NCBI GenBank assembly: GCA_036376215.1 | Contig: DASVAT010000016.1 | Span: 135,766-199,765 of the forward strand | Length of the DNA: 64,000 bases | DNA from: Solirubrobacterales bacterium | GTDB taxonomy: Bacteria; Actinomycetota; Thermoleophilia; Solirubrobacterales; 70-9 | Direction of reading: 5' to 3' | In this document: in pieces, positions 1-64,000 of the stretch | Layout of the letters: each line of letters starts with the position of its first letter | How positions within the stretch are numbered: the stretch's first letter is position 1 | Position numbers and translations under genes: made by a program | The notes under the pieces: generated by a model | What the model saw: the letters and a program-made list of their open reading frames with translations, nothing else | Databases searched by the model: none | What the model was told of the DNA's origin: nothing

Positions 1-1
1 C

Positions 2-1228
2 TACTTCGTCAACCCCTACGCGGTAGCGCGGACCTTCGCGCTCTCCCTCGCCGAGATCGCCCGCGAGCGGCGCGCGGCGCGCAGTCAGGTCCGCGACGAC
101 GTCCGGCCGCGGATGCACCGCAGCCGTGGCTACGTCTTCGCCCGCGCCTGGGGGACGGTGGTCCAGCGCGACCTCCAGGTCGCGACCGTGATCGGCGACG
201 TCCTCGCCGGCCGCCCGGTCATCTACACGACCTTCCTCGCCTACGACGAGGTCGCCCACCACTCCGGCATCGAGCGCCACGACGCGCTCGCCGTCCTCCG
301 CGACCTCGACCGCCAGATCGCCCGCATCGCCCGCGCCTGCGAGGACGCCCCGCGGCCCTACCGGCTCGTCGTCCTCTCCGACCACGGCCAGTCGCAGGGG
401 GAAACGTTCCGCGACCGCTACGGCCAGACGCTCGAGGAGCTGGTGCAGGGCGCCTGCGAGGCCGACAGCGTCGTCGCCTCCGAAGCCGGCGACGACGACT
501 CGCTCTCCTACCTCAGCGCCGGCCTGACCGAGGTGGCCCGCGACGACACGGTGGCCGCCCGCACGGTCCGCGCCGCGACCCGCGACCGCCTCGCCGACGG
601 CGCCGTCGCCCTCGACGCCGACGCCCGCCGCGAGGTGGAGGAGACCCACGACGGCGACGGGCTGCCGGAGCTCTCGGTGATGGCCTCCGGCTGCCTCGGG
701 CTGATCACCTTCCCGCGTGAGCCCGGCCGCGTCTCGCTGGAGCGGATCGAAGCCCTCTATCCGCGGCTGATCCCGGCCCTGCGCGACCATCCCGGCATCG
801 GCTTCGTCCTCGTCCGCTCCGAGCGCGACGGGGCGCTGGCGATCGGCGCCGGCGGCACCCGCTACCTCGCCGACGACCGGGTCGAGGGCGAGGACCCGCT
901 GGCGCCCTTCGGCGAGAACGCCGCCGACCACCTGCGCCGCACCGACGGCTTTCCCCACTGCGCCGACCTGATGATCAACAGCACCTACTGGGAGGGCTTC
1001 GGCGAGGTCGCCGCCTTCGAGGAGCTGGTCGGCTCGCACGGCGGGATGGGGGGGACCCAGAGCTTCCCGTTCGTGTTGCACCCGAGCGAGCTCGAGTGGC
1101 CGGCCGAGGAGGTCGTCGGGGCCGAACGCGTCCACCGCGTCTTCCGCGGCTGGCTCGCCGGGCTCGGGCAGTCGGCCTACGCGAGCGAGGCCGACTCGCC
1201 CGGCGAGAGCACCCGCGTCGCGACCTGA
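2..1228 (+). CDS. Alkaline-phosphatase-superfamily protein (type I phosphodiesterase/nucleotide pyrophosphatase-like), 5' end outside the window
   Basis: The frame is open from position 2 with no stop before the listed ORF at 113..1228. It has the LVVLSDHGQS metal-site-like motif and a YDEVAHHSG segment typical of AP-superfamily enzymes. Confidence 0.7.
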   Translation, partial: YFVNPYAVARTFALSLAEIARERRAARSQVRDDVRPRMHRSRGYVFARAWGTVVQRDLQVATVIGDVLAGRPVIYTTFLAYDEVAHHSGIERHDALAVLRDLDRQIARIARACEDAPRPYRLVVLSDHGQSQGETFRDRYGQTLEELVQGACEADSVVASEAGDDDSLSYLSAGLTEVARDDTVAARTVRAATRDRLADGAVALDADARREVEETHDGDGLPELSVMASGCLGLITFPREPGRVSLERIEALYPRLIPALRDHPGIGFVLVRSERDGALAIGAGGTRYLADDRVEGEDPLAPFGENAADHLRRTDGFPHCADLMINSTYWEGFGEVAAFEELVGSHGGMGGTQSFPFVLHPSELEWPAEEVVGAERVHRVFRGWLAGLGQSAYASEADSPGESTRVAT

Positions 1229-1935
1229 GGGGCCAGCTCGCGCGCGCGGGCGGTGAACTCCTTCGCCGGCAGGACGAGGCGGCCCGGACGCAGGCGGCGG
1301 AGGCCGAGGGGGTAGAGCGTGCCCCAGTGGATCGGGACCGCGAGCCGGGGGGAGAGGAGCGCCGCCGCCCGCGCCGCCCCCTCGGGGTCGAGGTGACCGG
1401 GGCCGAGCGTCGGCCCCCAGCCCCAGACGGGGAGCAGCGCCAGGTCGAGGCCGGGCGCCAGGCCCTCCATTCCCTCGAAGAGGTCGGTGTCGCCGGCGAA
1501 GTACACGCTGCGGCTGCCGCCGATCAGGAAGCCGACCGGCTCGACCTCCGCGGCGCCGCGCCGCCGACCGCCGTCGTGGCGGGCCTCGACCGCGGTCACG
1601 GTCAGCCCGCCGACCGTGTTCGACTCGCCGGGACCCAGTTCGGTTGCGTCGGCGAAGCCGTGGCGGGAGAAGAAGCCGCCCGACCCCGGCGGCACGAGCA
1701 GCCGCACCTCGCGCCCGAGGCGCCGCAGCGACCCGAGGTCGGTGTGGTCGTGGTGGAGGTGGGAGATCAGGACCGCGTCGAGGCCGGCGGTGGCGTGCGG
1801 CGGGGGCAGGGGGCCGTGTCGGATCAGAGGGCCGACCCGGGGGCGGAGCACCGGGTCGGTGAGCAGGCGGGTGCCGTCGAGATCGACGAGGACGGTCGCA
1901 TGTCCGACGTAGGTGAAAGTGTCAGGCCTGCTCAT
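1177..1935 (-). CDS. MBL-fold metallo-hydrolase
   Basis: HxHxDH motif (SHLHHDHTD). The conserved N-terminus MSRPDTFTYVGHATVL starts at an internal ATG at 1935 within ORF 1177..2256; the upstream extension is Arg/Pro-rich shadow sequence. Confidence 0.85.
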   Translation of the reverse strand: MSRPDTFTYVGHATVLVDLDGTRLLTDPVLRPRVGPLIRHGPLPPPHATAGLDAVLISHLHHDHTDLGSLRRLGREVRLLVPPGSGGFFSRHGFADATELGPGESNTVGGLTVTAVEARHDGGRRRGAAEVEPVGFLIGGSRSVYFAGDTDLFEGMEGLAPGLDLALLPVWGWGPTLGPGHLDPEGAARAAALLSPRLAVPIHWGTLYPLGLRRLRPGRLVLPAKEFTARARELAPQVATRVLSPGESASLA

Positions 1936-3076
1936 GGCCCGTCGAGTATGGCTCCGTCGAGGGAAGGACACGACCGAAGACGAAGTCGTAGAGATCGCGC
2001 CGGGCGAGCTGAGCGGTCTCTTCGCCGCCCCGCAGTGGCTGCGCGACCTCGGCGTCTCGGCATGGCTGCTGTTCGGCGTTGGCGCCGCCCTGGTGGCGGC
2101 GATCTGGTTGTTGTCGCTGACCGAGACGATCGTGATGCCGGTGATCACCGCGGGGATCATCGCCGCCGTCGCCGGGCCGCTGGTCGACCGGCTGCGCGGC
2201 GTCGGCATCCCACGGGGAATCGGCGCCGGCCTCGTCCTGGTGGCGATCGTCGCCATTGCCCTGGGGGTGGGCTACATCGTCCTCACCGGCATCGCCAGCC
2301 AGGCCGACAGCCTCTCGACCCGCCTGCAGGAAGGCGCCGCAGAGATCGAGTCGTGGGCCCACAGCCTCGGCGTCGAGGCGCCCACCGCGGCCGATGCCAA
2401 CGCGGAAGCGAGCGCCTCGATCAGCGCCGGGTTCCAGGCGCTCACGCAAGGGGTGCTGGGCGGCGTCGACAAGCTCGCCGGTCTCGCTGTCTTCCTCTCC
2501 TTCACCGCGCTCAGCCTCTTCTTCCTGCTCAAGGACGGCCCGCAGATCGGCGCCTTCGTCGAGCGCCACCTCGGGGTCCCGGTCCCGGTCGCGCACTCGA
2601 TCCTCGGCCGCGTCGCGGGCAGCATGCGCGGCTACTTCCTCGGGGTGACGATCGTCGCCGCCTGGAGCGCGCTGATCGTCGGTGTCGGGTCGCTGGTCCT
2701 GGGCGTCCCGCTCGCCGGGACCATCGCCGTCGTCACCTTCCTCGGCGGCTACGTCCCCTACATCGGCGCCTGGACCGCCGGCGGGTTCGCGGTCCTGATC
2801 GCACTCGGCGGCTCGGGCCCGGAGGCGGCGGGAGCGATGGCGGTCATCGTCCTGCTCGCCAACGGCGTCTTCCAACAGCTGGTCCAGCCGATCGCCTACG
2901 GGGCGGCGCTGAAGCTGCACCCGCTGGCGGTGCTGATCGCGACGATCGCCGGCGGCTGCCTGTTCGGCACCGTCGGCCTGGTCCTGGCGGCGCCGCTGCT
3001 CTCGGCCGCGGTGAAGATCACGGCGGACCTCAGCGCGGCGGTGGAGACGGAGGAGGAGGCCGAGGCCCCCTCCTAG
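1934..3076 (+). CDS. AI-2E family transporter (PerM/UPF0118-like permease)
   Basis: About 8 hydrophobic segments. The C-terminal pattern GGYVPYIGAW...LANGVFQQLVQPIAYG is typical of AI-2E transporters. The start is ambiguous (1913 or 1934). Confidence 0.8.
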   Translation: MARRVWLRRGKDTTEDEVVEIAPGELSGLFAAPQWLRDLGVSAWLLFGVGAALVAAIWLLSLTETIVMPVITAGIIAAVAGPLVDRLRGVGIPRGIGAGLVLVAIVAIALGVGYIVLTGIASQADSLSTRLQEGAAEIESWAHSLGVEAPTAADANAEASASISAGFQALTQGVLGGVDKLAGLAVFLSFTALSLFFLLKDGPQIGAFVERHLGVPVPVAHSILGRVAGSMRGYFLGVTIVAAWSALIVGVGSLVLGVPLAGTIAVVTFLGGYVPYIGAWTAGGFAVLIALGGSGPEAAGAMAVIVLLANGVFQQLVQPIAYGAALKLHPLAVLIATIAGGCLFGTVGLVLAAPLLSAAVKITADLSAAVETEEEAEAPS

Positions 3077-3083
3077 TCGGTGG

Positions 3084-3491
3084 CTATTCCTCCCAGCGGG
3101 CGGTCAGCTGGTAGATGATCGTGACGTCGAGGATGATCATCAGGAACGCCCACAGCGGCGCCGCGGGGAACCAGACGACCTGCGAGATGGCGTTGATCAT
3201 CACGAAGAAGATCGCCGCCCACCGGGCCCACTCGGCGCCGGCGAAGAGGCCGAGGCCGGTGCAGGCGATGATCGAGCCGAGGATCAGGTGAATCCATCCC
3301 CAGGTCGTGACGTCGGCGATGATCACTCCCTGGCCGCCGACGAAGACGATTTCGTCGTTGAGGATCCCGGCCAGGCCCCAAAGGGCGTCCAGCGATCCGA
3401 CGATGAACAAGAGGACGCCTGCGAAGACGGTCCAACCCGTCGGCTGGCGTTCCTCGACCCTGTGCCGTTCAGTGGCTCTGCTGCTCTCCAT
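3084..3491 (-). CDS. Small integral membrane protein (DUF7144-like)
   Basis: 135 aa with 4 TM segments. The FAGVLLFIVGSLDALWGLAGI and WGWIHLILG pattern is characteristic of this actinobacterial family. Confidence 0.7.
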   Translation of the reverse strand: MESSRATERHRVEERQPTGWTVFAGVLLFIVGSLDALWGLAGILNDEIVFVGGQGVIIADVTTWGWIHLILGSIIACTGLGLFAGAEWARWAAIFFVMINAISQVVWFPAAPLWAFLMIILDVTIIYQLTARWEE

Positions 3492-3651
3492 GTTGCTCTC
3501 CCTCCGGTTTGGTCTCTATCTGGTGGCAGACAGCGCCCCTACCGACAACAACACGCTGGATGCACGCAGACCATAGAACTCGCTTGATTCCCAAGCAACA
3601 ACTTCTCTGTCAAGAGTCGGCGTCCTGCGTGCGTCACCCTGGACAAACAGG

Positions 3652-4905
3652 ATGAAGCGCTCTCCGATCTACCTGGCTGTCCTGGCCGTCGTCGTCGCAG
3701 CGATGCCCCTGGTCGCCTGCGGCGGCGCGAACGACGGCGAAAGCGTCCCGCTCTCCCGCCCGGTCGAGAAGAGCCGCGTCCCGCTGCCCGCCGACTTTCC
3801 CTCCTGGCGATTTGAATCGCTGCGGCCCGCGCCACCCGGGCTCTTCGTGGTCACCTTCTCTAACCCCGCCGACAAGCGCCCCTGGGTGATCGTCTTCGAC
3901 GACGAGGGAGTGCCGCGCTGGTGGTACAACCCGGACACGCGGGCGCTCTGGGGTCAGGTCCTCGGCGACGGCAACCTCGTCTGGGCGCGGTCGTTCGGCG
4001 ACGGCTACGGCCTCGACCCGCGGATGGCGCACGAGGTCCGCACCGAGTCCGGCAAGCTCGTCCGCCTGGTCAGCACCGAGGGCTCGATCGTCGACGGCCA
4101 CGAGTACCGCGAGCTCCCCAACGGCAACGTCCTGCTCGACACCTACGTCCCGGAAACCGCCGACCTGCGCCGTTTCGGCGGCCCGAAGCTCGCGGCGATC
4201 GCCTCCGCCGAAGTCCAGGAAGTCGACCCCTCCGGCAAGGTCGTCTGGCACTGGAACTCCCGCGGGCACATCGGGTTGCGCGAGACCGGCCGCTGGTGGC
4301 GGAACGTGCTCAGCAACCCTCGCCGCCGCCTGCAACGCGAGATCTTCGACCCCGTCCACATCAACTCGATCGAGCCGCGCGGCGACGGCGAAGTCGTGAT
4401 CTCCACCCGCCACACCGACGCCGTCTACGGGATCGACCGCGCCAGCGGGGAGATCGCCTGGAAGCTGGGGGGCATCCGCACCGGCAAATCGCTGCGGGTG
4501 ACGGGGGACCCGGCGACGAAGCTGCTCGGGGGTCAGCACGACGCCCGCATCGACCGCCGCGGGCGCCTCACCGTCTTCGACAACGGCAAGGACCGGCCCC
4601 GCCGGCCCCGGGTCGTCTTCTACCGCCTCGACCTGGAGCAGCGGCGGGCCCTCTACCGCGGGCAGCTCAACGACCCCGAGGTGAGCCGCAGCCACTGCTG
4701 CGGCTCGGCCCGCGAACTGAGCGGCGGCGGCTGGCTGGTCAGCTGGGGCGACAACCCGCTGGTCACCGGATTCGACCGCGAGGGGAGGATCGCCTTCCGC
4801 CTCCACCTCCCGGCCTCGACCTTTCGCGCCGTCCCGGCCCCCGCGGGGGCGACCAGCGTGGCTCAGCTGCAGAGGGGGATGGCCGCTATGCGGGCCGGGC
4901 GATGA
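3652..4905 (+). CDS. Arylsulfotransferase (ASST)-family lipoprotein
   Basis: Signal peptide plus lipobox (PLVACGG). Beta-propeller-like HINSIEP...ISTRHTDAVYGIDRASGEIAWKLGG motif of the Arylsulfotran_2 family. Confidence 0.7.
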   Translation: MKRSPIYLAVLAVVVAAMPLVACGGANDGESVPLSRPVEKSRVPLPADFPSWRFESLRPAPPGLFVVTFSNPADKRPWVIVFDDEGVPRWWYNPDTRALWGQVLGDGNLVWARSFGDGYGLDPRMAHEVRTESGKLVRLVSTEGSIVDGHEYRELPNGNVLLDTYVPETADLRRFGGPKLAAIASAEVQEVDPSGKVVWHWNSRGHIGLRETGRWWRNVLSNPRRRLQREIFDPVHINSIEPRGDGEVVISTRHTDAVYGIDRASGEIAWKLGGIRTGKSLRVTGDPATKLLGGQHDARIDRRGRLTVFDNGKDRPRRPRVVFYRLDLEQRRALYRGQLNDPEVSRSHCCGSARELSGGGWLVSWGDNPLVTGFDREGRIAFRLHLPASTFRAVPAPAGATSVAQLQRGMAAMRAGR

Positions 4906-5782
4906 GCGGCTGGGGGCGCTGCTCCTCGCCTGCGCGCGAGGGGGGGAGGAGCAGGGCCGAGGCGCAGACGAGAGCGAAGGCGGTTGCCTGCAGGCCGATT
5001 CCCACCGCGCCGCTCGCCATCGGATCTCCGAAGACGAGGATGCCGCTGAGGATCTGGGCGGCGCTGGCGACGAGTCCCATCAGCCCGATCGTCTCGATCG
5101 CGCCGCCGCGCTGAAGGGCGGCGACGGCCGAGTACTGGGCCAGGGCCCCACAGGCGACGATCAGGGCGATCCACGGCGCCAGGACCGCGAGCGGGAGATC
5201 GCCCTCCCCGGTCAGGGCCTTGATCGCCACCCCGCCGAAGGCGAAGAGGGTGCCGGCGATGACCGCCAGCAGGGCGCCGCGGCGAATCGTGGAGCGCTGG
5301 TAGCCGATGGTCAGGGCGAGCGCCAGCAGCCCGAGGCCCCCCTCGAAGCCGAGGATCGCGGCGGGGGCGAACTGGGAGTGGCTGCCGTGGAAGCTCGGCA
5401 GGGTCAGGGCGAGGAGGACCAGGCCGATCCCGCCCAGCAGCAGGGCCAGCCACTGGCGCGGCTCGACGGAATGGCCGAAGAGCCGCTGCGAGAGGACGGC
5501 GAGGCTGACGGCGCCGCCGGCGAGCGCCGCCTGCACCAGCGAGATCGGCGCCATCGAGAGGGCCGCGACGTGGACCAGCCAGGCCACCGCCGCGGTGCCC
5601 CACCCGGCCGCGAACCACGGCGAGGCGGCGAGCCGGCGGGCGCTCTGCAGCGGCGCCTGGAGCCTCACCGGCGGGACCTGCTGGCAGCCGCGGTGCTTGA
5701 GCAGCGAGGCGAGGTTTGCCATCACCGCGCCGAGAAGGGCCAGGGCGATGCCGACTTCGACCGATCCAACCGCCGGGGTCAC
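4886..5782 (-). CDS. Polytopic membrane protein (DMT/EamA-like)
   Basis: The hydrophobic C-terminal ~298 aa of ORF 4886..6250. The GTG at 5782 overlaps the helicase stop (GTGA). The remainder of the long ORF is Arg/Pro-rich overlap with the helicase gene. Confidence 0.6.
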   Translation of the reverse strand: MTPAVGSVEVGIALALLGAVMANLASLLKHRGCQQVPPVRLQAPLQSARRLAASPWFAAGWGTAAVAWLVHVAALSMAPISLVQAALAGGAVSLAVLSQRLFGHSVEPRQWLALLLGGIGLVLLALTLPSFHGSHSQFAPAAILGFEGGLGLLALALTIGYQRSTIRRGALLAVIAGTLFAFGGVAIKALTGEGDLPLAVLAPWIALIVACGALAQYSAVAALQRGGAIETIGLMGLVASAAQILSGILVFGDPMASGAVGIGLQATAFALVCASALLLPPSRAGEEQRPQPLIARPA

Positions 5783-6927
5783 GACCTGGACGCCCCCTTG
5801 CGGCCACGCCGCCGGCCCTTCGGGGCGGGTCGCGAGCTGAGCTGCTTCGGACGGCCGCCGTGGGTCACCTCGAACTCCCGGACCAGGCCGAGGTTGCCCG
5901 CCATGCGGCGGACGTCGTCGGCCTGGTCGGCGAGGACGAAGCTGACGCCGGTGCCGCTGCGACCGGCCCGGCCGGTGCGGCCGACGCGGTGGACGTAGGC
6001 GTCGTGATCCTCCGGGGCGTCGTAGTTGATCACGTGGGTGATGCCCTCGACGTCGATGCCGCGGGCGGCGACGTCGGTGGCGACGAGAGCATCTACCTCG
6101 CCGTTCTCGAACCGCGCCAGGGCGCGTTCGCGCTGTCCCTGGCTCTTGTCGCCGTGCATCGCGACGGCCTCGACCTTGCGGCCGCGCAGTCGCTTGACCA
6201 GCCGGTCGGCGCCGCGCTTGGTGCGGACGAAGACGATCGTCGGCCCGCACTCGTCCTCACTCAGCTGGGCGACCAGGTGGTCGAGCTTCTCGCCCTGGCT
6301 CTCGACCGGGAGGAAGCGGTGCTCGATGTCGGCCTTCGCCTGCTTCGGCGCGTGGGTGTGGGTGCGGGCGTCGCGGGTGTAGGCCTTGGCGACCTTGCCG
6401 GTCGCGCCCTCGAGCGTCGCCGAGAAGAACAGGGTCTGCCGCTTGTCGGGCGTCTGTTTGACGATCCGGTCGACGGCCGGCTTGAAGCCCATGTCGAGCA
6501 TCCGGTCGGCCTCGTCGAGGACGAGCACGCGGACGTGCTTCAGGCTGACGACGCCGCGGGCGATCAGGTCCTCGAGGCGGCCGGGGGTGGCGACGACGAC
6601 GTCGGCCCTGCCGACGGCCTTGATCTGGGGACCGAACCCGACCCCGCCGTAGACGGCGGCGATCTTCAGCCCCTGGGTCTCGGCGAGGGGGCGGAGGTCT
6701 TCGACGATCTGACCGGCGAGCTCGCGGGTGGGGGCGAGGACCAGGGCGCCGATGCGTCCCTGCTCGGGGGAGAGTCGCTCGACCGTCGGGATGCCGAAGG
6801 CGAGCGTCTTGCCAGACCCGGTCGGGGACTGGACGAGGAGGTCATGCCCGGCGAGCGCGTCGCGGATGACCAGCTGCTGGACGGGGAACGGGGTGGTGAT
6901 CTCACGGCGCGCGAGCGCACGGATCAC
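5779..6927 (-). CDS. DEAD-box ATP-dependent RNA helicase
   Basis: Motifs SPTGSGKT (I), PTRELA (Ia), DEAD (LVLDEADRML), SAT and HRVGRTGRAG (VI). The real start is probably upstream, near 6966 (see finding). Confidence 0.95.
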   Translation of the reverse strand: MIRALARREITTPFPVQQLVIRDALAGHDLLVQSPTGSGKTLAFGIPTVERLSPEQGRIGALVLAPTRELAGQIVEDLRPLAETQGLKIAAVYGGVGFGPQIKAVGRADVVVATPGRLEDLIARGVVSLKHVRVLVLDEADRMLDMGFKPAVDRIVKQTPDKRQTLFFSATLEGATGKVAKAYTRDARTHTHAPKQAKADIEHRFLPVESQGEKLDHLVAQLSEDECGPTIVFVRTKRGADRLVKRLRGRKVEAVAMHGDKSQGQRERALARFENGEVDALVATDVAARGIDVEGITHVINYDAPEDHDAYVHRVGRTGRAGRSGTGVSFVLADQADDVRRMAGNLGLVREFEVTHGGRPKQLSSRPAPKGRRRGRKGASRS

Positions 6928-7275
6928 AGGTTGGGATATGCCGAGATCGGCAAACGAAACGGTTATGGAAGTGCTCCTTATTTGAACGCTAGGGAGATCC
7001 TGCGGCCCCTAGGCGCCGGATGGCACACGGAGGAAACGGAACCTCTCGGGATGGCGAATCGGCCAAGCCCGACCCAGTCACGGTAGCAGGCGACCTGGTT
7101 TCCGGTTGCCGGTCGAGGGGTACTTCACAAAAAGCATCCTGAACAGAATTCCTCGCAGCGCCACCAGTCGGAGGAAGGCTTTTCGGGCTCATCTGCAAGG
7201 CCTGGTGTCGCGCCGTCTCTCATCTCTGATTCGCGCCGATCTCGGGACTCGAACCCCCACTCAGGAGGAATCAAG

Positions 7276-7611
7276 ATGGAGTCAGCAACCACCCGCGTCC
7301 GCGGTGCGGACGCAGTAAACGACCGCCCCGCCGGCCGCGGCACCGTCCGGCGTCTCGCTACCGAGACCAAGCAGGCGTTCAAGACCACCGAGTTCTGGGC
7401 GATGGTCGGCGTGATCGTCGCCATCCTCGTCAGCGCCGCGGTCATCAAGGGCGGCGACACCGCCGGCACCGACGAGTTCATCGCCAAGCAGGCGTGGCTC
7501 TACGTCGCCATCGTCGCGGTCGGCTACATGATCAGCCGTGGCCTGGCGAAGTCCGGATCGCGCGATCCCTACGACGCCGACAGCGGCGACCGCGACGGGC
7601 GCCAGCGCTAG
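7276..7611 (+). CDS. Small membrane protein, 2 TM
   Basis: AGGAGG lies 6 nt upstream of the ATG. Two hydrophobic helices, high GC3, and a canonical terminator downstream. Confidence 0.65.
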   Translation: MESATTRVRGADAVNDRPAGRGTVRRLATETKQAFKTTEFWAMVGVIVAILVSAAVIKGGDTAGTDEFIAKQAWLYVAIVAVGYMISRGLAKSGSRDPYDADSGDRDGRQR

Positions 7612-7633
7612 GCCCGATCGCACGCGTAGTTCA

Positions 7634-7661
7634 GGGGGCGGTGATTTCACCGCCCCCTTTT
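7634..7661 (+). terminator. Rho-independent terminator
   Basis: gggggcggtg / attt / caccgccccc: a 10-bp GC stem followed by tttt. Confidence 0.8.
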
Positions 7662-7704
7662 CATTGCCCCTGCCCCTGCCGATGCGGACTGCGGCTATCT
7701 TCGC

Positions 7705-8637
7705 TTGCTTCCTGTGAATATCGCCCTCAGAGCCGTGCTCGTCGCCCTAGCCCTGCTTGCGCTCGGCGCCGGCCTCAGCGACGAGTCCTCCGGGGCAGAG
7801 TGGGAAGGGCTGCCGGTCGTCCCGGCGCTCGAGCCCGGCGTCGCCGGCCACCTGGAGGAGATCGCCGGCCGGGGGGAGCGGCTGGGCAACAGGCCGGGGG
7901 TCTTCGCCAAGATCGGCGACAGCATCACCGCGTCGCCGTCGTTCCTGCAGGCGCTTGCGTGCCGGGCGCCCCGCCTGGGGGCCTGGAGCGAGCTGCGGGG
8001 GACGCTGGAGTTCTTCGGCGAGACCCCGGTGCCGGCGGGCTCCGAGTTGGCCCTCTGCGCGGTCAGCAACAGCTACTCGCGCCTCGGCGTCGCCGCCGTG
8101 GGCGGCTGGAGGGCGGTCGACGCCCTCGCCCCGCGCGAAGCGCTTCCCGAATGCCAGGCGCTGCCCGCCGTCAGCTGCGAGCTGCAACTGCTCCGCCCGT
8201 CGGTCGCCCTGATCATGCTCGGGACCAACGACCTGGAGTCCTTCACCGCGGCCGAATACCGCCGCGATCTCGCTCGCCTGGTCCGGCTCGTCTCCGGCGC
8301 GGGGACGATTCCGGTGCTCAGCACGATCCCGCCCCGTGTGCAGTTCCCCTTCTCGCAGCGGGTCGCCCGGTTCAACGCGGAGATCGCCGCCCTCGCCGAG
8401 AACCGGGCGCTGCCGCTGTGGAACTTCTGGCGGCAGCTGGCCGGGCCGGGCGTTCCCCGCCAGGGGCTGGGCAGGGACGGTGTCCACCCCAGCGCGCTCT
8501 GCCCTCCCTGCACCGCAATCGACTTCCGTCCCGCCGGCCTCCGCTACGGCTACGCCCTGCGGAACCTCGGAGCGCTGCGGGTCCTCGATCGCCTCCGCCG
8601 CCGGATCCCGCTGGGCGAGGGCGGTGGAGCCGGCTAG
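7705..8637 (+). CDS. Secreted SGNH/GDSL-family hydrolase
   Basis: Signal peptide. Block I GDSIT, block III MLGTND, block V DGVHP. Confidence 0.8.
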   Translation: MLPVNIALRAVLVALALLALGAGLSDESSGAEWEGLPVVPALEPGVAGHLEEIAGRGERLGNRPGVFAKIGDSITASPSFLQALACRAPRLGAWSELRGTLEFFGETPVPAGSELALCAVSNSYSRLGVAAVGGWRAVDALAPREALPECQALPAVSCELQLLRPSVALIMLGTNDLESFTAAEYRRDLARLVRLVSGAGTIPVLSTIPPRVQFPFSQRVARFNAEIAALAENRALPLWNFWRQLAGPGVPRQGLGRDGVHPSALCPPCTAIDFRPAGLRYGYALRNLGALRVLDRLRRRIPLGEGGGAG

Positions 8638-9842
8638 CCGGCCACGTGGCGTGGACGGAGGCGCCTGCTCGCCAGCCTACGAGTCCCTCGGATCAGCGCA
8701 TAGGAGCCGAGGGCCAGCGTCAGGGTCCCGGTCACGGTCAGGCCCCAGCGGACGGGGATCGCCAGGTCGGTGGTCGAGAGCGAGCTCTGCAGGGCGACCA
8801 GGAACGGGATGTGGATCAGGTAGATCCAGAAGCTCGCGTCCGACAGGTAGCGCAGCACCCGCGACTCCTTGCGTACGTAGCGAGCCAGCACCCCCCAGAG
8901 GCCGAACAGGGTGAGCCAGCAGACGATGCCGACGGTGAACAGCCCGTAGAGGCGCAGCGCGTCGATTTCGGCAAGCACGCCCGGCGTGCCGACGTTGCCG
9001 GTGAAGTCGCCGTTGTCGTAGAAGAGGAGAAAGGCGGGAACCGCGATCGCCGCCCCGGCCGCGAGCCGCAGCCAGGCCCGGTGTTTCAGCTGCTCGATCA
9101 GCTCGCTCTGGCCGCTGAGCAGCCAGCCGAAGAGGAAGAAGAAGCTGTAGTAGGCGAAGAGGGTCGGGGCGGGGATCAGCGAGTTGGAAGCCGCCCCTCC
9201 CGCCACCCAGCCGGTCTTGGTGCTCAGGATCGCGGCGCTGATCGCCGCCAGGGCCGGCACCGCCCACCACGACCTCATCAGCTGGCCGAAGCCGCGGTTG
9301 ATCGCCGCTCCCAGCTGCGGCGCCCGCTGGATCGCCAGCCAGATCCCGATCGCGACCAGGGAGATCATCAGCAGGTAGGCGATGAACCAGAGGTGCCGCG
9401 GCGTCAGGCTGAAGACGTTGGCGAGGTCCAGTTCCCGTTTCGGCGGCAGCTCGCCCTTGCGCGGCCAGAGGGCAGCCGCGCCGATGACGAGGAGGTTGGC
9501 GAGCGGCACCACCGTCAGCATCCCGACGAACAGCGGCACGCCGAGCCGGCGAAAGCGGGCGCGCAGCTGCCGGGCGGCGGTGGACCGGCGCAGCGCGCTG
9601 GCGGCCAGGAAGCCGGAGATGGCGAAGAACAGGGGCATGTGCCAGGCGTGGACGAACCAGACGACGGCGTCGACGATCCTCGGGTCCCCGTCGCCCTTCT
9701 GGATGTAGCGAGCGGCGTGGTAGGGGATCAGGAGCAGAATCGCCGAGACCCGGATGGCATCCAGGTGGTGACTACGCCGGGCTCCGGACTGCGCACGCAG
9801 GGCTTTCTCCTCGATGGATGGTCGCCACGTGAAGTCACGCAC
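8634..9842 (-). CDS. Acyltransferase family 3 (AT3) membrane protein
   Basis: About 10 TM segments. The N-terminal HLDAIRVSAILLLIPYH motif is typical of AT3/OafA-type O-acyltransferases. Confidence 0.8.
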   Translation of the reverse strand: MRDFTWRPSIEEKALRAQSGARRSHHLDAIRVSAILLLIPYHAARYIQKGDGDPRIVDAVVWFVHAWHMPLFFAISGFLAASALRRSTAARQLRARFRRLGVPLFVGMLTVVPLANLLVIGAAALWPRKGELPPKRELDLANVFSLTPRHLWFIAYLLMISLVAIGIWLAIQRAPQLGAAINRGFGQLMRSWWAVPALAAISAAILSTKTGWVAGGAASNSLIPAPTLFAYYSFFFLFGWLLSGQSELIEQLKHRAWLRLAAGAAIAVPAFLLFYDNGDFTGNVGTPGVLAEIDALRLYGLFTVGIVCWLTLFGLWGVLARYVRKESRVLRYLSDASFWIYLIHIPFLVALQSSLSTTDLAIPVRWGLTVTGTLTLALGSYALIRGTRRLASRRLRPRHVAG

Positions 9843-9956
9843 TCCGCTGCCCCGTCGCGATGTTCGGACGGGACCTCGGAGCTATGCCCTCCGCGAACCA
9901 CCTACCCTGCAAACCGCGTTTGACACGAGGAAGCCCCGCCTTATCTGTCGGCCTCC

Positions 9957-10415
9957 TCAGAGGAGATCGGACGGGTCCAGCACGAACACCTCGCACATCA
10001 GGTCGGGCTCCTGCTGGTTGCCGCTCATGAAGCCGATCACCTTGCGGCCGGTCGCCCTTTCGACGACCTCCTCGAAGCGCTCGCGCATCAGCTCCTGGAA
10101 CGCCATCCGCTGCTCGATGACAGCGGAGCCGCGGCCCCCGTCGAGGAGGGTCTGCTCGACCTGGGTGAAGCCACCGCGCAGGACGCAGACGACGAGGTCG
10201 TCCTGGTAGTAGGACTTGGCCTGGGTGGGACCGCGCCCGTAGAACTCCTTCAGCAGCGCGACCAGCCCGTCGGAGATCGCCGTCAGCTCGTCGCCGTGGC
10301 GGCGCTTCGCTTCCGCTGCCGTCTGGCTCTGGGCTGGGTCGAGATCGGGTCGAGGGATACGGCGATGGTAGACCAGCGCGCTACGCTGGTCTAACCGCTC
10401 GTTGGGTTCTTCCAC
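9957..10415 (-). CDS. DUF2294 domain protein
   Basis: ISDGLVALLKEFYGRGPTQAKSYY...VVCVLRGGFTQVEQTL...R.AFQELMRERFEEVVERATGRKV matches the DUF2294 pattern. Confidence 0.7.
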   Translation of the reverse strand: MEEPNERLDQRSALVYHRRIPRPDLDPAQSQTAAEAKRRHGDELTAISDGLVALLKEFYGRGPTQAKSYYQDDLVVCVLRGGFTQVEQTLLDGGRGSAVIEQRMAFQELMRERFEEVVERATGRKVIGFMSGNQQEPDLMCEVFVLDPSDLL

Positions 10416-10465
10416 CCTCTGCCTCGCGCGCGCTCCTAGTCAGAGGACGAGAAAGAAGGCCCGAC

Positions 10466-10837
10466 ATGTCGGCCCCGATCCCACCCCTGAACGGCGACGA
10501 GTTGCTCGCCGCGGTGACCGATTCGATGGTCGCCCTGCACGAGCGCTACTACCACCGCGCCCCGGTGAGCGCCAAGACCCAGATGCTCGGGGAGGACCTC
10601 CTCGCCTGCGTGATGGGCGGCGTCTACACCGAGGTCGAGCAGACGATGATCGAGCTGCAGCGCGGCACCCTGGTACAGGAAACCCGCAGCGCCTTTCAGC
10701 AGGCGATGCAGCAGAGGTTCATCGACGAGGTGGAGCGTCTCTCGGGGCGCGAGGTGATCGCCTTCATATCCAATTCCCACGTCGGCCCCGACATGGAGGT
10801 CGAGCTGTTCATGTTCCGGGACCCGGTCCCTGTCTAG
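10466..10837 (+). CDS. DUF2294 domain protein (divergent paralogue)
   Basis: VTDSMVALHERYYHRAPVSAKTQM...LACVMGGVYTEVEQTM...RSAFQQAMQQRFIDEVERLSGREV aligns with the neighbouring protein. Confidence 0.7.
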   Translation: MSAPIPPLNGDELLAAVTDSMVALHERYYHRAPVSAKTQMLGEDLLACVMGGVYTEVEQTMIELQRGTLVQETRSAFQQAMQQRFIDEVERLSGREVIAFISNSHVGPDMEVELFMFRDPVPV

Positions 10838-10956
10838 GGGTCGACGGGAGCACAGGGCTCCGCTAATCTGATTCGAGGAGGGCATCACTGCGGTCGGCGC
10901 TCAGCCGGCAACACCAAGTGACTTCCGGACCCAGCTGTCGAATCGAGGAGTCCGAA

Positions 10957-11361
10957 ATGTCCCTTCCCACCGCTTCCCTCACTTCATCCAGCGGCCCCGC
11001 TGTCGCGTCGCCGCCCCTCTTCTCCTGCACCCGCAGGGCCGAGGGTCGAGGCTCGATTCGGCTCGTCCTCGCCGGCGAGCTGGACCTCAGCGCCCGCGCC
11101 CACTTCGAGGAGGCGCTGAAGGACGCCCAGTCCGACGCGAACCGCGTCGTCCTCGACCTGCAGGCGCTGACGCTGATCGACTGCGCCTCCCTCTCCGTCC
11201 TCTTCGACGCCGCCCTCGAAGCTCGCCGCCAGGACGCGGTGCTCATCTTGCTCGAGCCTCGCGGGCAGGTGCGGCGCGTGCTCGATCTCACCGGTGCCCC
11301 CAACGGGGTCGCGGTCCTGGAGCGCAGCGACGGCGAACGGCGGGCCGCCGGCGCTTTCTGA
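10957..11361 (+). CDS. STAS-domain protein (anti-sigma-factor antagonist-like)
   Basis: The pattern LAGELDLSARAHFEEAL...VVLDLQALTLIDCASLSVL...RRVLDLTG is typical of SpoIIAA/STAS. GAGGAG lies 6 nt before the ATG at 10957. Confidence 0.75.
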   Translation: MSLPTASLTSSSGPAVASPPLFSCTRRAEGRGSIRLVLAGELDLSARAHFEEALKDAQSDANRVVLDLQALTLIDCASLSVLFDAALEARRQDAVLILLEPRGQVRRVLDLTGAPNGVAVLERSDGERRAAGAF

Positions 11362-11439
11362 GAACACCCGGCCACGGACCAGGGCGATCATGGAGAGCAA
11401 AGGCTCGACTCCCCATCTCGCCCTGCTGCTGGCGGCGCG

Positions 11440-11679
11440 ATGTTCGTCTGCGTGATCGACACGTCGCTGATGAACGATCGAGGCGCTGGTCTCCCGAGCG
11501 CGGAGCGCGGCTGGTATCTCGTCATCCCGCTGATGTTCGCCGGGGCTGGGCTCAACGATGACGCCCGACCCCTGGCCCTCCAGGTCGCCCTTCTCGTCCC
11601 TCTCCTGGCTGCGCTGATCGGCCTTCTCAGCTCCATTCGAATGATGCGCCTTCCCGACCCCGCGCCATTGGCGCGGTAG
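11440..11679 (+). CDS. Hypothetical small hydrophobic protein
   Basis: 79 aa with two hydrophobic stretches. My hand count gives about 80% GC at third codon positions in this frame. No family recognised. Confidence 0.4.
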   Translation: MFVCVIDTSLMNDRGAGLPSAERGWYLVIPLMFAGAGLNDDARPLALQVALLVPLLAALIGLLSSIRMMRLPDPAPLAR

Positions 11680-11736
11680 ATCCCTGCCCACGCATCCTTG
11701 CGCGACGCGGCCGGCCTCTCTGGCATCATCGAGGAC

Positions 11737-11937
11737 GTGGAGCGGCCCCACGTAAAGCTGAGCGGAGACGTCGAAGGTGCCTACGTCGTTGAGGAGACGC
11801 GGAGCGATGGGCGTCTCGTGTTTTCGCCAGATACGTCTGCTCAGGCCATCATGGAGCGTTTGGCCCATGAGCCAACGACCCTCGCAGAGTTCGAAGCCGA
11901 GTACGGGGCCGTGAAGCCGCCTGACGGCGAGGGGTAG
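11737..11937 (+). CDS. Small acidic protein, putative antitoxin (cassette 1)
   Basis: Paralogue of 12790..13008 (shared HV[KR]LSG, G.YVV.E.R.DG.L, PDTS..AI.ER, C-terminal PPDGEG). I chose the GTG at 11737 by alignment with the paralogue N-terminus; the ORF track starts at 11698. Confidence 0.6.
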   Translation: MERPHVKLSGDVEGAYVVEETRSDGRLVFSPDTSAQAIMERLAHEPTTLAEFEAEYGAVKPPDGEG

Positions 11938-11939
11938 TC

Positions 11940-12689
11940 GTGCCGATCAAGCGAGGCTTCGCTTCCGTCGCCTTCGACGAGCTGGCCTGGCATGAGGATC
12001 TGCGCCAGGCAGCGCGAAGCGAATCGGCGAAGAAGCTCGCTTCCGGCTGGAACGCGAGGGTCAAGCAGTCGATGCGCTCTTCGCCTGCGACGAGGATGCG
12101 CGATGGGACCAGTCTCCCTGGCTGCGTCAAGGTCTACCTTCCTCCTCCCGGCGGACCTCTCGGCCTCGTCTTCCGACTCGCCAAAGGGAAGGACGGGCGG
12201 CTCCATCTCGACCATCTGGCATTCGGCGTGCGACACATATACTGGCGGACCCAGTTGATCTCGGATATTGACGGCCTCGTCGCACGGGCGGAAGCTCAGA
12301 CCGACATGGAAGTCCAGTCTGACTACGCCAAATATTTGACGATTCGGGTCCTTGGGCTAGTCGAGCAGGTAGTGGCAGAGATCGTTCTGGCTCACGTCAG
12401 CGCCCAAGCGAGTCCGCCCGTGCTCAGCCACACGACCTGGAAAATGAAGCGCTTCCAGAATCCGAACCCCCAACGTCTAATCGAGCTTGTTGGGTCGTTC
12501 GACCGAAGGTGGGGGGACTCCCTCGAATCCGCCCTAACTAGTAGTTCAGAGCGCGAGGCGCTGGGAAGTATCCGTTCGCAGCGGAATCGCATCGCGCATG
12601 GTGAACCGACGACGATCTCGCTGGTCCAAGTCAAGGGCTACTTTGCCGAAATCAAGTCGATGCTCAATCGGGTCGCAGCTCCTTTCTAG
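11940..12689 (+). CDS. Chimeric protein: RelE/ParE-like N-terminal region fused to a HEPN-like (RNRIAH) C-terminal domain
   Basis: The N-terminal ~98 aa are paralogous to 13012..13374 (RDGTSLPGCVKVYLPPPGGPLGLVFR...LAFGVRH). From about 12237 the GC content drops, and the sequence carries the Rx4H motif RNRIAHG (12582-12602). The GTG start lies 2 nt after the upstream stop. Confidence 0.65.
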   Translation: MPIKRGFASVAFDELAWHEDLRQAARSESAKKLASGWNARVKQSMRSSPATRMRDGTSLPGCVKVYLPPPGGPLGLVFRLAKGKDGRLHLDHLAFGVRHIYWRTQLISDIDGLVARAEAQTDMEVQSDYAKYLTIRVLGLVEQVVAEIVLAHVSAQASPPVLSHTTWKMKRFQNPNPQRLIELVGSFDRRWGDSLESALTSSSEREALGSIRSQRNRIAHGEPTTISLVQVKGYFAEIKSMLNRVAAPF

Positions 12690-12789
12690 GTGCCGAACTG
12701 AGAGGGGGGTCTTCCGCATGAACTTGAGCCGGACGGCCGCTGGGCCTGCGGTTTCAGGATCGGGAGCGTCGTAGATTACGATTCATGGG

Positions 12790-13008
12790 ATGGAGCCTCC
12801 ACGCGACCACGTCCGCCTCAGCGGCGAGCGAGCCGGCGATTACGTCGTCACCGAGGAGCGGCCCGACGGTTCGCTCACCCTCGTGCCCGATACCTCATGG
12901 AAGGCCATCAAGGAGCGCTCCGGCGCCCGGGATGCCACCAAGGAGGAGTGGGAGAGCTTCATGCAGGAGCATGGCCCCAACATGCTCCCCCCCGACGGCG
13001 AGGGGTAG
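12790..13008 (+). CDS. Small acidic protein, putative antitoxin (cassette 2)
   Basis: Paralogue of 11737..11937, with an identical 15-nt 3' end (gacggcgaggggtag). Confidence 0.6.
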   Translation: MEPPRDHVRLSGERAGDYVVTEERPDGSLTLVPDTSWKAIKERSGARDATKEEWESFMQEHGPNMLPPDGEG

Positions 13009-13011
13009 CCG

Positions 13012-13374
13012 TTGACCGACAAGTTGCGGTTCCCGGCTCGCTTCGACGCCGACGCTTTTCGCGAGGACATGGCGGGAGCGACGCCAGCCGGCCGAAGCGC
13101 CGCCGAGATCGCCAAGCGCGACTACGAAGCTAACGGCGTTCCCATGTCGGATCTCCGGTCCTGCGACCCGGAAGGACGCGACGGAACGGTTCTTCCTCAG
13201 TGCCTCAAGCTCTATCTCCCACCGCCGGTGGGGCGTTTCGGGATGGTCTTCAGGTTCGTGGTCGCTAACGACGCGCCTCGACTCGACTACCTCGCCTTCG
13301 GCGTCCGCCATCACCCCGCCGGCTCGAACGCACCGACGGTCTACGAGATCGCCCACCGTCGACTGCACGACTAG
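13012..13374 (+). CDS. RelE/ParE-superfamily-like putative toxin (cassette 2)
   Basis: The TTG start lies 3 nt after the upstream stop. LPQCLKLYLPPPVGRFGMVFRFV...RLDYLAFGVRHHPAGSNAPTVYEIAHRRL resembles the RelE/ParE beta-sheet and C-terminal pattern. This assignment is an inference. Confidence 0.55.
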   Translation: MTDKLRFPARFDADAFREDMAGATPAGRSAAEIAKRDYEANGVPMSDLRSCDPEGRDGTVLPQCLKLYLPPPVGRFGMVFRFVVANDAPRLDYLAFGVRHHPAGSNAPTVYEIAHRRLHD

Positions 13375-13504
13375 GACTCGTCTTAAGCAGCGAGGCCGCA
13401 GGACTGTGGCACCGACTGTGTGGCACGAGGCCAAGAACGGCAGCATGTAGGCGGGGCGGGCAAGGCGCAGTCGCGCGCATTTGGCTCTACGAAGCCCCCA
13501 CAAC

Positions 13505-13534
13505 AGAAAACGCCCCGGCGGGGGAGCCGGGGCG
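13505..13534 (-). terminator. Rho-independent terminator with no annotated gene upstream
   Basis: On the minus strand: cgccccggc / tccccc / gccggggcg followed by ttttct. Confidence 0.65.
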
Positions 13535-13931
13535 CTTCTGGGGTTACTACAGGGAGGAGAGATATGTATCTCTATATATGTGTGGATCCGTGGGAGGTAG
13601 GTGAGCCCGGTTTATGTCGAGTGCGTCGCTGTGGGAAGCAGCGAGGCGATAGTCGACGCGGGGTTCAGCCTTGAAGTCTTTGGTTGATCTCCTTGATCGG
13701 TCTTCCCTTGCGAATCCTTGAACAGCGTACGAACGTATGTGCGACTTGTGTGTGAGTGGGGTCACAGAGATCCTGCAATTGACGGACTCTGCGGCCTCTC
13801 TACCCGATTTGCCCTAGACGACCAGATCAAATTTGGTGATCGGTGGGGCGGCGGGCTCGGCTGAGTGTCGCATCGCATTCTTCAGCTCGAATAAAAGGCC
13901 AGTCCGGGGGCCTCGCTGTAGCTTTCGGCGG

Positions 13932-14720
13932 GTGAGAAAGTCCCGGATAGACGCGGTTTTGGCCGACCGCGGGATCTTTCCGTCCCGCTCGGCGGCGGCG
14001 GGCGCCGTGCGGGCCGGCGAGGTCCGCATCGGCCAGGACGGCCCGGTGGCGCTGCGGCCGAGCCAGCTGGTCGAGCCGGACGCGAACCTGATCGTCGCCG
14101 AGGGCCCGCGCTACGTCTCCCGCGGCGGCACCAAGCTGGAGAACGCGCTCGAGGCGCTGGGGATCGACGTCGCCGGGCGGGGCTGCCTCGACGTCGGCGC
14201 CTCGACCGGCGGCTTCACCGACTGCCTGCTGCAGCGCGGCGCCACCCGGGTGGCCGCGGTCGACGTGGCCTACGGGCAGCTCGACGTGCGCCTGCGGGAG
14301 GATCCACGTGTGCACGCGATCGAGAGGCTGAACGCGCGGGAGCTGGCGCCGGCGAACCTGCCCTTCGTGCCGTCGCTCGCCACGGTCGACGTCTCCTTCA
14401 TCTCCCTGGCCAAGGTGCTGCCGGCGGTGAGCCGCTGCCTGGAGCCCGGAGGGGAGATCCTGGCGATGGTCAAGCCGCAGTTCGAGCTTGGCCGGGACCG
14501 CGTCGGAAAGGGGGTCGTGCGCGACCCCGCCGACCGTCGCGAGGCGATCCTTGCCGTCGCCCTCGCGGCCCGCGATCTGGGCCTGGCGGTGCGCGGCTTC
14601 GCCTCCTCCGGCCTGCCGGGTCCGAAGGGGAACCGGGAGACGTTCGTCTGGTGCGGAGGGAGCGGCGCCGAGGTCGACGACCTCGAAGGGGCGATCGCCG
14701 CCGTCGAGGGGGACGAGTGA
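13932..14720 (+). CDS. tlyA: TlyA-family rRNA (cytidine-2'-O)-methyltransferase
   Basis: S4-like N-terminus RIDAVLADRG, SAM motif DVGASTGGFTD, and MVKPQFE. The GTG at 13932 gives the conserved N-terminus. Confidence 0.9.
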   Translation: MRKSRIDAVLADRGIFPSRSAAAGAVRAGEVRIGQDGPVALRPSQLVEPDANLIVAEGPRYVSRGGTKLENALEALGIDVAGRGCLDVGASTGGFTDCLLQRGATRVAAVDVAYGQLDVRLREDPRVHAIERLNARELAPANLPFVPSLATVDVSFISLAKVLPAVSRCLEPGGEILAMVKPQFELGRDRVGKGVVRDPADRREAILAVALAARDLGLAVRGFASSGLPGPKGNRETFVWCGGSGAEVDDLEGAIAAVEGDE

Positions 14721-15559
14721 AGACCGCCGCCCTGATCACCCACTCGCACCCGCCGAGCGCCTCCGAAGCGGTCGCCGTCGCGGCCGAGGTCGCCCACGAG
14801 GCCGGCTGGCGCCTGGCGGCGACCGAGCAGGAGCTGGAAAAGCACGGCGCCGCCGGCGAGGGCGTCGACGTCACCGCCGAACACACGGTCCCCGACATCT
14901 GCCTCGTGCTGGGCGGCGACGGCTCGATCCTCCACGCGCTGCGCCGCTACGCGCACACCGAAGTCCCCGTCTTCGGCGTCAACTTCGGGACTGTCGGGTT
15001 CCTCGCCGCGGTCGAGCGCGACCAGGCGGCCGAGGGAATCCGCCGCGCGCTCGCCGGCGACTACGAGACGATCCACCTGCCCGGCCTCGAGGTGAAGGTC
15101 GACGGCACCGAGCAGGTGGGGCTGAACGACATCACCCTCGCCCGGCGGCCGCACGACCGCGTCGCCGAGCTCAGCTACCGGATCGCCGGCGAGGAGGTGG
15201 GGCACGTCCGCTGCGACGGCCTCGTCGCCGCCACGCCGGTCGGTTCCACCGGCTACAACCTCGCCAACCAGGGACCGATCCTGGCCTGGGGCGTGAAGGG
15301 CTACGTCGTCAGCTACATCTCGCCGCACTCGCTGACCGCGCGGGCGCTGGTCGTCGCCCCCGGCGACGTCCTCCACGTCGGCAACGCACCCGAACGCGAG
15401 CCGGTCGAGGTCGCGGTCGACGGCGGCAAGATCGCCGACCTCGCCGCCGGCGGTTCGCTGGAGATCCGCTTCCTCGACTCGGTGAGCCGCCTGGCCCAGC
15501 TCCCGGGGACGAGCTTCTACCAGCGCATACGCGAGAAGTTCGGGCATTTAGCGGTCTAA
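14717..15559 (+). CDS. nadK: NAD+ kinase
   Basis: GGDG motif (VLGGDGSILHA), NFGTVGFL, and TPVGSTGYNLA. GTGA overlap with the tlyA stop. Confidence 0.9.
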   Translation: MKTAALITHSHPPSASEAVAVAAEVAHEAGWRLAATEQELEKHGAAGEGVDVTAEHTVPDICLVLGGDGSILHALRRYAHTEVPVFGVNFGTVGFLAAVERDQAAEGIRRALAGDYETIHLPGLEVKVDGTEQVGLNDITLARRPHDRVAELSYRIAGEEVGHVRCDGLVAATPVGSTGYNLANQGPILAWGVKGYVVSYISPHSLTARALVVAPGDVLHVGNAPEREPVEVAVDGGKIADLAAGGSLEIRFLDSVSRLAQLPGTSFYQRIREKFGHLAV

Positions 15560-15605
15560 GGCGACTTCCTCAGCCGAGATAGACGGTTCTCTAGGGTCTG
15601 CCGCC

Positions 15606-17123
15606 ATGGAGCGCAAGTGGTGGACCCTGGTCCTGGTCTCGGTCGCGACGTTCATGCTGCTGCTCGACGTCACCGTCGTCAACGTCGCCCTGCCGGACAT
15701 CCAGCGGGAATTGAACGCCAGCCTCTCGAGCCTGCAGTGGGTGGTCGACGCCTACTCGCTGATGCTCGCCGCCTTCCTGCTGACCGCCGGCTCGCTCGGC
15801 GACCGGCTGGGCCGGCGGCGGGTGTTCACGATCGGTTTCGGCGTCTTCACCCTGGCCTCGTTCCTCTGCGGGATCGCCGAGGACCCGACCCTGCTCAACC
15901 TGGCGCGCGGGCTGCAGGGCGTCGGCGGGGCCGGCATGTTCGCCACCTCGCTGGCCCTGATCGGCCAGGAGTTCCACGGCAAGGACCGGGCGACGGCGTT
16001 CGGTGTCTGGGGGGCGACCGTCGGCGGCGCCGTCGCCGTCGGCCCGCTGATCGGCGGCGTCGTCACCGAGAGCCTCGGCTGGGAGTGGATCTTCTTCATC
16101 AACGTCCCGATCGGGATCGCGGCGATGGTCCTGACTGAGCGCCAGATCGTCAACGTCTCGGCGCAGGACCCGGAGCCGATCGACTACCCCGGCCTCGTCA
16201 CCTTCTCCTCGGCGCTCTTCCTCCTCATCTTCGGCCTGATCCGCGGCAATCCCGAGGGCTGGGGGAGCCCGCTGATCCTCGCCTGCCTGATCGGCGCCGC
16301 CGTCCTGATGGCGCTCTTCGTCGCGATCGAGCGCCGCAGCGGCCACCCGATGCTGGACCTGACGCTGTTCCGCAAACCCGCCTTCAACGGGGTCTCGGCG
16401 GTCGCCTTCTTCCTCTCGGCGGGGATGTTCGCCCTCTTCCTCTACCTGACGATCTACATGCAGGGGGTGCTCGACTACTCGCCGCTCGAGGCCGGCCTCC
16501 GCTTCCTGCCGCTGACCGTCCTCGGCTTCGTCGTCGCGCCGATCTCCGGCGCGCTCTCGCACCGGGTCCCGATCAGGATCCTGCTGGGCGTGGGCCTGGC
16601 CACCGTCGGCGTCGGCCTGCTGCTGATGCACGGCGTCGAGGTCGACTCGACCTGGACGACGCTGCTGGTCGGCTTCCTCCTCGCCGGGATCGGGATCGGG
16701 ACGACCAACCCTGGCATCGGACAGGCTGCGATCGCCGTCGTCCCGGTGGAGAAATCGGGGATGGGATCGGGGATCAACACGACCTTCCGCCAGGTCGGGA
16801 TCGCGACCGGCGTCGCCGGGCTCGGCGCCGTCTTCCAGGGTCGCGTCGACTCGAAGCTGAGCGAATTGCTGCCCAACGCCCCCGACGGGTTCGGCGAAGC
16901 GGTCGCCTCGGGCGGCTCACGGGCGGTATCCGAACTACAGTTGCCGCCCGGGCTCCACGTCAAGGCGACCCACGCCGCCGACGTCGCCTTCGTCGGCGCC
17001 TTCAACGACATCATCCTGATCGCGGCGATCGGCTCCTTCCTCGGCGCCGTCCTCGGGTTTCTTCTCGTGAGATCCGAGGACTTTGTTCAACCGACCGACG
17101 GCCCGAGCGAGCCGTCTGGGTAG
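15606..17123 (+). CDS. MFS transporter, DHA2 (EmrB/QacA-like, 14 TM)
   Basis: MLLLDVTVVNVALPDIQ, GSLGDRLGRRRVF (motif A) and a 14-TM layout. Confidence 0.9.
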   Translation: MERKWWTLVLVSVATFMLLLDVTVVNVALPDIQRELNASLSSLQWVVDAYSLMLAAFLLTAGSLGDRLGRRRVFTIGFGVFTLASFLCGIAEDPTLLNLARGLQGVGGAGMFATSLALIGQEFHGKDRATAFGVWGATVGGAVAVGPLIGGVVTESLGWEWIFFINVPIGIAAMVLTERQIVNVSAQDPEPIDYPGLVTFSSALFLLIFGLIRGNPEGWGSPLILACLIGAAVLMALFVAIERRSGHPMLDLTLFRKPAFNGVSAVAFFLSAGMFALFLYLTIYMQGVLDYSPLEAGLRFLPLTVLGFVVAPISGALSHRVPIRILLGVGLATVGVGLLLMHGVEVDSTWTTLLVGFLLAGIGIGTTNPGIGQAAIAVVPVEKSGMGSGINTTFRQVGIATGVAGLGAVFQGRVDSKLSELLPNAPDGFGEAVASGGSRAVSELQLPPGLHVKATHAADVAFVGAFNDIILIAAIGSFLGAVLGFLLVRSEDFVQPTDGPSEPSG

Positions 17124-17164
17124 GTGCAGCGCCTGTAGACAAAAGATGTCGTATGCTTTTGTCT

Positions 17165-17456
17165 ATGGCTGTGATGGAGAGACCACGCTGGACTGACGAG
17201 CGGATCGAAGAACGCTTCACTCGTATCGACACCGACATCCGCGGACTGCGGACGGAGATGAGGGAAGGCTTCGAGCGAAATCGACAAGCGCTTCGATCAA
17301 ATCGACAAGCGCTTCGATCAAATCGACAAGCGGTTCGAGCGGGTCGATGACAAGTTCGACGCGGTTCAGCGAAATATGACGACTTGGGCTATCGCGCTGT
17401 TCTCCACCATCGTCAGCCTGAACGCCGCGGTCATCGCTGCAATCGCTCTCACCTAG
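17165..17456 (+). pseudogene. Tail-anchored coiled-coil protein, apparently frameshifted (paralogue of 59807..60178)
   Basis: The N-terminus MAVMERPRWTD... reads in one frame to about 17275. The heptad repeats EIDKRFD x3 and the C-terminal TM (WAIALFSTIVSLNAAVIAAIALT, stop 17454-17456) read in the +1 frame, which has no start codon of its own. Confidence 0.55.
17278..17340 (+). repeat. 21-bp tandem repeat, 3 copies (in-gene, encodes heptads)
   Basis: aaatcgacaagcgcttcgatc occurs twice exactly, followed by a third diverged copy. Confidence 0.9.
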
Positions 17457-17513
17457 GCGGAACAAGCGGGAAAATCGCGCCGGTCGGTCCGCCCCCGGTG
17501 CTACACAGACCCC

Positions 17514-19190
17514 ATGCTGCGTGAGCTGCGGATCGAGAACCTCCTCCTGATCGAGCGGGCCGAATTGCGGCTGGGGGAGGGGCTGAACGCGATCACCGGC
17601 GAGACCGGCGCCGGCAAGACCGTGTTGGCGCACTCGCTGGACCTGCTGATGGGGGGTAAGGCGAAAGCGCAGATCGTCCGGCCCGGCGCCCCCGAGGCCT
17701 GGATCGAGGGGGTCTTCGACCTGCCCGAGGGTCTGCTCGAGGAGCCGGAGTTCGCCGAGCTGGCCGAGCGGCTTCCCGAGGACGCGGAAGGGGTCGTTCT
17801 CGGCCGGCGGGTCTCGGCGAGCGGGCGGACCAGCGCCTTCGTCGCCGGCCGCGCCGCGACCGCCGCCGACCTGAAGCTGCTCGGCGGGCGCCTGATCGCC
17901 TTCTTCGGCCAGCACGAGCACCGGCGCCTGACGATCTCCTCGGCCCAGCTCGAGATCCTCGACGGCTTCGCCGGCGCCGAGCACCTGGCGCTGCGAGCCG
18001 CCTATCGCGAGGCGCACCGCGAGTGCGGGCGGCTGGCGAGCGAGCTGGCCGAGCTGCGCGAGCGGGAAGGGTCGCGGGAGCGGGACCTCGACCTCTACCG
18101 CTACGAGCTCTCCGAGATCGAGGACGTGGCGCCGGTCCCCGAAGAGCGGGATCGGATCGCCTCCGAGCGGGAGCGCCTGCGGCACGCCGAGGGACTTCGC
18201 GAAGCGGCCGCCGGCGCCCATGCCGGGCTCGCGGGCACCGACGAGGACGGCGGCGGCGCCGTCGCCGCGATCGCCCAGGCCGAAGCGGCGCTGCAGGGCG
18301 CCGCCGGCCTCGATCCGAGCCTCGACGGGATCGCCGAGCGGGTGGCGGCGCTCGCGGTCGAGCTCGGCGACGTCGCCTCCGAGCTGCGCGACTACGCCGA
18401 GGGGGTCGAGGCCGACCCGGCCTCGCTGCAGGCGATCGAGGAGCGGCTGGAGGCGATCGACCGGCTGGAGCGCAAGCACGGCGGCAGCGTGGAGTCGGTC
18501 CTCGCCCACGCCGAGCGCTGCCGCGAGGAGATCGCGCGGCTCGAGAGCGCGGAGGTGCGAAGCGCCGAGGCCGAGGCGGCGCTGGCCGCGGCCGAGGCCC
18601 GGCGGGCGGAGCTCGGCGAGAGGCTGAGCGCCGGCCGCGAAGCCGCGGCGGGCCCGCTGCAGGAGCGCGTCGCGGAGGAGCTCGAGCAGCTCTCGATGGC
18701 CGGCGCCTCGCTCCAGGTCGTCTTGGAGCCGCACCCCGACGGCTTCGGTGCCGCGGGCCGCGAGACGGTCGAGCTGCGGGTCGCTCCCAACCCCGGCATC
18801 GAGCCGGCCCCGCTGCGCGAGGCGGCCTCGGGCGGCGAGCTCTCGCGGGTGATGCTGGCCCTCAGCGGGCTCGGCCGGGCCGCCAGCGCCGGGACGATGG
18901 TCTTCGACGAGATCGACGCCGGCGTCGGCGGCACGACCGCGCGGGTCGTCGGCGAGCGCCTGCAGGCGCTGGGCCGCGAGCGGCAGGTCCTCTGCATCAC
19001 CCACCTGCCCCAGGTCGCCTCACTCGCCGACGTCCACTTCCGGCTCGACAAGGACGTCGCCGGCGAGGAGGCCGTGGCCACCGTCGAGCGGCTCGAGGAC
19101 GAGGGGGTCGTGGCTGAGATTCGGCGCATGCTCGGCGGCGAGAGCGAGGCCGCGACCGAGCATGCCCGTGAGCTCCTGAAGGCCGCCTGA
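17514..19190 (+). CDS. recN: DNA repair protein RecN
   Basis: Walker A ITGETGAGKT, long coiled-coil middle, C-terminal SGGELSR signature and FDEIDAGVGG. Confidence 0.95.
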   Translation: MLRELRIENLLLIERAELRLGEGLNAITGETGAGKTVLAHSLDLLMGGKAKAQIVRPGAPEAWIEGVFDLPEGLLEEPEFAELAERLPEDAEGVVLGRRVSASGRTSAFVAGRAATAADLKLLGGRLIAFFGQHEHRRLTISSAQLEILDGFAGAEHLALRAAYREAHRECGRLASELAELREREGSRERDLDLYRYELSEIEDVAPVPEERDRIASERERLRHAEGLREAAAGAHAGLAGTDEDGGGAVAAIAQAEAALQGAAGLDPSLDGIAERVAALAVELGDVASELRDYAEGVEADPASLQAIEERLEAIDRLERKHGGSVESVLAHAERCREEIARLESAEVRSAEAEAALAAAEARRAELGERLSAGREAAAGPLQERVAEELEQLSMAGASLQVVLEPHPDGFGAAGRETVELRVAPNPGIEPAPLREAASGGELSRVMLALSGLGRAASAGTMVFDEIDAGVGGTTARVVGERLQALGRERQVLCITHLPQVASLADVHFRLDKDVAGEEAVATVERLEDEGVVAEIRRMLGGESEAATEHARELLKAA

Positions 19191-19200
19191 GGCGCCACTG

Positions 19201-19235
19201 ACGCAGTTGTCCCCGGTATGCGGGGACAACTGCGT
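19201..19235 (+). terminator. Perfect 15-bp hairpin downstream of recN (no U-tract)
   Basis: acgcagttgtccccg / gtatg / cggggacaactgcgt. Confidence 0.55.
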
Positions 19236-19281
19236 TCCGTCCTGGTTGCGGGTGCCGCTTACCTTCGCCTAGTCTGGGGCG

Positions 19282-20472
19282 GTGGCCACCGCTAGTCGTC
19301 GTCGCTTCCCCGCCCTGCTCGGGCGCAGGAACGGCGCTCGGCCGGGGGGGGCGATCGAAGGGATCGCCCGGCTTGGGGAGCGGACCAAGCACCTGGTCAA
19401 GCGCCTGCGCCCCGGCGAGGTCGCGGTGATCGACCACGTCGACATCGACCGCATCGCCGCCGAGGAGTTGATCGAAGCGGGCGTGGTCGCGGTCCTCAAC
19501 GCCTCGCCCTCCTCGCAGGGGCGCTACCCGAACGCCGGGCCGCTGATGCTGGCCCGCGAGGGGATCCGGCTGATCGACGCGCCCGGCGCCGGCCTGTTCG
19601 AGCGGCTCGAGGACGGCGACCGGGTGCGGATCGTCGAGGGGTCCGTCTTCGTCGGGGAGGAGGAGGTGGTCCGCGGTCGCGTCCTCCGCGTGCCCGAGCT
19701 GGAGCGCGAGATGCAGGAACACCGCGCGCGGATCGACGAGGCGCTGGGGGAGTTCGCCGAAAACACGGTCGCGCACGTGCGCGAAGAGACCGATCTCCTG
19801 ACCGGCAACATCGCCTTCCCGGCGACCAGGGCCAGCTTCCGCGACCGCCACGTCCTGATCGTCGTCCGCGGCGACCGCCACCGCCGCGACCTGAAAGCGC
19901 TCCGTGCCTACATCCGCGACGTACGGCCGCTGATCGTCGCCGTCGACGGCGGCGCCGACGGGGTCCTCGAAGCCGGCCTCACGCCCGACGTGATCCTCGG
20001 CGACATGGACTCCGCAGGCGACGAGGCGTTGCGCTGCGGTGCCGAGCTGGTCGTCCACGCCTATCCGGACGGCCGGGCCCCGGGCCGCGAACGACTGCTG
20101 GAGGCCGGGCTCGACCACCAGGTCGTTCCCGCCGCGGGGACCAGCGAGGACGTGGCGATGCTGATGGCCCACGAGAAGGGGGCGGCGCTGATCGTCAGCG
20201 TCGGCGCCCACTTCAACCTGGTCGAGTTCCTCGACCGCAAGCGCGGCGGGATGTCCTCGACCTTCCTCACGCGGCTGAAGATTGGCGAGCGCCTGGTCGA
20301 CGCCAAGGGCGTCAGCCGGCTCTACAACCCGAGCTCGACCCTGGCGCCGCTGGCCTTCTTCGCGGTCGCCTTCCTCGTCCTGCTGACGATCCTCGTGATC
20401 ACCTCTCCCGCCCTCAACGACGTCTTCGAACTGGTCTGGCTGAAGATCCGGATCTGGCTCGGCATCGACTGA
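19282..20472 (+). CDS. steA: SteA-like cytokinetic ring protein (thiamine-pyrophosphokinase-fold, Rv1697 family)
   Basis: The RTKHLVKRLRPGEVAVIDHVDIDRIAAEELI and ILGDMDS motifs, a C-terminal TM, and a position between recN and mctB. Confidence 0.8.
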   Translation: MATASRRRFPALLGRRNGARPGGAIEGIARLGERTKHLVKRLRPGEVAVIDHVDIDRIAAEELIEAGVVAVLNASPSSQGRYPNAGPLMLAREGIRLIDAPGAGLFERLEDGDRVRIVEGSVFVGEEEVVRGRVLRVPELEREMQEHRARIDEALGEFAENTVAHVREETDLLTGNIAFPATRASFRDRHVLIVVRGDRHRRDLKALRAYIRDVRPLIVAVDGGADGVLEAGLTPDVILGDMDSAGDEALRCGAELVVHAYPDGRAPGRERLLEAGLDHQVVPAAGTSEDVAMLMAHEKGAALIVSVGAHFNLVEFLDRKRGGMSSTFLTRLKIGERLVDAKGVSRLYNPSSTLAPLAFFAVAFLVLLTILVITSPALNDVFELVWLKIRIWLGID

Positions 20473-20505
20473 GGAGACCCCCGGAGCACTAGCCTTCGGC
20501 TCTCG

Positions 20506-23903
<3,398 letters not shown>

Positions 23904-23938
23904 GCGGCCCCGAGCGGTTCCCGGTTAGCCTTCTGCGC

Positions 23939-25042
23939 GTGGAGGGTTCCCGACTGCACGAGCGGTTCGTTCGCTACTGCGAGGTTCGCAGCCCGACGGG
24001 GGAGGAGCGCGAGATCGCCGACACCCTCGCCGCCGAGCTGCGGGCGATGGGCTTGGAGGTGGAGGAAGACGATGCGGCGGGGCCGGCGGAAGCCGGCGCC
24101 GGCAACCTCGTCGCCCGCTCGGCCGGCAGCGGCGAGGACTGGCTGATGTTCTGCGCCCACGTCGACACGGTTCCGCACCGGGGCCAGGTCGAGGTGGTGG
24201 ACGACGACGGCGTCTTCCGCAGTCGCGGCGAGACGATCCTCGGCGCCGACAACAAGGCGGCGGTTGCCGTCTTCATGGAGCTGATCGCGCGGCACGTCGA
24301 ACAGCCGGGCCCGGTCGGGATCGAGCTGGTCCTGACGGTTGCCGAGGAGCAGGGCCTGCGCGGGGCGAAGGCCCTCGACGCTTCGCAGCTGCGCTCCCGC
24401 GCGGGTTTCGTCCTCGACCACGCCGGCCCGGTCGGCGAGGTGATCGTCTCGACGCCGACGCAGCAGAAGATCCTCGCCGACTTCATCGGCGTCGAGGCCC
24501 ATGCCGGGATCCGGCCCGAGGACGGCAGCAGCGCGATCGCCGCCGCCGCGGCGGCGATCACCCGGATGGAGGTCGGCCGGCTCGACGAGCGGACGACCGC
24601 GAACGTCGGCCTGATCCGGGGCGGCACCTCCGGCAACGTCGTCCCCGGTCACTGCTCGATCCACGCCGAGGCGCGCAGCCTCGACTCCGAGCGGGCGGCG
24701 GAGGTCGCCGGCAAGATCGCCGACGCCTGTGCCTGGGGCGCGAGCGAGCACGGCTGCGACGTCGACGTGCGGATCGAAGAGCTCTTCCGCGGCTACGAGG
24801 TGCCGAAGGACTCGGCGGCTCTGGCGCTGGCCGAGGCGGGCCTGCGGGGGTCCGGCCTGGAGCCGCAGCGGGTGGCGATCGGCGGCGGCAGCGACGCCAA
24901 CGTCTTCCGCCGCGACGGCTTCGACTGCGTCCTCCTCTCCAACGGCACCGACGCCGTCCACACCTCTGACGAGATGGTCCCGGCGCGCAGCCTCGACACG
25001 ATGCTCGAGGTGTGCGAGCGGATCGTCGCGGCCGCGGAGTAG
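23939..25042 (+). CDS. M20-family metallopeptidase (peptidase T/tripeptidase-like)
   Basis: AHVDTV, GADNKAAV and EEQGLRGA motifs. The GTG at 23939 is the first plausible start after the pyrG stop. Confidence 0.8.
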   Translation: MEGSRLHERFVRYCEVRSPTGEEREIADTLAAELRAMGLEVEEDDAAGPAEAGAGNLVARSAGSGEDWLMFCAHVDTVPHRGQVEVVDDDGVFRSRGETILGADNKAAVAVFMELIARHVEQPGPVGIELVLTVAEEQGLRGAKALDASQLRSRAGFVLDHAGPVGEVIVSTPTQQKILADFIGVEAHAGIRPEDGSSAIAAAAAAITRMEVGRLDERTTANVGLIRGGTSGNVVPGHCSIHAEARSLDSERAAEVAGKIADACAWGASEHGCDVDVRIEELFRGYEVPKDSAALALAEAGLRGSGLEPQRVAIGGGSDANVFRRDGFDCVLLSNGTDAVHTSDEMVPARSLDTMLEVCERIVAAAE

Positions 25043-25044
25043 GC

Positions 25045-26106
25045 GTGGGGCGGCTGAAGCTGCGCCGGGGCGTCGTCGTCTCGGCCAACCCCCTCGAAGT
25101 CGAGAGCGACGGCGAGCGCAGGCGCGCCTGGGCAGACGAAGTGCTGCTCGGCGAGATGCGCGAGGGCGACGAGGTGGTCGTCAACGTGGCCGCCCTCGAC
25201 CTGAAGCTCGGCTCCGGCGGCTTCGACGTCGTCCACGTCAACCTCACCCGCGGCCTGGAGGGCGGGGCGGAGGGCGCCCACGTGATGAAGCTCAACTACA
25301 CCTCGCTCCAGCACCCAATCGAGCCTGTGGAGCGGGAGAGCATTCGTCTGTTCCCTATCGGTGCTGAGCAAGGAAAAGGAACAGACGAAGGGCCGCCGGT
25401 GCTCGTGCTGCCGCTGCACGGTCACCTGGCGCCGGCGGCGTGGGCGGCGGCGCAGGCGGCGCCGGGGCTGCGGGTCGGCTACGTCCAGACGGGAGGCGGC
25501 GCACTGCCGGGGTCGCTGTCCCGGGACGTGGAGGAGCTGCGCGAGCGCGGTCTCCTGGTCGACCACATCACCGCCGCTCCTGCGTACGGCGGAGGGCGGG
25601 AGGCGTTGAGCACGATCGGCGCGATCCATGCCGCGCGGGCACTGGGTTGCGAGGCGGTCCTCGTCGGGCCGGGGCCGGGGATCATCGGCTCCAATACCGA
25701 GTTCGGCCACGGCGGCATCGCCGCGCTGGAGAGCGCTCACGCCGCGCTGTCCCTGCGGCTCCCGACGATCCTCTCCCCGCGCCTCTCCTCCTCCGACCCC
25801 CGGGAGCGCCATCTCCACCTCAGCCACCACACCTTCACGGTCCTCGAACACCTGCTGGGTGAGGTGGACGTCGCGATCCCCGACGTGGACTTCCCCGGCT
25901 CCGAGGAGGCAGCGGACTACCTCGCCAAGGCAGCCAGCGGGCGCCACCGCCTCCATCGCGTCCCCGTGGCCGTGGCCGCCTACGAGACATCCGGCCTGCC
26001 GACCAGGACGATGGGGCGGGACCTGAAAGACGACCCGCTGTTCTTCGCGGCCCCGCTCGCCGCCGGGACCCTCCTCGCACGGTCCCTTGCGTCCCAAGGG
26101 TTGTAA
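25045..26106 (+). CDS. DUF3866-family protein
   Basis: LKLRRGVV... N-terminus, HVMKLNYTSLQ, and GPGPGIIGSNTEFGHGG are typical of DUF3866. Confidence 0.65.
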   Translation: MGRLKLRRGVVVSANPLEVESDGERRRAWADEVLLGEMREGDEVVVNVAALDLKLGSGGFDVVHVNLTRGLEGGAEGAHVMKLNYTSLQHPIEPVERESIRLFPIGAEQGKGTDEGPPVLVLPLHGHLAPAAWAAAQAAPGLRVGYVQTGGGALPGSLSRDVEELRERGLLVDHITAAPAYGGGREALSTIGAIHAARALGCEAVLVGPGPGIIGSNTEFGHGGIAALESAHAALSLRLPTILSPRLSSSDPRERHLHLSHHTFTVLEHLLGEVDVAIPDVDFPGSEEAADYLAKAASGRHRLHRVPVAVAAYETSGLPTRTMGRDLKDDPLFFAAPLAAGTLLARSLASQGL

Positions 26107-26130
26107 CGCCGCAGGCAGAAACAGCGGCCC

Positions 26131-27096
26131 ATGGCTGTCGCGATCAAGCCCCGGGCGCCCAGCGCCCCGGCGAAGCCGGGCGCCGAGGCGCGCTTCGAGA
26201 GTTTGGTCCTCGACTTCCTCTCCTACCTGGAGCTGGAGCGGGGGCTCTCCCGCAACACGCTGAACGCCTACCGCACCGACCTCCTGCAGTACGGCGAATA
26301 CCTCTCTGCCCACAATCGCGACGCGCTGGGGGCGAGCGCCGCCGACATCGCCGACTTCCTCGCCGAGCTGGCGACGGGGGAGGGGCGGCCGGCCTGCTCG
26401 GCGGCGACGATCCACCGCAAGGCCGCCTGCCTGCGCTCCTTCTACAAGCACCTGCGCCGCGACGAGCTGATCGGCGACGACCCGACCGCGGCCCTCAGCG
26501 CCCCGCGGCGCTCGAAGAAGCTGCCCCACGTCCTCAACTACTCCGAGGTGCAGAAGCTGCTCGCCTCACCGAAGGGGAGCGAGCCGACGGCGCTGCGCGA
26601 CCGGGCGCTGCTCGAGCTGATGTACGCGTGCGGGTTGCGGGCGTCGGAGACGATCGGGCTCGAGCTGGGCGACGTCGACCTGCGCGAGGGCTTCCTGCGG
26701 GCCCGCGGCAAGGGCTCCAAGGAGCGGCTGGTGCCGCTCGGCCGCCAGGCGATCGCCGCGATCGCCGGCTACCTGCGCGGCGGCCGGCCGAAGCTGGTCG
26801 GCGACCGCCACGAGCCGAAGCTCTTCGTCAACTTCCGCGGCGGGCCGCTGACCCGCCAGGGCCTCTACAAGATCGTCCAGCGCCACGCCCGCGACGCCGG
26901 CCTCGCCGGCAGGATGAGCCCCCACACGCTGCGCCACAGCTTCGCCACCCATCTGCTCGCCGGCGGCTGCGACCTGCGCGCCGTCCAGGAGATGCTCGGC
27001 CACGCCGACATCTCGACCACGCAGATGTACACCCACCTCTCGGGCGATCGCCTCAAGGAGGTCTACTTCAGCTCCCACCCCCGCGCCAGCGAGTAG
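26131..27096 (+). CDS. xerD: Site-specific tyrosine recombinase XerD
   Basis: ELMYACGLRASE, HTLRHSFATHLL, LGHADISTTQMYTH (catalytic R-H-R-Y set). Conserved chromosomal context. Confidence 0.92.
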   Translation: MAVAIKPRAPSAPAKPGAEARFESLVLDFLSYLELERGLSRNTLNAYRTDLLQYGEYLSAHNRDALGASAADIADFLAELATGEGRPACSAATIHRKAACLRSFYKHLRRDELIGDDPTAALSAPRRSKKLPHVLNYSEVQKLLASPKGSEPTALRDRALLELMYACGLRASETIGLELGDVDLREGFLRARGKGSKERLVPLGRQAIAAIAGYLRGGRPKLVGDRHEPKLFVNFRGGPLTRQGLYKIVQRHARDAGLAGRMSPHTLRHSFATHLLAGGCDLRAVQEMLGHADISTTQMYTHLSGDRLKEVYFSSHPRASE

Positions 27097-27097
27097 C

Positions 27098-27145
27098 CGG
27101 CGTTCGTCCTTTCCTAGGCATATGCCCGGGAAAGGACGAACGCCG
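27098..27145 (+). terminator. 17-bp perfect hairpin between xerD and fpg
   Basis: cggcgttcgtcctttcc ... ggaaaggacgaacgccg. The loop contains the palindrome ggcatatgcc. Confidence 0.5.
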
Positions 27146-27166
27146 TCATGAAGTAGAACTCAGGCC

Positions 27167-28066
27167 ATGCCCGAGCTGCCGGAGGTGGAGACCGTCGTCC
27201 GGCAGCTGGAGCCGGAGGTCGAAGGGCACAGGATCGAGCGCATCGAAGTGCTGGACGAGCGCTGGTCCCGGCCGGTGCCGCCGGAGGAGCTGGGTGCGGC
27301 CGTGGACGGCGCGACGATCGAGCGGCTCGGCCGCCGCGGCAAGTACATCCTCATGGGGCTCGACGGCGGTCGAACCCTGGTGATGCACCTGCGGATGACC
27401 GGCAACCTGATCCTCCGCGACGGGGACGAGGCGCTCGACCCCTCCGAGGGGCGTCGCCTCTACGAGGGCGAGCGCTCGACCGAGGAACGCCATCTGCGGG
27501 CCCGCTTCGTCCTCGACGACGGCCGCGAGCTGTGGTTCACCGACCCGCGGCGGTTCGGCGAGGCCTTCCTGATCGACGACGACCGGCTGGGGGAGCGCTT
27601 CTCCAGGCTCGGCGTCGAGCCGTTCTCGCCGGAGTTCACCCCGGCGGCGCTGGGCGAGATGGCGGCGGGCCGGACGGCGCCGCTGAAGTCCTTCCTGCTC
27701 GACCAGTCGAAGGTCGCCGGGGTCGGCAACATCTACGCCGACGAGGCGCTCTTCCGCGCCGAGCTGCACCCGCTCTCTCCCGCCGGATCGATGAAGCCCG
27801 AGCACGCCGAGGCGCTGCGCGACGCGGTGGTCGCGGCCCTGGAGGCGGGGATCGAGTCCGGCGGCTCCTCGATCGACGACTACCGCGATGCCCGCGGCGA
27901 GAAGGGCTCGATGCAGGAAGAGTTTCTCGTCCACACCCGCGAGGACGAGGACTGTCCGCGCTGCGGCGGGACGATCGTCCGCATCGTCGTCGGCGGTCGC
28001 TCGACCTACTTCTGCCCCGCCTGCCAGGTCAAGCTGCGAAGACGTCCGAAGCGCCGGGCAAAGTAG
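27167..28066 (+). CDS. mutM: Formamidopyrimidine-DNA glycosylase
   Basis: MPELPEVE N-terminus, H2TH, and C-terminal zinc finger CPRCGG...YFCPACQ. Confidence 0.95.
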   Translation: MPELPEVETVVRQLEPEVEGHRIERIEVLDERWSRPVPPEELGAAVDGATIERLGRRGKYILMGLDGGRTLVMHLRMTGNLILRDGDEALDPSEGRRLYEGERSTEERHLRARFVLDDGRELWFTDPRRFGEAFLIDDDRLGERFSRLGVEPFSPEFTPAALGEMAAGRTAPLKSFLLDQSKVAGVGNIYADEALFRAELHPLSPAGSMKPEHAEALRDAVVAALEAGIESGGSSIDDYRDARGEKGSMQEEFLVHTREDEDCPRCGGTIVRIVVGGRSTYFCPACQVKLRRRPKRRAK

Positions 28067-28070
28067 GAGG

Positions 28071-28796
28071 GTGGCCGGAACTACGGTCAAGACGGAGGCG
28101 GTAGTGCTGCGCAGCATTCGCTACGGCGAGGCTGATCGCATCCTCCACCTCTATTCCGAGAGCCGCGGCCGGATCGGGGCCATCGCCAAGGGGGCGCGCA
28201 AGCCCCGATCCCGGTTCGGCGGCCGCCTGGAGCCGTTCTTCCGGCTCGACCTGGTCCTGCACGAAGGCCGCGGCGACCTGATGACGGTTACCGGCGCCAC
28301 CACCGTCGACGGCTACCCGCGGCTGCGGTCCTCCGGCCCGGCACTAACCGCCGGCGCCCGCGCCTGCGACGCGGTGCTGCGGCTGCTCGACGCCGCCGAG
28401 CCGAACCCGCCCGCCTACAACCTCCTCTGCCGCTACCTGGCCCTGCTCGACGACCCGGCGCAGCCCCGCGCCGCCGCCTTGGAGACGGCGCTCTCGTTCC
28501 GGATCAAGCTTGCGCTCGTCGCCGGCTTCTCGCCCGAGCTCGCCTCCTGCGCCCACTGCGGGGAGGCGGAGCACCTGGTCGGCTTCTCCGGCGCCGCCGG
28601 GGGCGTCGTCTGCAGCGGCTGCGAAGCGGGCGCCTTCCCGCTCGGCGAGGCAGCCCACGGGTTCATGGTCGAGGCCCTGGCGAAGCCGCTCAGCGAGGCT
28701 CCGGAGGCCGAACTGCAGGCACTGCGTCAGGTGGAGCGGGCGGTGGGCGAGACCCTTGAGCACCATGCGCATGTGCAGCTTCGCGCAGCCGCTTGA
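28071..28796 (+). CDS. recO: DNA repair protein RecO
   Basis: AVVLRSIRYGEADRILHLYS OB-fold N-terminus and a CxxC...CxxC zinc motif (CAHCG...CSGC). AGGAGG precedes the GTG at 28071. Confidence 0.9.
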   Translation: MAGTTVKTEAVVLRSIRYGEADRILHLYSESRGRIGAIAKGARKPRSRFGGRLEPFFRLDLVLHEGRGDLMTVTGATTVDGYPRLRSSGPALTAGARACDAVLRLLDAAEPNPPAYNLLCRYLALLDDPAQPRAAALETALSFRIKLALVAGFSPELASCAHCGEAEHLVGFSGAAGGVVCSGCEAGAFPLGEAAHGFMVEALAKPLSEAPEAELQALRQVERAVGETLEHHAHVQLRAAA

Positions 28797-28799
28797 CAG

Positions 28800-28864
28800 G
28801 GGGCGAGGGGAGGGGTTCGGCGGACAAAAGCGGGGAGGGTCCGGCGAACCCCTCCCCTCGCCCC
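28800..28864 (+). terminator. 20-bp perfect G-rich hairpin downstream of recO
   Basis: ggggcgaggggaggggttcg / 25-nt loop / cgaacccctcccctcgcccc. Confidence 0.5.
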
Positions 28865-28908
28865 GCGACAGGCGATGGTTGTGCGGCGGCCGCCCCTATG
28901 ATCGACGG

Positions 28909-29919
28909 GTGCCTGCGACCATTGCCTTCCAGGAGAGAATCTCTGCCCTTGAGGAGGAGTTCCTGGCTCCGGAGGCGACGCGGTCGTATCCGGCTCGGCG
29001 GCAGCGCGAGGAGGAGGACAGTCCTTTGCGGACTCCTTTTCAGCGGGATCGGGATCGGATCGTCCACTCGAAGTCCTTCCGGCGCCTGAAGCACAAGACC
29101 CAGGTCTTCGTCGCCCCGGAGGGCGACCATTACCGGACCCGCCTCACCCACACGCTCGAGGCCTGCGGGATCGCCCGCACCGTCGCCCGCGCGCTGCGGC
29201 TCAACGAGGATCTGACCGAGGCGATCGGGCTCGGGCACGACCTCGGCCATCCGCCCTTCGGCCACGCAGGGGAGGAGGCGCTCGACGCCGCGCTGAGGGA
29301 CCGCTGCAGCGGCGGCTTCCGCCACAACGAGCACTCGCTGCGGGTGGTCGACGTGCTCGAGCGCGAGGGCGAAGGGCTGAATCTGACCGAGCAGGTCCGC
29401 GACGGCATCCTCAACCACACCGGCCCCCGTAAGCCCGCCACCTTGGAGGGGCAGATCGTCAAGCTCGTCGACCGCGTCGCCTACATCAACCACGACATCG
29501 ACGACGCCCTGCGGGCCGGGATCCTCCACCCGGGGGACCTGCCTGCGGGGGAGATCGAGCTGCTCGGGCCGACCGGCTCGGAGCGGATCGACACCCTGGT
29601 CCGCGACATCGTCGAACACTCGGCCGGCGCCGGGGAGATCTCGCAGGGGCGCGAGGTCGGTCAGGCGATGCTGCGGCTGCGCAAGTTCATGTTCGACCGC
29701 GTCTACCTCGGCCCCGAGGCGCGCAGCGAGCAGGGCCGGGTCCAGCGCACGATGCGCGGCCTCTTCGACCATTACCTCGAGCACCCGGAGGAGGCCCCGA
29801 GCCGCGACCCCGGGGCCGGCGACTGCCAGCGGGTCGCCGACTACATCGCCGGGATGACCGACCGCTTCTGCATCGCCAAGTTCACCGAGCTGACCGTGCC
29901 GGAAGAGGCGCGGTTCTGA
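28909..29919 (+). CDS. dgt: dGTP triphosphohydrolase-like HD-domain protein
   Basis: FQRDRDRIVHSKSFRRL, HYRTRLTHTLE, and GHDLGHPPFGH. Located upstream of dnaG. Confidence 0.9.
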   Translation: MPATIAFQERISALEEEFLAPEATRSYPARRQREEEDSPLRTPFQRDRDRIVHSKSFRRLKHKTQVFVAPEGDHYRTRLTHTLEACGIARTVARALRLNEDLTEAIGLGHDLGHPPFGHAGEEALDAALRDRCSGGFRHNEHSLRVVDVLEREGEGLNLTEQVRDGILNHTGPRKPATLEGQIVKLVDRVAYINHDIDDALRAGILHPGDLPAGEIELLGPTGSERIDTLVRDIVEHSAGAGEISQGREVGQAMLRLRKFMFDRVYLGPEARSEQGRVQRTMRGLFDHYLEHPEEAPSRDPGAGDCQRVADYIAGMTDRFCIAKFTELTVPEEARF

Positions 29920-31712
29920 TGGCCCTGATCTCCCCCGACAGCGTCGAGCGGGTCAAGCAGGCGGCCGACATCGTCGAGGTCGTCTCCGCCCACACCGACC
30001 TGCGCCGACAGGGCGCCCGCTACGTCGGCCTCTGTCCGTTCCACGACGAGCGGACGCCGTCCTTCTCTGTCGAGCCGCAGGAAAAGCTCTACCACTGCTT
30101 CGGCTGCGGGGTCGGCGGCGACGTGATCAAGTTCGTCGAGGAAAAGGACGGGCTCAACTTCGCCGAGGCGGTCGAGCTGCTCGCCGACCGCTACGGGGTC
30201 GAGATCGAGCGCGAGCAGGAGGATCCGCGCGCCGAGGCCAAACGCCAGCGCCGCCGCCGCCTCGAGGAGCTGCTCGACCGCGCCGCCGCCTTCTACTCCA
30301 GCTACCTCTGGGAGTCGGAGGAGGCCGGCAAGGCGCGCGACTACCTCGCCCAGCGTGGGCTGCGCGAAGAGGTGCTGCGCGGCTTCGGCGTCGGCTACGC
30401 GCCGAGCGCCTGGGACAAACTGCTGGTTCGCGGCCAGCGGGCCGGCTTCAGCGTCGAGGAGCTGCGCGGCGTCGGCCTCGTCCAGCGCGGGCGCAGCGGC
30501 GGCGAGTACGACCGCTTCCGCGAGCGGATCATGTTCCCGATCCGGGACCGCCGCGGCCGCGTGCTCGGCTTCGGCGGCCGGGCGATGCGCCCCGACCAAG
30601 GGGCCAAGTACGTGAACACGGCCGAGACCGAGTTCTTCCACAAGAGCCAGATCCTCTACGGCGTCGACCGGGCCAAAACGGCGATCGCCAAAGCCGGCCG
30701 GGCCGTCGTCGTCGAGGGCTACACCGACGTCCTCGCCCTGCACCAGGCCGGGATCGAGGAGGCGGTGGGGGTGATGGGAACGGCGATCACCGGCGAGCAG
30801 GTTGCGGCGCTCTCGGGGATGGTCGACGAGGTCGTCCTCGCCCTCGACGCCGACTCGGCCGGCCAGGAGGCGATGCTGCGCGCCCAGAGCGTCGCCGCCG
30901 GGCGGCGGATGCGGCTGCGGGTGGCGGCGATGCCCGCCGGGGAGGACCCGGCGGAGATGATGGCGGCGGCGGAGGGGGCCGAGCGGTTTCGCGAGTTGCT
31001 GCACGGCGCCGAGGAGCTGGTCGCCTTCCAGGTCGGGCTGGTGCTCGGCCGCACCGACGTCGGCTCGCCCGTCGAGCGCGACCGGGCGCTCGCCGAGGTC
31101 GCCCCGGTGCTGGCGGGGATGGGGGAGACGGCGGGGCGGGAAGACCTCGTCCGGCGGGTCGCCGAGCGGCTCGACCTCGAGCCGGCGATGGTGATGGGCC
31201 GGGTAGTCGCCGCGACCCCGGCCAGCGGGGGCAGCGAGCCGGCGCCGCCGCAGGAACCGCCTCCGGGCTCCAGGCCGGCGCAGCCGCGGCGGCAGGGCGA
31301 GCTGACCTCGCGCGAACGGCGGGAGCGGTCGTTGCTGGCGATGTGCATCGCGATGCCGAACGAGGGCAGGGAGTACCTGGCGCGGCTCGGCGAGGCCCAC
31401 CTCTCGGGGACCGGGCAACGCGTCGCCGCCTGGCTGCGCGAGCATCCCGAGGACCCCGCCTCCAACCTCCCGCACGACGACGACGAGCTCGCCGGTCTGA
31501 TCGCCGAACTGGTGATCATGTCCCGCGAAGAGCCCGCCTCCCGCGAAGCGATGGAGCTGAACTACCTCCTGCTCGAGCAGCGGCGTTTGGAGGACGAAAT
31601 CGCCGCCGCCGGCGAGCGCGGCGACTACGAGCGCCGCGCTGCCCTGAGCCGCGAACGGGCGGCGCTGGTCCAGCGGATCGCGCATGCGGAGCGCCCGGCA
31701 GGGAGCGTTTAG
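29919..31712 (+). CDS. dnaG: DNA primase
   Basis: Zinc finger CPFHDERTPSFSV...YHCFGCG, and TOPRIM EGYTDVLALHQAG / LALDADSAG. Confidence 0.95.
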   Translation: MALISPDSVERVKQAADIVEVVSAHTDLRRQGARYVGLCPFHDERTPSFSVEPQEKLYHCFGCGVGGDVIKFVEEKDGLNFAEAVELLADRYGVEIEREQEDPRAEAKRQRRRRLEELLDRAAAFYSSYLWESEEAGKARDYLAQRGLREEVLRGFGVGYAPSAWDKLLVRGQRAGFSVEELRGVGLVQRGRSGGEYDRFRERIMFPIRDRRGRVLGFGGRAMRPDQGAKYVNTAETEFFHKSQILYGVDRAKTAIAKAGRAVVVEGYTDVLALHQAGIEEAVGVMGTAITGEQVAALSGMVDEVVLALDADSAGQEAMLRAQSVAAGRRMRLRVAAMPAGEDPAEMMAAAEGAERFRELLHGAEELVAFQVGLVLGRTDVGSPVERDRALAEVAPVLAGMGETAGREDLVRRVAERLDLEPAMVMGRVVAATPASGGSEPAPPQEPPPGSRPAQPRRQGELTSRERRERSLLAMCIAMPNEGREYLARLGEAHLSGTGQRVAAWLREHPEDPASNLPHDDDELAGLIAELVIMSREEPASREAMELNYLLLEQRRLEDEIAAAGERGDYERRAALSRERAALVQRIAHAERPAGSV

Positions 31713-31753
31713 CTCCGCATCTTTCTGTCTGCGCCGTCTGAGATACTTCTGGT

Positions 31754-32449
31754 GTGGACAAAGAGTTGCTCGAAGAGTGCCTGGGGGAGGGCCTATCGCT
31801 CGAAGCGATCGGCAAGCGCGTCGGCAAGCACGAATCGACGGTCAGCTACTGGATGAAGAAGTACGATTTGGGGGCGACGAAGGCCGAGAAGCATGCTGCG
31901 AAGGGGGCGCCTCCTAAAGAGGAGATGGAACGGCTCCTAGGAGCTGGGCTGTCGCTCCGAGAAATCGCCGACCGACTGGATCGTAGCCTCGCGACGATTC
32001 GCCATTGGATGCGCAGGTACGAGTTGAAGCCATCGCCTCGTCGCAAGCGGGGCGATGAGCATGGGCCACGGGAAACGTTGTCGAACTGCCGACAGCACGG
32101 GGAGGCACCATTTGTGCGGGAGGGGAGCGGCTACTACCGATGCAAGCGATGTCGAGTTGAAGCGACCGTGCGAAGACGCCATCGCTTAAAGCGAATCCTC
32201 GTTGAAGAGGCAGGAGGACAATGCATTCTCTGTGGCTACTCTCGTTGCGTGAGAGCGCTCGAGTTTCATCACTTGGACCCGGAGAAAAAGGAGTTCGAGC
32301 TCAGCTATCGCGGTTGCACCCGCTCGCTTGCCAGCTTGCGGGCGGAGGCTGGCAAGTGCGCACTTCTTTGTTCTAACTGCCACGCGGAGGTGGAGGCAGG
32401 AATCAGCTCGGTGCCGCTAAATTCTGTTCCAGACGCTGTTCCGGGGTAG
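31754..32449 (+). CDS. Tandem-HTH plus zinc-ribbon plus HNH endonuclease-like protein (probable selfish/homing element)
   Basis: Two HTH repeats (GLSLEAIGKRVGKHESTVSYWMKKY and GLSLREIADRLDRSLATIRHWMRRY), then CILCGY...LEFHHLDPEKKEF...KCALLCSNCHAEVE (HNH). GC is visibly lower than the flanks. Confidence 0.75.
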   Translation: MDKELLEECLGEGLSLEAIGKRVGKHESTVSYWMKKYDLGATKAEKHAAKGAPPKEEMERLLGAGLSLREIADRLDRSLATIRHWMRRYELKPSPRRKRGDEHGPRETLSNCRQHGEAPFVREGSGYYRCKRCRVEATVRRRHRLKRILVEEAGGQCILCGYSRCVRALEFHHLDPEKKEFELSYRGCTRSLASLRAEAGKCALLCSNCHAEVEAGISSVPLNSVPDAVPG

Positions 32450-32453
32450 CTCA
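32440..32453 (+). repeat. 14-nt direct duplicate of the tRNA-Asn 5' end (tccggggtagctca)
   Basis: Identical to 32469-32482. It overlaps the stop codon of the HNH ORF. Confidence 0.85.
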
Positions 32454-32468
32454 CCTGGCATAGCACGG

Positions 32469-32540
32469 TCCGGGGTAGCTCAATGGAAGAGCGAGCGGCT
32501 GTTAACCGCTAGGTTGTGGGTTCGAGTCCCACCCCCGGAG
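32469..32540 (+). tRNA. tRNA-Asn (GTT)
   Basis: Acceptor tccgggg/ccccgga, anticodon loop ctGTTaa, T-arm gtggg-ttcgagt-cccac. CCA is not encoded. Confidence 0.9.
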
Positions 32541-32544
32541 CTTC

Positions 32545-33756
32545 CTAAGCGGCAGCGAGTTTCTTCAGCGCCAGCCGCTCGACCAACTCCGCGCCTCGCG
32601 CGGAACCGTCGTTCGCCCGCCCCCAGGCGGCAATCTCCTCAGCCTTGGCGGTGTAGCTCGGCTCGTGCAGCAGCCGCCGCAGCGCCCAGCGCAGCGGGGC
32701 CGGGCGGCAGAGGCGCCAGGGAAGGGAGAGGCCGGCGCCGGCCCAGTCGACGCGCATCGCGGTCTCGCTCATGTCGCCGATGATCGGGCAGACGAGGACG
32801 GGGGTGCCGGCGCCGAGGGCGCGGGCGACGGTGCCGTGGCCGCCGTGGGAGACGATCGCCGACGCCGCCGGCATCAGCTGGCTGTAGCTGAGCCATTCGA
32901 CCAGCTTCGCGTTGGCGGGAACCTCGATCGGCCGCTGCGGCGCGACCCGGTTGGTCGTCGCGACGACGCGGACCGGCTCGTCCGCCAGCGCCGCCAGCGC
33001 CGTGCGGACGAGGTGGTTGTCGGAGTCGTGCGCGGTGCTGGGGGCGACGAGGACGAGCGGGTCCTCGCCGGGCGGCAGCTCGATCTCGGGATGCGGCACC
33101 TCGAAGGTCATCGGGCCGGTGATCTCGACCCCGGCGGGCCAGCGCCGCGGGTACTCGAGCTGCGGGTAGGTGGCGACCAGCGCCAGGTCGGGGCTGATGC
33201 CGCCGTGGAAGCGGTCGATCGCCGGCAGCCCGAGGCGGCCGCGCTGGACGTTCAGGTCCCGGCGGCCCTGATCGAGCCCGACCCGCAGCGCCCGATCGTG
33301 GCCGCTGCGCCAGAGCGCGCGCCCGAGCCGGGTGCGAGGCGGCTGCAGACCGATCGCGAAGAAGGGCAGGCCCGGCTCGACCACCGGGTAGATGTGGGGG
33401 ATCAGCGTCGCCAGCGGGATCCCTGCCGCCTCGGCCGCGAGCGTCGGGGCAAGGGTGAGGATGTCGCTGACCACGGCGTGCGGTTCGAAGTCCCGCAGCA
33501 GCGGCCGCAGCGCGAGCGCCGCCTCGGCCGCGTGCTGGCCCCCCTCGGACTCCGGGTCCGGCGGCGGGAACATCCGGTATTCCTCCGCCCCGGCGAATCC
33601 CAGTCCCTCGCCCTCGACCGCCCCCCGGCGCTCCTCCCAGGTCTCGATTACGACCTCGTGGCCGCGACCGGCCAGCGCCTTGCCCAGCGCAATTGCGGGG
33701 AAGACGTGGCCGGCGTCGCCAAACGCTCCGACCAGGATGCGCAGGCGCTCGCTCAC
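32545..33756 (-). CDS. GT1-family UDP-glycosyltransferase (MGT/macrolide glycosyltransferase-like)
   Basis: N-terminal GDAGHVFP, and the C-terminal donor-binding signature HGGHGTVARALGAGTPVLVCPIIGD. Confidence 0.8.
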   Translation of the reverse strand: MSERLRILVGAFGDAGHVFPAIALGKALAGRGHEVVIETWEERRGAVEGEGLGFAGAEEYRMFPPPDPESEGGQHAAEAALALRPLLRDFEPHAVVSDILTLAPTLAAEAAGIPLATLIPHIYPVVEPGLPFFAIGLQPPRTRLGRALWRSGHDRALRVGLDQGRRDLNVQRGRLGLPAIDRFHGGISPDLALVATYPQLEYPRRWPAGVEITGPMTFEVPHPEIELPPGEDPLVLVAPSTAHDSDNHLVRTALAALADEPVRVVATTNRVAPQRPIEVPANAKLVEWLSYSQLMPAASAIVSHGGHGTVARALGAGTPVLVCPIIGDMSETAMRVDWAGAGLSLPWRLCRPAPLRWALRRLLHEPSYTAKAEEIAAWGRANDGSARGAELVERLALKKLAAA

Positions 33757-33766
33757 GCCAGGCCCG

Positions 33767-34498
33767 TCAGGGGGTATCTAGACCCTCGCCGGGGCGGGTG
33801 AAGACGATCTCCGGCACGTGGCAGTTGCGCGAGGTGCGGAGCAGGAAACGGACCGCCTCGCCGAGGTCCTCGGGGCGGATCATCTCCTCCGGCGGGATCT
33901 GGCCCTGGACGAACTCGGTCATCGGGGTCTCGACGAAGCCCGGGGCCAGCGCCGTGCACTGGATCCCGGCGCCGCCCGTCTCCCGGTGGGTCGACTGGGT
34001 GAAGTTGATCACCGCGGCCTTGGTCGCGGCGTAGATCGAGAGCCAGGCCTGGCCGCCCTTGCCGGCGATCGAGGCGGTGTTGACGATCAGCGCCTTGCCG
34101 TGCTCACCGCCGGCCTGGCGCAGCATCGGCAGCCCCTCGCGGGTGCCGAGGATCAGCGCTCGCAGGTTCACGGCCAGCTGCATGTCGAGGTGCTTGGTCT
34201 GGATCTCCTCCATCGGCGATCCGATCCCCACCCCGGCGTTGTTGACGAGGACGTCGAGGCGGCCGTACTTCTGGCGGTGGGCGGCGAAGATCGCGACGAC
34301 GTGGTCCTCCTCGGCCATGTTGGCCGGGATCGCCTCGACCTCGAAGCCCTCGCCGCGCAGCCCCTCGGCGGCCTCCTCGAGCTTCTCCGGGCGGCGGGCG
34401 GAGACGGTCAGCGCGTAGCCCTCCTGGCCGAGCGTCTTTGCGATCGCGAGGCCGATCCCGCTCGAAGCTCCGGTCACAAGTGCAGCCCGCTCAGCCAT
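33767..34498 (-). CDS. SDR-family oxidoreductase
   Basis: TGASSGIG, NNAG, and YAATKAA. I chose the internal ATG with AAGGAG 6 nt upstream; the 5' extension of the listed ORF is shadow sequence. Confidence 0.85.
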   Translation of the reverse strand: MAERAALVTGASSGIGLAIAKTLGQEGYALTVSARRPEKLEEAAEGLRGEGFEVEAIPANMAEEDHVVAIFAAHRQKYGRLDVLVNNAGVGIGSPMEEIQTKHLDMQLAVNLRALILGTREGLPMLRQAGGEHGKALIVNTASIAGKGGQAWLSIYAATKAAVINFTQSTHRETGGAGIQCTALAPGFVETPMTEFVQGQIPPEEMIRPEDLGEAVRFLLRTSRNCHVPEIVFTRPGEGLDTP

Positions 34499-34547
34499 CT
34501 CCATCTCCTTCTCGTCGAGAACCCCGGCCACCCTATCTCTCCATAAC

Positions 34548-35633
34548 ATGCCGCCGATGCGCGCCCCCCGCCTCGCTCCAGCGCTGCTCTGCCTGCTCGC
34601 GGCGGGGTCCCTCCTCGCCGGTTGCGGCGGCTCGGAGGGGGACGAGTCGACGGGGTCGACGGTCGCCGGCGCCGAGAGCCGCCCGGCGCCGCCGGCGTCG
34701 CGGTTTCCCAACGCCCAGGGCCGGACCCTGCGACAGGTGCTGAAGGCCGCCGACGGCCCCGCCGAACTGGTCGTCTCGCCCGCCGCCGAAGTCTTCTACC
34801 CGGGGGTCAACCGCTATCCCTTCGGCGTCACCGATCGCGACGCCGGCCCCGTCGACGACGCCGAAGTCGCCCTCTACTTCGCCAAGGTCCCGGAGGTCGA
34901 GACGGGGGCCAAGTCGAAATCCGGCAACCGCGGCCAGGCGGCCAAAGCCCAGGAACAGGCGCTCGACCGGCCGGCGGTGGGCCCCTTCCCCGTGGCAATC
35001 GAAACCCTCGCGACCGAGCCCGGGTTCGTCTCGGAGACCACCGCCGAAGACGCCGAGGCAGCCCGGGTCGTCTACTCGACCGGCCTCGACCTGCCGAGCG
35101 AGGGGGAGTGGCGGATCGCCGCGATCCTCGCCGAAGACGGCGAACTGAAAGGGGCGTCGCTGCCGAGCGCGGTGGTGGGGGAGTTCCACCGCATTCCGCG
35201 GCCCGGTGAGGAGGCCCCGCGGATCCACACCCCGACCGCGCAGGACGTCGGGGGTGATCTGTCGAAGATCACGACTCGCATCCCCTCCGACACCCAGAAC
35301 GAGGTCGATTACGCGCAAGCGCTGGGAAAAGAACCGATCGTGCTCTTGTTTGCGACCCCGCAGTTCTGCCAGAGTCGGGTCTGCGGGCCCGTCGTCGACG
35401 TGGCGGAGCAGGTCAAGAGCGAATACGGAGACCAGGCAGCCTTCATCCACATGGAGATCTACAACGACAACGACCCCGCCCTCGGCGTGCGGCCGCAGGT
35501 GCGGGCCTTCCACCTGCCGAGCGAGCCCTATCTGTTCACGATCGACCGCCGCGGTGTCGTCCGGGACGCAATTGAGGGAGCATTCGGGCTCGAGCTGATG
35601 CACGAAGCAGTCGACAAGGCGATCGCACCATGA
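34548..35633 (+). CDS. Lipoprotein with C-terminal thioredoxin-fold (TlpA/redoxin-like) domain
   Basis: Lipobox LLAGCGG. The C-terminal segment VLLFATPQFCQSRVCGP carries a CxxxxC pair in a redoxin-like context. Confidence 0.6.
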   Translation: MPPMRAPRLAPALLCLLAAGSLLAGCGGSEGDESTGSTVAGAESRPAPPASRFPNAQGRTLRQVLKAADGPAELVVSPAAEVFYPGVNRYPFGVTDRDAGPVDDAEVALYFAKVPEVETGAKSKSGNRGQAAKAQEQALDRPAVGPFPVAIETLATEPGFVSETTAEDAEAARVVYSTGLDLPSEGEWRIAAILAEDGELKGASLPSAVVGEFHRIPRPGEEAPRIHTPTAQDVGGDLSKITTRIPSDTQNEVDYAQALGKEPIVLLFATPQFCQSRVCGPVVDVAEQVKSEYGDQAAFIHMEIYNDNDPALGVRPQVRAFHLPSEPYLFTIDRRGVVRDAIEGAFGLELMHEAVDKAIAP

Positions 35634-35995
35634 ACGACAAAGCCGCCACCGAGGAGGAGCTCCTGCAGTCCTTCGCCGAGGAGGCGAAGCGGCGCTGCGA
35701 CGTGATCTCCGCCGGCCTCGCCACCGCCACCACCGACTTCGAGACGATGCGCGCCGAAGCGCACGCGCTGAAGGGAACCGCCAGCGTCGTCGGCCTCCGC
35801 CGCCTCGCCGAGCTCGCCGGGCTGATGGAGTCCGACCTCGCCGAAGCGAAGAAGACCGGCACGATCCGCGGCGGCCGCGACCACCAGATCGCCGACGCCG
35901 CCAAGGCCCTCGCCGAGGGCGCCGCCGCCGCGGCCAGGGGCGAAGAAGAGCCGCCGGACGTCGGCCGCTCACTCGCCCAGCTCTTCAGCGCCTGA
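35630..35995 (+). CDS. Stand-alone Hpt (histidine phosphotransfer) domain protein
   Basis: EAHALKGTASVVGLRRLAELAG matches the HxLKG(S/T)(A/S)xxxG Hpt signature, with the His codon at 35762-35764. ATGA overlap with the upstream gene. Confidence 0.65.
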   Translation: MNDKAATEEELLQSFAEEAKRRCDVISAGLATATTDFETMRAEAHALKGTASVVGLRRLAELAGLMESDLAEAKKTGTIRGGRDHQIADAAKALAEGAAAAARGEEEPPDVGRSLAQLFSA

Positions 35996-36024
35996 GCCCC
36001 GGCGTCGCGGTACGCTCGGCCCGC

Positions 36025-36098
<74 letters not shown>

Positions 36099-36101
36099 TC
36101 T

Positions 36102-36806
36102 CTACGCCGTGTTCCCGATCTCGAAGGTCCCGTCGCCGCCGGGAATGGGAATCCAGTGGATGTCCCCGTCGAGCGAATATTCGAGCGACGCGCGCCAGCG
36201 GAAGTGGGCCGATTCGGAATACGCGAAGAGCCAGAACCGCAGAGGGTGGTGCGGGCTGGGCGAGAAATCGACGGCTCCTACCGGCTGGTAGAGCTCGTTG
36301 AAGAATTCGAACCGGGGCGGCGACTCGTCGAAATCGATTCGTGCGTACTGGTCTTCGGGCGGCCCCCCTCCGCCATTCGGGCAGAGCGAGTAGGTGTTTC
36401 CCTGAAGCGGGGGAAGCTCTTCGGCGCTCGAGAGATGGAGGCCCTCGACCAGCAACGTGCTGTCAGAGTCGTTGATCACCTCCACCCGGGCAACCACCTG
36501 GCCGGTGGGTAGACCCCCGTGTGCCTGGAACCACCGGCGTCTCCTGATCAGCTCGGGTTGGGTGCAGGTGCCGGCCGGGGGAGGATCTGAGCTCACTCTT
36601 CCGGGCAGCGTCCACAGATCGCTGACCAGCGGTTCCTGGACGAGCCGCAGGTGGACCGCGTCATCGGCCTCTGCCGACCCGCCGCCCACGTCCACGGCGA
36701 AGGCCAGGACCGCGACTATGGCGACCACCACCGCGGCGATTGCCGACACTGCGGCTGCGGAGATCTTCGGTTTTGGCGGGCGCCTGCTCGAAACTTCTCT
36801 GGTCAC
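36102..36806 (-). CDS. Hypothetical membrane-anchored protein
   Basis: One N-terminal TM (AAVSAIAAVVVAIVAVLAFAV), no recognised domain, and GC lower than neighbours. The start is uncertain (36806 GTG or 36887). Confidence 0.5.
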   Translation of the reverse strand: MTREVSSRRPPKPKISAAAVSAIAAVVVAIVAVLAFAVDVGGGSAEADDAVHLRLVQEPLVSDLWTLPGRVSSDPPPAGTCTQPELIRRRRWFQAHGGLPTGQVVARVEVINDSDSTLLVEGLHLSSAEELPPLQGNTYSLCPNGGGGPPEDQYARIDFDESPPRFEFFNELYQPVGAVDFSPSPHHPLRFWLFAYSESAHFRWRASLEYSLDGDIHWIPIPGGDGTFEIGNTA

Positions 36807-36834
36807 TCGATCGAACTCTGACTGATCGGCTGGA

Positions 36835-37911
36835 TCAGGGAGTGGACCCGGCGGCCGCCGACAGGTACCGCGCCACCGCCTGGGCACGGTTCGAGACCCG
36901 CAGCGCTCGCAGGATCTTGCGGACGTGCCATTTGACGGTGCTCTCGGTCAGGTAGAGGCGGGCGGCGATCTCGGCGTTGCTCATGCCCTCGGCGACGAGG
37001 GCGAGGATCTCGACCTGGCGGGGGGTGAGGAGCTGGGTCAGGTCGGAGGCGCGGGGGCCGCGTGAGCGCTGCAGGGCCGCGGCGCGGCGGCCGAGGTCGC
37101 TGGCGGTCTGGTGCAGGGCCTCGGCTGCGGCGTGGAGATCGGTCACGTCCTGGGCGGTGCCGGTCAGGCGCAGGGGCTTGCCGTCGCTGTCGACGATCAG
37201 CTCCGCCCGGCTGTGGAGGCGGCGAACGTGCCCGTCGGGCCGGATGATTCGGTATTCGAGGTCGACCGGGGTGCCGGTCGCGATCGCCTCCCTCATCTCG
37301 GCTTCGACCCGGTCGCGGTCGCCGGGGTGGACGTACTGCGTGTTGCTCGGGTCGTAGCGGCCGTCGAAGTCGCTTGGGTCGATTCCGTAGATAGCGAAGA
37401 GACCGTCGGAGCAGATCAGGCGGTTGGCGGGAATGTCCAGCTCCCAGCTCCCGAGGCGCGCCACCCTCTCGGCATCGGCGAGCCGGGCGCGGCTGCGCTC
37501 GACCTCCTCTTCGATTCGGCGGCGCTCGGTGATGTCGACGACGAGGACGAAGAAGCCGCGCGCCTCGCCGTCGACGATGTCGGGAATGTAGGAGACCTGC
37601 GTGTAGCGGACGTCTCCGGAGGGGATGACGAGCTCGCGGTCGAAGATCTGGCTCTCGCCGGCGAGGGCGCCTTCGATGTGCGGCAGTGCCTGCCTGTAGA
37701 GATCGGGCGCGAGCAGGTCGCGGAGGTGGGTGCCGCGCAGCTCCTCCGGCGACCTGCCGAAGAACTCGATGTAGGCGACGTTCGCCATCCGGTTGCGGAG
37801 GTCGCTGTCCCAGTAGCTGACCATCGCCGGCAGCGCATCCAGCATCGCCTGGATCCCTTCGGGCGTCTCGGGAGGCTGGCGCGATGCTCGTTTCCGCGTC
37901 TCGGACCCCAT
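36835..37911 (-). CDS. PAS-PAS-LuxR transcriptional regulator
   Basis: Two PAS-like modules (…VLVVDITERRR… and …TGTAQDVTD…). C-terminal LuxR HTH: LTPRQVEILALVAEGMSNAEIAARLYLTESTVKWHVRKIL. Confidence 0.85.
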   Translation of the reverse strand: MGSETRKRASRQPPETPEGIQAMLDALPAMVSYWDSDLRNRMANVAYIEFFGRSPEELRGTHLRDLLAPDLYRQALPHIEGALAGESQIFDRELVIPSGDVRYTQVSYIPDIVDGEARGFFVLVVDITERRRIEEEVERSRARLADAERVARLGSWELDIPANRLICSDGLFAIYGIDPSDFDGRYDPSNTQYVHPGDRDRVEAEMREAIATGTPVDLEYRIIRPDGHVRRLHSRAELIVDSDGKPLRLTGTAQDVTDLHAAAEALHQTASDLGRRAAALQRSRGPRASDLTQLLTPRQVEILALVAEGMSNAEIAARLYLTESTVKWHVRKILRALRVSNRAQAVARYLSAAAGSTP

Positions 37912-38184
37912 GGACAGAGGATGGACCAGTCGCAGGGCGGGCTCAACCCCTCCCGGGGAGGGGTTGATCAGCTCTATCGTTTTCCCGCGTGCTCGATTCC
38001 GGCAATACCCCGGCACCCCGCCCCTCTCGGCGCCGGTCAGGCAGCCGGAAGAGCGCTTCCCCCGCCGGGGCTCAGGGCACGCGGCCGGCCGCCCAACCCC
38101 TGCCGGCGGCCGGCCGCGCCGCCTCGGAGAGCCTCCTCCACGAGGTCGAAACGCTGCTGGCGGAGGAGCGCGACCTGCGCCTGT

Positions 38185-39324
38185 CTAGACAACGGTCAGC
38201 TGCAAGAGCGCCCCGGCGGCACCGCAGCTGAGGACCACGTAGAGCACGGTCATCTTCCCGTGCCAGCGATTTAGGGCGAGAAAGGCCGCGACGGCGAGCG
38301 CGGCGGTGTAGGCGTCGACGACCCCGGCGTCGACGATTTCGACGGTGACGGCGGCGATCAGGCCGACGACGCCGGCCGCCACGCCGAGGAGGAACTGGTG
38401 GAGGCGCTCGTTTTCGGCAATCGCCACTAGGTGCCGGTGGAAGAAGATCGGAAAGCAGAAGGCGGGGATGAAGATCCCGACGGTGATCGCCAGCGCTCCG
38501 GCGAGCCCGCCCGCCATGTACCCGACGAAGGTGGCGAAGACGATCAGCGGTGCCGGCAGGACGCCCCCGATCGCCAGCCCGTCGACGAACTGGTCCTCGG
38601 TCAGCCAGTGATGGCTGCCGAGTGCGCTGTCGTGGAGAAAGGGGACGACCGTGTAGGCGCCCCCGAAGGTGAGCAGCCCCGCCTTCAGGCCCTCGAGGAA
38701 TATCTCCCCGGTAAGGCCGACCGCAACGGCGCCGCTTAGGATCCAGGGCAGCGCCCCGGCGCCGAGCGAGAGCGAGGGCGCTCCGCCCAGCCAGCGCCGC
38801 GCGTTGCGCCAGACCTCGTAGGCGAGGCCGCCGCCGAGCAGGACGAGGACGAAGCTGAGATCGGCGAACAGCGTGAGGACGAACCCGGCGAACGCGATCG
38901 CGGCCAGCGGCACGTCCTGGATGAACGAGGTGCCGAGCCGCACCAGCGCCCGCGCCACCAGCGCCCCGACCGCGGCGCTGAGGCCGTAGAAGAGGGCGTC
39001 GAGGTGTTCGGCGACGTCCGCCTCGACGTAGAGCGCCGAGAGGCCCAGCATCAGCAGGAAGCCCGGCAGCATGAAGCCGAGCCCGGCGAGGAAGCCGCCC
39101 AGCTTGCCTCCTCGCAGCCGGCCGAAGTAGACGCAGAGCTCGTGCGCCTCCGGTCCCGGCAGCACCTGGTAGACCGCGAGCAGGCGCTGAAACTGGAGCT
39201 CGCTGACCCAGCCCTCCTCCTCCACGCACTCGCGCTTGATCATCGCGATCTGCGCCGCCGGGCCGCCCCAGGCCAGGCAGCCGAACCTGAGGAAGCGAGC
39301 GAAGATGGCACCCCGGGATTCCAA
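38185..39324 (-). CDS. chrA: Chromate transporter ChrA
   Basis: Duplicated CHR domains, FLRFGCLAWGGPAAQIAMI and LTFGGAYTVVPFL. The start is uncertain (TTG at 39324; the ORF is open to 39522). Confidence 0.8.
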   Translation of the reverse strand: MESRGAIFARFLRFGCLAWGGPAAQIAMIKRECVEEEGWVSELQFQRLLAVYQVLPGPEAHELCVYFGRLRGGKLGGFLAGLGFMLPGFLLMLGLSALYVEADVAEHLDALFYGLSAAVGALVARALVRLGTSFIQDVPLAAIAFAGFVLTLFADLSFVLVLLGGGLAYEVWRNARRWLGGAPSLSLGAGALPWILSGAVAVGLTGEIFLEGLKAGLLTFGGAYTVVPFLHDSALGSHHWLTEDQFVDGLAIGGVLPAPLIVFATFVGYMAGGLAGALAITVGIFIPAFCFPIFFHRHLVAIAENERLHQFLLGVAAGVVGLIAAVTVEIVDAGVVDAYTAALAVAAFLALNRWHGKMTVLYVVLSCGAAGALLQLTVV

Positions 39325-39547
39325 AACGGCTGTTTGTCTATCGCAACCAGGGGTACCCGCACAGTGACCCCGACGTCGCGCCGTCTCACCTAGGTTCGAG
39401 CCGATCTCGGGGCAACACCAACCAGCGGAGTGGAGAGGTTGACGAGCCTCCGTCCTGACCGCCGGCCAAGCAAGAGGAAAAGCCCGCTTTCGCGTGTCCG
39501 TGACGCGGCGGGCGAAGGCCAACGACGCAACGAACTGGAGGATGGAT

Positions 39548-40093
39548 ATGGCTGACGGAAGCGTTGGCGTAGCGCAGGATAGGGCGCAGGAAATCGCCGG
39601 AGAAGCGCAGGAAAAGGCGCGGGAGGCGGCGGGCCAGGCGCAGGAGGGCGTTCGAGCTCAGATCGACGACCGCTCCACGCAGGCCGGCGAGCGGGTTGCC
39701 GGCACCGCCGGAGACCTTCGCTCGGTGGGCGAGGAGCTGCGAAAACAGGGCAAGGAGTCCCCGGCGAAGCTGGTCGACCGCGCCGCCGAGGAGACCGAGA
39801 AGGTCGGCTCCTACCTGAAGGAAAAGGGACCGGACGAGATGCTGGAAGACGTCGAGGAGTTCGGCCGCCGGCGCCCGTGGGCAGTGCTCGCCGGAGGCGT
39901 TGCGGTGGGCGTTCTCGCCGCCCGCTTCCTGAAGGCGTCCAGCCGAAACCGCTACCAGCAGCGGAACGGAGCGGGGGCCCCGACCCGGAGCCCGCGGCCG
40001 CTCCAGCGCTCGGCGGCGGAGCCGGTGGCAACCCCGGCGACTCCCGCGCTCGCACCCAACGCGGCGCCGCCCGCTCCCACGGCAGCGCCATGA
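39548..40093 (+). CDS. Tail-anchored stress-type protein (DUF883/YqjD-like architecture)
   Basis: Ala/Glu/Gln-rich helical N-terminus, then RRRPWAVLAGGVAVGVLAARFL as a TM anchor. GGAGG lies upstream. Confidence 0.55.
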   Translation: MADGSVGVAQDRAQEIAGEAQEKAREAAGQAQEGVRAQIDDRSTQAGERVAGTAGDLRSVGEELRKQGKESPAKLVDRAAEETEKVGSYLKEKGPDEMLEDVEEFGRRRPWAVLAGGVAVGVLAARFLKASSRNRYQQRNGAGAPTRSPRPLQRSAAEPVATPATPALAPNAAPPAPTAAP

Positions 40094-40515
40094 GTACCGC
40101 GAACGGGGAGAGCAACGAGCTGCGCCAGCACTCGACCGGCGAGCTGGTCAAACAGCTCTCCGAGCAGACGACCACCCTGGTGCGCAAGGAGATCGAGCTC
40201 GCCAGGGCCGAGCTGAGCGCGAAGGGAAAGGTGGCGGGCGAAGGCGCCGGCATGTTCGGCGGCGCCGCCGTGATCGGCCTGCTGGCGCTGGGTGTCCTGA
40301 CGGCGATGATCGTCGCCCTGCTGGACAAGGCAATGGATTTCTGGGTCGCCGCGCTCATCGTCGCAGTCGTCTACGGCGCCATAGCCGCGGTCCTCGCCGT
40401 CAGCGGCAGGGACCGAGTGAAGAAGGGGATGCCACCCGCCCCCGAACAGACCGTCGAAACCGTGAAGGAGGACGTGCAATGGGCCAAGAGCCAAGTCAAA
40501 TCCGCGAGGAGATAG
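40090..40515 (+). CDS. Actinobacterial Holin-X family (DUF1469-like) membrane protein
   Basis: LVKQLSEQTTTLVRKEIELARAEL followed by two TM segments. ATGA overlap with the upstream gene. Confidence 0.65.
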   Translation: MSTANGESNELRQHSTGELVKQLSEQTTTLVRKEIELARAELSAKGKVAGEGAGMFGGAAVIGLLALGVLTAMIVALLDKAMDFWVAALIVAVVYGAIAAVLAVSGRDRVKKGMPPAPEQTVETVKEDVQWAKSQVKSARR

Positions 40516-41042
40516 AGGAGACGCGCGCAGAAATGGGAGACACCGTGGACGCGCTCGCCTACAAGACCGACGTCAAGACCCGGGTCAAGGAGTCGATCTC
40601 GGACAAGCGCGAGCGCCTGATCGAGCAGGTCCAGGGCACCTCGCACAAAGTCGGAGAGGCGACCCCGGACGGGGAGCAGATGAAGGACGGCGCCCGGCAC
40701 GCCGTCGGGATCGCCCAGGAGTACCCGCTCGGCCTCGCCCTCGGCGGGATCGCCGCCGGCTTCCTCGCCGGCATGATGCTGCCGAGCACCAAGGTCGAGG
40801 ACGAGAAGGTCGGGCCGCTCGCCGACCAGGTCAAGGAATCCGCGGCCGAAACCGGCCACGAGGCCCTCGACCGCGGTCGGGAGGTAGCCACCCAGGTCGC
40901 CGAGCAGGCGGTCGAAGGCGCCAAGGAAGTCGGCCAGGAGGCGGTGCAGACCGCCAAGGACGCCGGCCAGGAGCAGGCCTCCGAGCTGAAAGACAGCGCC
41001 CAGGAGAACGCTCAGGAAGCCAGGGAGCAGGCCCGCACCTGA
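40479..41042 (+). CDS. DUF3618 domain protein
   Basis: The N-terminus PSQIREEIEETRAEMGDTVDALAYK is the DUF3618 signature. There is a central TM. Confidence 0.7.
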   Translation: MGQEPSQIREEIEETRAEMGDTVDALAYKTDVKTRVKESISDKRERLIEQVQGTSHKVGEATPDGEQMKDGARHAVGIAQEYPLGLALGGIAAGFLAGMMLPSTKVEDEKVGPLADQVKESAAETGHEALDRGREVATQVAEQAVEGAKEVGQEAVQTAKDAGQEQASELKDSAQENAQEAREQART

Positions 41043-41095
41043 GAAAGGCGGGTGAGGACTGGCGCCGGCGGTCCTCACCCGTCAGACTCTCCGAT

Positions 41096-41902
41096 GTGCC
41101 GACGGCGCGCTGGAACGATGGAAGGCGATTCGAGGGGAGAGTCGCGGTCGTCACCGGAGCTGGTGGTGCTCTCGGTGGTGCCGTCGCGCGGGCGCTGGGG
41201 CGCGAGGGCGCGACCGTCGCGCTCGGCTACCGCTCCTCGGAGGACTCGGCGCAGGCTGCGCTCGCGGAGATCGAAGCCGCCGGTGCCCAGGGCCATATCG
41301 GCCGCCTCGAGGTGACCGATCCCGGCTCGGTCGAGGGTTTCGTCGCCGGCGTCGCCGATCGCTACGGCCGGATCGACGTCGTCGTCAACACCGCCGGCCG
41401 GATCGACCCCGACGATGCCGTCCGCTTCGCGGATTCGAAGGACGACGCCTTCGCGGCCCTGCTCGACGTCGACCTGCTCGGCACCTTTCGCGTCTGCCGG
41501 GCCGCGGTGCCGCACCTGAGGCGCAGCGGCAACGGCGCGATCGTCAACTTCTCCGGCTCCTACGGCAACGGCGTCAACCGGGAGAACGTCGTCAACTCCG
41601 TCGCCGTCACCTACTGCGCCGCCAAGGGCGGGGTCCGCGCCTTCACCTCGGCCCTGGCCCGCGACCTGGCGCCGGAGATCCGGGTCAACGCGATCGCCCC
41701 GGGGCCGATCGCGGCCAACTGGGAGGACGACTGGGAGATCCCCGCCGAGCAGATCGACGAAGCGCTGCAGATGACCCCCCTGGGGCGGATGGGAATGCCC
41801 GAGGAGATCGCCGAAACCGCTCTGTACCTCGCCTCCGACGGCGGCGGCTACACGACCGGTCAGGTGCTCGAGGTCAGCGGCGGCTGGATCCTGGACGGCT
41901 GA
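41096..41902 (+). CDS. SDR-family oxidoreductase (FabG-like)
   Basis: VTGAGGALG, NTAG, and YCAAKGG. Confidence 0.85.
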   Translation: MPTARWNDGRRFEGRVAVVTGAGGALGGAVARALGREGATVALGYRSSEDSAQAALAEIEAAGAQGHIGRLEVTDPGSVEGFVAGVADRYGRIDVVVNTAGRIDPDDAVRFADSKDDAFAALLDVDLLGTFRVCRAAVPHLRRSGNGAIVNFSGSYGNGVNRENVVNSVAVTYCAAKGGVRAFTSALARDLAPEIRVNAIAPGPIAANWEDDWEIPAEQIDEALQMTPLGRMGMPEEIAETALYLASDGGGYTTGQVLEVSGGWILDG

Positions 41903-41903
41903 G

Positions 41904-43682
41904 ATGACGGAGCTCGACGTCGACCTGACGGCACTGCTCCCGGCCGACCTGCCGGACGGGCGGGAGGCCGTCGAGGAAGGCCGGGCGCTGGCCGCGGGCA
42001 TCGAGCGCAGCCGCTCGCTCTTCTGCGAGGAGAAGGGGGTCGCCTCCGAGCGCGAGTGGCGCGAACGGGCGCGACGCGAGGGCTTCTCCTGCACCTGCAT
42101 GAACATCGGCCTCGCGACCTGGGACGACACCCGCGAGGCGCTGGGACTGATCTACGAAGACGCGCTCTCGCGCGGGGTGCGCCCACCCGACCGCTTCAAC
42201 CTGATCGCCGAGCGGCGGATGGGGCTGCCGAAGGACAAGCGCGCCGAGGCGCCGCAGGAGACCGGCCCGGCGCTCTGGGACGACCAGGACTGGTGGGAGT
42301 TGGCCCACACGGTCCCGATCCAGCCCGAGGCCGCCGACAACATGATCGGCGGCCCAGGCTCGGTCGAAAACGCGCTCGACGCGCTGCGGGTCGGGATCAC
42401 CCACATCGGCGTCCTCTCGCAGTACTCCTGGCGCTGGCCTTACTGGAGCGACGACGTCAGCCAGACGATGGCGGTCCTGAAGGGCGCCGGCGCCCTCTCT
42501 GCCTTCCGTGAGGAGGGGGTCTGCTTCGACTCCTACCTCGAGGACGGCTACCCTGGCGTCTTCCACGATTACGCCAACTACGTCGGCTGGGCGATGGTCG
42601 AGCGCTACATCTCAGAGCAGCTGATCGGCGCCGCCTACTCCTGCTCGTGGGGCGGTCTGACCCAGAACCCGGCGGTCAAGTCCGCGGTGACCCTGGCGCT
42701 GCACGCGGTCAACCCCGACGGCGTCCCCGCCGGGTTCGTCCAGGGCGACACGATCGGCAACACCCCCGACTTCGACTCCAACATGGCGGTGCTGAACACG
42801 GACGTCCTGTTCATGAAGATGGTCGACCGGCGCTACAACCTCGGCGGCGCCCCGATCGCTGTCCCGGTGACCGAGACCGAGCGGATCCCCTCCTGGCAGG
42901 AGGTGGCGACGGTGCAGACGATCAGCCGCCGGCTGGAGGACTACGTGCCGCTGGTCGAGCCGGTGATCGACTGGGCCGAGATCGAGGCGACGCGCGACGC
43001 GCTCGTCCGCGGCGGCCGCGCCTTCTTCGACGCGGCGCTGCAGGGCCTGGGCGGGGCGGGAATCGACGTCCGCGATCCGGCACAGCTGCTGCTGGTCCTC
43101 AAACGGCTCGGATCGACCCGCTGTGAGGAGCTCTTCGGCGCCGGCGAGCCGGACCCGGAGTTCCCCCGCGGGCGCCGCCCGGTGCTCGAAACCGACCTGG
43201 TCAAGAGCACGATGCAAGAGCGCGAGCGGCTGCTGGCCGAGCTACGGGGCCGGGGGAGCGAGGAGGCGATCCGGGGGATGAAGGTCCTGGTCACCTCGAC
43301 CGACGTGCACGAGTTCGCCGAGTTCCTGCTGACCTCGGCGCTGGCCGCGGCCAGCGCCGAGGTGATCGACTTCGGCATCAACCGCGACCCCGAGGACATC
43401 GTCAAGGCGCTGGTCGAGACCGATGCCGACGCGGTCGTGATCACCACCCACAACGGGGTCGCCCGCTCCTTCGGGCAGCGGTTGATGGAGGAGCTGCGGA
43501 CGGCCGGCTCGGGCGAGGTGCCGGTGTTCATGGGGGGCGTCCTCAACGAGGACGTCGACGGGTCGGAGATCCCGATCGACGTCAGGGCCGATCTCGCTGC
43601 CGTCGGGATCCGGACGCCGGGGACGATCGATCGCCTGATCGAGGAGCTGATCGAGCGCCGCGCCGGCGGCGTTCCGGCTTGA
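41904..43682 (+). CDS. Fused mutase-like protein: large N-terminal (glutamate-mutase-E-like?) domain plus C-terminal cobalamin-binding Rossmann domain
   Basis: The C-terminal ~130 aa, MKVLVTSTDVHEFAEFLL...VVITTHNG...VFMGGVL, match the B12-binding domain layout. The DxHxxG motif reads DVHEFA (43302-43319). The N-terminal family assignment is tentative. Confidence 0.6.
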   Translation: MTELDVDLTALLPADLPDGREAVEEGRALAAGIERSRSLFCEEKGVASEREWRERARREGFSCTCMNIGLATWDDTREALGLIYEDALSRGVRPPDRFNLIAERRMGLPKDKRAEAPQETGPALWDDQDWWELAHTVPIQPEAADNMIGGPGSVENALDALRVGITHIGVLSQYSWRWPYWSDDVSQTMAVLKGAGALSAFREEGVCFDSYLEDGYPGVFHDYANYVGWAMVERYISEQLIGAAYSCSWGGLTQNPAVKSAVTLALHAVNPDGVPAGFVQGDTIGNTPDFDSNMAVLNTDVLFMKMVDRRYNLGGAPIAVPVTETERIPSWQEVATVQTISRRLEDYVPLVEPVIDWAEIEATRDALVRGGRAFFDAALQGLGGAGIDVRDPAQLLLVLKRLGSTRCEELFGAGEPDPEFPRGRRPVLETDLVKSTMQERERLLAELRGRGSEEAIRGMKVLVTSTDVHEFAEFLLTSALAAASAEVIDFGINRDPEDIVKALVETDADAVVITTHNGVARSFGQRLMEELRTAGSGEVPVFMGGVLNEDVDGSEIPIDVRADLAAVGIRTPGTIDRLIEELIERRAGGVPA

Positions 43683-43689
43683 GGCGACG

Positions 43690-45048
43690 GTGGGCCTCGT
43701 CGCCCTCGCCGACTTCGGCAGCACCTACACCAAGCTGAGCCTCGTCGACGCCGACCGGGGGGAGCAGGTCGCACGGGGCGAAGCCCCGACCACCATCGCC
43801 AGCGACCTGATGGAGGGCTACGCGGCGGCGCTCGAGCGGGCCACGGCCGCGGCCGGGGGGACGGTGAGGATCGACGAGCGCCTGGCGGTCTCCAGCGCCG
43901 GCGGCGGGCTGCGGGTCGCTGCCGTCGGCCTGGTCGAGGACCTGACCGCCGCCGCCGCCCGCCAGGGGGCGCTGAACGCGGGGGCCCGGGTCGAGGCGGT
44001 TCTCTCGGGGGCGCTCGGCGACGAGCAGCTCGACGCGCTCCGGGCCTCGCGGCCGGAGATCCTGCTCTTCGCCGGGGGGACGGACGGCGGCCAGGCCGAG
44101 CTGGTGGTGGAGAACGCCCGCCGGCTGGCCGGCGGCGGGATCGGCGGCAACGTCGTCGTCGCCTGCAACGCCGAGGTGGCCGCGGAGGCGGCCGAGCTGT
44201 TGCGGGCTTCCGGGGCGCGGGTCGATGTCGCGGCGAACGTGATGCCGGAGCTCGGCCGGCTCGAGGTCGAATCGGCGCGCGAAGCGATCCTGCGCGTCTT
44301 CCTCAACCACGTGATCGGCGGCAAGGGCCTCAGCGCCAGCCCCGAGTTCGAGCGGATGGTGCGGATGCCGACCCCCGAGGCGGTCCTCGAGGCGACCCGG
44401 CTGCTGGGTGGCGCGGTCGTGATCGACGTCGGCGGGGCGACCACCGACGTCCACTCCAGCCGCCCGGTCGAGGCCGCCGCGCCGGGCATCGAGGACCCCC
44501 TCCTACCTCCGCCGCCGACCCTGCGGACGGTCGAGGGAGACCTCGGTTTGAGGGCCGGCGCGGCGGGCATTGCCGAGGTCGACGCGCGCTGGCTGGGGGA
44601 AAAGGGCAGCGGGAGCGAGGCCACGGTTCGACAAGCTGTCTCGAAACGGGCAGGGCATCCCGGCTGGGTCCCCGACGACGAGGAGGGGCTCCGTTTCGAC
44701 GCGCTGCTGGCGACCGGAGCGGCCGCCCACGCCCTCACCCGTCACTGCGGGACGATGCTGCTGACTCGGAGCGAGGGCGGCCCGCCGACGCTCGTCCGCG
44801 ACGGGCCCGATCTGCGCGAGGCGCCGCTGCTTTTGGGTACCGGAGGGGTTTTCGCGAGCCGGAGCGACGGCGAGGCGATCCTCCGGGGCGCGCTCGAACG
44901 TCGCGCGCCCCGTTCGCTGGCGCCTCGCAACCCGCGGGTGGCGATCGACCGCGGCTACCTGCTGGCCTCCGCCGGGCTGCTGGCGAGCGCCGACCGATCG
45001 GCCGCGATGCGACTCCTGGAGCGGGAGTTCGCTCCCGACCGAAACTAG
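43690..45048 (+). CDS. GlmL/MutL-family (glutamate mutase L-like, ASKHA-fold) protein
   Basis: ALADFGSTYTKLSLVD, LLFAGGTDGG, and VIDVGGATTDVHS are ATPase phosphate motifs typical of the MutL/GlmL family. Confidence 0.7.
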   Translation: MGLVALADFGSTYTKLSLVDADRGEQVARGEAPTTIASDLMEGYAAALERATAAAGGTVRIDERLAVSSAGGGLRVAAVGLVEDLTAAAARQGALNAGARVEAVLSGALGDEQLDALRASRPEILLFAGGTDGGQAELVVENARRLAGGGIGGNVVVACNAEVAAEAAELLRASGARVDVAANVMPELGRLEVESAREAILRVFLNHVIGGKGLSASPEFERMVRMPTPEAVLEATRLLGGAVVIDVGGATTDVHSSRPVEAAAPGIEDPLLPPPPTLRTVEGDLGLRAGAAGIAEVDARWLGEKGSGSEATVRQAVSKRAGHPGWVPDDEEGLRFDALLATGAAAHALTRHCGTMLLTRSEGGPPTLVRDGPDLREAPLLLGTGGVFASRSDGEAILRGALERRAPRSLAPRNPRVAIDRGYLLASAGLLASADRSAAMRLLEREFAPDRN

Positions 45049-45133
45049 ACACTGTGACCAATTCGGGCTAGGCTCGGGGTTGCCAGCCGTCGGGTGTATC
45101 GCGGATGATCCCGGTGGAGGGAACGAGGGAGAG

Positions 45134-46105
45134 ATGTTCAACCGCCGCCAGAAAGGGACCTTGACGCGCGTCTTCTACGCGGGAGACGTGCACGGCTCGC
45201 GCGTCTGCTGGAAGAAGTTCGTCAACGCCGCCGCGCACTACCCGGCCGACGCCCTGGTGATGGGCGGCGACCTCACCGGCAAGGCGCTGGTCCCGATCGT
45301 CCGTGAGGGCGACGGCTCCTATTCGGCCCGGGTGATCGGCGAGCACCGGGTGGCGCACACCGCCGAGGAGCTCGACGAGATGCAGCGGGCGATCTCGACG
45401 AACGGGATGTACCCGCTGATCGTCGATCCCGAGGAAGCCCGGGCGCTCTCCAGCGATCCGCGCCGCCGCGAGCGGGCCTTCGAAGCGGCGCTGCTCGAGG
45501 AGCTGCGGCTCTGGGTCCGGCTCGCCGACGAACGGCTGGCCGGGACCGGCACCCGCGCCTACGTGATTCCCGGCAACGACGACCCCTGGTCGGTCGACGA
45601 GGTGCTCGCGTCGGGCACCAGCGTCGAGGCCTGCGACGAGCAGGTGAAGATGCTCGGCCCGCACGAGATGGTCTCCTTCGGCTACTCGAACCGGACCCCC
45701 TGGGGGACGCCGCGCGAGCTCGACGAGGACGAGATCTACTCCCGTCTCCGCCGCTTGGTGGACCAGCTGGAGACGCCGGGTCGGGCGATCTTCAACATCC
45801 ACGTGCCGCCCTACGAGAGCAGCCTGGACACCGCCCTCGAGGTCGACGAGGAGCTGCGGTACGTGATGAAGGGCGGCCGGCCGCACGAGGTCCCGACCGG
45901 GAGCCCGGCGGTGGGGCAGATCATCGAGGAGACGCAACCGCTGCTCAGCCTTCACGGTCACATCCACGAGAGCAAGGGTGTGACCCGAATCGGTCGCACG
46001 GTGGCGATCAATCCCGGGTCGGACTACGGCAGCGGTCATCTCGACGGCTGCCTCGTCCACCTGGAAGCCGACCGTGTCGTCAATCAGTACCTGGTCTCGG
46101 GGTAA
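45134..46105 (+). CDS. Metallophosphoesterase
   Basis: GDVHG, GGDLTG, GNDD, and GHIHE motifs. Confidence 0.8.
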   Translation: MFNRRQKGTLTRVFYAGDVHGSRVCWKKFVNAAAHYPADALVMGGDLTGKALVPIVREGDGSYSARVIGEHRVAHTAEELDEMQRAISTNGMYPLIVDPEEARALSSDPRRRERAFEAALLEELRLWVRLADERLAGTGTRAYVIPGNDDPWSVDEVLASGTSVEACDEQVKMLGPHEMVSFGYSNRTPWGTPRELDEDEIYSRLRRLVDQLETPGRAIFNIHVPPYESSLDTALEVDEELRYVMKGGRPHEVPTGSPAVGQIIEETQPLLSLHGHIHESKGVTRIGRTVAINPGSDYGSGHLDGCLVHLEADRVVNQYLVSG

Positions 46106-46136
46106 CTCGATCGCAACTGAACAAAAGGGGAGAGGA

Positions 46137-47804
46137 ATGACTGAATCTGGGGAAGGCGCGGCGCCTCGCGGGGCGCCGTCTGGAACGACGCCGAGCGGTA
46201 CCTACGCGCGTAGAGCCACCGGGCTCGTGCGCGAGGTGTCTCCGTTCTCGACCTTCGTCTTCAACATGGCGGCGCAGCCGACCGCGATTCTGATCGCGAC
46301 GGCTGCCTTCATACTCCCGCTCGCCTTCTTCCCGGGCGGCTCGATCTGGCTGGGCTTCGCGATGGCCTTCGTCCTCGCGATCCTGCTCTGCGTCTGTTAC
46401 GGCCTCTTCACCTCGGCCATTCCCCGCAGCGGCGGCGACTACGTTCTCGTCGGCCGGGTGACCCACCCCGTGGTGGGAGTGATCTCTTCGTTCTTCTGGG
46501 TCTCCGGCGTGATTCTGGTGATCGCCTTCGTCGCGCAGTCGTTCGTCCTGATCGCCCTGGCTCCGTCGCTGACCGCCGTCGGCCTGGTGGGTGACCATCA
46601 CTCCCTCGTCACCGCGGGCGAAACCCTGGCCACCGACAAGTGGTGGCAGTTCGGAGTCGGCGCCGCCGTGATTCTCGGGTCGGCCGCACTTCTGGCCGGT
46701 GGCTGGCGCTGGACGACGAGGATCATGAACGGCCTCTGGGTGGCGACGATGATCGGCCTCGGAACCGTCCTCCTGTTCCTCCTCTTCAAGAGCCATGACG
46801 GCTTTGTCCACAGTTTCAACCAGTTCGCCGGGCCGGTGACCGGCGAAAGCGACTCCTACAACGGGATCGTCGCCGCCGCGCAGAAGGAAGGGATCGACCC
46901 CTCGCCTGCTTTCAGTCTCGACAACACCTGGCCGACGATGGCGGCGATCGCCGGCCTCTCGATCTACGGCTGGCTCTCGATCTACATCTCCGGCGAGGTG
47001 CGCCGGGCCAAAGACATCACCCAGGTGAAGATCATGAGCCTCGCGACCTTCGTCCACATCCTGATCGCCGTGATCCTCGGTGTGGTCTTCTTCTGGAAGT
47101 TCGGTCACGACTTCTTCGTCGCGATCAACGGTCTCAGCTACACGGAAAGCTACCCGTTCGCCGGAGCACCTCCGTACTACACCTTCCTCACCTCGATCGC
47201 CGGCGGCAGCACCCTGTTTTCGTGGTGGCTGTTGATCACCTTCGCGGTGGCCTATCCGTTGCTGATGCTGCCGCAGATCGCGATCTCGGTGCGAAGCTTC
47301 TTCGCCTGGGCGCTGGACGGCCTGTTGCCGTCCAAGTTCGCAGAGGTCTCGCCGCGGACCCATGCCCCGAACTACGCGATCGGCCTGGTCGTGGTCCTCG
47401 GCCTCGCCGCCCTCTACTGGGCCGTGAGCAACAACGAAGGCTTCAACAAATTCCTCTACGAGGCCGTGCTGCTGCAGCTGGTGACGATGATCCTGCTCTC
47501 TGTCGCCGCCGTCCTGCTTCCCTACCGCAGGCCGGAGGTCTGGCGCGCCTCGGCCACCACCCGGCGGATCTTCGGTGTGCCTGTGGTGTCCCTGTCCGGG
47601 GCGACGACGATCGTCTTGATGGCGGGCTTGTTCTTCGTCTACATGCACTATCCGTCGCTCGGGATCGAAGACAAGGGTCACTTCTTCCGCGACTGCGGGA
47701 TCATCCTCGGCGCGGCCCTGCTGACGTTCTTCGTCGCCCGGGCGACGCGGCGGCGGCAGGGCGTCGACGTCGACAAGCTCGCCGCCGAGATCCCGCCGGA
47801 GTAG
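46137..47804 (+). CDS. APC-superfamily amino acid/polyamine permease
   Basis: About 12-14 TM segments and SAIPRSGGDY (APC signature region). GGAGAGGA lies before the ATG at 46137. Confidence 0.8.
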   Translation: MTESGEGAAPRGAPSGTTPSGTYARRATGLVREVSPFSTFVFNMAAQPTAILIATAAFILPLAFFPGGSIWLGFAMAFVLAILLCVCYGLFTSAIPRSGGDYVLVGRVTHPVVGVISSFFWVSGVILVIAFVAQSFVLIALAPSLTAVGLVGDHHSLVTAGETLATDKWWQFGVGAAVILGSAALLAGGWRWTTRIMNGLWVATMIGLGTVLLFLLFKSHDGFVHSFNQFAGPVTGESDSYNGIVAAAQKEGIDPSPAFSLDNTWPTMAAIAGLSIYGWLSIYISGEVRRAKDITQVKIMSLATFVHILIAVILGVVFFWKFGHDFFVAINGLSYTESYPFAGAPPYYTFLTSIAGGSTLFSWWLLITFAVAYPLLMLPQIAISVRSFFAWALDGLLPSKFAEVSPRTHAPNYAIGLVVVLGLAALYWAVSNNEGFNKFLYEAVLLQLVTMILLSVAAVLLPYRRPEVWRASATTRRIFGVPVVSLSGATTIVLMAGLFFVYMHYPSLGIEDKGHFFRDCGIILGAALLTFFVARATRRRQGVDVDKLAAEIPPE

Positions 47805-47815
47805 CGTCGGGTCGC

Positions 47816-48556
47816 GTGGAGCCGCTTGCCGATCCCGTCGCCGAGGGGACCAGGATCGCGGAGACCGCCGCCGGGCGCGGCGTTCCCCTGCGCCTGGTCG
47901 GCGGCGTCGCGGTGGCCGTCCTCTGCCCGAGCAGCAGGCGACCGCCTTTGCGGCGGTCCTACGCCGACGTCGACCTGGCGACCCGCGGCTCGGCGACGCG
48001 GGACGTGGCCTCACTGCTGGAGTCGCTCGGGTACGTCTCCGACCGCGAGTTCAACACCCTCCACGGACACCGGCGGCTGTACTTCTTCGACGATGGCAAT
48101 CAGCGCCATGTCGACGTCTTCGTCGACGAGGCCGACCTGTGTCACCGGATCGACCTGCGCGAGCGGCTCGAGGCTGTGCCGCTGACGCTTTCCCTCGCCG
48201 ACCTGGCGGTGTTGAAGCTGCAGGTGGTGGAAACCAACGAAAAGGACTACCTCGACATCTGCGCGATCTTCGCCGATCACGACTGGAGCGAGGACGAGAG
48301 CGGCGTCAACCGCGTTTACATCGCCGAGCGGGCAAGTGGTGACTGGGGCCTGTGGCGAACGATGGGGATGGTCGCCGAGCGCAGCGCACAGTTCGCACGC
48401 GACCTGCCCGGGTTCGAGGCGGGCGAGCGCGTGGCGGAGCGGCTGGAGGAGTTGAGAGTCGAACTGGACACCGTCCCCAAGAGCCGGGGCTGGAAGCTGC
48501 GAGCCCGCCTCGGCGATCGCAAGCGTTGGTACGAGCTTCCCGAAGAGGTCCACTAG
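47816..48556 (+). CDS. Putative nucleotidyltransferase-fold protein
   Basis: The LRLVGGVAVAVL...YADVDLAT pattern (G-G...D.D) fits a minimal NTase fold. No closer assignment is possible by eye. Confidence 0.45.
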   Translation: MEPLADPVAEGTRIAETAAGRGVPLRLVGGVAVAVLCPSSRRPPLRRSYADVDLATRGSATRDVASLLESLGYVSDREFNTLHGHRRLYFFDDGNQRHVDVFVDEADLCHRIDLRERLEAVPLTLSLADLAVLKLQVVETNEKDYLDICAIFADHDWSEDESGVNRVYIAERASGDWGLWRTMGMVAERSAQFARDLPGFEAGERVAERLEELRVELDTVPKSRGWKLRARLGDRKRWYELPEEVH

Positions 48557-48632
48557 GAAGGGTCATGTCACATTCATTGGATAGTCTCGCCCGTGTGAAG
48601 TGTCTGACCAATCGCCATCGGAGGCGGCAAAG

Positions 48633-49295
48633 ATGACGCGTCCACGCCGGGGGGAGCCGCGCGCGAGAACGAAAATAATCGAGGCCAGCCGCAAGCTCTT
48701 TGCCCGGCGGGGGTTCTCGGAGACCTCGATGGGGGACATCGCCAGGGCGGCCCAGGTGGCGCGGGCGACCGTCTACAACAACTTCGACGACAAGCAGGAC
48801 ATCCTCGCGGCGATCATCAGCGACTACATGACGGGGTACGCCCGCATCGCTCAGCGGCTTCGCGAAAACGCCCGCTCAGGTCAGACTTCGTTCGAGCTGA
48901 TCCAGGAGATGGTCCGCGAGGCGCTCGACTGGCGGGTGAAGAACGCCGATCTGCGCCCGATCGTCGCCGTCGCCCGCAACCTGCGCGGCAGCGGCTGGGA
49001 GGAGGCCAACAAAGCCGCGGACGACGCGATGCTGGGGTGGATCATGGCCGTCCACGCCGCCGACGAAGACGCCGGCCTGATCCGCGAGGACATCGACCTC
49101 GAATTCGGGGTCCGGGCCGCCTACAACATGATCGAGTCGATCCTCTCTACCTTCGACGTATCGGCCACCTCGAACGAGATCGAGGAAAGGGCCCACCAGC
49201 TCGCGCTGCTGCACTGGTACGCGATCTGCTCGGTGTCGCCGAACGAGGCCCCGCGCAGCCCGCTGGGACGAAAGTCGACCGCCGACGAGCTATAG
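48633..49295 (+). CDS. TetR/AcrR-family transcriptional regulator
   Basis: HTH segment LFARRGFSETSMGDIARAAQVARATVYNNF. GGAGG lies upstream of the ATG at 48633. Confidence 0.9.
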   Translation: MTRPRRGEPRARTKIIEASRKLFARRGFSETSMGDIARAAQVARATVYNNFDDKQDILAAIISDYMTGYARIAQRLRENARSGQTSFELIQEMVREALDWRVKNADLRPIVAVARNLRGSGWEEANKAADDAMLGWIMAVHAADEDAGLIREDIDLEFGVRAAYNMIESILSTFDVSATSNEIEERAHQLALLHWYAICSVSPNEAPRSPLGRKSTADEL

Positions 49296-49331
49296 ACAGG
49301 CTGTCTAATCTCGAATAAACTGTGTGGGCTC

Positions 49332-50699
49332 TTGTCCGCACCAGATCATTCCGCAGGGGATCTGGCTCATCTGATCCACCCCCTGACCGACCACTCGCGG
49401 CTGCCCGAGGCGGGCCCGCTGGTTATCGTGCGCGGGGAGGGCTGCGAGCTCGTCACCGCCGAGGGGCAACGGCTGATCGACGGGTCGGCGGGGCTGTGGA
49501 CCGTGAACCTGGGGCACAGCCGGGAGGACCTGGTGGCGGCCGCCTGCGATCAGATGCGGCGGCTTCCCTACGCGTCCACCTTCGGCGGCGTCTCCTCGCC
49601 GCCCGCGATCGAACTGGCGGAGCGGCTCGTCGGGCTGGCGCCTCCCGGTCTCGGCGGCGTCTTCTTCGTCAGCGGCGGCAGCGAGGCGAACGAGACGGCG
49701 ATCAAGCTCGCCCGGCGGCACTGGGTGCGGCAGGGCCGGCCGGAGAAATCGATCGTCCTCGCCCACGACCGCGGCTACCACGGGCTCACGGGCATCACCA
49801 CGACCGCCACGCGGCTGCGGCCCTATCACGCTGAATTCGGGGTGCAGGCGCCGGACGTCGCCGAGGTGCCGGCGCCGTATCCCTACCGCTGCGCCGCCGG
49901 GGTTCCCTGCGAGCCGCAGAGCTGCCCCGTCTGTCGCGGCGAGGTGCTCGAGGCGAAGATCGAAGAGCTGGGGCCGGAGCGGGTGGCGGCGGCGATCGTC
50001 GAGCCGGTGTTCGGCTCCGGCGGGGTGATCGTCCCGCCGGCCGGCTACCTGCGCCGGCTGCGCGAGATCTGCGACCGTCACGGCGTCCTGCTGATCGCCG
50101 ACGAGGTGATCACCGGCTTCGGCCGCACCGGCAGCTGGTTCGGGTGCGACCACGAAGGGGTCGCACCGGACGTGATCACCTTCGCGAAGGGGGTGACCAG
50201 CGGCTACGTACCGCTCGGCGGGGCGATCGTCTCCGACGAGCTGTGGGACGAGCTGCGCGACCCCGATCGCCGCCCCGGCCACTTCATGCACGGCTTCACC
50301 AACTCGGGCCATCCGGTCGCCTGCGCGGTCGCGCTCGCCAACATCGAGGCGATCGAGCGGGAGGGGTGGTTGGACCGGGTCCGGGCGGCGAGCGAGACGC
50401 TCGCCGGCTTGGTCGCGCCGTTGCGCGGGCACCCCGAAGTCGGCGAGGTGCGGCAGGCGGGGCTGATGGTCGGGATCGAGCTCGTCTGCGACCTGGAGAC
50501 GCGTCAGCGCTGGCCGGTGGAGGTCGAACGCGGCCGCCGGGCGGCCGCCGCGGCCCGCGAGCGGGGCCTGCTCACCCGCGGGCTTCTCGACGACATCCTC
50601 TGCCTGGCGCCGCCGTTCACGATCTCCGACGAGCAGATGCGGCGGTCGGTGGAGATCCTCGGCGAGAGCATCGACGCCACCGGGGACCTCCACCGCTGA
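49332..50699 (+). CDS. Class III (omega) aminotransferase
   Basis: SGGSEANETAIKLAR, LIADEVITGFGRTG, and the PLP-lysine region ITFAKGVTSGYVPLGG. Confidence 0.9.
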   Translation: MSAPDHSAGDLAHLIHPLTDHSRLPEAGPLVIVRGEGCELVTAEGQRLIDGSAGLWTVNLGHSREDLVAAACDQMRRLPYASTFGGVSSPPAIELAERLVGLAPPGLGGVFFVSGGSEANETAIKLARRHWVRQGRPEKSIVLAHDRGYHGLTGITTTATRLRPYHAEFGVQAPDVAEVPAPYPYRCAAGVPCEPQSCPVCRGEVLEAKIEELGPERVAAAIVEPVFGSGGVIVPPAGYLRRLREICDRHGVLLIADEVITGFGRTGSWFGCDHEGVAPDVITFAKGVTSGYVPLGGAIVSDELWDELRDPDRRPGHFMHGFTNSGHPVACAVALANIEAIEREGWLDRVRAASETLAGLVAPLRGHPEVGEVRQAGLMVGIELVCDLETRQRWPVEVERGRRAAAAARERGLLTRGLLDDILCLAPPFTISDEQMRRSVEILGESIDATGDLHR

Positions 50700-50711
50700 G
50701 AGCGGCGCCCG

Positions 50712-51065
50712 TCAGGGCAGGTACTTTTCCGCCTGTTCCTTGGCTTCTTCGATTCCCTTTTCGGCCTTGGCCTGGCCTTCTTCGATTCCCTCTTCGGCTT
50801 CCTTCTGGGCCTTTTCGAGCTTCTTCTTGGTCTCGCCGGTGGCCTGTTCCTTGGCTTCTTCGAGGCCCTTCTTCGTCTCTTCGACCCCTTCGTCGATCGC
50901 TTCTTCGGCCTTCTTCGTGCCTTCTTCGACCTGAGTTTCGGCCTGCTCGCGGACGGTTTCGGTGTCGTCGCCGCTGTCGCTGCCGCAGCCGGACCAGGCG
51001 GCTCCTGCGGTGGCGAGCGCGAGCACGGCGAAGAGGGAGTAGACGGTGCGCAGCTTTCTGCTCAT
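50712..51065 (-). CDS. Lys/Glu-rich repetitive lipoprotein
   Basis: Signal peptide plus lipobox (GAAWSGCGS), followed by repeated E-E-[GA]-x-x-[KE]-A-[EK] units. Only the 3' 117 codons of ORF 50712..51392 look genuine. Confidence 0.6.
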   Translation of the reverse strand: MSRKLRTVYSLFAVLALATAGAAWSGCGSDSGDDTETVREQAETQVEEGTKKAEEAIDEGVEETKKGLEEAKEQATGETKKKLEKAQKEAEEGIEEGQAKAEKGIEEAKEQAEKYLP

Positions 51066-51107
51066 GTGGGTGGCTCCAGATCGGTTGCGGGTTAACGTGG
51101 TGCGGCA

Positions 51108-51434
51108 GTGAATCAGACCCAGCCTGACAGCTTCGAAGACCTCGTGGCCGACGCGATCGACGCCCTCCCGGAGGAATTCCAGCGGTTGCTCGAGCCGGTC
51201 GCGGTGGTCGTCTCCGATCTCGGCTTCGAGCGCAACGCCTACGGCGAGTACTTCGGCGACGGGGTGGCGGCCGAACGCTTCGAGGACAGGATCGTCATCT
51301 ATCGCGACACGCTCGAACGCGATTTCGGCCACAGCCGCGAGCTGCTCGCGCGCCAGGTCGAGCGGACCCTGCGGCACGAGCTCGCCCACCACCTGGGGTG
51401 GGACGAGGGCGGCGTCGGCGGCCTCGGGCTCTGA
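51108..51434 (+). CDS. Zinicin-like metallopeptidase family protein (DUF1025)
   Basis: HELAHHLG zinc motif in a ~108-aa protein with the typical ALDALPEEF N-terminus. Confidence 0.75.
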   Translation: MNQTQPDSFEDLVADAIDALPEEFQRLLEPVAVVVSDLGFERNAYGEYFGDGVAAERFEDRIVIYRDTLERDFGHSRELLARQVERTLRHELAHHLGWDEGGVGGLGL

Positions 51435-51435
51435 C

Positions 51436-52221
51436 TCAGCGCACGCGGCAGAGGCGCAGCAGGGTTTCGCGGATCTCCGCGTGGCCCTCGAAGTGGAAGC
51501 TGCCCTTGGCGAACGGGAACAGCGCTTCGTTCAGGTTCGAGGGGGCCCGGCAGGCGGCGGAGACGTAGCTGCGACTCCTGCCGCCGAAGGAGTAGCGGCG
51601 GCCGATCGTCAGGTTGATTTCGGTGACCGAGCCGAGGTCTCCCGCCAGGCGGGGGATCTTGGCCCTGAGGACGGTGCCGAAGTCGCCCTCCGGGAGCTGC
51701 TGCACGGTCAGCGGTATGACCAGGGTGAAGCGGACGGGGATGCCGGAGAAGAGGTGGAGCACCAGCGCCTTCTGGCGGCCGCGGCGACTGTTGAAGGCGA
51801 GGATCTCGCCCGACGTCTCGACCTCGCGCCCGAGCTTGACGACGGCGTGGAAACGGCCGCGGCCGACGAGGGCGCCGCGGCAGCGAGCGAGCGCGGTCCT
51901 ACTGCTGGTCGACTGCAGCACCGGGGCGGTGCAGACCGGCAGGCCGGTGGTTTCGAGCCGGCCGTTGCGGTTGATGGCGACCTCGATCTGGCGCAGCGGC
52001 GGGGGATGGCTGCCGTCGGCGGTGGCGATCTTGCCGGTGACCCTGACGTTCACCGGGGCCGGTTTCGAGCGCGGCAGGACGTGCGGTGCGAAGTCGGCGT
52101 CGAAGGTCACGATCAGGCCGTCCTGGGCCACCCTGACGGCATCGGAGCTCGCCGTCCAGGCGGCGGCCAGGACCGCGATCAGCAGAGGTATGGCGATTCG
52201 GCGGCGCATGCTCCCGATCAC
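51436..52221 (-). CDS. Hypothetical secreted protein
   Basis: Signal peptide RRRIAIPLLIAVLAAAWTASSDA. Normal composition, whereas the opposite-strand ORF is shadow-like. No family recognised. Confidence 0.55.
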   Translation of the reverse strand: MIGSMRRRIAIPLLIAVLAAAWTASSDAVRVAQDGLIVTFDADFAPHVLPRSKPAPVNVRVTGKIATADGSHPPPLRQIEVAINRNGRLETTGLPVCTAPVLQSTSSRTALARCRGALVGRGRFHAVVKLGREVETSGEILAFNSRRGRQKALVLHLFSGIPVRFTLVIPLTVQQLPEGDFGTVLRAKIPRLAGDLGSVTEINLTIGRRYSFGGRSRSYVSAACRAPSNLNEALFPFAKGSFHFEGHAEIRETLLRLCRVR

Positions 52222-52258
52222 GAGTCTATGCAGGGGAATCTGCGGCTAGGGTTGAGCA

Positions 52259-53779
52259 ATGGTTGAGCCTTCGCGGTGGACGGACCTCTCCGAAGGGGAG
52301 GAGTTCGCCGGTTACCGGATCGAGGGGCGCCTCGGCCGCGGCGGGATGGGGATCCTCTATCTGGCCGTGGAGCCGGGCCTGGAGCGGCGGGTGGCGCTGA
52401 AGCTGATCGCGCCCGAGGCCGCCTCGGACGAGGTCTTCGCCAGGCGCTTCGCCGAGGAGTCCCGGATCGCTGCCTCGATCGAGCACCCCAACGTGGTGCC
52501 GATCTACGCCGCGGGCGAGGAGGGTGGCGTGCCCTGGATCGCGATGCGCTACGTCGCCGGCTCCGATCTCCAGCGCCGCCTCGCCCGCGAGGGGAAGCTC
52601 GAGCCGGGCGATGCGGTGCGGCTGATCGCCCAGCTGGGGAACGGCCTCGACGCGATCCACTCCGCCGGCCTCGTCCACCGCGACGTCAAGCCGGCCAACG
52701 TCCTGCTCGGCGGCGACCCCGGGGCCGAACACGCCTACATCACCGACTTCGGCGTCGCCCGCAACCTCGCCACCCAGTCGGGCCTGACCCAGACGGGGCG
52801 GTTCGTCGGCACCCTCGACTACGTCGCCCCCGAGCAGATCTCCGGCGAGCCGATCGACGCCCGGGTAGACGTCTACGCGCTCGGCTGCCTGCTGTTCCAG
52901 CTGCTGACCGGCGAGGTGCCGTTCCCGCGCGAGGGCGAGGCCGCCCGCCTCTACGCTCACCTGCACGACCCGCCGCCCGCGCCCTCCCTCTACGCGCCGG
53001 CGGTGCCGACGGCGCTCGACGACGTCGTCATCCGGGCGATGTCGAAGTCACCGGGGGACCGCTATCCCTCCGCCGGCGACCTCGGCCGCGCGGCGGAAGC
53101 CGCCCTCAGCGGCACCGCGCCCTCGATCCCCGAGCGCACCGTCGCGACCGGTGCCGCGGCGACGCGGGAGCGCCGCTCGCCCGGGCCGCGCGAGGCCGAG
53201 ACCGCCAAGCTCTCCGGCGAGCCGGCCGCAAGGCGGCCCCGCCGTCCCCTGCTGATCGGCGGCGCCCTGCTGGCGCTGATCGCCGCCGCGGCGATAGCGG
53301 TCGTGCTGGCGTCCGGGGGTGACGGCCAGGGCGGGAGGGCCGGCGCCGAGTCCGGCCTCTCGACGGCGGAGCAGCCGAAGCCGAAGCCCGAGCCGCAGAC
53401 TCTGAGCGCGGCGCAGCTGATCGCGAAGGGCGACGAGATCTGCACCGAAAGCCGCGACAAGTTCCTCCGCTACCGCGATCCCGAAGCAGAGGTCGTCCCG
53501 GACGTCGCCTACTCCCGGGTGCTGGTCGGGATCTCCAGCAACGCCGTCGAGCGGTTCGAGGCGCTGGTGCCGCCGCCGTCCCTGGAGGCGGCCTACGACC
53601 GCTACGTCGGCTCGCAGCGGGAAGTCAGGGAATGGGACCGCGACGCCCTCGCCGCGGCCGAGGCCGAAGACCCGACCGCCTACGTCGAAGCCCGCGAAGA
53701 CCGCAACGACACCGAGGACGACCGCAAGGTCCTGGCCGAAGAAGTCGGCTTCGAGGAGTGCAGCGGCAGCGACCTCTGA
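52259..53779 (+). CDS. Ser/Thr protein kinase with one TM and an extracytoplasmic C-terminal domain
   Basis: GRGGMG, VALK, HRDVKPANVLL, DFGVAR, and APE. TM segment LLIGGALLALIAAAAIAVVLA. Confidence 0.92.
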   Translation: MVEPSRWTDLSEGEEFAGYRIEGRLGRGGMGILYLAVEPGLERRVALKLIAPEAASDEVFARRFAEESRIAASIEHPNVVPIYAAGEEGGVPWIAMRYVAGSDLQRRLAREGKLEPGDAVRLIAQLGNGLDAIHSAGLVHRDVKPANVLLGGDPGAEHAYITDFGVARNLATQSGLTQTGRFVGTLDYVAPEQISGEPIDARVDVYALGCLLFQLLTGEVPFPREGEAARLYAHLHDPPPAPSLYAPAVPTALDDVVIRAMSKSPGDRYPSAGDLGRAAEAALSGTAPSIPERTVATGAAATRERRSPGPREAETAKLSGEPAARRPRRPLLIGGALLALIAAAAIAVVLASGGDGQGGRAGAESGLSTAEQPKPKPEPQTLSAAQLIAKGDEICTESRDKFLRYRDPEAEVVPDVAYSRVLVGISSNAVERFEALVPPPSLEAAYDRYVGSQREVREWDRDALAAAEAEDPTAYVEAREDRNDTEDDRKVLAEEVGFEECSGSDL

Positions 53780-53789
53780 GGAATCAGGC

Positions 53790-53834
53790 AGCGGTGTTCC
53801 TTTTGGGTCCTATGCACCCAAAAGGAACACCGCT
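53790..53834. terminator. 19-bp perfect hairpin between convergent genes (bidirectional terminator candidate)
   Basis: agcggtgttccttttgggt / cctatgc / acccaaaaggaacaccgct. Confidence 0.6.
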
Positions 53835-53847
53835 TTGGCGATTGTCC

Positions 53848-54708
53848 TCAGCGGTCCTCGCGCTCGCCCGGGTGGGTGACCCGTTCGGCCCGCTGGCGCA
53901 TTTCTTCGCTCGCCTCGCGGGTCGCCGCGAAGGCCTCCTCCTTGGCGGCCGCGAGGCCCTCGCTGGGCTTGCCGCCGACGATGTCGCGGAAGGCGTTCTT
54001 GAAGCGCTCGGTGCGGCGGTCCGGCGGGAAGCGCTCCTCGGCGCGGGCCTGTTTCCTCGGGTGGCGCTCGCCGTAGCGGCGCCGCGCCCAGGCCGAGCCG
54101 GGCTTGCCGAGGCGACAGGCCCCGTAGAGGGCGACCGGAAAGACGAAGAAGCCGATCGTGCCGTGCAGGATCCGGCCCTTGGCGAAGCAGGCTGCGACCA
54201 GGAGGAAGACGACCAGGGCGCTGAGGGCGGTGCCGAGGATCGACTCGATCGAGCCGTCTTCGATCGTGAACGGGGTGAAGCCGAGCAGCGCCAGCAACAT
54301 CGCCGCGGCGGCGATCACGGTGGCGTCGATCGAGCTGCGGCCCTCCTCGGCCCAGTAGACGTCGTCGAGGTAGACCCAGAGGGCGAACTCGTCGATCGTC
54401 AGCCCGGCGCCGATCCCGAAGGCGAAGGCGCAGATCTCGGTCCAGGGGCTGTTGCCGAAGGCGGCGAAGCCGCCGGCGCCGGCGACCATCATCGTCACGA
54501 TCCCGAAGACGAGGTGGTGGAGGTGGACGCCGCTGTCGCTGACGATGCTGCCCGGCCACCAGGGGACCCTCGGGCTCCGCATCAGCCGGGTGCTCATGCG
54601 GATGAAGGCGAAGGAGAGGATGAACCCGATCAGGACCAGGTAGAGGCCCTGCAGCTCGTGCTCGGCGATCCGGTTGTAGAAGTCGCCGACGATCGAGGCG
54701 GTGCTCAT
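53848..54708 (-). CDS. Integral membrane protein
   Basis: Starts at an internal ATG (MSTASIVGDF...). About 6 TM segments with a charged C-terminal tail. The long upstream extension of the listed ORF is shadow sequence. Confidence 0.65.
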   Translation of the reverse strand: MSTASIVGDFYNRIAEHELQGLYLVLIGFILSFAFIRMSTRLMRSPRVPWWPGSIVSDSGVHLHHLVFGIVTMMVAGAGGFAAFGNSPWTEICAFAFGIGAGLTIDEFALWVYLDDVYWAEEGRSSIDATVIAAAAMLLALLGFTPFTIEDGSIESILGTALSALVVFLLVAACFAKGRILHGTIGFFVFPVALYGACRLGKPGSAWARRRYGERHPRKQARAEERFPPDRRTERFKNAFRDIVGGKPSEGLAAAKEEAFAATREASEEMRQRAERVTHPGEREDR

Positions 54709-55454
54709 GCCGGCACCGGGGTCGCGTGCAGGGGCGGCGAGGTCCCGTCCTTCTCGCGCATCAGCTCGACCGTGAGCAGCACCGCGGCGACGGCGAAGAC
54801 GGGGGCGAGGGCGGCGTCGGAGAGCGACTCGGCGAGCCAGGTGGCGACGAAGGTGTGGCCGAAGAGGTCGTGGACCAGGGCCGCGAGGCCGCCGCCGATC
54901 GCGTCGCCGGCGAGCTCGATCGGCGCCAGGACTCCGAAGACGAGCCAGAAGTTGCCGCGGACCAACTGCATGCTGCGGCGCAGGGCGCCGGCGGCGGAGC
55001 GATCCTCGAGCTCGACCACCGGGCCGGCGAGGCCGAGCCAGACGAAGGCGAGGATGCCGGGGACGAGGCCGAGCAGCAGCCCCAGGGCGACGATCGCGAC
55101 GAAGACCAGGTCGACCGCGATCAGCCGGCCGTAGTTCAGCCGCCGGGCGATCTCGCCCAGCGGCGGCGGGTCCTCGCCGTGGGGATGAGTGAGCGAGATC
55201 GCGATCGCGCCGCTGAAGAAGACCTCGCCGATCAGCCCGGTGGCGGTGACGACCCCGACCGCGAGGGCGAAGGCCGCGAGTTTGATCCCGTTGGTGATGT
55301 CGAGCGAGTCGAGCTCGACGTTCATGGTCAGCGCGTTCAGCAGCCCGAGGGGGACGAAGACGATCACTGCCAGCAGCAGGATCGAGGGTGCCCAGCCCCT
55401 GTAGGTGCGCCAGATCCGCGCGTAGGTCGCGGCGACTCGGCGGCCCAGGCTCAC
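54705..55454 (-). CDS. Integral membrane protein (glycerophosphodiester-phosphodiesterase membrane-domain-like)
   Basis: 249 aa with about 6 TM segments. ATGA overlap with the downstream gene. Confidence 0.6.
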   Translation of the reverse strand: MSLGRRVAATYARIWRTYRGWAPSILLLAVIVFVPLGLLNALTMNVELDSLDITNGIKLAAFALAVGVVTATGLIGEVFFSGAIAISLTHPHGEDPPPLGEIARRLNYGRLIAVDLVFVAIVALGLLLGLVPGILAFVWLGLAGPVVELEDRSAAGALRRSMQLVRGNFWLVFGVLAPIELAGDAIGGGLAALVHDLFGHTFVATWLAESLSDAALAPVFAVAAVLLTVELMREKDGTSPPLHATPVPA

Positions 55455-55786
55455 CGGCGTCGGTCTCGCCGGCCGGCGGGGCGGCGCCCCCGTGCCTCCA
55501 GCCGGGACTGGCTCGACTCGGAGGCGGGCACCCGCTTGAGGTTGCCGAGCTCTGGCAGGAGCAGCTCTTCGGCGCAGCGCCGGTGCCAGTGGTGGTGGTC
55601 TGTGCCGCCGAGCCGGCGCACATACTGGACGACCGTGTGCTCCTCGCCGACGGGGATGTCGCCGTGGCAGCCGGGGCAGTGGTAGAGCTTGCGGGCGATC
55701 CCGCGGATCAGCCAGGTCTCGTCGCCCTCTTCGTTCAGCCCGGTGAGGCTCCAGCGCATGCTCGGGAGTCCCTCGAACTGGCTCAC
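55451..55786 (-). CDS. Conserved actinobacterial zinc-ribbon-like protein
   Basis: YHCPGCHGDIPVGEEH...HWHRRC: a Cys/His cluster I recall from small proteins conserved in Actinomycetota. Confidence 0.5.
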   Translation of the reverse strand: MSQFEGLPSMRWSLTGLNEEGDETWLIRGIARKLYHCPGCHGDIPVGEEHTVVQYVRRLGGTDHHHWHRRCAEELLLPELGNLKRVPASESSQSRLEARGRRPAGRRDRRR

Positions 55787-55787
55787 G

Positions 55788-56174
55788 TCAGCGTCTCCGC
55801 GAGAGCCAGGCGAAGCCCGCCGCCATCGCGACGTTGGCGACGCCGGCCAGATGCAACCCGAGCTTCGCCCCCGGTCGGCTGACCGCGGGCGAGGTTGACC
55901 AGAGCGCGTCGGTCGCGATCTCGGTTCCGCGCAGCCAGGCGAGCGACTGCCAGTCGGCGGCGGTGCCGCGGCGCTCGGCGACCAGGTGGGCGGCGGCGAA
56001 GGTCAGCCAGATCGGTCCGCAGCGGCGGAAGAGGTGTTCCGCGTCGGGAGAGGGCTGGTCGTGACCGAGCACCTTCAGGGTCGTCGCCGGCGCCGCGATC
56101 GCGGCGCTGCCGAGCAGCAGGTCGAAGGCGATCATGTTGCGATTGGTCAGGCGCAGGGCCTTTTCGAGGTTCAT
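55788..56174 (-). CDS. Hypothetical membrane protein
   Basis: The internal ATG (MNLEKALRL...) gives a 128-aa protein with about 4 hydrophobic segments. Confidence 0.5.
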   Translation of the reverse strand: MNLEKALRLTNRNMIAFDLLLGSAAIAAPATTLKVLGHDQPSPDAEHLFRRCGPIWLTFAAAHLVAERRGTAADWQSLAWLRGTEIATDALWSTSPAVSRPGAKLGLHLAGVANVAMAAGFAWLSRRR

Positions 56175-56235
56175 CTGCGACGAATCCAACCAGAACCCGG
56201 AAGGGAAAGGGGCCGGTTCGGCGAAATGGACCGCC

Positions 56236-57084
56236 GTGACCAAGACCGCAACGAAGTCCCCACAGCTCAAAAGCCTCTCCGACTACATCCAGGAGCGCTT
56301 CGACGAGTTCTCGCGCTCCCAGAAGGACGTCGCCCGCTACATCGTCGACCACCTCGACGAGGCCGCCTTCCTCACCGCCGAGGAGCTGGCCCGCAGGGCG
56401 AGCACCTCTTCCTCGACCGTGGTGCGCTTCTCGCAGGCGCTCGGCTTCGAGGGCTACCCCGAGCTCCAGCAGGCCGCGATCGAGGAGTACCGGACGACGA
56501 TCGCCGCCGCCAGCGCCAACGGCGGAGCGCTCTTCTCATTCGACCACTCCGAGCTGGAGGGATCCCTCAGCGCCGATTACGCGAACCTCGAGGAAACCGC
56601 GCGCAAGCTGACCCCCGAGCAGGTCGACGCCTCGGTCCAGGCCCTGGCGACGGCGCAGCGGATCGTGATCGTCGGCGTCGACCAGATGGCCTTCTTCGCC
56701 AGCTACCTGCGTCACACCCTCAGCCTGCTGGACATCCGCGCCGAGATCGTCGCCAGCACCGGCGGCGAGTCCCTGCAGCGGCTCGGCCGGATCGACGAGA
56801 ACACCCTGGTCATCACCCTCTCCGCCGGCCGCGCCCACCCGCTTCTGCTGCGGGCGATGAAGCTGGCCCTGCACCGCGGCGCCCGCACCCTGGCGATCTC
56901 CGACGCGACGATGTCGGAGGTGGGGGAGCACGCCGAGCTGACCCTCTACTTCTCCTCGAACAGCCCCAGCTTCACCCGCAGCCACACGGCTCTGATGGCG
57001 CTCGTCCAGGGCCTGGCCCACGGCCTCTACGCACGCGACGAAGCGGCGCACAAAGACCGCATCAGAGCCTACAAACTCAAGTAA
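56236..57084 (+). CDS. MurR/RpiR-family transcriptional regulator (HTH_6 + SIS)
   Basis: RSQKDVARYIVDHLDEAAFLTAEELARRASTSSSTVVRFSQALGFEGY, plus a SIS domain (IVIVGVDQMAF). Confidence 0.85.
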   Translation: MTKTATKSPQLKSLSDYIQERFDEFSRSQKDVARYIVDHLDEAAFLTAEELARRASTSSSTVVRFSQALGFEGYPELQQAAIEEYRTTIAAASANGGALFSFDHSELEGSLSADYANLEETARKLTPEQVDASVQALATAQRIVIVGVDQMAFFASYLRHTLSLLDIRAEIVASTGGESLQRLGRIDENTLVITLSAGRAHPLLLRAMKLALHRGARTLAISDATMSEVGEHAELTLYFSSNSPSFTRSHTALMALVQGLAHGLYARDEAAHKDRIRAYKLK

Positions 57085-57099
57085 GACAGAGATCATCGG

Positions 57100-57170
57100 C
57101 CCGCGGGTCCTGTCACCCGTACAGGTACCTGCGCTGGATGCTCGGCACCTGTACGGGCGCCACCCGCGGG
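57100..57170 (+). promoter_or_regulatory. Nested stem-loop in the rpiR-pdxS spacer, overlapping the pdxS ribosome-binding region
   Basis: Outer stem cccgcgggt/acccgcggg (57100-08 / 57162-70). Inner stem cccgtacaggt/acctgtacggg (57116-26 / 57148-58). GGGAGGAG immediately follows and overlaps the 3' arm. Confidence 0.4.
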
Positions 57171-57189
57171 AGGAGCCTGCCTCCCTAAG

Positions 57190-58086
57190 ATGTCGGCCAT
57201 GAGCGAGCGAGCGACTTTCAGGTTGAAGACCGGCCTGGCCGAGATGCTGAAGGGCGGGGTGATCATGGACGTGGTCACCCCCGAGGAGGCGAAGATCGCC
57301 GAGGAGGCGGGCGCCTGCGCGGTGATGGCGCTGGAGCGGGTCCCGTCCGACATCCGCCGCGACGGCGGCGTCGCCCGGATGTCCGACCCGGCGATGATCA
57401 AGGGCATTCAGGAGGCCGTCTCGATCCCGGTGATGGCGAAGGCCCGGATCGGCCACTTCGCCGAGGCCCAGGTCCTGCAGTCCCTCGAGGTCGACTACGT
57501 CGACGAGTCCGAGGTGCTGACCCCGGCCGACGAGCACAACCACATCGACAAGTACGCCTTCGAGGTCCCCTTCGTCTGCGGCGCCACCAACCTCGGCGAG
57601 GCGCTGCGGCGGCTCGGCGAGGGCGCGGCGATGATCCGCTCCAAGGGCGAGGCGGGGACCGGCAACGTCGTCGAGGCGGTCCGCCACATGCGCGAGATCA
57701 CCTCCGGCATCAAGCGCCTCGCGCAGCTCGGGCCGGAGGAGCTCTCCTCGGAGGCCAAAGAACTCCAGGCCCCGCTCGAGGTGGTGAGGGCCGTCGCCGA
57801 GGCGGGCCGGCTGCCGGTGCCGCTGTTCTGCGCCGGCGGGATCGCCACGCCGGCCGATGCGGCGCTGATGATGCAGCTCGGCGCCGAGGGCAACTTCGTC
57901 GGTTCGGGGATCTTCAAGAGCGCCGACCCCGAGCGGCGGGCGCGGGCGATTGTCGAGGCGACCACCCACTTCAACGACCCCGAGCGGGTCGCGGCCGCCT
58001 CGATCGGTCTCGGCGAGGCGATGCCCGGGCTGGAGATCGCCGGCCTCGCCGCCGAGGACGCCCTGCTGCAGAACCGCGGAGCGTAG
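57190..58086 (+). CDS. pdxS: Pyridoxal 5'-phosphate synthase, lyase subunit PdxS
   Basis: [25 protein letters not shown], and [11 protein letters not shown]. Confidence 0.97.
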
Positions 58087-58695
58087 GTGGCCGACGCTGG
58101 GACCGCCGACTCCCTCGCGGTAGGCGTCCTCGCGCTCCAGGGCGACTTCGAAGCCCACGCGAGGACCCTGCGCCAGCTCGGAGCCGAGCCGCGCGAGGTG
58201 CGCGTCCCGCAGGACCTCGAGGATCTCGACGCGCTCGTCATCCCCGGCGGGGAGAGCACCACGATCGGCAAGCTGATCGAGTCCGCCGGGCTGGAGCCGG
58301 CGCTGCGGGCGCACCACGACGCGGGCCGCCCGCTCCTCGGCACCTGCGCCGGGTTGATCGTCTGCGACGCCGAGCACCTCGGCTTCATCGACGCGACCGC
58401 GAGGCGGAACGCCTTCGGCCGCCAGCTGCAGAGCTTCGAGGCCGACCTTGCGGTCGAGGGAATCGGCGACGAGCCGCTGCGGGCGGTCTTCATCCGCGCG
58501 CCGTGGGTCGAGCGGCACGGGCCGGAGGTCGAGGTCCTCGCCTCCCACGAGGGCCATCCGGTGGCGATCCGCGAGGGGAGCGTCCTCGCCTGCGCCTTCC
58601 ACCCGGAGCTGACCGACGACCCGCGGTTCCACGCGATCTTCATGGCGATGACTACTGCCGCCCGCGAGCGGGCGGGGGAGGAGGCGAGGCGATGA
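58087..58695 (+). CDS. pdxT: Pyridoxal 5'-phosphate synthase, glutaminase subunit PdxT
   Basis: GVLALQGDF, GTCAGLI, and AFHPELT. Confidence 0.95.
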   Translation: MADAGTADSLAVGVLALQGDFEAHARTLRQLGAEPREVRVPQDLEDLDALVIPGGESTTIGKLIESAGLEPALRAHHDAGRPLLGTCAGLIVCDAEHLGFIDATARRNAFGRQLQSFEADLAVEGIGDEPLRAVFIRAPWVERHGPEVEVLASHEGHPVAIREGSVLACAFHPELTDDPRFHAIFMAMTTAARERAGEEARR

Positions 58696-59801
58696 GCGGC
58701 GGCGACCCGAGGGTTCAGAACCTGGCGAAGATCCTGGTCGGCTACTCGACCGGGGTGAAGGAGGGCGACGTCGTCGCGATCGACGGCGAGAGCGCTGCCG
58801 CGCCGCTGTTGCTGGCGGTCTACGAGGAGGTGCTGAAAGCCGGCGGCCACGCGGTGATGAACGTTGCCCTCGACGGTCAGATCGCCGCCTACTTCAAGCA
58901 CGCCTCCGACGCGCAGCTGGAATGGATATCCCCCTTCGCCGAGTGGATGGTCGACAACGTCGACGTGCGGATCGCGATCGGCGCGACCACCAACACCCGC
59001 GAGCTCTCGGGGGTGCCGCCGGAGCGCCAGACGCTGCGTCAGTCGGCCACCGGGGACCTGATGACGCGGGCGATGAAGCGCGCGGCCGAGGGCGATTTCC
59101 GCTGGTGCTACACGCTCTACCCGACCAGCGCCTACGCCTCCGAGGCCGAGATGAGCCTGGCCGACTACGAAGACTTCTACTACGGCGCCTGCCTGGCGAG
59201 CGACCCCGAGCCGCTGACCGCCTGGAAGCGCGCCTCGGAGGAGACGACGCGGTTGGCGGGGTGGATCGAGGGCCACGAGGAGGTGCGGGTGACCGCGCCG
59301 GGGACCGACATCAGGCTCGGCATCGCCGGGCGCCGGTTCATCCCCTGCGTCGGCGACAACAACATGCCCGACGGCGAGTTCTTCACCGGTCCGGTCGAGG
59401 ACTCCGTCGAGGGCGAGGTCAGCTTCCACCTGCCGGCGGTGATCGGCGGCCGCGAGGTCTCGGGCGTGCGCCTGCGCTTCGAGGCCGGCAGGGTCGTCGA
59501 CGCCTCCGCCGAGCGCGGCGAGGAGTACCTGCTGAAGCTGCTCGACACCGACGAGGGCGCCCGCACCCTCGGCGAGCTCGGGATCGGCACCAACTACGGG
59601 ATCGCCAAAGGCACCCGCGAGGTCCTGCTCGACGAGAAGATCGGCGGCACCGTCCACATGGCGGTCGGCAGCAGCTATCCCGAGTCCGGCGGCGAGAACG
59701 AGTCCGCCGTCCACACCGACCTCGTCTGCGACCTCCGCCTCGGCGGCAAGCTCGAAGTCGACGGCGTCGTCATGCAGGAAGACGGCAGGTTCGTGGTCTG
59801 A
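58692..59801 (+). CDS. M29-family aminopeptidase (AmpS/PepS-like)
   Basis: LAKILVGYSTGVKEGD, NMPDGEFFTGP, and GTVHMAVG. ATGA overlap with pdxT. Confidence 0.85.
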   Translation: MSGGDPRVQNLAKILVGYSTGVKEGDVVAIDGESAAAPLLLAVYEEVLKAGGHAVMNVALDGQIAAYFKHASDAQLEWISPFAEWMVDNVDVRIAIGATTNTRELSGVPPERQTLRQSATGDLMTRAMKRAAEGDFRWCYTLYPTSAYASEAEMSLADYEDFYYGACLASDPEPLTAWKRASEETTRLAGWIEGHEEVRVTAPGTDIRLGIAGRRFIPCVGDNNMPDGEFFTGPVEDSVEGEVSFHLPAVIGGREVSGVRLRFEAGRVVDASAERGEEYLLKLLDTDEGARTLGELGIGTNYGIAKGTREVLLDEKIGGTVHMAVGSSYPESGGENESAVHTDLVCDLRLGGKLEVDGVVMQEDGRFVV

Positions 59802-59806
59802 CGTGC

Positions 59807-60178
59807 TCAGACGAGGGAGATCAGCGCGGCGATCGTCCCCATGAAGCCGAGGAAGATGGTGCCGACCACCCCCCACAGGAGCTGAGTGACGGAGCGGTGG
59901 AAGGCGCCGGTGTCGGCGCGAAGCTGGCCCATCTCGGCGCGGAACCCGCGGAATTCCTGTTGCATCTCCGCGCGAAGGGTCTTCGACTCCTCCTTGAACT
60001 CCGCGCGAAGGGCTTTCGACTCCTCCTTGAACTCCGCGCGAAGGGCTTTCGACTCTTCCTTCATTTCTGCGCGGACCGCCTTGAATTCCGTGCGCATCTC
60101 TTCGAAGCCAGCGTCCACCTGCATGCTCAGCTGATTCAGATCTGCGTCGGTCCACCGGTCCCTTGCCATCACGGCCAT
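59807..60178 (-). CDS. Tail-anchored coiled-coil protein with 11-aa repeats
   Basis: MAVMARDRWTD N-terminus (shared with 17165..), AEFKEESKALR repeats, and C-terminal TM LLWGVVGTIFLGFMGTIAALISLV. Confidence 0.7.
   Translation of the reverse strand: MAVMARDRWTDADLNQLSMQVDAGFEEMRTEFKAVRAEMKEESKALRAEFKEESKALRAEFKEESKTLRAEMQQEFRGFRAEMGQLRADTGAFHRSVTQLLWGVVGTIFLGFMGTIAALISLV
59966..60064 (-). repeat. 33-bp tandem repeat, 3 copies (in-gene, encodes hendecads)
   Basis: ctccgcgcgaaggg(c/t)(t)ttcgactcctccttgaa occurs three times on the plus strand as written. Confidence 0.9.
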
Positions 60179-60246
60179 GATGGCAACCTACCAAGCCAAA
60201 TGCAACTTTTGGTCTGCGAAACTTTAAAATTACCGTGCCGGAAGTG

Positions 60247-60681
60247 TTACTGGTCGGGCAGGGGCGAGCCGGCGAGGAGGAAGAACCACAGGGTCAGGGC
60301 CAGGGCGGCGAGCATCACCGAGGCCATCAGCACCGCCTCGACCACGGTGACCGAGTTGGAGACCGGGCTGGTGTCGCGCATGCTCTTCAGCCAGGTTGGC
60401 CGGATCGGCGCCAGCCGGTTGGTCCCGGTGATGCGGATGTAGAGGTTGTTGAGGCGACCAATCAGCCAGGCGACGACGAGGATCGAGGCGACGATGCCGA
60501 CGGCGACCACCGCGTAGGGACCGCCGCTCGGGAACTGGGTCTCGGAGAGCTTCGAGGCGATGTAGACCCAGCTCAGCGGGATCGCGGTCCAGAGCGAGAA
60601 GGCGGCCAGGAGCATGGCGAGGAAGACGAGGCCTGCGGCCAGCGCGTGTCCCACTCCGTGGGTTCTCTCCGTCGGTGCCAT
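60247..60681 (-). CDS. Integral membrane protein, 4 TM
   Basis: 144 aa with four clear hydrophobic helices. No family recognised. Confidence 0.6.
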   Translation of the reverse strand: MAPTERTHGVGHALAAGLVFLAMLLAAFSLWTAIPLSWVYIASKLSETQFPSGGPYAVVAVGIVASILVVAWLIGRLNNLYIRITGTNRLAPIRPTWLKSMRDTSPVSNSVTVVEAVLMASVMLAALALTLWFFLLAGSPLPDQ

Positions 60682-60707
60682 GGGGCGACTTCATAGAATG
60701 CCAGGCG

Positions 60708-61457
60708 ATGTCCGGACATTCCAAGTGGCATTCGATTAAACACAAGAAGGGCGCGGCCGACGCGAAACGCGGCAAGCTCTTCAGCAAGCTCGCGCGCGCG
60801 ATCACCGTCGCCGCGCGCGACGGCGGCGGCGACCCGAGCGGCAACCCGACCCTGGCGACGGCGGTCCAGAAGGCCAAAGACGCCTCGATGCCGAAGGACA
60901 AGATCCAGAAAGCGATCGACGTCGGCACCGGGGCGGGCGCGGACGGCGCCGCGATCGAAAGGATCGTCTACGAGGGCTACGGCCCCGCCGGCGTCGCCGT
61001 CCTCGTCGAGGCGCTGACCGACAACCGCAACCGCGCCGGCGCCGAGATCCGCCACGCCTTCTCCAAGCACGGCGGCAACCTCGGGGAGCCGGGCTCGGTC
61101 GCCTGGATCTTCGAGAAAAAGGGGGCGATCGTCGTCGACGGCGAGCGCTATGGCGAGGACGACCTGATCGGGGCGATCGACGCCGGTGCCGAGGACGTGC
61201 GCGAGGACGAGGGCAAGCTGCGGGTGGTCTGCGAGCCGACCGACCTCACCGCCGTGCGCGAAGCGCTGGAGGGAGAAGGCATCGAGGTCGAGTCCGCCGG
61301 CCTGATCACCGAGCCGAAGAGCAGCGTCGAACTCAAGGGCCACGACGCCGAGCGCCTCCTCGCGCTGCTCGACTCGCTCGACGACCAGGACGACGTCGAC
61401 GAGGTCTTCGCCAACTTCGACATTCCCGCGGACGTGCTCGAGAAACTGGCCGCCTGA
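60708..61457 (+). CDS. yebC: YebC/PmpR-family DNA-binding regulator
   Basis: MSGHSKWHSIKHKKG N-terminus. Located upstream of ruvCAB. Confidence 0.95.
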   Translation: MSGHSKWHSIKHKKGAADAKRGKLFSKLARAITVAARDGGGDPSGNPTLATAVQKAKDASMPKDKIQKAIDVGTGAGADGAAIERIVYEGYGPAGVAVLVEALTDNRNRAGAEIRHAFSKHGGNLGEPGSVAWIFEKKGAIVVDGERYGEDDLIGAIDAGAEDVREDEGKLRVVCEPTDLTAVREALEGEGIEVESAGLITEPKSSVELKGHDAERLLALLDSLDDQDDVDEVFANFDIPADVLEKLAA

Positions 61458-61502
61458 GCCCTCGCCGGAAGGCATCCGGCACTCATTCCAGAATCAATCC
61501 CC

Positions 61503-62042
61503 ATGCAGGTCGTGATGGGCATCGATCCCGGTGCCGCAAACCTCGGTTTCGGCATCGTCCGGGTGGAGGGGACCCACATGGTCGCCCTCGACGGCGGCGT
61601 GGTCGAGACCACGCCGGATCAGCCGATGGAGCGGCGCCTGGAGCGGATCCACCGCTCGCTGTCGGAGCTGCTCGCCTGGCACGAGCCGAAGGCGATGGCG
61701 ATCGAGGACGTCTACTTCGGCAAGAACGTCCGCTCGGCGATGGCCGTCGGCCAGGCGAGCGGCGTGGCGATGCTGGCGGCCGCCGAACGCGGAATCGAGT
61801 GCTTCACGTACACGCCGCAGGCGATCAAGATGGCGGTCTGCGGCTCCGGCGGGGCCGGCAAGCGCCAGGTCCAGAAAATGGTGGGAACCCTCCTCGGCCT
61901 GCCCGAGCCGCCGACCCCCGACCACGCCGCCGACGCCCTGGCGGTCGCGATCTGCCACGGCGGCGGCAACGGTCATCGCAGCGCGGTGACGATCGCGCGC
62001 GAAGCGACGGACGCCCTGCGCGGGGAGCGGATCGCCGGGTGA
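61503..62042 (+). CDS. ruvC: Holliday junction resolvase RuvC
   Basis: MGIDPG..., AIEDVYF, and [13 protein letters not shown]. Confidence 0.93.
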
Positions 62043-62635
62043 TCGCCGGGGTGCGCGGAGAGGTGATGGTGCGCCGGGCCGATCACGTGGTGATCGACGC
62101 GGCCGGCGTCGGCTACCGCCTTGCCGTCTCCTCGGAGACCCTGAAAGCCGTCCCGGCGGCGGGGAGCGACGCCTTCCTCCACGCGGAGCTGATCTCCCGC
62201 GACGACTCGCTCGCGCTCTACGGCTTCTCCTCCGAGGAGGAGCGGGACCTCTTCCGGCTGCTGATCACGGTCAGTGGCGTCGGCCCGAAAGTCGCGATCG
62301 CGACCCTCTCCGGCGGCACCGCGCGCGACCTGCTGCGGGCGATCGCCGCCGGCGACGCGAAGCGCTTCCAGGCGGTGCCGGGGATCGGCAAGCGGACCTC
62401 GGAGCGGATCATCGTCGAGCTGCGCGAGAAGGTCGCCGGGGCGCTGGAGGAGGAGGTGGCGCTCGCCGTGGCCGAGGAGGGCGACCCCCGCACGCTCGCC
62501 CGCGACGGGCTGGTCAACCTCGGCTACGCCCCGCTGGAGGCCGAGCAGCTGCTCGACGGGGTCGAGGGCGCCGAGCCGCAGGAGCTGGTGGCGGCGGCGC
62601 TGCGCAGGGCCGCCGCGGCGAGGAACGCAGCGTGA
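62039..62635 (+). CDS. ruvA: Holliday junction branch migration protein RuvA
   Basis: [29 protein letters not shown]-type HhH region, and [17 protein letters not shown] overlap with ruvC. Confidence 0.92.
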
Positions 62636-63723
62636 ACGAGCCGCCGGACATCGGGGGGAACCGGATCCGCACGCCCGGGATCGAGAACGAGCCGGTGCCG
62701 GTCGACGCCGAGGTCAGGGTCCACGACGCCCGCGCCGAGCTGCCCGACGAAGACCTCGACCGCTCGCTGCGCCCGCCGACGCTCGGGGACTTCGTCAACC
62801 AGACCCAGGTGACCGACCAGCTGGCGATCTTCATCGAGGCGGCCAAGCGCCGCGGCGAGCCGCTCGACCACGTGCTGCTCGCCGGCCCTCCCGGGCTGGG
62901 CAAGACTTCGCTCGCGCACATCGTCGCGGCCGAGCTCGGGGTGCCGATGGTGCAGACCGCGGGCCCGGCGCTGGAGCGCAAGGCCGACGTCGCCTCCTTT
63001 CTCACCGCCCTGGAGCCGGGCAGCGTCTTCTTCATCGACGAGATCCACCGCCTCGGCCGGGCGGTCGAGGAGACCCTCTACCCGGCGATGGAGGACGGTG
63101 AGCTGCCGGTGGTGCTGGGACAGGGCGCCGGCGCCCGCACCGTGACGCTGCCCTTGCCGCCGTTCACGCTGGTCGGGGCGACGACCCGCTCCGGGCTGCT
63201 GACGACGCCGCTGCGGGACCGCTTCGGGGTCTCGCACCGGCTGGAGTACTACGAGACCGAGCACCTGGCGCTGATCGTCACGCGCTCCGCCGGGATCCTC
63301 GGCATCGACATCGACGCCGGCGGCGCGGAGACGATCGCCTCGCGCTCGCGCGGGACCCCCCGCGTCGCCAACCGCCTGCTCAAGCGGGTCAGGGACTTCG
63401 CCCAGGTGAAGGGGTCGGGGCGGATCGGAATCGAGGACGCCGCGGCCGCCCTGGAGATGCTGGAGGTCGACGCCGGCGGGCTGGACCGCAGCGACCGGGC
63501 GCTGCTGGAGACGATCGCGACCAAGTTCGGCGGCGGGCCCGTCGGCCTCTCCACTCTGGCGATCGCGATCGGCGAGGAGCAGGACACGATCGAGGACGTG
63601 CTCGAGCCCTATCTGCTCCAGCAGGGGCTGCTCAAGCGGACCCCGCGGGGCCGGGTCCTGACCGAGCGCGCCTTCGCCCATCTAGGCGTGCCCGCGCCCG
63701 AAGGTGCGGCGAGCCTCTTCTGA
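62632..63723 (+). CDS. ruvB: Holliday junction DNA helicase RuvB
   Basis: [11 protein letters not shown], Walker [17 protein letters not shown], and [11 protein letters not shown]. Confidence 0.97.
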
Positions 63724-63747
63724 GCCTCGCCAGCTAGCCTGTCGAGC

Positions 63748-64000
63748 ATGCCGTTCTTCATCTGTCCGAATTGCGGTCACCGGGAGGTGAGCGGGGAGCG
63801 AACCGCGGGGTTCAGCACCCGTCCCAAGGGCTGCTCCAAATGCGGGTTCGGCTTTGTCTTTGAATTACTCGACGATTATTATCCGGCTCCTAATGCGGCC
63901 TTTTTCGTCTGTGACAAGCAGGAACGCGTGATCGACGCCGGAAAAGGCAGCTTCGAGCTGACCGGGCTGACCGACGAGGACGTGATCGGCCGGCCGGTGC
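63748..64000 (+). CDS. Hypothetical protein with N-terminal zinc-ribbon (CPNCG...CSKCG), 3' end outside the window
   Basis: The frame is open from the ATG at 63748 to the window end (MPFFICPNCGHREVSG...GCSKCGFGFVFELLDDYY...). It is not in the ORF track because it is incomplete. Confidence 0.4.
   Translation, partial: MPFFICPNCGHREVSGERTAGFSTRPKGCSKCGFGFVFELLDDYYPAPNAAFFVCDKQERVIDAGKGSFELTGLTDEDVIGRPV

Follow-up and report, generated by a model that had tools for sequence, protein, structure and literature searches.

Two paralogous cassettes, each made of a small ORF and a downstream ORF and all on the + strand, lie at positions 11737-13374 of the window (the whole 64-kb stretch of DNA analysed here). 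They raise the question of whether such pairs are toxin-antitoxin (TA) modules, to which family they belong and whether both copies are still in working order. All four ORFs are present as an earlier note on this DNA had described them. Cassette 1 comprises a small gene at 11737-11937 and an ORF at 11940-12689, cassette 2 a small gene at 12790-13008 and an ORF at 13012-13374. The small proteins share 50% identity over their full length (BLASTP E 1e-17) and the downstream ORFs 45% identity over ~91 aligned residues, corresponding to residues 12-99 of the first ORF (E 4e-17), which bears out the relatedness of the two cassettes. The 15-nt identity at the ends of the small genes (gacggcgaggggtag, at 11923-11937 and 12994-13008) and the stop-to-start gaps, of 2 nt before the GTG at 11940 and of 3 nt before the TTG at 13012, are likewise correct. 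The earlier note had, moreover, proposed a tandem duplication. The copies are indeed paralogous, but a recent duplication in place is ruled out, because the two cassettes represent different subtypes that occur singly, separately or in reverse order in other genomes.

The downstream gene of cassette 2 (13012..13374, + strand) starts with TTG and encodes 120 aa. The protein has no Pfam or NCBIfam match at E <= 1, none in PADLOC and no PDB sequence match in a phmmer search; its family profile was also negative against the PDB, and 64 diverse homologues searched against Pfam returned no TA family and no RelE/ParE-type model at E <= 1. Its AlphaFold (AF2) model, with a pLDDT of 92.7 and a pTM of 0.88, has the topology alpha-alpha-beta-beta-beta-alpha (helices at residues 13-22 and 25-41, strands at 64-69, 76-85 and 88-98, and a last helix at 110-119). 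In a Foldseek search of this model against the PDB, ranks 1-10 are all RelE, HigB1, HigB2, YoeB or YoeB/ParE structures, with probabilities of 0.25-1.0 and weak E-values of 2.8e-3 to 0.54, none of them <=1e-3. The best match is 2khe (E 2.8e-3, probability 1.0, TM 0.48/0.61). The predicted structure thus has the characteristic fold of the RelE/ParE superfamily, which the curated sequence models of Pfam and NCBIfam do not detect in this protein. A RelE/ParE-like downstream ORF had been suggested in the earlier note, which regarded a lack of similarity to this fold as grounds for rejection; the similarity is there in the Foldseek search.

The cassette 2 toxin carries every family-invariant residue (K66, Y68, G77, R99, H100, Y111 and R117), and K66, H100, Y111 and R117 vary little or not at all within the toxin family. 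An hhalign comparison of the broad toxin-family profile with E. coli RelE aligned 89/95 residues with E 0.0015, at a probability of only 17%. At that low probability it pairs K66/K52, R99/R81, Y111/Y87 and R117/R93, and RelE K54 and R61 face the non-basic Y68 and G77 of the cassette 2 toxin. The catalytic residues of RelE are K52, K54, R61, R81 and Y87. The same alignment sets ...GVRH...VYEIAHRRL of the toxin against ...GKRERSEVYSEAVKRIL of RelE, in agreement with the likeness to RelE/ParE proteins that had been seen in TVYEIAHRRL.

The small gene of cassette 2 (12790..13008, + strand) encodes an acidic protein of 72 aa with the C-terminus PPDGEG. Its predicted structure consists of three short beta-strands (residues 8-31) followed by helices at 37-44 and 51-61, in an AF2 model of moderate confidence by its pLDDT of 73.5, with a pTM of 0.36. 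The protein has no Pfam, PDB sequence or Foldseek match (best Foldseek E 0.84, noise); 40 small-protein homologues matched nothing in Pfam at E <= 1, MazE_antitoxin/AbrB included, and the small-protein family profile found no match in the PDB. A recognisable DNA-binding fold was not found in Pfam, the PDB or Foldseek, the latter with the model of pTM 0.36. The small protein is therefore unlike Phd/YefM, RHH and HTH antitoxins, none of which was matched in Pfam, PDB and Foldseek searches, as the earlier note had judged by eye; the weak AbrB/MazE likeness also seen there gained no support, neither in Pfam searches with the 40 homologues nor in Foldseek, where no match was better than E 0.84. Upstream of the gene lies a promoter-like region (12745..12789, + strand, GTTTCAGGATcGGGAGCGTCGTAGATTACGATTCATGGG), recognised in an alignment of upstream regions, in which a palindrome TCGTA-gat-TACGA (TCGTAgatTACGA) covers a -10-like TAGATT. 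In an alignment of the window with 10 relatives, the upstream block is kept in close relatives and its GTCGTAnATTA core also in more distant ones. From its sequence, the palindrome is a possible operator.

The toxin family numbers 394 relatives when clustered at 90% and 510 representatives when clustered at 50%, and the small-protein family has 118 clusters. A small-protein homologue is located directly upstream on the same strand in 96/97 toxin-HMM matches (93 loci), and the called genes of the pair are 3-6 nt apart in L001-L004; adjacent, co-oriented and tightly spaced genes that are kept together, as expected of type II TA systems, are thus found in this family. Nearly all of the loci, on which the synteny proposed as a check is borne out, come from MAGs of Solirubrobacterales, in which several copies are often present, and L018 and L054 contain tandem arrays of family cassettes. 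Neighbourhoods differ and are often mobile in character, with integrases, transposases, a TIR gene or a relaxase in some; a tblastn search of plasmid and phage sequence collections found no relatives of the toxin. The small gene and the toxin gene diverge together (Mantel r 0.70, a value reached by 0/999 permutations). Both cassette 2 ORFs show an excess of changes at the third codon position; relative to L006, changes at codon positions 1/2/3 number 0/1/10 in the small ORF and 9/6/28 in the toxin, a pattern indicating that both ORFs are under purifying selection. The database entries of the family that were examined are all labelled 'hypothetical protein', and a place outside the named families, as the earlier note had it, agrees with the lack of Pfam, NCBIfam and PADLOC matches and of Pfam matches in 64 toxin and 40 antitoxin homologues. 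This unnamed family, of which the pair is a member, is almost confined to Solirubrobacterales.

Two other readings of cassette 2 have to be weighed at this point. According to one, which we consider rather unlikely, its toxin is a ParE-type gyrase poison with the same fold, directed at DNA gyrase and devoid of catalytic chemistry. ParE and RelE have the fold detected here in common, the top match 6n90 is annotated YoeB/ParE, the N-terminal helical hairpin (residues 13-41) is long, a feature typical of ParE proteins, and RelE R61 and K54 are not conserved. However, ribosome-dependent RNases (RelE, HigB, YoeB) account for 9/10 of the best structural matches, and a canonical ParE structure is absent among these ten. 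K66, H100, Y111 and R117, furthermore, sit where RelE and YoeB keep catalytic residues, as far as the hhalign alignment of 17% probability with RelE can place them, and ParE needs none. According to the other, the pair is a non-toxic two-protein unit, e.g. a small regulator paired with an RNA-binding protein, and resembles a TA system in looks only. Such a unit would have to be reconciled with a multi-copy family in unrelated neighbourhoods beside integrases and transposases, with the toxin superfamily fold found by Foldseek, and with toxin genes that are repeatedly broken while the upstream gene is intact (in the window, L010, P0269, P0272 and L024), the pattern expected if the downstream product is harmful. 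We hold it to be improbable, even though the small protein is without a known antitoxin fold, is 100% identical to that of L006 where the toxin is only 87% identical (unusual for antitoxins), and the cassettes occupy one fixed site upstream of tlyA in this clade.

Cassette 1 had been taken for a second copy of the same module, which cannot be maintained: what is left of its toxin ORF is frameshifted, has lost its 3' end and runs on into a HEPN fragment. The type II TA logic invoked earlier stands for the family, with its 96/97 pairing, tight spacing, multiple copies and variable contexts, but not for cassette 1 as a working copy. The antitoxin-like gene of cassette 1 (11737..11937, + strand, GTG start, 66 aa) is intact. 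According to the family alignment its product belongs to a subtype without the KEEW segment, and it shares 92% identity with the L010 orthologue and 89% with the L018 orthologue. The toxin remnant (11940..12238, + strand), delimited by DNA alignment and frame analysis, makes up codons 1-99 of a 249-aa ORF. DNA alignment with L010 and with L018:4686-5054, the latter an intact orthologue of the cassette 1 toxin gene, reveals two deletions, one of 7 nt after 12005 and one of 2 nt after 12101, so that residues ~23-54 of the ORF are outside the ancestral frame; the remnant also lacks the last ~22 codons, those for the C-terminal helix that bears the conserved Tyr and Arg.

In frame with this remnant follows a 5'-truncated RiboL-PSP-type HEPN gene (12239..12689, + strand; Pfam PF18735, E 8.8e-14). 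The HEPN_RiboL-PSP profile covers residues 100-244 of the 249-aa ORF with 52.3 bits vs a gathering score of 28.4, and the Rx4-6H motif of this family is present in its Rx4H form, RNRIAH, at 12582-12599 (residues 215-220). In blastn comparisons, homology to stand-alone HEPN genes starts at 12248, which leaves a toxin/HEPN junction of 6-9 nt; the HEPN part has neither its own start codon nor the first 5-7 codons, and its G+C content is 0.56-0.60 vs ~0.66 around. With the stand-alone P0240 of 152 aa it shares 98% identity. The other 26 HEPN relatives listed measure 145-156 aa, and among the relatives listed the fusion with a toxin occurs in this window only. The homologues are usually separate genes that follow a DUF262 gene at a distance of 6 nt, a context present in L006-L008 and L094-L097. 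For HEPN_RiboL-PSP proteins, an operon with a ParB-like gene or a fusion to an L-PSP domain has been described as the usual context (PMC3710099), with which the DUF262 neighbours of these homologues agree; the 64-kb window contains no DUF262 gene, hence not this context. The same toxin subtype has decayed independently in L010, where the antitoxin is intact, and further frameshifted or truncated toxin genes with an intact upstream gene occur in P0269, P0272 and L024. Insertion of a HEPN-cassette 2 block into an intact cassette 1 toxin gene was also considered and is ruled out, since no 3' remainder of the toxin gene is found downstream and the breakpoint in L010 differs.

The stretch from the acyltransferase gene to tlyA is a variable site, in which relatives hold different cassette combinations. 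A hairpin element of 62-64 nt (13500..13563, + strand, CACAACAGAAAACGCCCCGGCGGGGGAGCCGGGGCGCTTCTGGGGTTACTACAGGGAGGAGAGA) is located 3' of the cassettes and 5' of the tlyA leader. It occurs in one copy in the window, and in L006, L016, L018 and L075 it forms sharp-edged direct repeats around inserted modules. No RNA family of Rfam was found in 9000-16000, the hairpin element included. The element is probably a terminator and at the same time a recombination or insertion boundary.

This arrangement leaves room for further readings of cassette 1 and its surroundings. The 249-aa chimera could be a working new toxin, that is a HEPN RNase coupled to, and possibly controlled by, the cassette 1 antitoxin. 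An open frame from 11940 to 12689 with a 2-nt gap to the small ORF would fit, and so would a HEPN part 98% identical to its stand-alone homologue with RNRIAH kept; both deletions together restore the frame, so that the ORF is not simply abandoned. The 98% identity, however, implies a recent fusion, in which case the open frame says little about selection, and among the HEPN relatives listed the fusion is particular to this window, the others being stand-alone proteins of 145-156 aa. Antitoxin binding by the chimera is doubtful as well, because 32 codons of its N-terminal part are scrambled and the surface of the C-terminal helix is lost; the HEPN part, moreover, lacks its first 5-7 codons and has no DUF262 partner. 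We give this possibility little weight. Equally small is the chance we assign to a broader proposal, in which the site upstream of tlyA is a dedicated cassette-exchange locus operating at the sharp-edged 62-nt hairpin, left behind as direct repeats on either side (integron- or att-like, with no integrase in sight), and the RelE-remnant-HEPN chimera a shuffling product still translated and controlled by the cassette 1 antitoxin. The modules swapped would be TA cassettes, DUF262-HEPN and a membrane protein gene. If true, the chimera would be a natural case of a new toxin recruited to an orphan antitoxin. It is very improbable that the junction between the cassette 1 toxin and HEPN, and perhaps both small deletions, are metagenome assembly artefacts of two strain variants. 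The supposed parents are two strains, one L010-like and carrying cassette 1, the other L006-like and carrying DUF262-HEPN-cassette 2. Both parental arrangements are known from close relatives at the same chromosomal site, and the chimeric protein is on record from one contig only. Assemblers join at shared sequence, yet the cassette 1 toxin and HEPN share no breakpoint repeat; 12229-12248 matches neither parent cleanly, and the flanks differ by 3-15% from both relatives, so that the window was not pieced together from exactly these two strains.

The best explanation of the locus, and in our estimate a likely one, is that cassette 2 is an intact type II TA-type bicistron with a RelE-like toxin and cassette 1 a decayed paralogue of a second subtype. 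In cassette 2, the small acidic protein would be translated first and the toxin second, and the last codons of the small gene, GGC GAG GGG TAG, could also serve as a Shine-Dalgarno-like sequence for the TTG start 3 nt on. By analogy with RelE, YoeB and HigB, we infer that the putative toxin would cleave mRNA on the ribosome via Lys66, Arg99/His100 and Tyr111. The small protein would, on the same analogy, neutralise the toxin through direct binding by its helical C-terminal half, and it probably represses the operon at the palindrome overlapping the -10-like box. Cassette 1 has decayed by loss of the toxin frame over residues 23-54 and of the predicted catalytic C-terminus, with the antitoxin-like gene left intact; a rearrangement accounts for the in-frame joining of the toxin remnant to a HEPN RNase gene lacking its start and its DUF262 partner.

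On this explanation, an unannotated gene pair of ~500 clusters at 50% identity becomes a lineage-restricted branch of the RelE/ParE superfamily, an annotation gain for Solirubrobacterales genomes, which are mostly from uncultured soil bacteria. An antitoxin outside the known classes would add to the cases of antitoxin modularity. In its decay, cassette 1 illustrates an erosion of TA loci that begins with the toxin and spares the antitoxin, and DUF262-HEPN defence genes and TA cassettes appear to be shuffled at a single chromosomal hot spot. Current understanding stands; the locus is of value for cataloguing and perhaps for the cassette site bounded by the hairpin.

Compared with known systems, the module is of an ordinary kind, but in a family that has no name yet. 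The last 146 residues encoded by the cassette 1 ORF correspond to the HEPN_RiboL-PSP domain with Rx4H known from DUF262 (GmrSD_N / ParB-like) and RiboL-PSP-HEPN modules, and they share 98% identity with the HEPN gene of a DUF262 module at the same site in a close relative. Unlike such modules, the window has no DUF262 gene, and its HEPN gene is 5'-truncated and forms a single reading frame with the toxin remnant. The small protein of the pair bears a superficial likeness to AbrB/MazE/SpoVT proteins, in that it begins with short beta-strands, including ...GDYVVTEERPDGSLTLVP, that recall one half of a swapped-hairpin barrel; an acidic, helical tail comes after them. In contrast to these proteins, its beta region measures only ~25 residues, and the Foldseek search with the monomer antitoxin model (pLDDT 73.5), whose moderate confidence leaves room for a dimeric fold, returned no AbrB, MazE or SpoVT structure among its matches. 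Unlike RelB/ParD (RHH), Phd/YefM and HigA (HTH), it matched none of these classes in the searches run. The family toxin, for its part, differs from the named RelE, ParE, HigB, YoeB and YafQ proteins in escaping Pfam and NCBIfam models, and from RelE in a longer N-terminal hairpin, an extra loop of ~20 residues (42-60) before the sheet, a 9-residue insertion ahead of the last helix, and Y68 and G77 at the positions of RelE K54 and R61. The invariant His100 right after Arg99 is rather YoeB-like. The gene order, with the antitoxin gene first and the toxin gene 2-6 nt later, is that of RelE/RelB-type systems, as are multiple copies and the association with mobile elements. With toxins of the RelE/ParE superfamily (e.g. 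E. coli RelE, T. thermophilus RelE 2khe, M. tuberculosis HigB1 7awk, YoeB) the family toxin shares its size (~100-120 aa) and its build, in which a pair of N-terminal helices precedes an antiparallel sheet of three strands and a helix closes the chain. Its G-x-R-H...V-Y-x-x-A-x-R-R-L aligns with G-K-R-E-R-S-E-V-Y-S-E-A-V-K-R-I-L of RelE, and all its best structural matches belong to this superfamily.

The four ORFs of the two cassettes lie where the earlier note had placed them. Cassette 1 comprises a small ORF (11737-11937, 66 aa) and a downstream ORF of 249 aa with a GTG start (11940-12689), cassette 2 a small ORF (12790-13008, 72 aa) and a downstream ORF of 120 aa with a TTG start (13012-13374). 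Their paralogy, likewise noticed earlier, is confirmed by BLASTP of cassette 1 against cassette 2: the small proteins share 50% identity from end to end (E 1e-17) and the downstream ORFs 45% (E 4e-17), the latter confined to about 91 aligned residues (12-99 of ORF 1). Both small ORFs end with the identical 15-mer gacggcgaggggtag, 2 nt (cassette 1) and 3 nt (cassette 2) before the downstream start. The motif GGCGAGGGG, common to both cassettes just 5' of this start, is Shine-Dalgarno-like, which may partly account for the strong conservation of the C-terminal D-G-E-G. Substitutions in both ORFs concentrate at third codon positions, as expected for translated genes.

The small ORF and the toxin homologue form a conserved module. 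A match to the small-protein HMM is present directly upstream and on the same strand for 96 of the 97 toxin-HMM matches (93 loci); the remaining match is the latter half of a gene split by a frameshift. In four of four unrelated long contigs the small ORF ends 3-6 nt 5' of the toxin homologue, and their neighbourhoods differ (a transposase with integrases, a TIR-domain gene, ordinary metabolic genes). Pairwise distances of the two ORFs co-vary (Mantel r 0.70, reached in 0 of 999 permutations). With one genome scanned per species, 188 relatives were obtained, nearly all in Solirubrobacterales MAGs and often in two or three copies per genome; no relatives were found in sequenced plasmids or phages. 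Tandem arrays occur in other Solirubrobacterales genomes, with two cassettes in L018 (3779-5054) and at least four diverged ones within 5 kb in L054 (2277-7133), so that the family seems generally prone to local amplification and diversification. Contig CAVUST010000001.1 (loci L033, L051, L073) holds three cassettes within 30 kb.

The 120-aa protein of cassette 2 gives no match at E <= 1 in Pfam, NCBIfam and PADLOC, and none by sequence in PDB. Its family comprises 394 relatives in a word-indexed search and 510 clusters at 50% identity in an exhaustive HMM search (E <= 1e-3); every name seen is 'hypothetical protein', and none of 64 diverse members matches the RelE/ParE-type Pfam models. The confident AlphaFold2 model, computed from an alignment of 60 homologues (pLDDT 92.7, pTM 0.88), predicts two N-terminal helices (13-22, 25-41), followed by three long strands (64-69, 76-85, 88-98) and by a C-terminal helix (110-119). 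Foldseek ranks 1-10 against PDB are all RelE, HigB, YoeB or YoeB/ParE, including RelE of T. thermophilus and E. coli, ribosome-bound RelE, M. tuberculosis HigB1, V. cholerae HigB2, the A. tumefaciens YoeB/ParE toxin and S. aureus YoeB, and unrelated noise starts at rank 11. The best E-value is a weak 2.8e-3 (TM 0.48/0.61), hence the relationship to RelE-type toxins is distant. With hhalign, the family profile covers 89 of 95 residues of E. coli RelE, in what we take to be its sequence (E 0.0015, probability 17%). This low-probability alignment pairs K52/K66, R81/R99, Y87/Y111 and R93/R117, whereas RelE K54 and R61 stand opposite Y68 and G77. Across the family there is little or no variation at K66, H100, Y111 and R117. 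On the fold match, the pairing and these residues we place the protein, as modelled, in the RelE/ParE fold superfamily, and consider, with moderate confidence, the RNase branch more likely than that of the ParE gyrase poisons.

The small-protein family (118 clusters, without names or domains) is divided into two subtypes, with (cassette 2 type) and without (cassette 1 type) a K-E-E-W-containing segment. The monomer model is of moderate confidence (pLDDT 73.5, pTM 0.36), with three short strands within 8-31 and helices at 37-44 and 51-61. Foldseek, Pfam (40 homologues) and PDB profile searches returned nothing meaningful; by these searches the protein matches no antitoxin class, and the AbrB/MazE likeness suggested earlier finds no support in them. 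The conserved block upstream of cassette 2 ends ...GCGTCGTAGATTACGATTCATGGG-ATG and contains the palindrome TCGTA-gat-TACGA overlapping a -10-like TAGATT, consistent with an autoregulated promoter.

The earlier note saw two diverged copies, but missed that cassette 1 is a degraded copy joined to a HEPN gene fragment. Residues 100-244 of its 249-aa ORF score 52 bits against Pfam HEPN_RiboL-PSP (cut-off 28.4) and include the RNRIAH motif (12582-12599); across this part G+C drops to 0.56-0.60, from about 0.66. The junction is known from a single assembled contig, and among the HEPN relatives listed by homology search the toxin fusion is seen in the window alone: 26 of 27 are stand-alone (145-156 aa), one being 98% identical to the window's HEPN part, and the last, a variant of 140 aa, has lost the motif. 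At the same chromosomal site L006, the close relative to which the 98% identical protein belongs, has the order MpsC - DUF262/GmrSD_N - HEPN - small - 120 aa - tlyA - nadK, and homology of the window to L006, L007 and L008 begins at 12248, near codon 7 of the HEPN reading frame. In other loci the HEPN homologue is invariably preceded, at 6 nt, by a DUF262 gene (~378 aa), of which the window has none; this order agrees with the 'operon with ParB' described for HEPN_RiboL-PSP (Anantharaman et al. 2013, PMC3710099).

Aligned to its undamaged orthologue in L018 (4686-5054; 122 aa, C-terminus ...GETVYQLAHRRLNR), the toxin of cassette 1 has deletions of 7 nt (after 12005) and 2 nt (after 12101); the intervening 96 nt, which are read out of frame, still encode GSAKRIGEEARFRLEREGQAVDALFACDEDAR in the ancestral frame. 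The match ends after ...LAFGVRH (12238), so that the toxin lacks the helix bearing the conserved Tyr and Arg. Upstream of tlyA, the relative L010 has only cassette 1; there the toxin, of the same subtype, has been damaged in other ways (1 nt inserted close to the start, and an internal deletion towards the 3' end), beside an intact small gene 92% identical to that of the window. Repeated loss of the downstream and retention of the upstream gene is as a toxin-antitoxin relationship predicts. Frameshifts are also apparent in the toxin homologues P0269, P0272 and L024 (4001-4359), and sequencing error, recurrent inactivation or a slippery run could be their cause. P0269 and P0272 shift frame at an identical position, following ...KNKD / ...RNKQ, beyond which the toxin text continues in another frame. 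P0273 (167 aa) joins its first 78 residues, of cassette 1-type toxin, to a DUF1524 segment (GmrSD C-terminal, PF07510), so toxin 1 and GmrSD-type defence genes recombined more than once. On the toxin 1/HEPN junction lies a sigma-70-like promoter match (12216-12243, CTGGCA-16 nt-TATACT), the sole hit of a generic promoter scan in 11300-13900, whose -10 box the rearrangement may have created.

The stretch from the acyltransferase gene to tlyA varies in content among close relatives: it holds cassette 2 alone in L014-L016, DUF262-HEPN-cassette 2 in L006, a decayed cassette 1 in L010, and cassette 2 followed by an undamaged cassette 1 plus a gene for a membrane protein in L018. A hairpin element of 62-64 nt with sharp edges (CACAACAGAAAACGCCCCGCCGGGGGAGGCGGGGCGCTTCTGGGGTTACTACAGGGAGGAGAGA; window 13500-13563) always lies 5' of the tlyA leader. 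The window has only this tlyA-proximal copy; in L006 (6644-6707, ~9425-9490), L016 (~3140-3203, 4484-4547), L018 (~4369-4432, 6034-6097) and L075 (~3456-3519, 5894-5957) a second copy is present, and the direct repeats so formed enclose the modules inserted 5' of tlyA. The element, without match in Rfam, may be a terminator doubling as a recombination or insertion boundary; it could be an att-like or integron-like boundary, or simply a shared terminator promoting recombination. The leader between hairpin and tlyA (13564-13832, low G+C of ~0.55-0.57, also without Rfam match) is ~86-88% conserved in relatives and contains a short ORF starting MYLYICVDPWEV, preceded by GGGAGGAG. Also inside the variable region are two divergently oriented MpsC/DUF2294-like paralogues (9957-10415, minus strand; 10466-10837, plus strand; 41-45% identical) and, after them, a STAS-domain-like ORF (10918-11361, plus strand); L010 and L018 lack this block at the corresponding site.

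The functions of the cassettes and the chimera are throughout ones that we infer. The RelE/ParE-like toxin-antitoxin module of an unnamed family postulated earlier holds, given Foldseek ranks 1-10, the synteny of the pair and the missing Pfam and NCBIfam matches. No sequence profile in Pfam, NCBIfam, PADLOC or PDB connects the toxin family with named families, and the modelled structural match to the RelE superfamily is a distant one; the cassettes form a new family, but the type of system is a familiar one.

Follow-up and report, generated by a model that had tools for sequence, protein, structure and literature searches.

The 249-aa open reading frame (ORF) present at 11940-12689 on the plus strand of the window, i.e. 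the 64,000-nt stretch of Solirubrobacterales DNA that was analysed, starts with GTG, is open throughout and is a real in-frame chimera, not a chance resemblance. Very probably, it is a recent, one-off rearrangement scar in a hypervariable island and not a new kind of fusion toxin. A previous sequence-only reading had described an in-frame chimera, and this description holds: two modules, each with homologues of its own, stand in one frame, namely the decayed front of a toxin-like gene (T1') and the body of a HEPN gene. The same reading had gone further and proposed that one RNase module had been exchanged for another, giving a RelE(N)-HEPN fusion toxin. This proposal is not sustained, as the architecture is a singleton among the matches listed from two protein searches, the partner gene of the HEPN module is missing, the HEPN start is lost and T1' is frameshifted.

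T1' (11940..12247, plus strand) is the decayed 5' part of a RelE/ParE-fold toxin-like gene, with orthologues in the related genomes L006 and L023 (85% nucleotide identity to both), and it supplies the start codon and the Shine-Dalgarno sequence of the 249-aa ORF. Residues 12-99 of the ORF align with the 120-aa protein T2, encoded further downstream, with 45% identity (BLASTP E = 4e-17), in agreement with the N-terminal alignment to the 13012-13374 ORF reported earlier. The start signal is good (GAGGGG, then TAGTCGTG) and is coupled to A1, an intact antitoxin-like small ORF of 66 aa (79 aa from the TTG at 11698) located at 11737..11937 on the plus strand. The stop codon of A1 (TAG, 11935-11937) is followed by the GTG at 11940 2 nt on, so the small upstream ORF and its 2-nt spacing are indeed retained, as had been stated. 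A1 is a paralogue of A2 (12790..13008, plus strand), an antitoxin-like ORF of 72 aa from the downstream pair, which is intact; A2 shares 100% identity over 68 residues with its orthologue in the related genome L001; the L001 A2 protein matches both small ORFs of the window (A2 with 100% and A1 with 50% identity). Compared with its L006 orthologue, A1 has a dN/dS of 0.078 at a dS of 0.44, and is under strong purifying selection. It has no Pfam, NCBIfam or PADLOC match, and the best match of the small upstream ORF to PDB sequences reached only E = 0.24.

T2 (13012..13374, plus strand) is intact, encodes 120 aa and belongs to a family, so far uncharacterised, that according to AF2 and Foldseek has the RelE/ParE fold. 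It has 394 homologues, none of them with a Pfam domain, and the family has a conserved motif of its own (LAFGVRHHP..TVY..AH.RL). Neither T2 nor the N-terminal part of the 249-aa ORF matches a RelE/ParE family of Pfam or NCBIfam at E <= 1, and a profile built from 39 T2 homologues found no PDB chain below E = 1.9. The AF2 model of T2 (pLDDT 92) shows a helix-helix-three-strand-helix layout, and PDB ranks 1-9 of the Foldseek search with this model are taken without exception by RelE, YoeB/ParE or HigB2, with 2khe in first place (E = 3.6e-3, probability 1.00, TM 0.61). With moderate confidence, T2 is predicted to have a RelE-like alpha/beta fold, and these nine best matches lend support to the former claim that the N-terminal part of the chimera is a truncated paralogue of a RelE/ParE-like protein. 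The 2-3 nt spacing between the small ORF and the toxin-like ORF, together with the conservation of the upstream ORF, forms a putative toxin-antitoxin-like arrangement; in having a small upstream ORF 2-3 nt before a 120-aa ORF, A2-T2, and originally A1-T1, resemble RelBE, YefM-YoeB, HigBA and ParDE. T2 nevertheless differs from the RelE/ParE superfamily in having no sequence-model match and only modest structural E values, and T1' in being a broken copy.

Indeed, the ~21 residues that are conserved at the C-terminus of its family are absent from T1' (an intact member of the T1 subfamily, P0159, has 122 aa), and the invariant family residues P102, V110, Y111 and R117 lie in the missing part. Furthermore, a segment of 31 codons (12006..12100, plus strand; ORF residues 23-53), which corresponds to helix 2 of the T2 model, stands outside the ancestral frame, the family consensus GSAKRIGEEARFRLEREGQAVDALFACDEDAR being encoded there in a different frame. 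This segment is bounded by a 7-nt deletion and a 2-nt deletion, both specific to the window (absent from L006, L023 and L018), which total 9 nt and so restore the frame. Because helix 2 is out of frame and the C-terminal helix and the invariant residues are gone, the T1' piece would, judging from the model, be unable to form a RelE-like domain. The frameshifts appear young, because the substitutions of the window branch, counted in the ancestral frame, comprise 8 synonymous against 1 non-synonymous.

The other part of the ORF (12248..12689, plus strand) is the body of a HEPN gene without its first 20 nt, start codon included, recognised from its PF18735 match and from its nucleotide identity to the related loci L003 and L001. 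Residues 100-244 match Pfam PF18735 HEPN_RiboL-PSP with 52.3 bits (gathering cut-off 28.4; E = 8.8e-14) over profile positions 3-184 of 191, a score well above the threshold and consistent with the RiboL-PSP-type family that had been suggested. The Rx4H motif (12582..12599, plus strand; R215...H220 in QRNRIAHG) is intact in the window. In an alignment of 27 homologues, R, N, A, H and G of QRNRIAHG are invariant, so the Rx4-6H HEPN signature claimed at R215/H220 is well founded, and 20 of the 20 invariant positions of this family alignment are kept by the window copy. What is gone is the N-terminal LPW motif, which is nearly invariant in the family: homologues start with M[IL]LPWTATQLIS, and the window copy is without its own first 7 codons. 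The AF2 model of the HEPN part is all-helical (pLDDT 94), as had been expected of the C-terminal domain, and in a Foldseek search HepT, AF_0298, ST0689, SO_3166 and Csm6 recur on top, these matches being weak (E 0.4-2, TM ~0.4-0.55). The likeness to HepT-MntA, both HEPN proteins being small and of the Rx4-6H type and HepT being among the best structural matches (TM ~0.5, with the same weak E values), does not extend to the gene neighbourhood: no MNT nucleotidyltransferase gene is adjacent, and the conserved neighbour of the HEPN family of the window is DUF262. The HEPN part has 57.4% G+C overall (50-65% per 60 nt), and the immediate flanks have 65.3% (T1'), 68.5% (A2) and 65.8% (T2). The drop in G+C described earlier is therefore real, but was overstated, since the immediate flanks have 65-69% and not more than 70%, a value reached only by the window mean (70.2%) and by housekeeping genes such as tlyA (73%).

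The junction between toxin-derived and HEPN-derived DNA lies at 12237..12247 (plus strand), as delimited by alignments of the window with L003 and L001 on the HEPN side and with L023, L006 and L018 on the toxin side. Homology to the toxin family extends to at least 12236 (..GVRH), and to at least 12239 by comparison with L023; DNA homology to stand-alone HEPN genes begins at 12248, which is nt 21 of the gene. The switch had thus been placed correctly at about nt 12237. At this point, stand-alone HEPN proteins start with MILPWTATQLIS and the 249-aa ORF instead has ..VRHIYWRTQLIS. According to the alignments, the junction contains a few nt of microhomology at most and possibly 2 nt of filler. 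From exactly 12248, the HEPN body shares 97.8% nucleotide identity with L003, which still carries the DUF262 gene, and 92.9% with L001; over 439 nt, the body differs from L003 by 6 substitutions and a single insertion of 3 nt. Such a close match to an intact cassette implies a young junction, younger than ~2% sequence divergence.

The exact junction 39-mer has no match in JGI metagenome contigs or GTDB representative genomes, and with a 22-mer taken from the toxin side, one true relative (L023) was recovered, together with a chance match in an unrelated gene (L022). The absence of an independent occurrence of the 39-mer would suit an assembly artefact, in which the contig would be a chimera of two co-occurring strains, one L006-like (A1-T1 upstream of tlyA) and the other L001/L003-like (DUF262-HEPN-A2-T2), with a junction, and perhaps small deletions, existing in no cell. 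The source is moreover a metagenome-assembled genome (MAG), the fusion protein occurs once, on one contig, and both parental arrangements occur in related populations. However, both flanks are syntenic with related genomes for kilobases, the parents share no k-mer-length identity at the join and would thus have offered no substrate for a mis-join, and deletions of 7 nt and 2 nt would be untypical of short-read consensus errors, which makes an artefact very improbable.

In related loci, the HEPN gene has a constant partner. A DUF262/GmrSD_N gene is found directly upstream of it in 11 of 11 such loci, in at least five genomic contexts; these genes code for 376-393 aa and end 5-12 nt before the HEPN start or overlap it by 4 nt. 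In the window, the DNA upstream of the HEPN body is toxin remnant where relatives have DUF262, and tblastn found no DUF262 gene within the whole 64 kb (best E 0.83). The A protein of the relatives, tested for L001, matches PADLOC PD-T4-2_A over its full length (1e-48) and NsnA (1.3e-64). With the PADLOC PD-T4-2_B models, 22 of 27 members of the HEPN family give a match (best E = 4.9e-6), and the window copy gives none at E <= 0.1. The HEPN gene body can be assigned, from its sequence relatives, to the predicted RiboL-PSP-type B gene of a PD-T4-2-like DUF262 + HEPN pair. Among the matches listed, the HEPN relatives (~1000) are stand-alone proteins of ~152 aa; the way in which homologues of the C-terminal region normally occur, which the sequence-only reading had itself named as a test, points to a remnant of a rearrangement. 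Both halves together were found, among the matches listed from 5.8 billion clusters, only in the identical NCBI MAG protein, the others having one half. Likewise, none of the best 150 of 984 HMMER matches, from 1.84 billion representatives, has both halves: they cover the HEPN part only (98-185 aa) or the toxin part only (101-130 aa).

These results weigh against an evolved fusion toxin of the RelE(N)-HEPN type, where the HEPN RNase would stand in place of the catalytic C-terminus and the upstream antitoxin would still neutralise the protein via the retained N-terminal fold. Such a toxin would agree with the in-frame modules, with the upstream small ORF and the 2-nt spacing that are kept, with the RelE-like fold of the paralogue T2 and with a HEPN domain scoring above the Pfam threshold. 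However, because helix 2 is frameshifted and the C-terminal helix is absent, the fold recognised by the antitoxin would not be preserved; the HEPN half is a shortened copy of a gene which, wherever else it occurs, has a DUF262 partner and a start of its own; the junction is younger than ~2% divergence; and two protein searches gave no second example among the matches listed. An evolved fusion toxin is therefore highly unlikely, and the direct importance of the ORF in this capacity is low, since the claim fails. The public record names it 'HEPN domain-containing protein', whereas the evidence points to a truncated PD-T4-2-like B gene stuck to a pseudogene.

For the preferred reading, a rearrangement scar, the ancestral order would have been A1-T1, then a cassette of a DUF262/GmrSD_N gene and a 152-aa RiboL-PSP HEPN gene, then A2-T2, the cassette being presumably a mobile, lower-G+C, two-gene, PD-T4-2-like unit. 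A deletion or an illegitimate recombination, with little or no microhomology, would have cut off T1 before its 3' end, taken out DUF262 completely and trimmed the HEPN gene by its first 20 nt, leaving pieces that would be in frame by a 1-in-3 chance. The only good start signal for the HEPN body is now the GTG of T1', translationally coupled to A1. A simple deletion and a recombination with a foreign segment both fit the data, and an intact A1-T1 directly upstream of a DUF262-HEPN cassette was not found in any contig. Because the DUF262 partner is gone, the defence system is predicted to be most likely dead. The chimera itself is most likely either untranslated or unstable, or an orphan HEPN with a non-functional leader of ~100 residues, decaying. 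The 249-aa ORF could then serve as a worked example of how defence and toxin-antitoxin islands yield in-frame chimeras by deletion.

Against the scar reading, it should be said that the ORF is open, has a good start and keeps all conserved HEPN residues, and that the sequence disproves neither translation nor activity. The chimera could be a functional orphan effector, translated from the T1' start by coupling to A1, with an active HEPN RNase and with the toxin remnant as an initiation leader or N-terminal tag; it would act as a stand-alone HEPN toxin or abortive-infection module from which the DUF262 gating is gone. The intact start and Shine-Dalgarno sequence, the 20/20 invariant HEPN positions with a confident model, the joint restoration of the frame by the 7-nt and 2-nt deletions and the strong purifying selection on A1 (dN/dS 0.078) all argue in this direction. 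However, the singleton architecture gives no sign of persistence, the nearly invariant LPW motif is lost, and toxicity would be expected of a HEPN RNase that is not gated, with no known route of neutralisation via A1. Moreover, the HEPN changes on the window branch (2 non-synonymous, 2 synonymous and one 3-nt insertion), compared with those on the L003 branch (0 non-synonymous, 2 synonymous), are small numbers that lean to relaxed constraint. On balance, an orphan effector is unlikely. The frame-restoring deletions in T1' could nonetheless reflect selection for translation into HEPN rather than chance. In a stronger form of this idea, which is quite unlikely, the HEPN RNase, after loss of its DUF262 sensor, would have been captured by a disabled toxin gene, whose promoter, ribosome-binding site and start codon it would now use; the paired deletions would have been selected for destroying the toxin fold yet keeping the frame, and the product would be a newly born orphan HEPN effector co-transcribed with A1. 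If true, the captured HEPN would be a snapshot of defence effectors being rewired onto a toxin-antitoxin regulatory chassis.

Several known systems share parts with the pieces of this scar. PD-T4-2 (Vassallo et al. 2022, PMC9519451) is an anti-phage system of two genes that gives E. coli protection from T4, as shown for the ECOR65 system only, and its domains are, according to a review, PF18735 and DUF262 (PMC10952713). As in PD-T4-2, the HEPN half belongs to PF18735 and the HEPN gene of the relatives directly follows a DUF262/GmrSD_N gene; unlike in PD-T4-2, the A gene is absent from the window, the first 7 codons of the B gene, with its start, are missing, the E. coli proteins are only distant relatives of the family, and the A proteins of the relatives score higher against Menshen NsnA. 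Menshen is a three-gene system, NsnABC (PMC12065111), which the relatives resemble by the above match of their A protein to NsnA, but the next gene is always the 152-aa HEPN, with no NsnB ATPase after it. With the Ribo L-PSP-HEPN family (Anantharaman et al. 2013, PMC3710099), the Rx4-6H motif and the small all-helical protein are shared, and the entry 'operon with ParB' for this family in a 2013 table (PMC3710099) agrees with the DUF262 neighbour of the relatives. In contrast, the name-giving fusion to endoribonuclease L-PSP is absent from the window ORF, whose N-terminus is a decayed RelE-like fragment, an arrangement that corresponds to no described architecture and is not conserved.

From genome comparisons, the region upstream of tlyA in Solirubrobacterales appears to be a mosaic hotspot, a toxin-antitoxin and defence island. 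Synteny with L001 and L006 is kept in both flanks, left and right, and the middle differs per genome. Window positions 1-3491 match L001 445-3868 and those from 12248 onward match L001 from 6021 onward; between these two syntenic flanks, no match to window 3492-12247 was found in L001. This variable segment (3492..12247) of 8.75 kb holds the place of 2.15 kb in L001, the last part of these 2.15 kb being the DUF262 gene followed by the HEPN start. The DUF262-HEPN cassettes have 52-59% G+C in every host and are found elsewhere near integrases, a relaxase and tRNA-fragment repeats. An adjacent tRNA as integration site was considered and rejected, as ARAGORN predicted no tRNA in 9000-16000 or in 11 related loci; tRNA 3' fragments only are found in L014, L015 and L017, and the two tRNAs of the window are 20 kb from the locus. 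A plasmid origin was likewise set aside, blastn of 11600-13600 giving no match in PLSDB.

The damage to T1-type genes takes a different form in almost every lineage. By comparison with L023, where the 3' end is intact, the 3' end of the L006 gene is degenerate and not cleanly truncated, and L020 carries a second, independent chimera, in which a T1-type gene passes at codon 78 into a GmrSD_C (DUF1524) fragment. GmrSD, BrxU and SspE, type IV restriction enzymes, combine DUF262 and a DUF1524 His-Me nuclease in one fused protein. Their NTPase-type N-terminal DUF262 module (Pfam GmrSD_N) is shared by the related cassettes, and the L020 fragment is a further likeness; however, the effector of the cassettes, predicted to be an RNase, is a HEPN protein encoded separately and not a fused DUF1524 DNase, and the window contains neither of the two GmrSD domains. 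A shared recombination hotspot TTCGGCG(T), with the toxin gene interrupted at one and the same nucleotide in the window, L006 and L017 and with a match to the core of a tRNA-derived att repeat, was considered and dropped, since L023 showed that the toxin homology of the window runs further and the L006 3' end is degenerate.

Experiments would be better directed at the DUF262+HEPN cassettes that are intact, and at the uncharacterised family of 120-aa RelE-fold proteins (A2-T2, ~400 homologues, no Pfam model), than at the chimera. In the mosaic hotspot, cassettes are bracketed by a repeated hairpin element, nothing near an Rfam threshold being found for this hairpin or for the low-G+C stretch. 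In the window, the element (13481..13562) is terminator-like on the minus strand and delimits the variable region upstream of tlyA on its right-hand side; copies are present in L001 (2), L002 (2), L004 (3) and L005 (2), and also in L006-L009 and L023.

The locus consists of two tandem gene pairs, each formed by a small antitoxin-like ORF followed by a larger one: (i) A1 (11737-11937; 66 aa) precedes the 249-aa ORF (11940-12689), and (ii) A2 (12790-13008; 72 aa) precedes T2 (13012-13374; 120 aa). A1 and A2 are paralogues, and T2 aligns with residues 12-99 of the 249-aa ORF (45% identity, E = 4e-17). The sequence-only reading had described this ORF as a truncated toxin-like paralogue (here T1', the remnant of an ancestral gene T1) joined in frame to a HEPN domain, an accurate observation; homology shows the parentage of both halves. 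The G+C drop that it noted is real (57.4% in the HEPN part, 65.3% in the toxin-like part, 66-69% in A2 and T2, 70.2% in the whole window), but the flanks of more than 70% that it reported are not, the immediate flanks being below 70%. The 249-aa ORF is most probably the product of a recent deletion or illegitimate recombination that left an open chimeric frame by chance.

Residues 100-244 match the Pfam family HEPN_RiboL-PSP (PF18735) with 52.3 bits (cut-off, 28.4 bits), and R215 and H220 lie within QRNRIAHG, a motif whose R, N, A, H and G do not vary among 27 homologues; the HEPN call was thus correct. A search of 5.8 billion protein clusters returned a single protein covering both halves, namely an NCBI entry of identical sequence, 'MAG TPA: HEPN domain-containing protein [Solirubrobacterales bacterium]', with a single member from a single contig. 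When 1.84 billion representatives were searched exhaustively with HMMER, 984 hits were obtained, the best 150 of which matched the HEPN part only (98-185 aa) or the toxin-like part only (101-130 aa), and none both. All of the approximately 27 HEPN homologues (identity, 52-98%) stand alone; they are 145-156 aa long and begin with M[IL]LPWTATQLIS..., where the 249-aa ORF reads ..GVRHIYWRTQLIS..

Eleven loci with a stand-alone HEPN gene, from at least five different genomic contexts, were fetched. In all eleven, a GmrSD_N (DUF262) gene of 376-393 aa lies directly upstream of the HEPN gene, with a gap of 5-12 nt or a 4-nt overlap; no such gene is present in the whole 64-kb window. Against PADLOC, the DUF262 partner of the relatives matched NsnA (1.3e-64) and PD-T4-2_A (1.1e-48) along almost its entire length, and 22 of the 27 HEPN proteins matched PD-T4-2_B (best E = 4.9e-6), although the window copy did not. 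According to a review, PD-T4-2 combines DUF262 and PF18735 (PMC10952713), and this system guards E. coli against T4 natively and after transfer (PMC9519451). A 2013 HEPN survey had noted 'Ribo L-PSP-HEPN ... operon with ParB' (PMC3710099). NsnA, the top-scoring model for the relatives' DUF262 protein, belongs to Menshen, but that system requires the NsnB ATPase and NsnC (PMC12065111), neither of which was found downstream of HEPN in any of the loci. Because of the PADLOC matches and the domain set in the literature, together with the absence of NsnB and NsnC, the native unit of the HEPN gene is a PD-T4-2-like two-gene cassette. The cassettes have a G+C content of 52-59%, independent of that of the host, and bear the marks of mobile cargo, since in other contigs they adjoin tyrosine integrases, a TrwC relaxase and direct repeats of a tRNA 3' fragment. 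These repeats (L014, 644-709 and 7208-7295; L015, 4993-5080; L017, 600-688) flank a DUF262-HEPN island beside a tyrosine integrase gene and are probably att sites of the cassette-carrying elements; in L017, the repeat lies 38 nt past a truncated T1-type gene.

Three related contigs, L001, L002 and L003, match the window from exactly 12248 rightwards: the HEPN gene is 92.9-97.8% identical, and the stretch with A2, T2, tlyA, nadK and recN about 87%. In these contigs the match begins at nt 21 of the HEPN gene, and the DUF262 gene lies to the left, where the window has toxin-like sequence. Comparison with L023, in which the toxin gene has an intact 3' end (...AFGVRHLPAGSRGETVYLLAHR), extends toxin homology in the window to at least 12239. 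Since HEPN homology begins at 12248, the alignments confine the join to about 10 nt, with a few nucleotides of microhomology at most and possibly two bases of filler. The start codon of the HEPN gene was lost there. An assembly chimera, which would place the join in the data rather than in the genome, is very improbable: the two parents have no long identical stretch in common at this point. In the proposed event, the ancestral order would have been T1-DUF262-HEPN; T1 would have lost its 3' end and the HEPN gene its first 20 nt, together with the DUF262 gene between them, and the remaining pieces would by chance give an open frame. A sigma-70-like promoter match (12216-12243; CTGGCA, 16 nt, TATACT) spans the junction, whose bases make its -10 box; it is the only match in 11300-13900 (0.2 expected by chance), and an in-frame TTG (12255) and ATG (12297) lie downstream.

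The T2 family has 394 or more members, about 120 aa long, and matched no Pfam, NCBIfam or PADLOC model. The AlphaFold model of T2 (pLDDT 92; helix-helix-strand-strand-strand-helix) has RelE, YoeB/ParE and HigB2 as its nine best PDB matches (best, E = 3.6e-3, probability 1.0, TM 0.61), so that the RelE/ParE-like fold proposed for the paralogue is moderately supported; membership of that superfamily is unsupported at the sequence level. The family has an invariant motif of its own, LAFGVRHHP..TVY..AH.RL. A 22-nt stretch of the toxin gene (CTCGACCATCTGGCATTCGGCG, encoding LDHLAFG) has an exact chance match in an unrelated gene (L022, 975-996), which shows that LDHLAFG is not specific to the family. 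All named sources of T2 homologues are Solirubrobacterales except for P0043, an 84%-identical protein labelled 'Nitrososphaerota archaeon' in an NCBI MAG, probably through a binning error. A2-T2 is an intact pair of an uncharacterised family, and no relatives with a known function were detected for A2.

T1', for its part, ends after strand 3 and lacks the C-terminal helix, including the family-invariant P102, V110, Y111 and R117. At nt 12006-12100, the family consensus (GSAKRIGEEARFRLEREGQAVDALFACDEDAR) lies in a reading frame other than that of the ORF. Alignment with orthologues in L006, L023 and L018 revealed deletions of 7 nt and 2 nt that only the window has, so that residues 23-53, the counterpart of helix 2, are of unrelated sequence. 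The first 99 residues therefore cannot adopt the fold needed for recognition by an antitoxin. With a single occurrence, no DUF262 partner, no HEPN start and a broken T1', the new RelE(N)-HEPN fusion toxin first proposed is unsupported, and its evolution as such is highly unlikely. The two deletions together restore the frame, as would suit an orphan HEPN still active and expressed from the T1' start, a reading that is improbable though less so than the fusion toxin.

The join is recent, because the HEPN body is near-identical to that of L003, which retains its DUF262 gene (six substitutions and a 3-nt insertion over 439 nt). The window branch of the HEPN part shows two non-synonymous and two synonymous changes and the insertion, and the L003 branch none and two, respectively, counts which lean towards relaxed constraint in the window but are too few for a test. 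The divergence of A1 and T1' from L006 is about 15% at the nucleotide level, and dN/dS is 0.08-0.09 when the ancestral frame is used; T1' has acquired eight synonymous changes and one non-synonymous on the window branch, so that the frameshifts are young too. A1 is still intact and constrained. After such a deletion or recombination, loss of function would be expected, and the feature is a decayed form of two known kinds of gene, one PD-T4-2-like HEPN and the other RelE-fold toxin-like; the intact cassettes of related genomes and the A2-T2 family are more promising subjects.

T1-type genes are damaged, by differing lesions, in almost every lineage sampled (L006, 4982-5330; L017, 264-695; L018 and L019, 5001-5435; L020, 370-873; L021, 1475-1930; L023, 1690-2043). 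These inactivating lesions leave the upstream A1 intact. L018, L019, L021 and L023 share the alignment position of a 1-nt frameshift (codon ~85), with downstream coding potential kept in the new frame; recurrent loss, a mutation-prone site and programmed frameshifting are candidate explanations. In L020, a contig of only 1088 nt, an intact A-type ORF precedes a second, independent in-frame chimera of T1-type codons 1-78 and a GmrSD_C (DUF1524) nuclease-domain fragment (the last ~85 residues).

The neighbourhood is mosaic. The window is syntenic with L001 at 1-3491 and from 12248 onward, and between these blocks 8.75 kb replaces 2.15 kb of L001. L006 shares the lipase, acyltransferase, A1-T1' and tlyA genes, with only 50 nt in place of HEPN-A2-T2. 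An intergenic element, 65-85 nt long and composed of a G+C-rich hairpin and then GGGGTTACTACAGGGAGGAGAGA, is repeated in the window (13481-13562), L001 (4644-4707 and ~7425-7490), L002 (1-39 and 2714-2808), L004 (three copies), L005 (two copies) and L023 (1372-1434). In these five contigs it brackets cassettes (DUF262-HEPN-A2-T2, a PIN toxin-antitoxin pair, A1-T1), and it may mark cassette boundaries or serve as a recombination substrate. One stem pair shows a compensatory change (GC in five copies, CG in four); the element is terminator-like on the minus strand and matches no Rfam family. Between it and tlyA, a stretch of low G+C (13540-13840; 51-57%) with strong positive GC skew and no Rfam match contains a strong Shine-Dalgarno-like GGGAGGAG, then a short ORF (MYLYICVDPWEV...), conserved in L001 and L006. 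Finally, two divergent MpsC-domain genes (9957-10415, minus strand; 10466-10837, plus strand) and a following STAS-domain gene (10918-11361) span 9957-11361, within the segment that varies among the window, L001 and L006.
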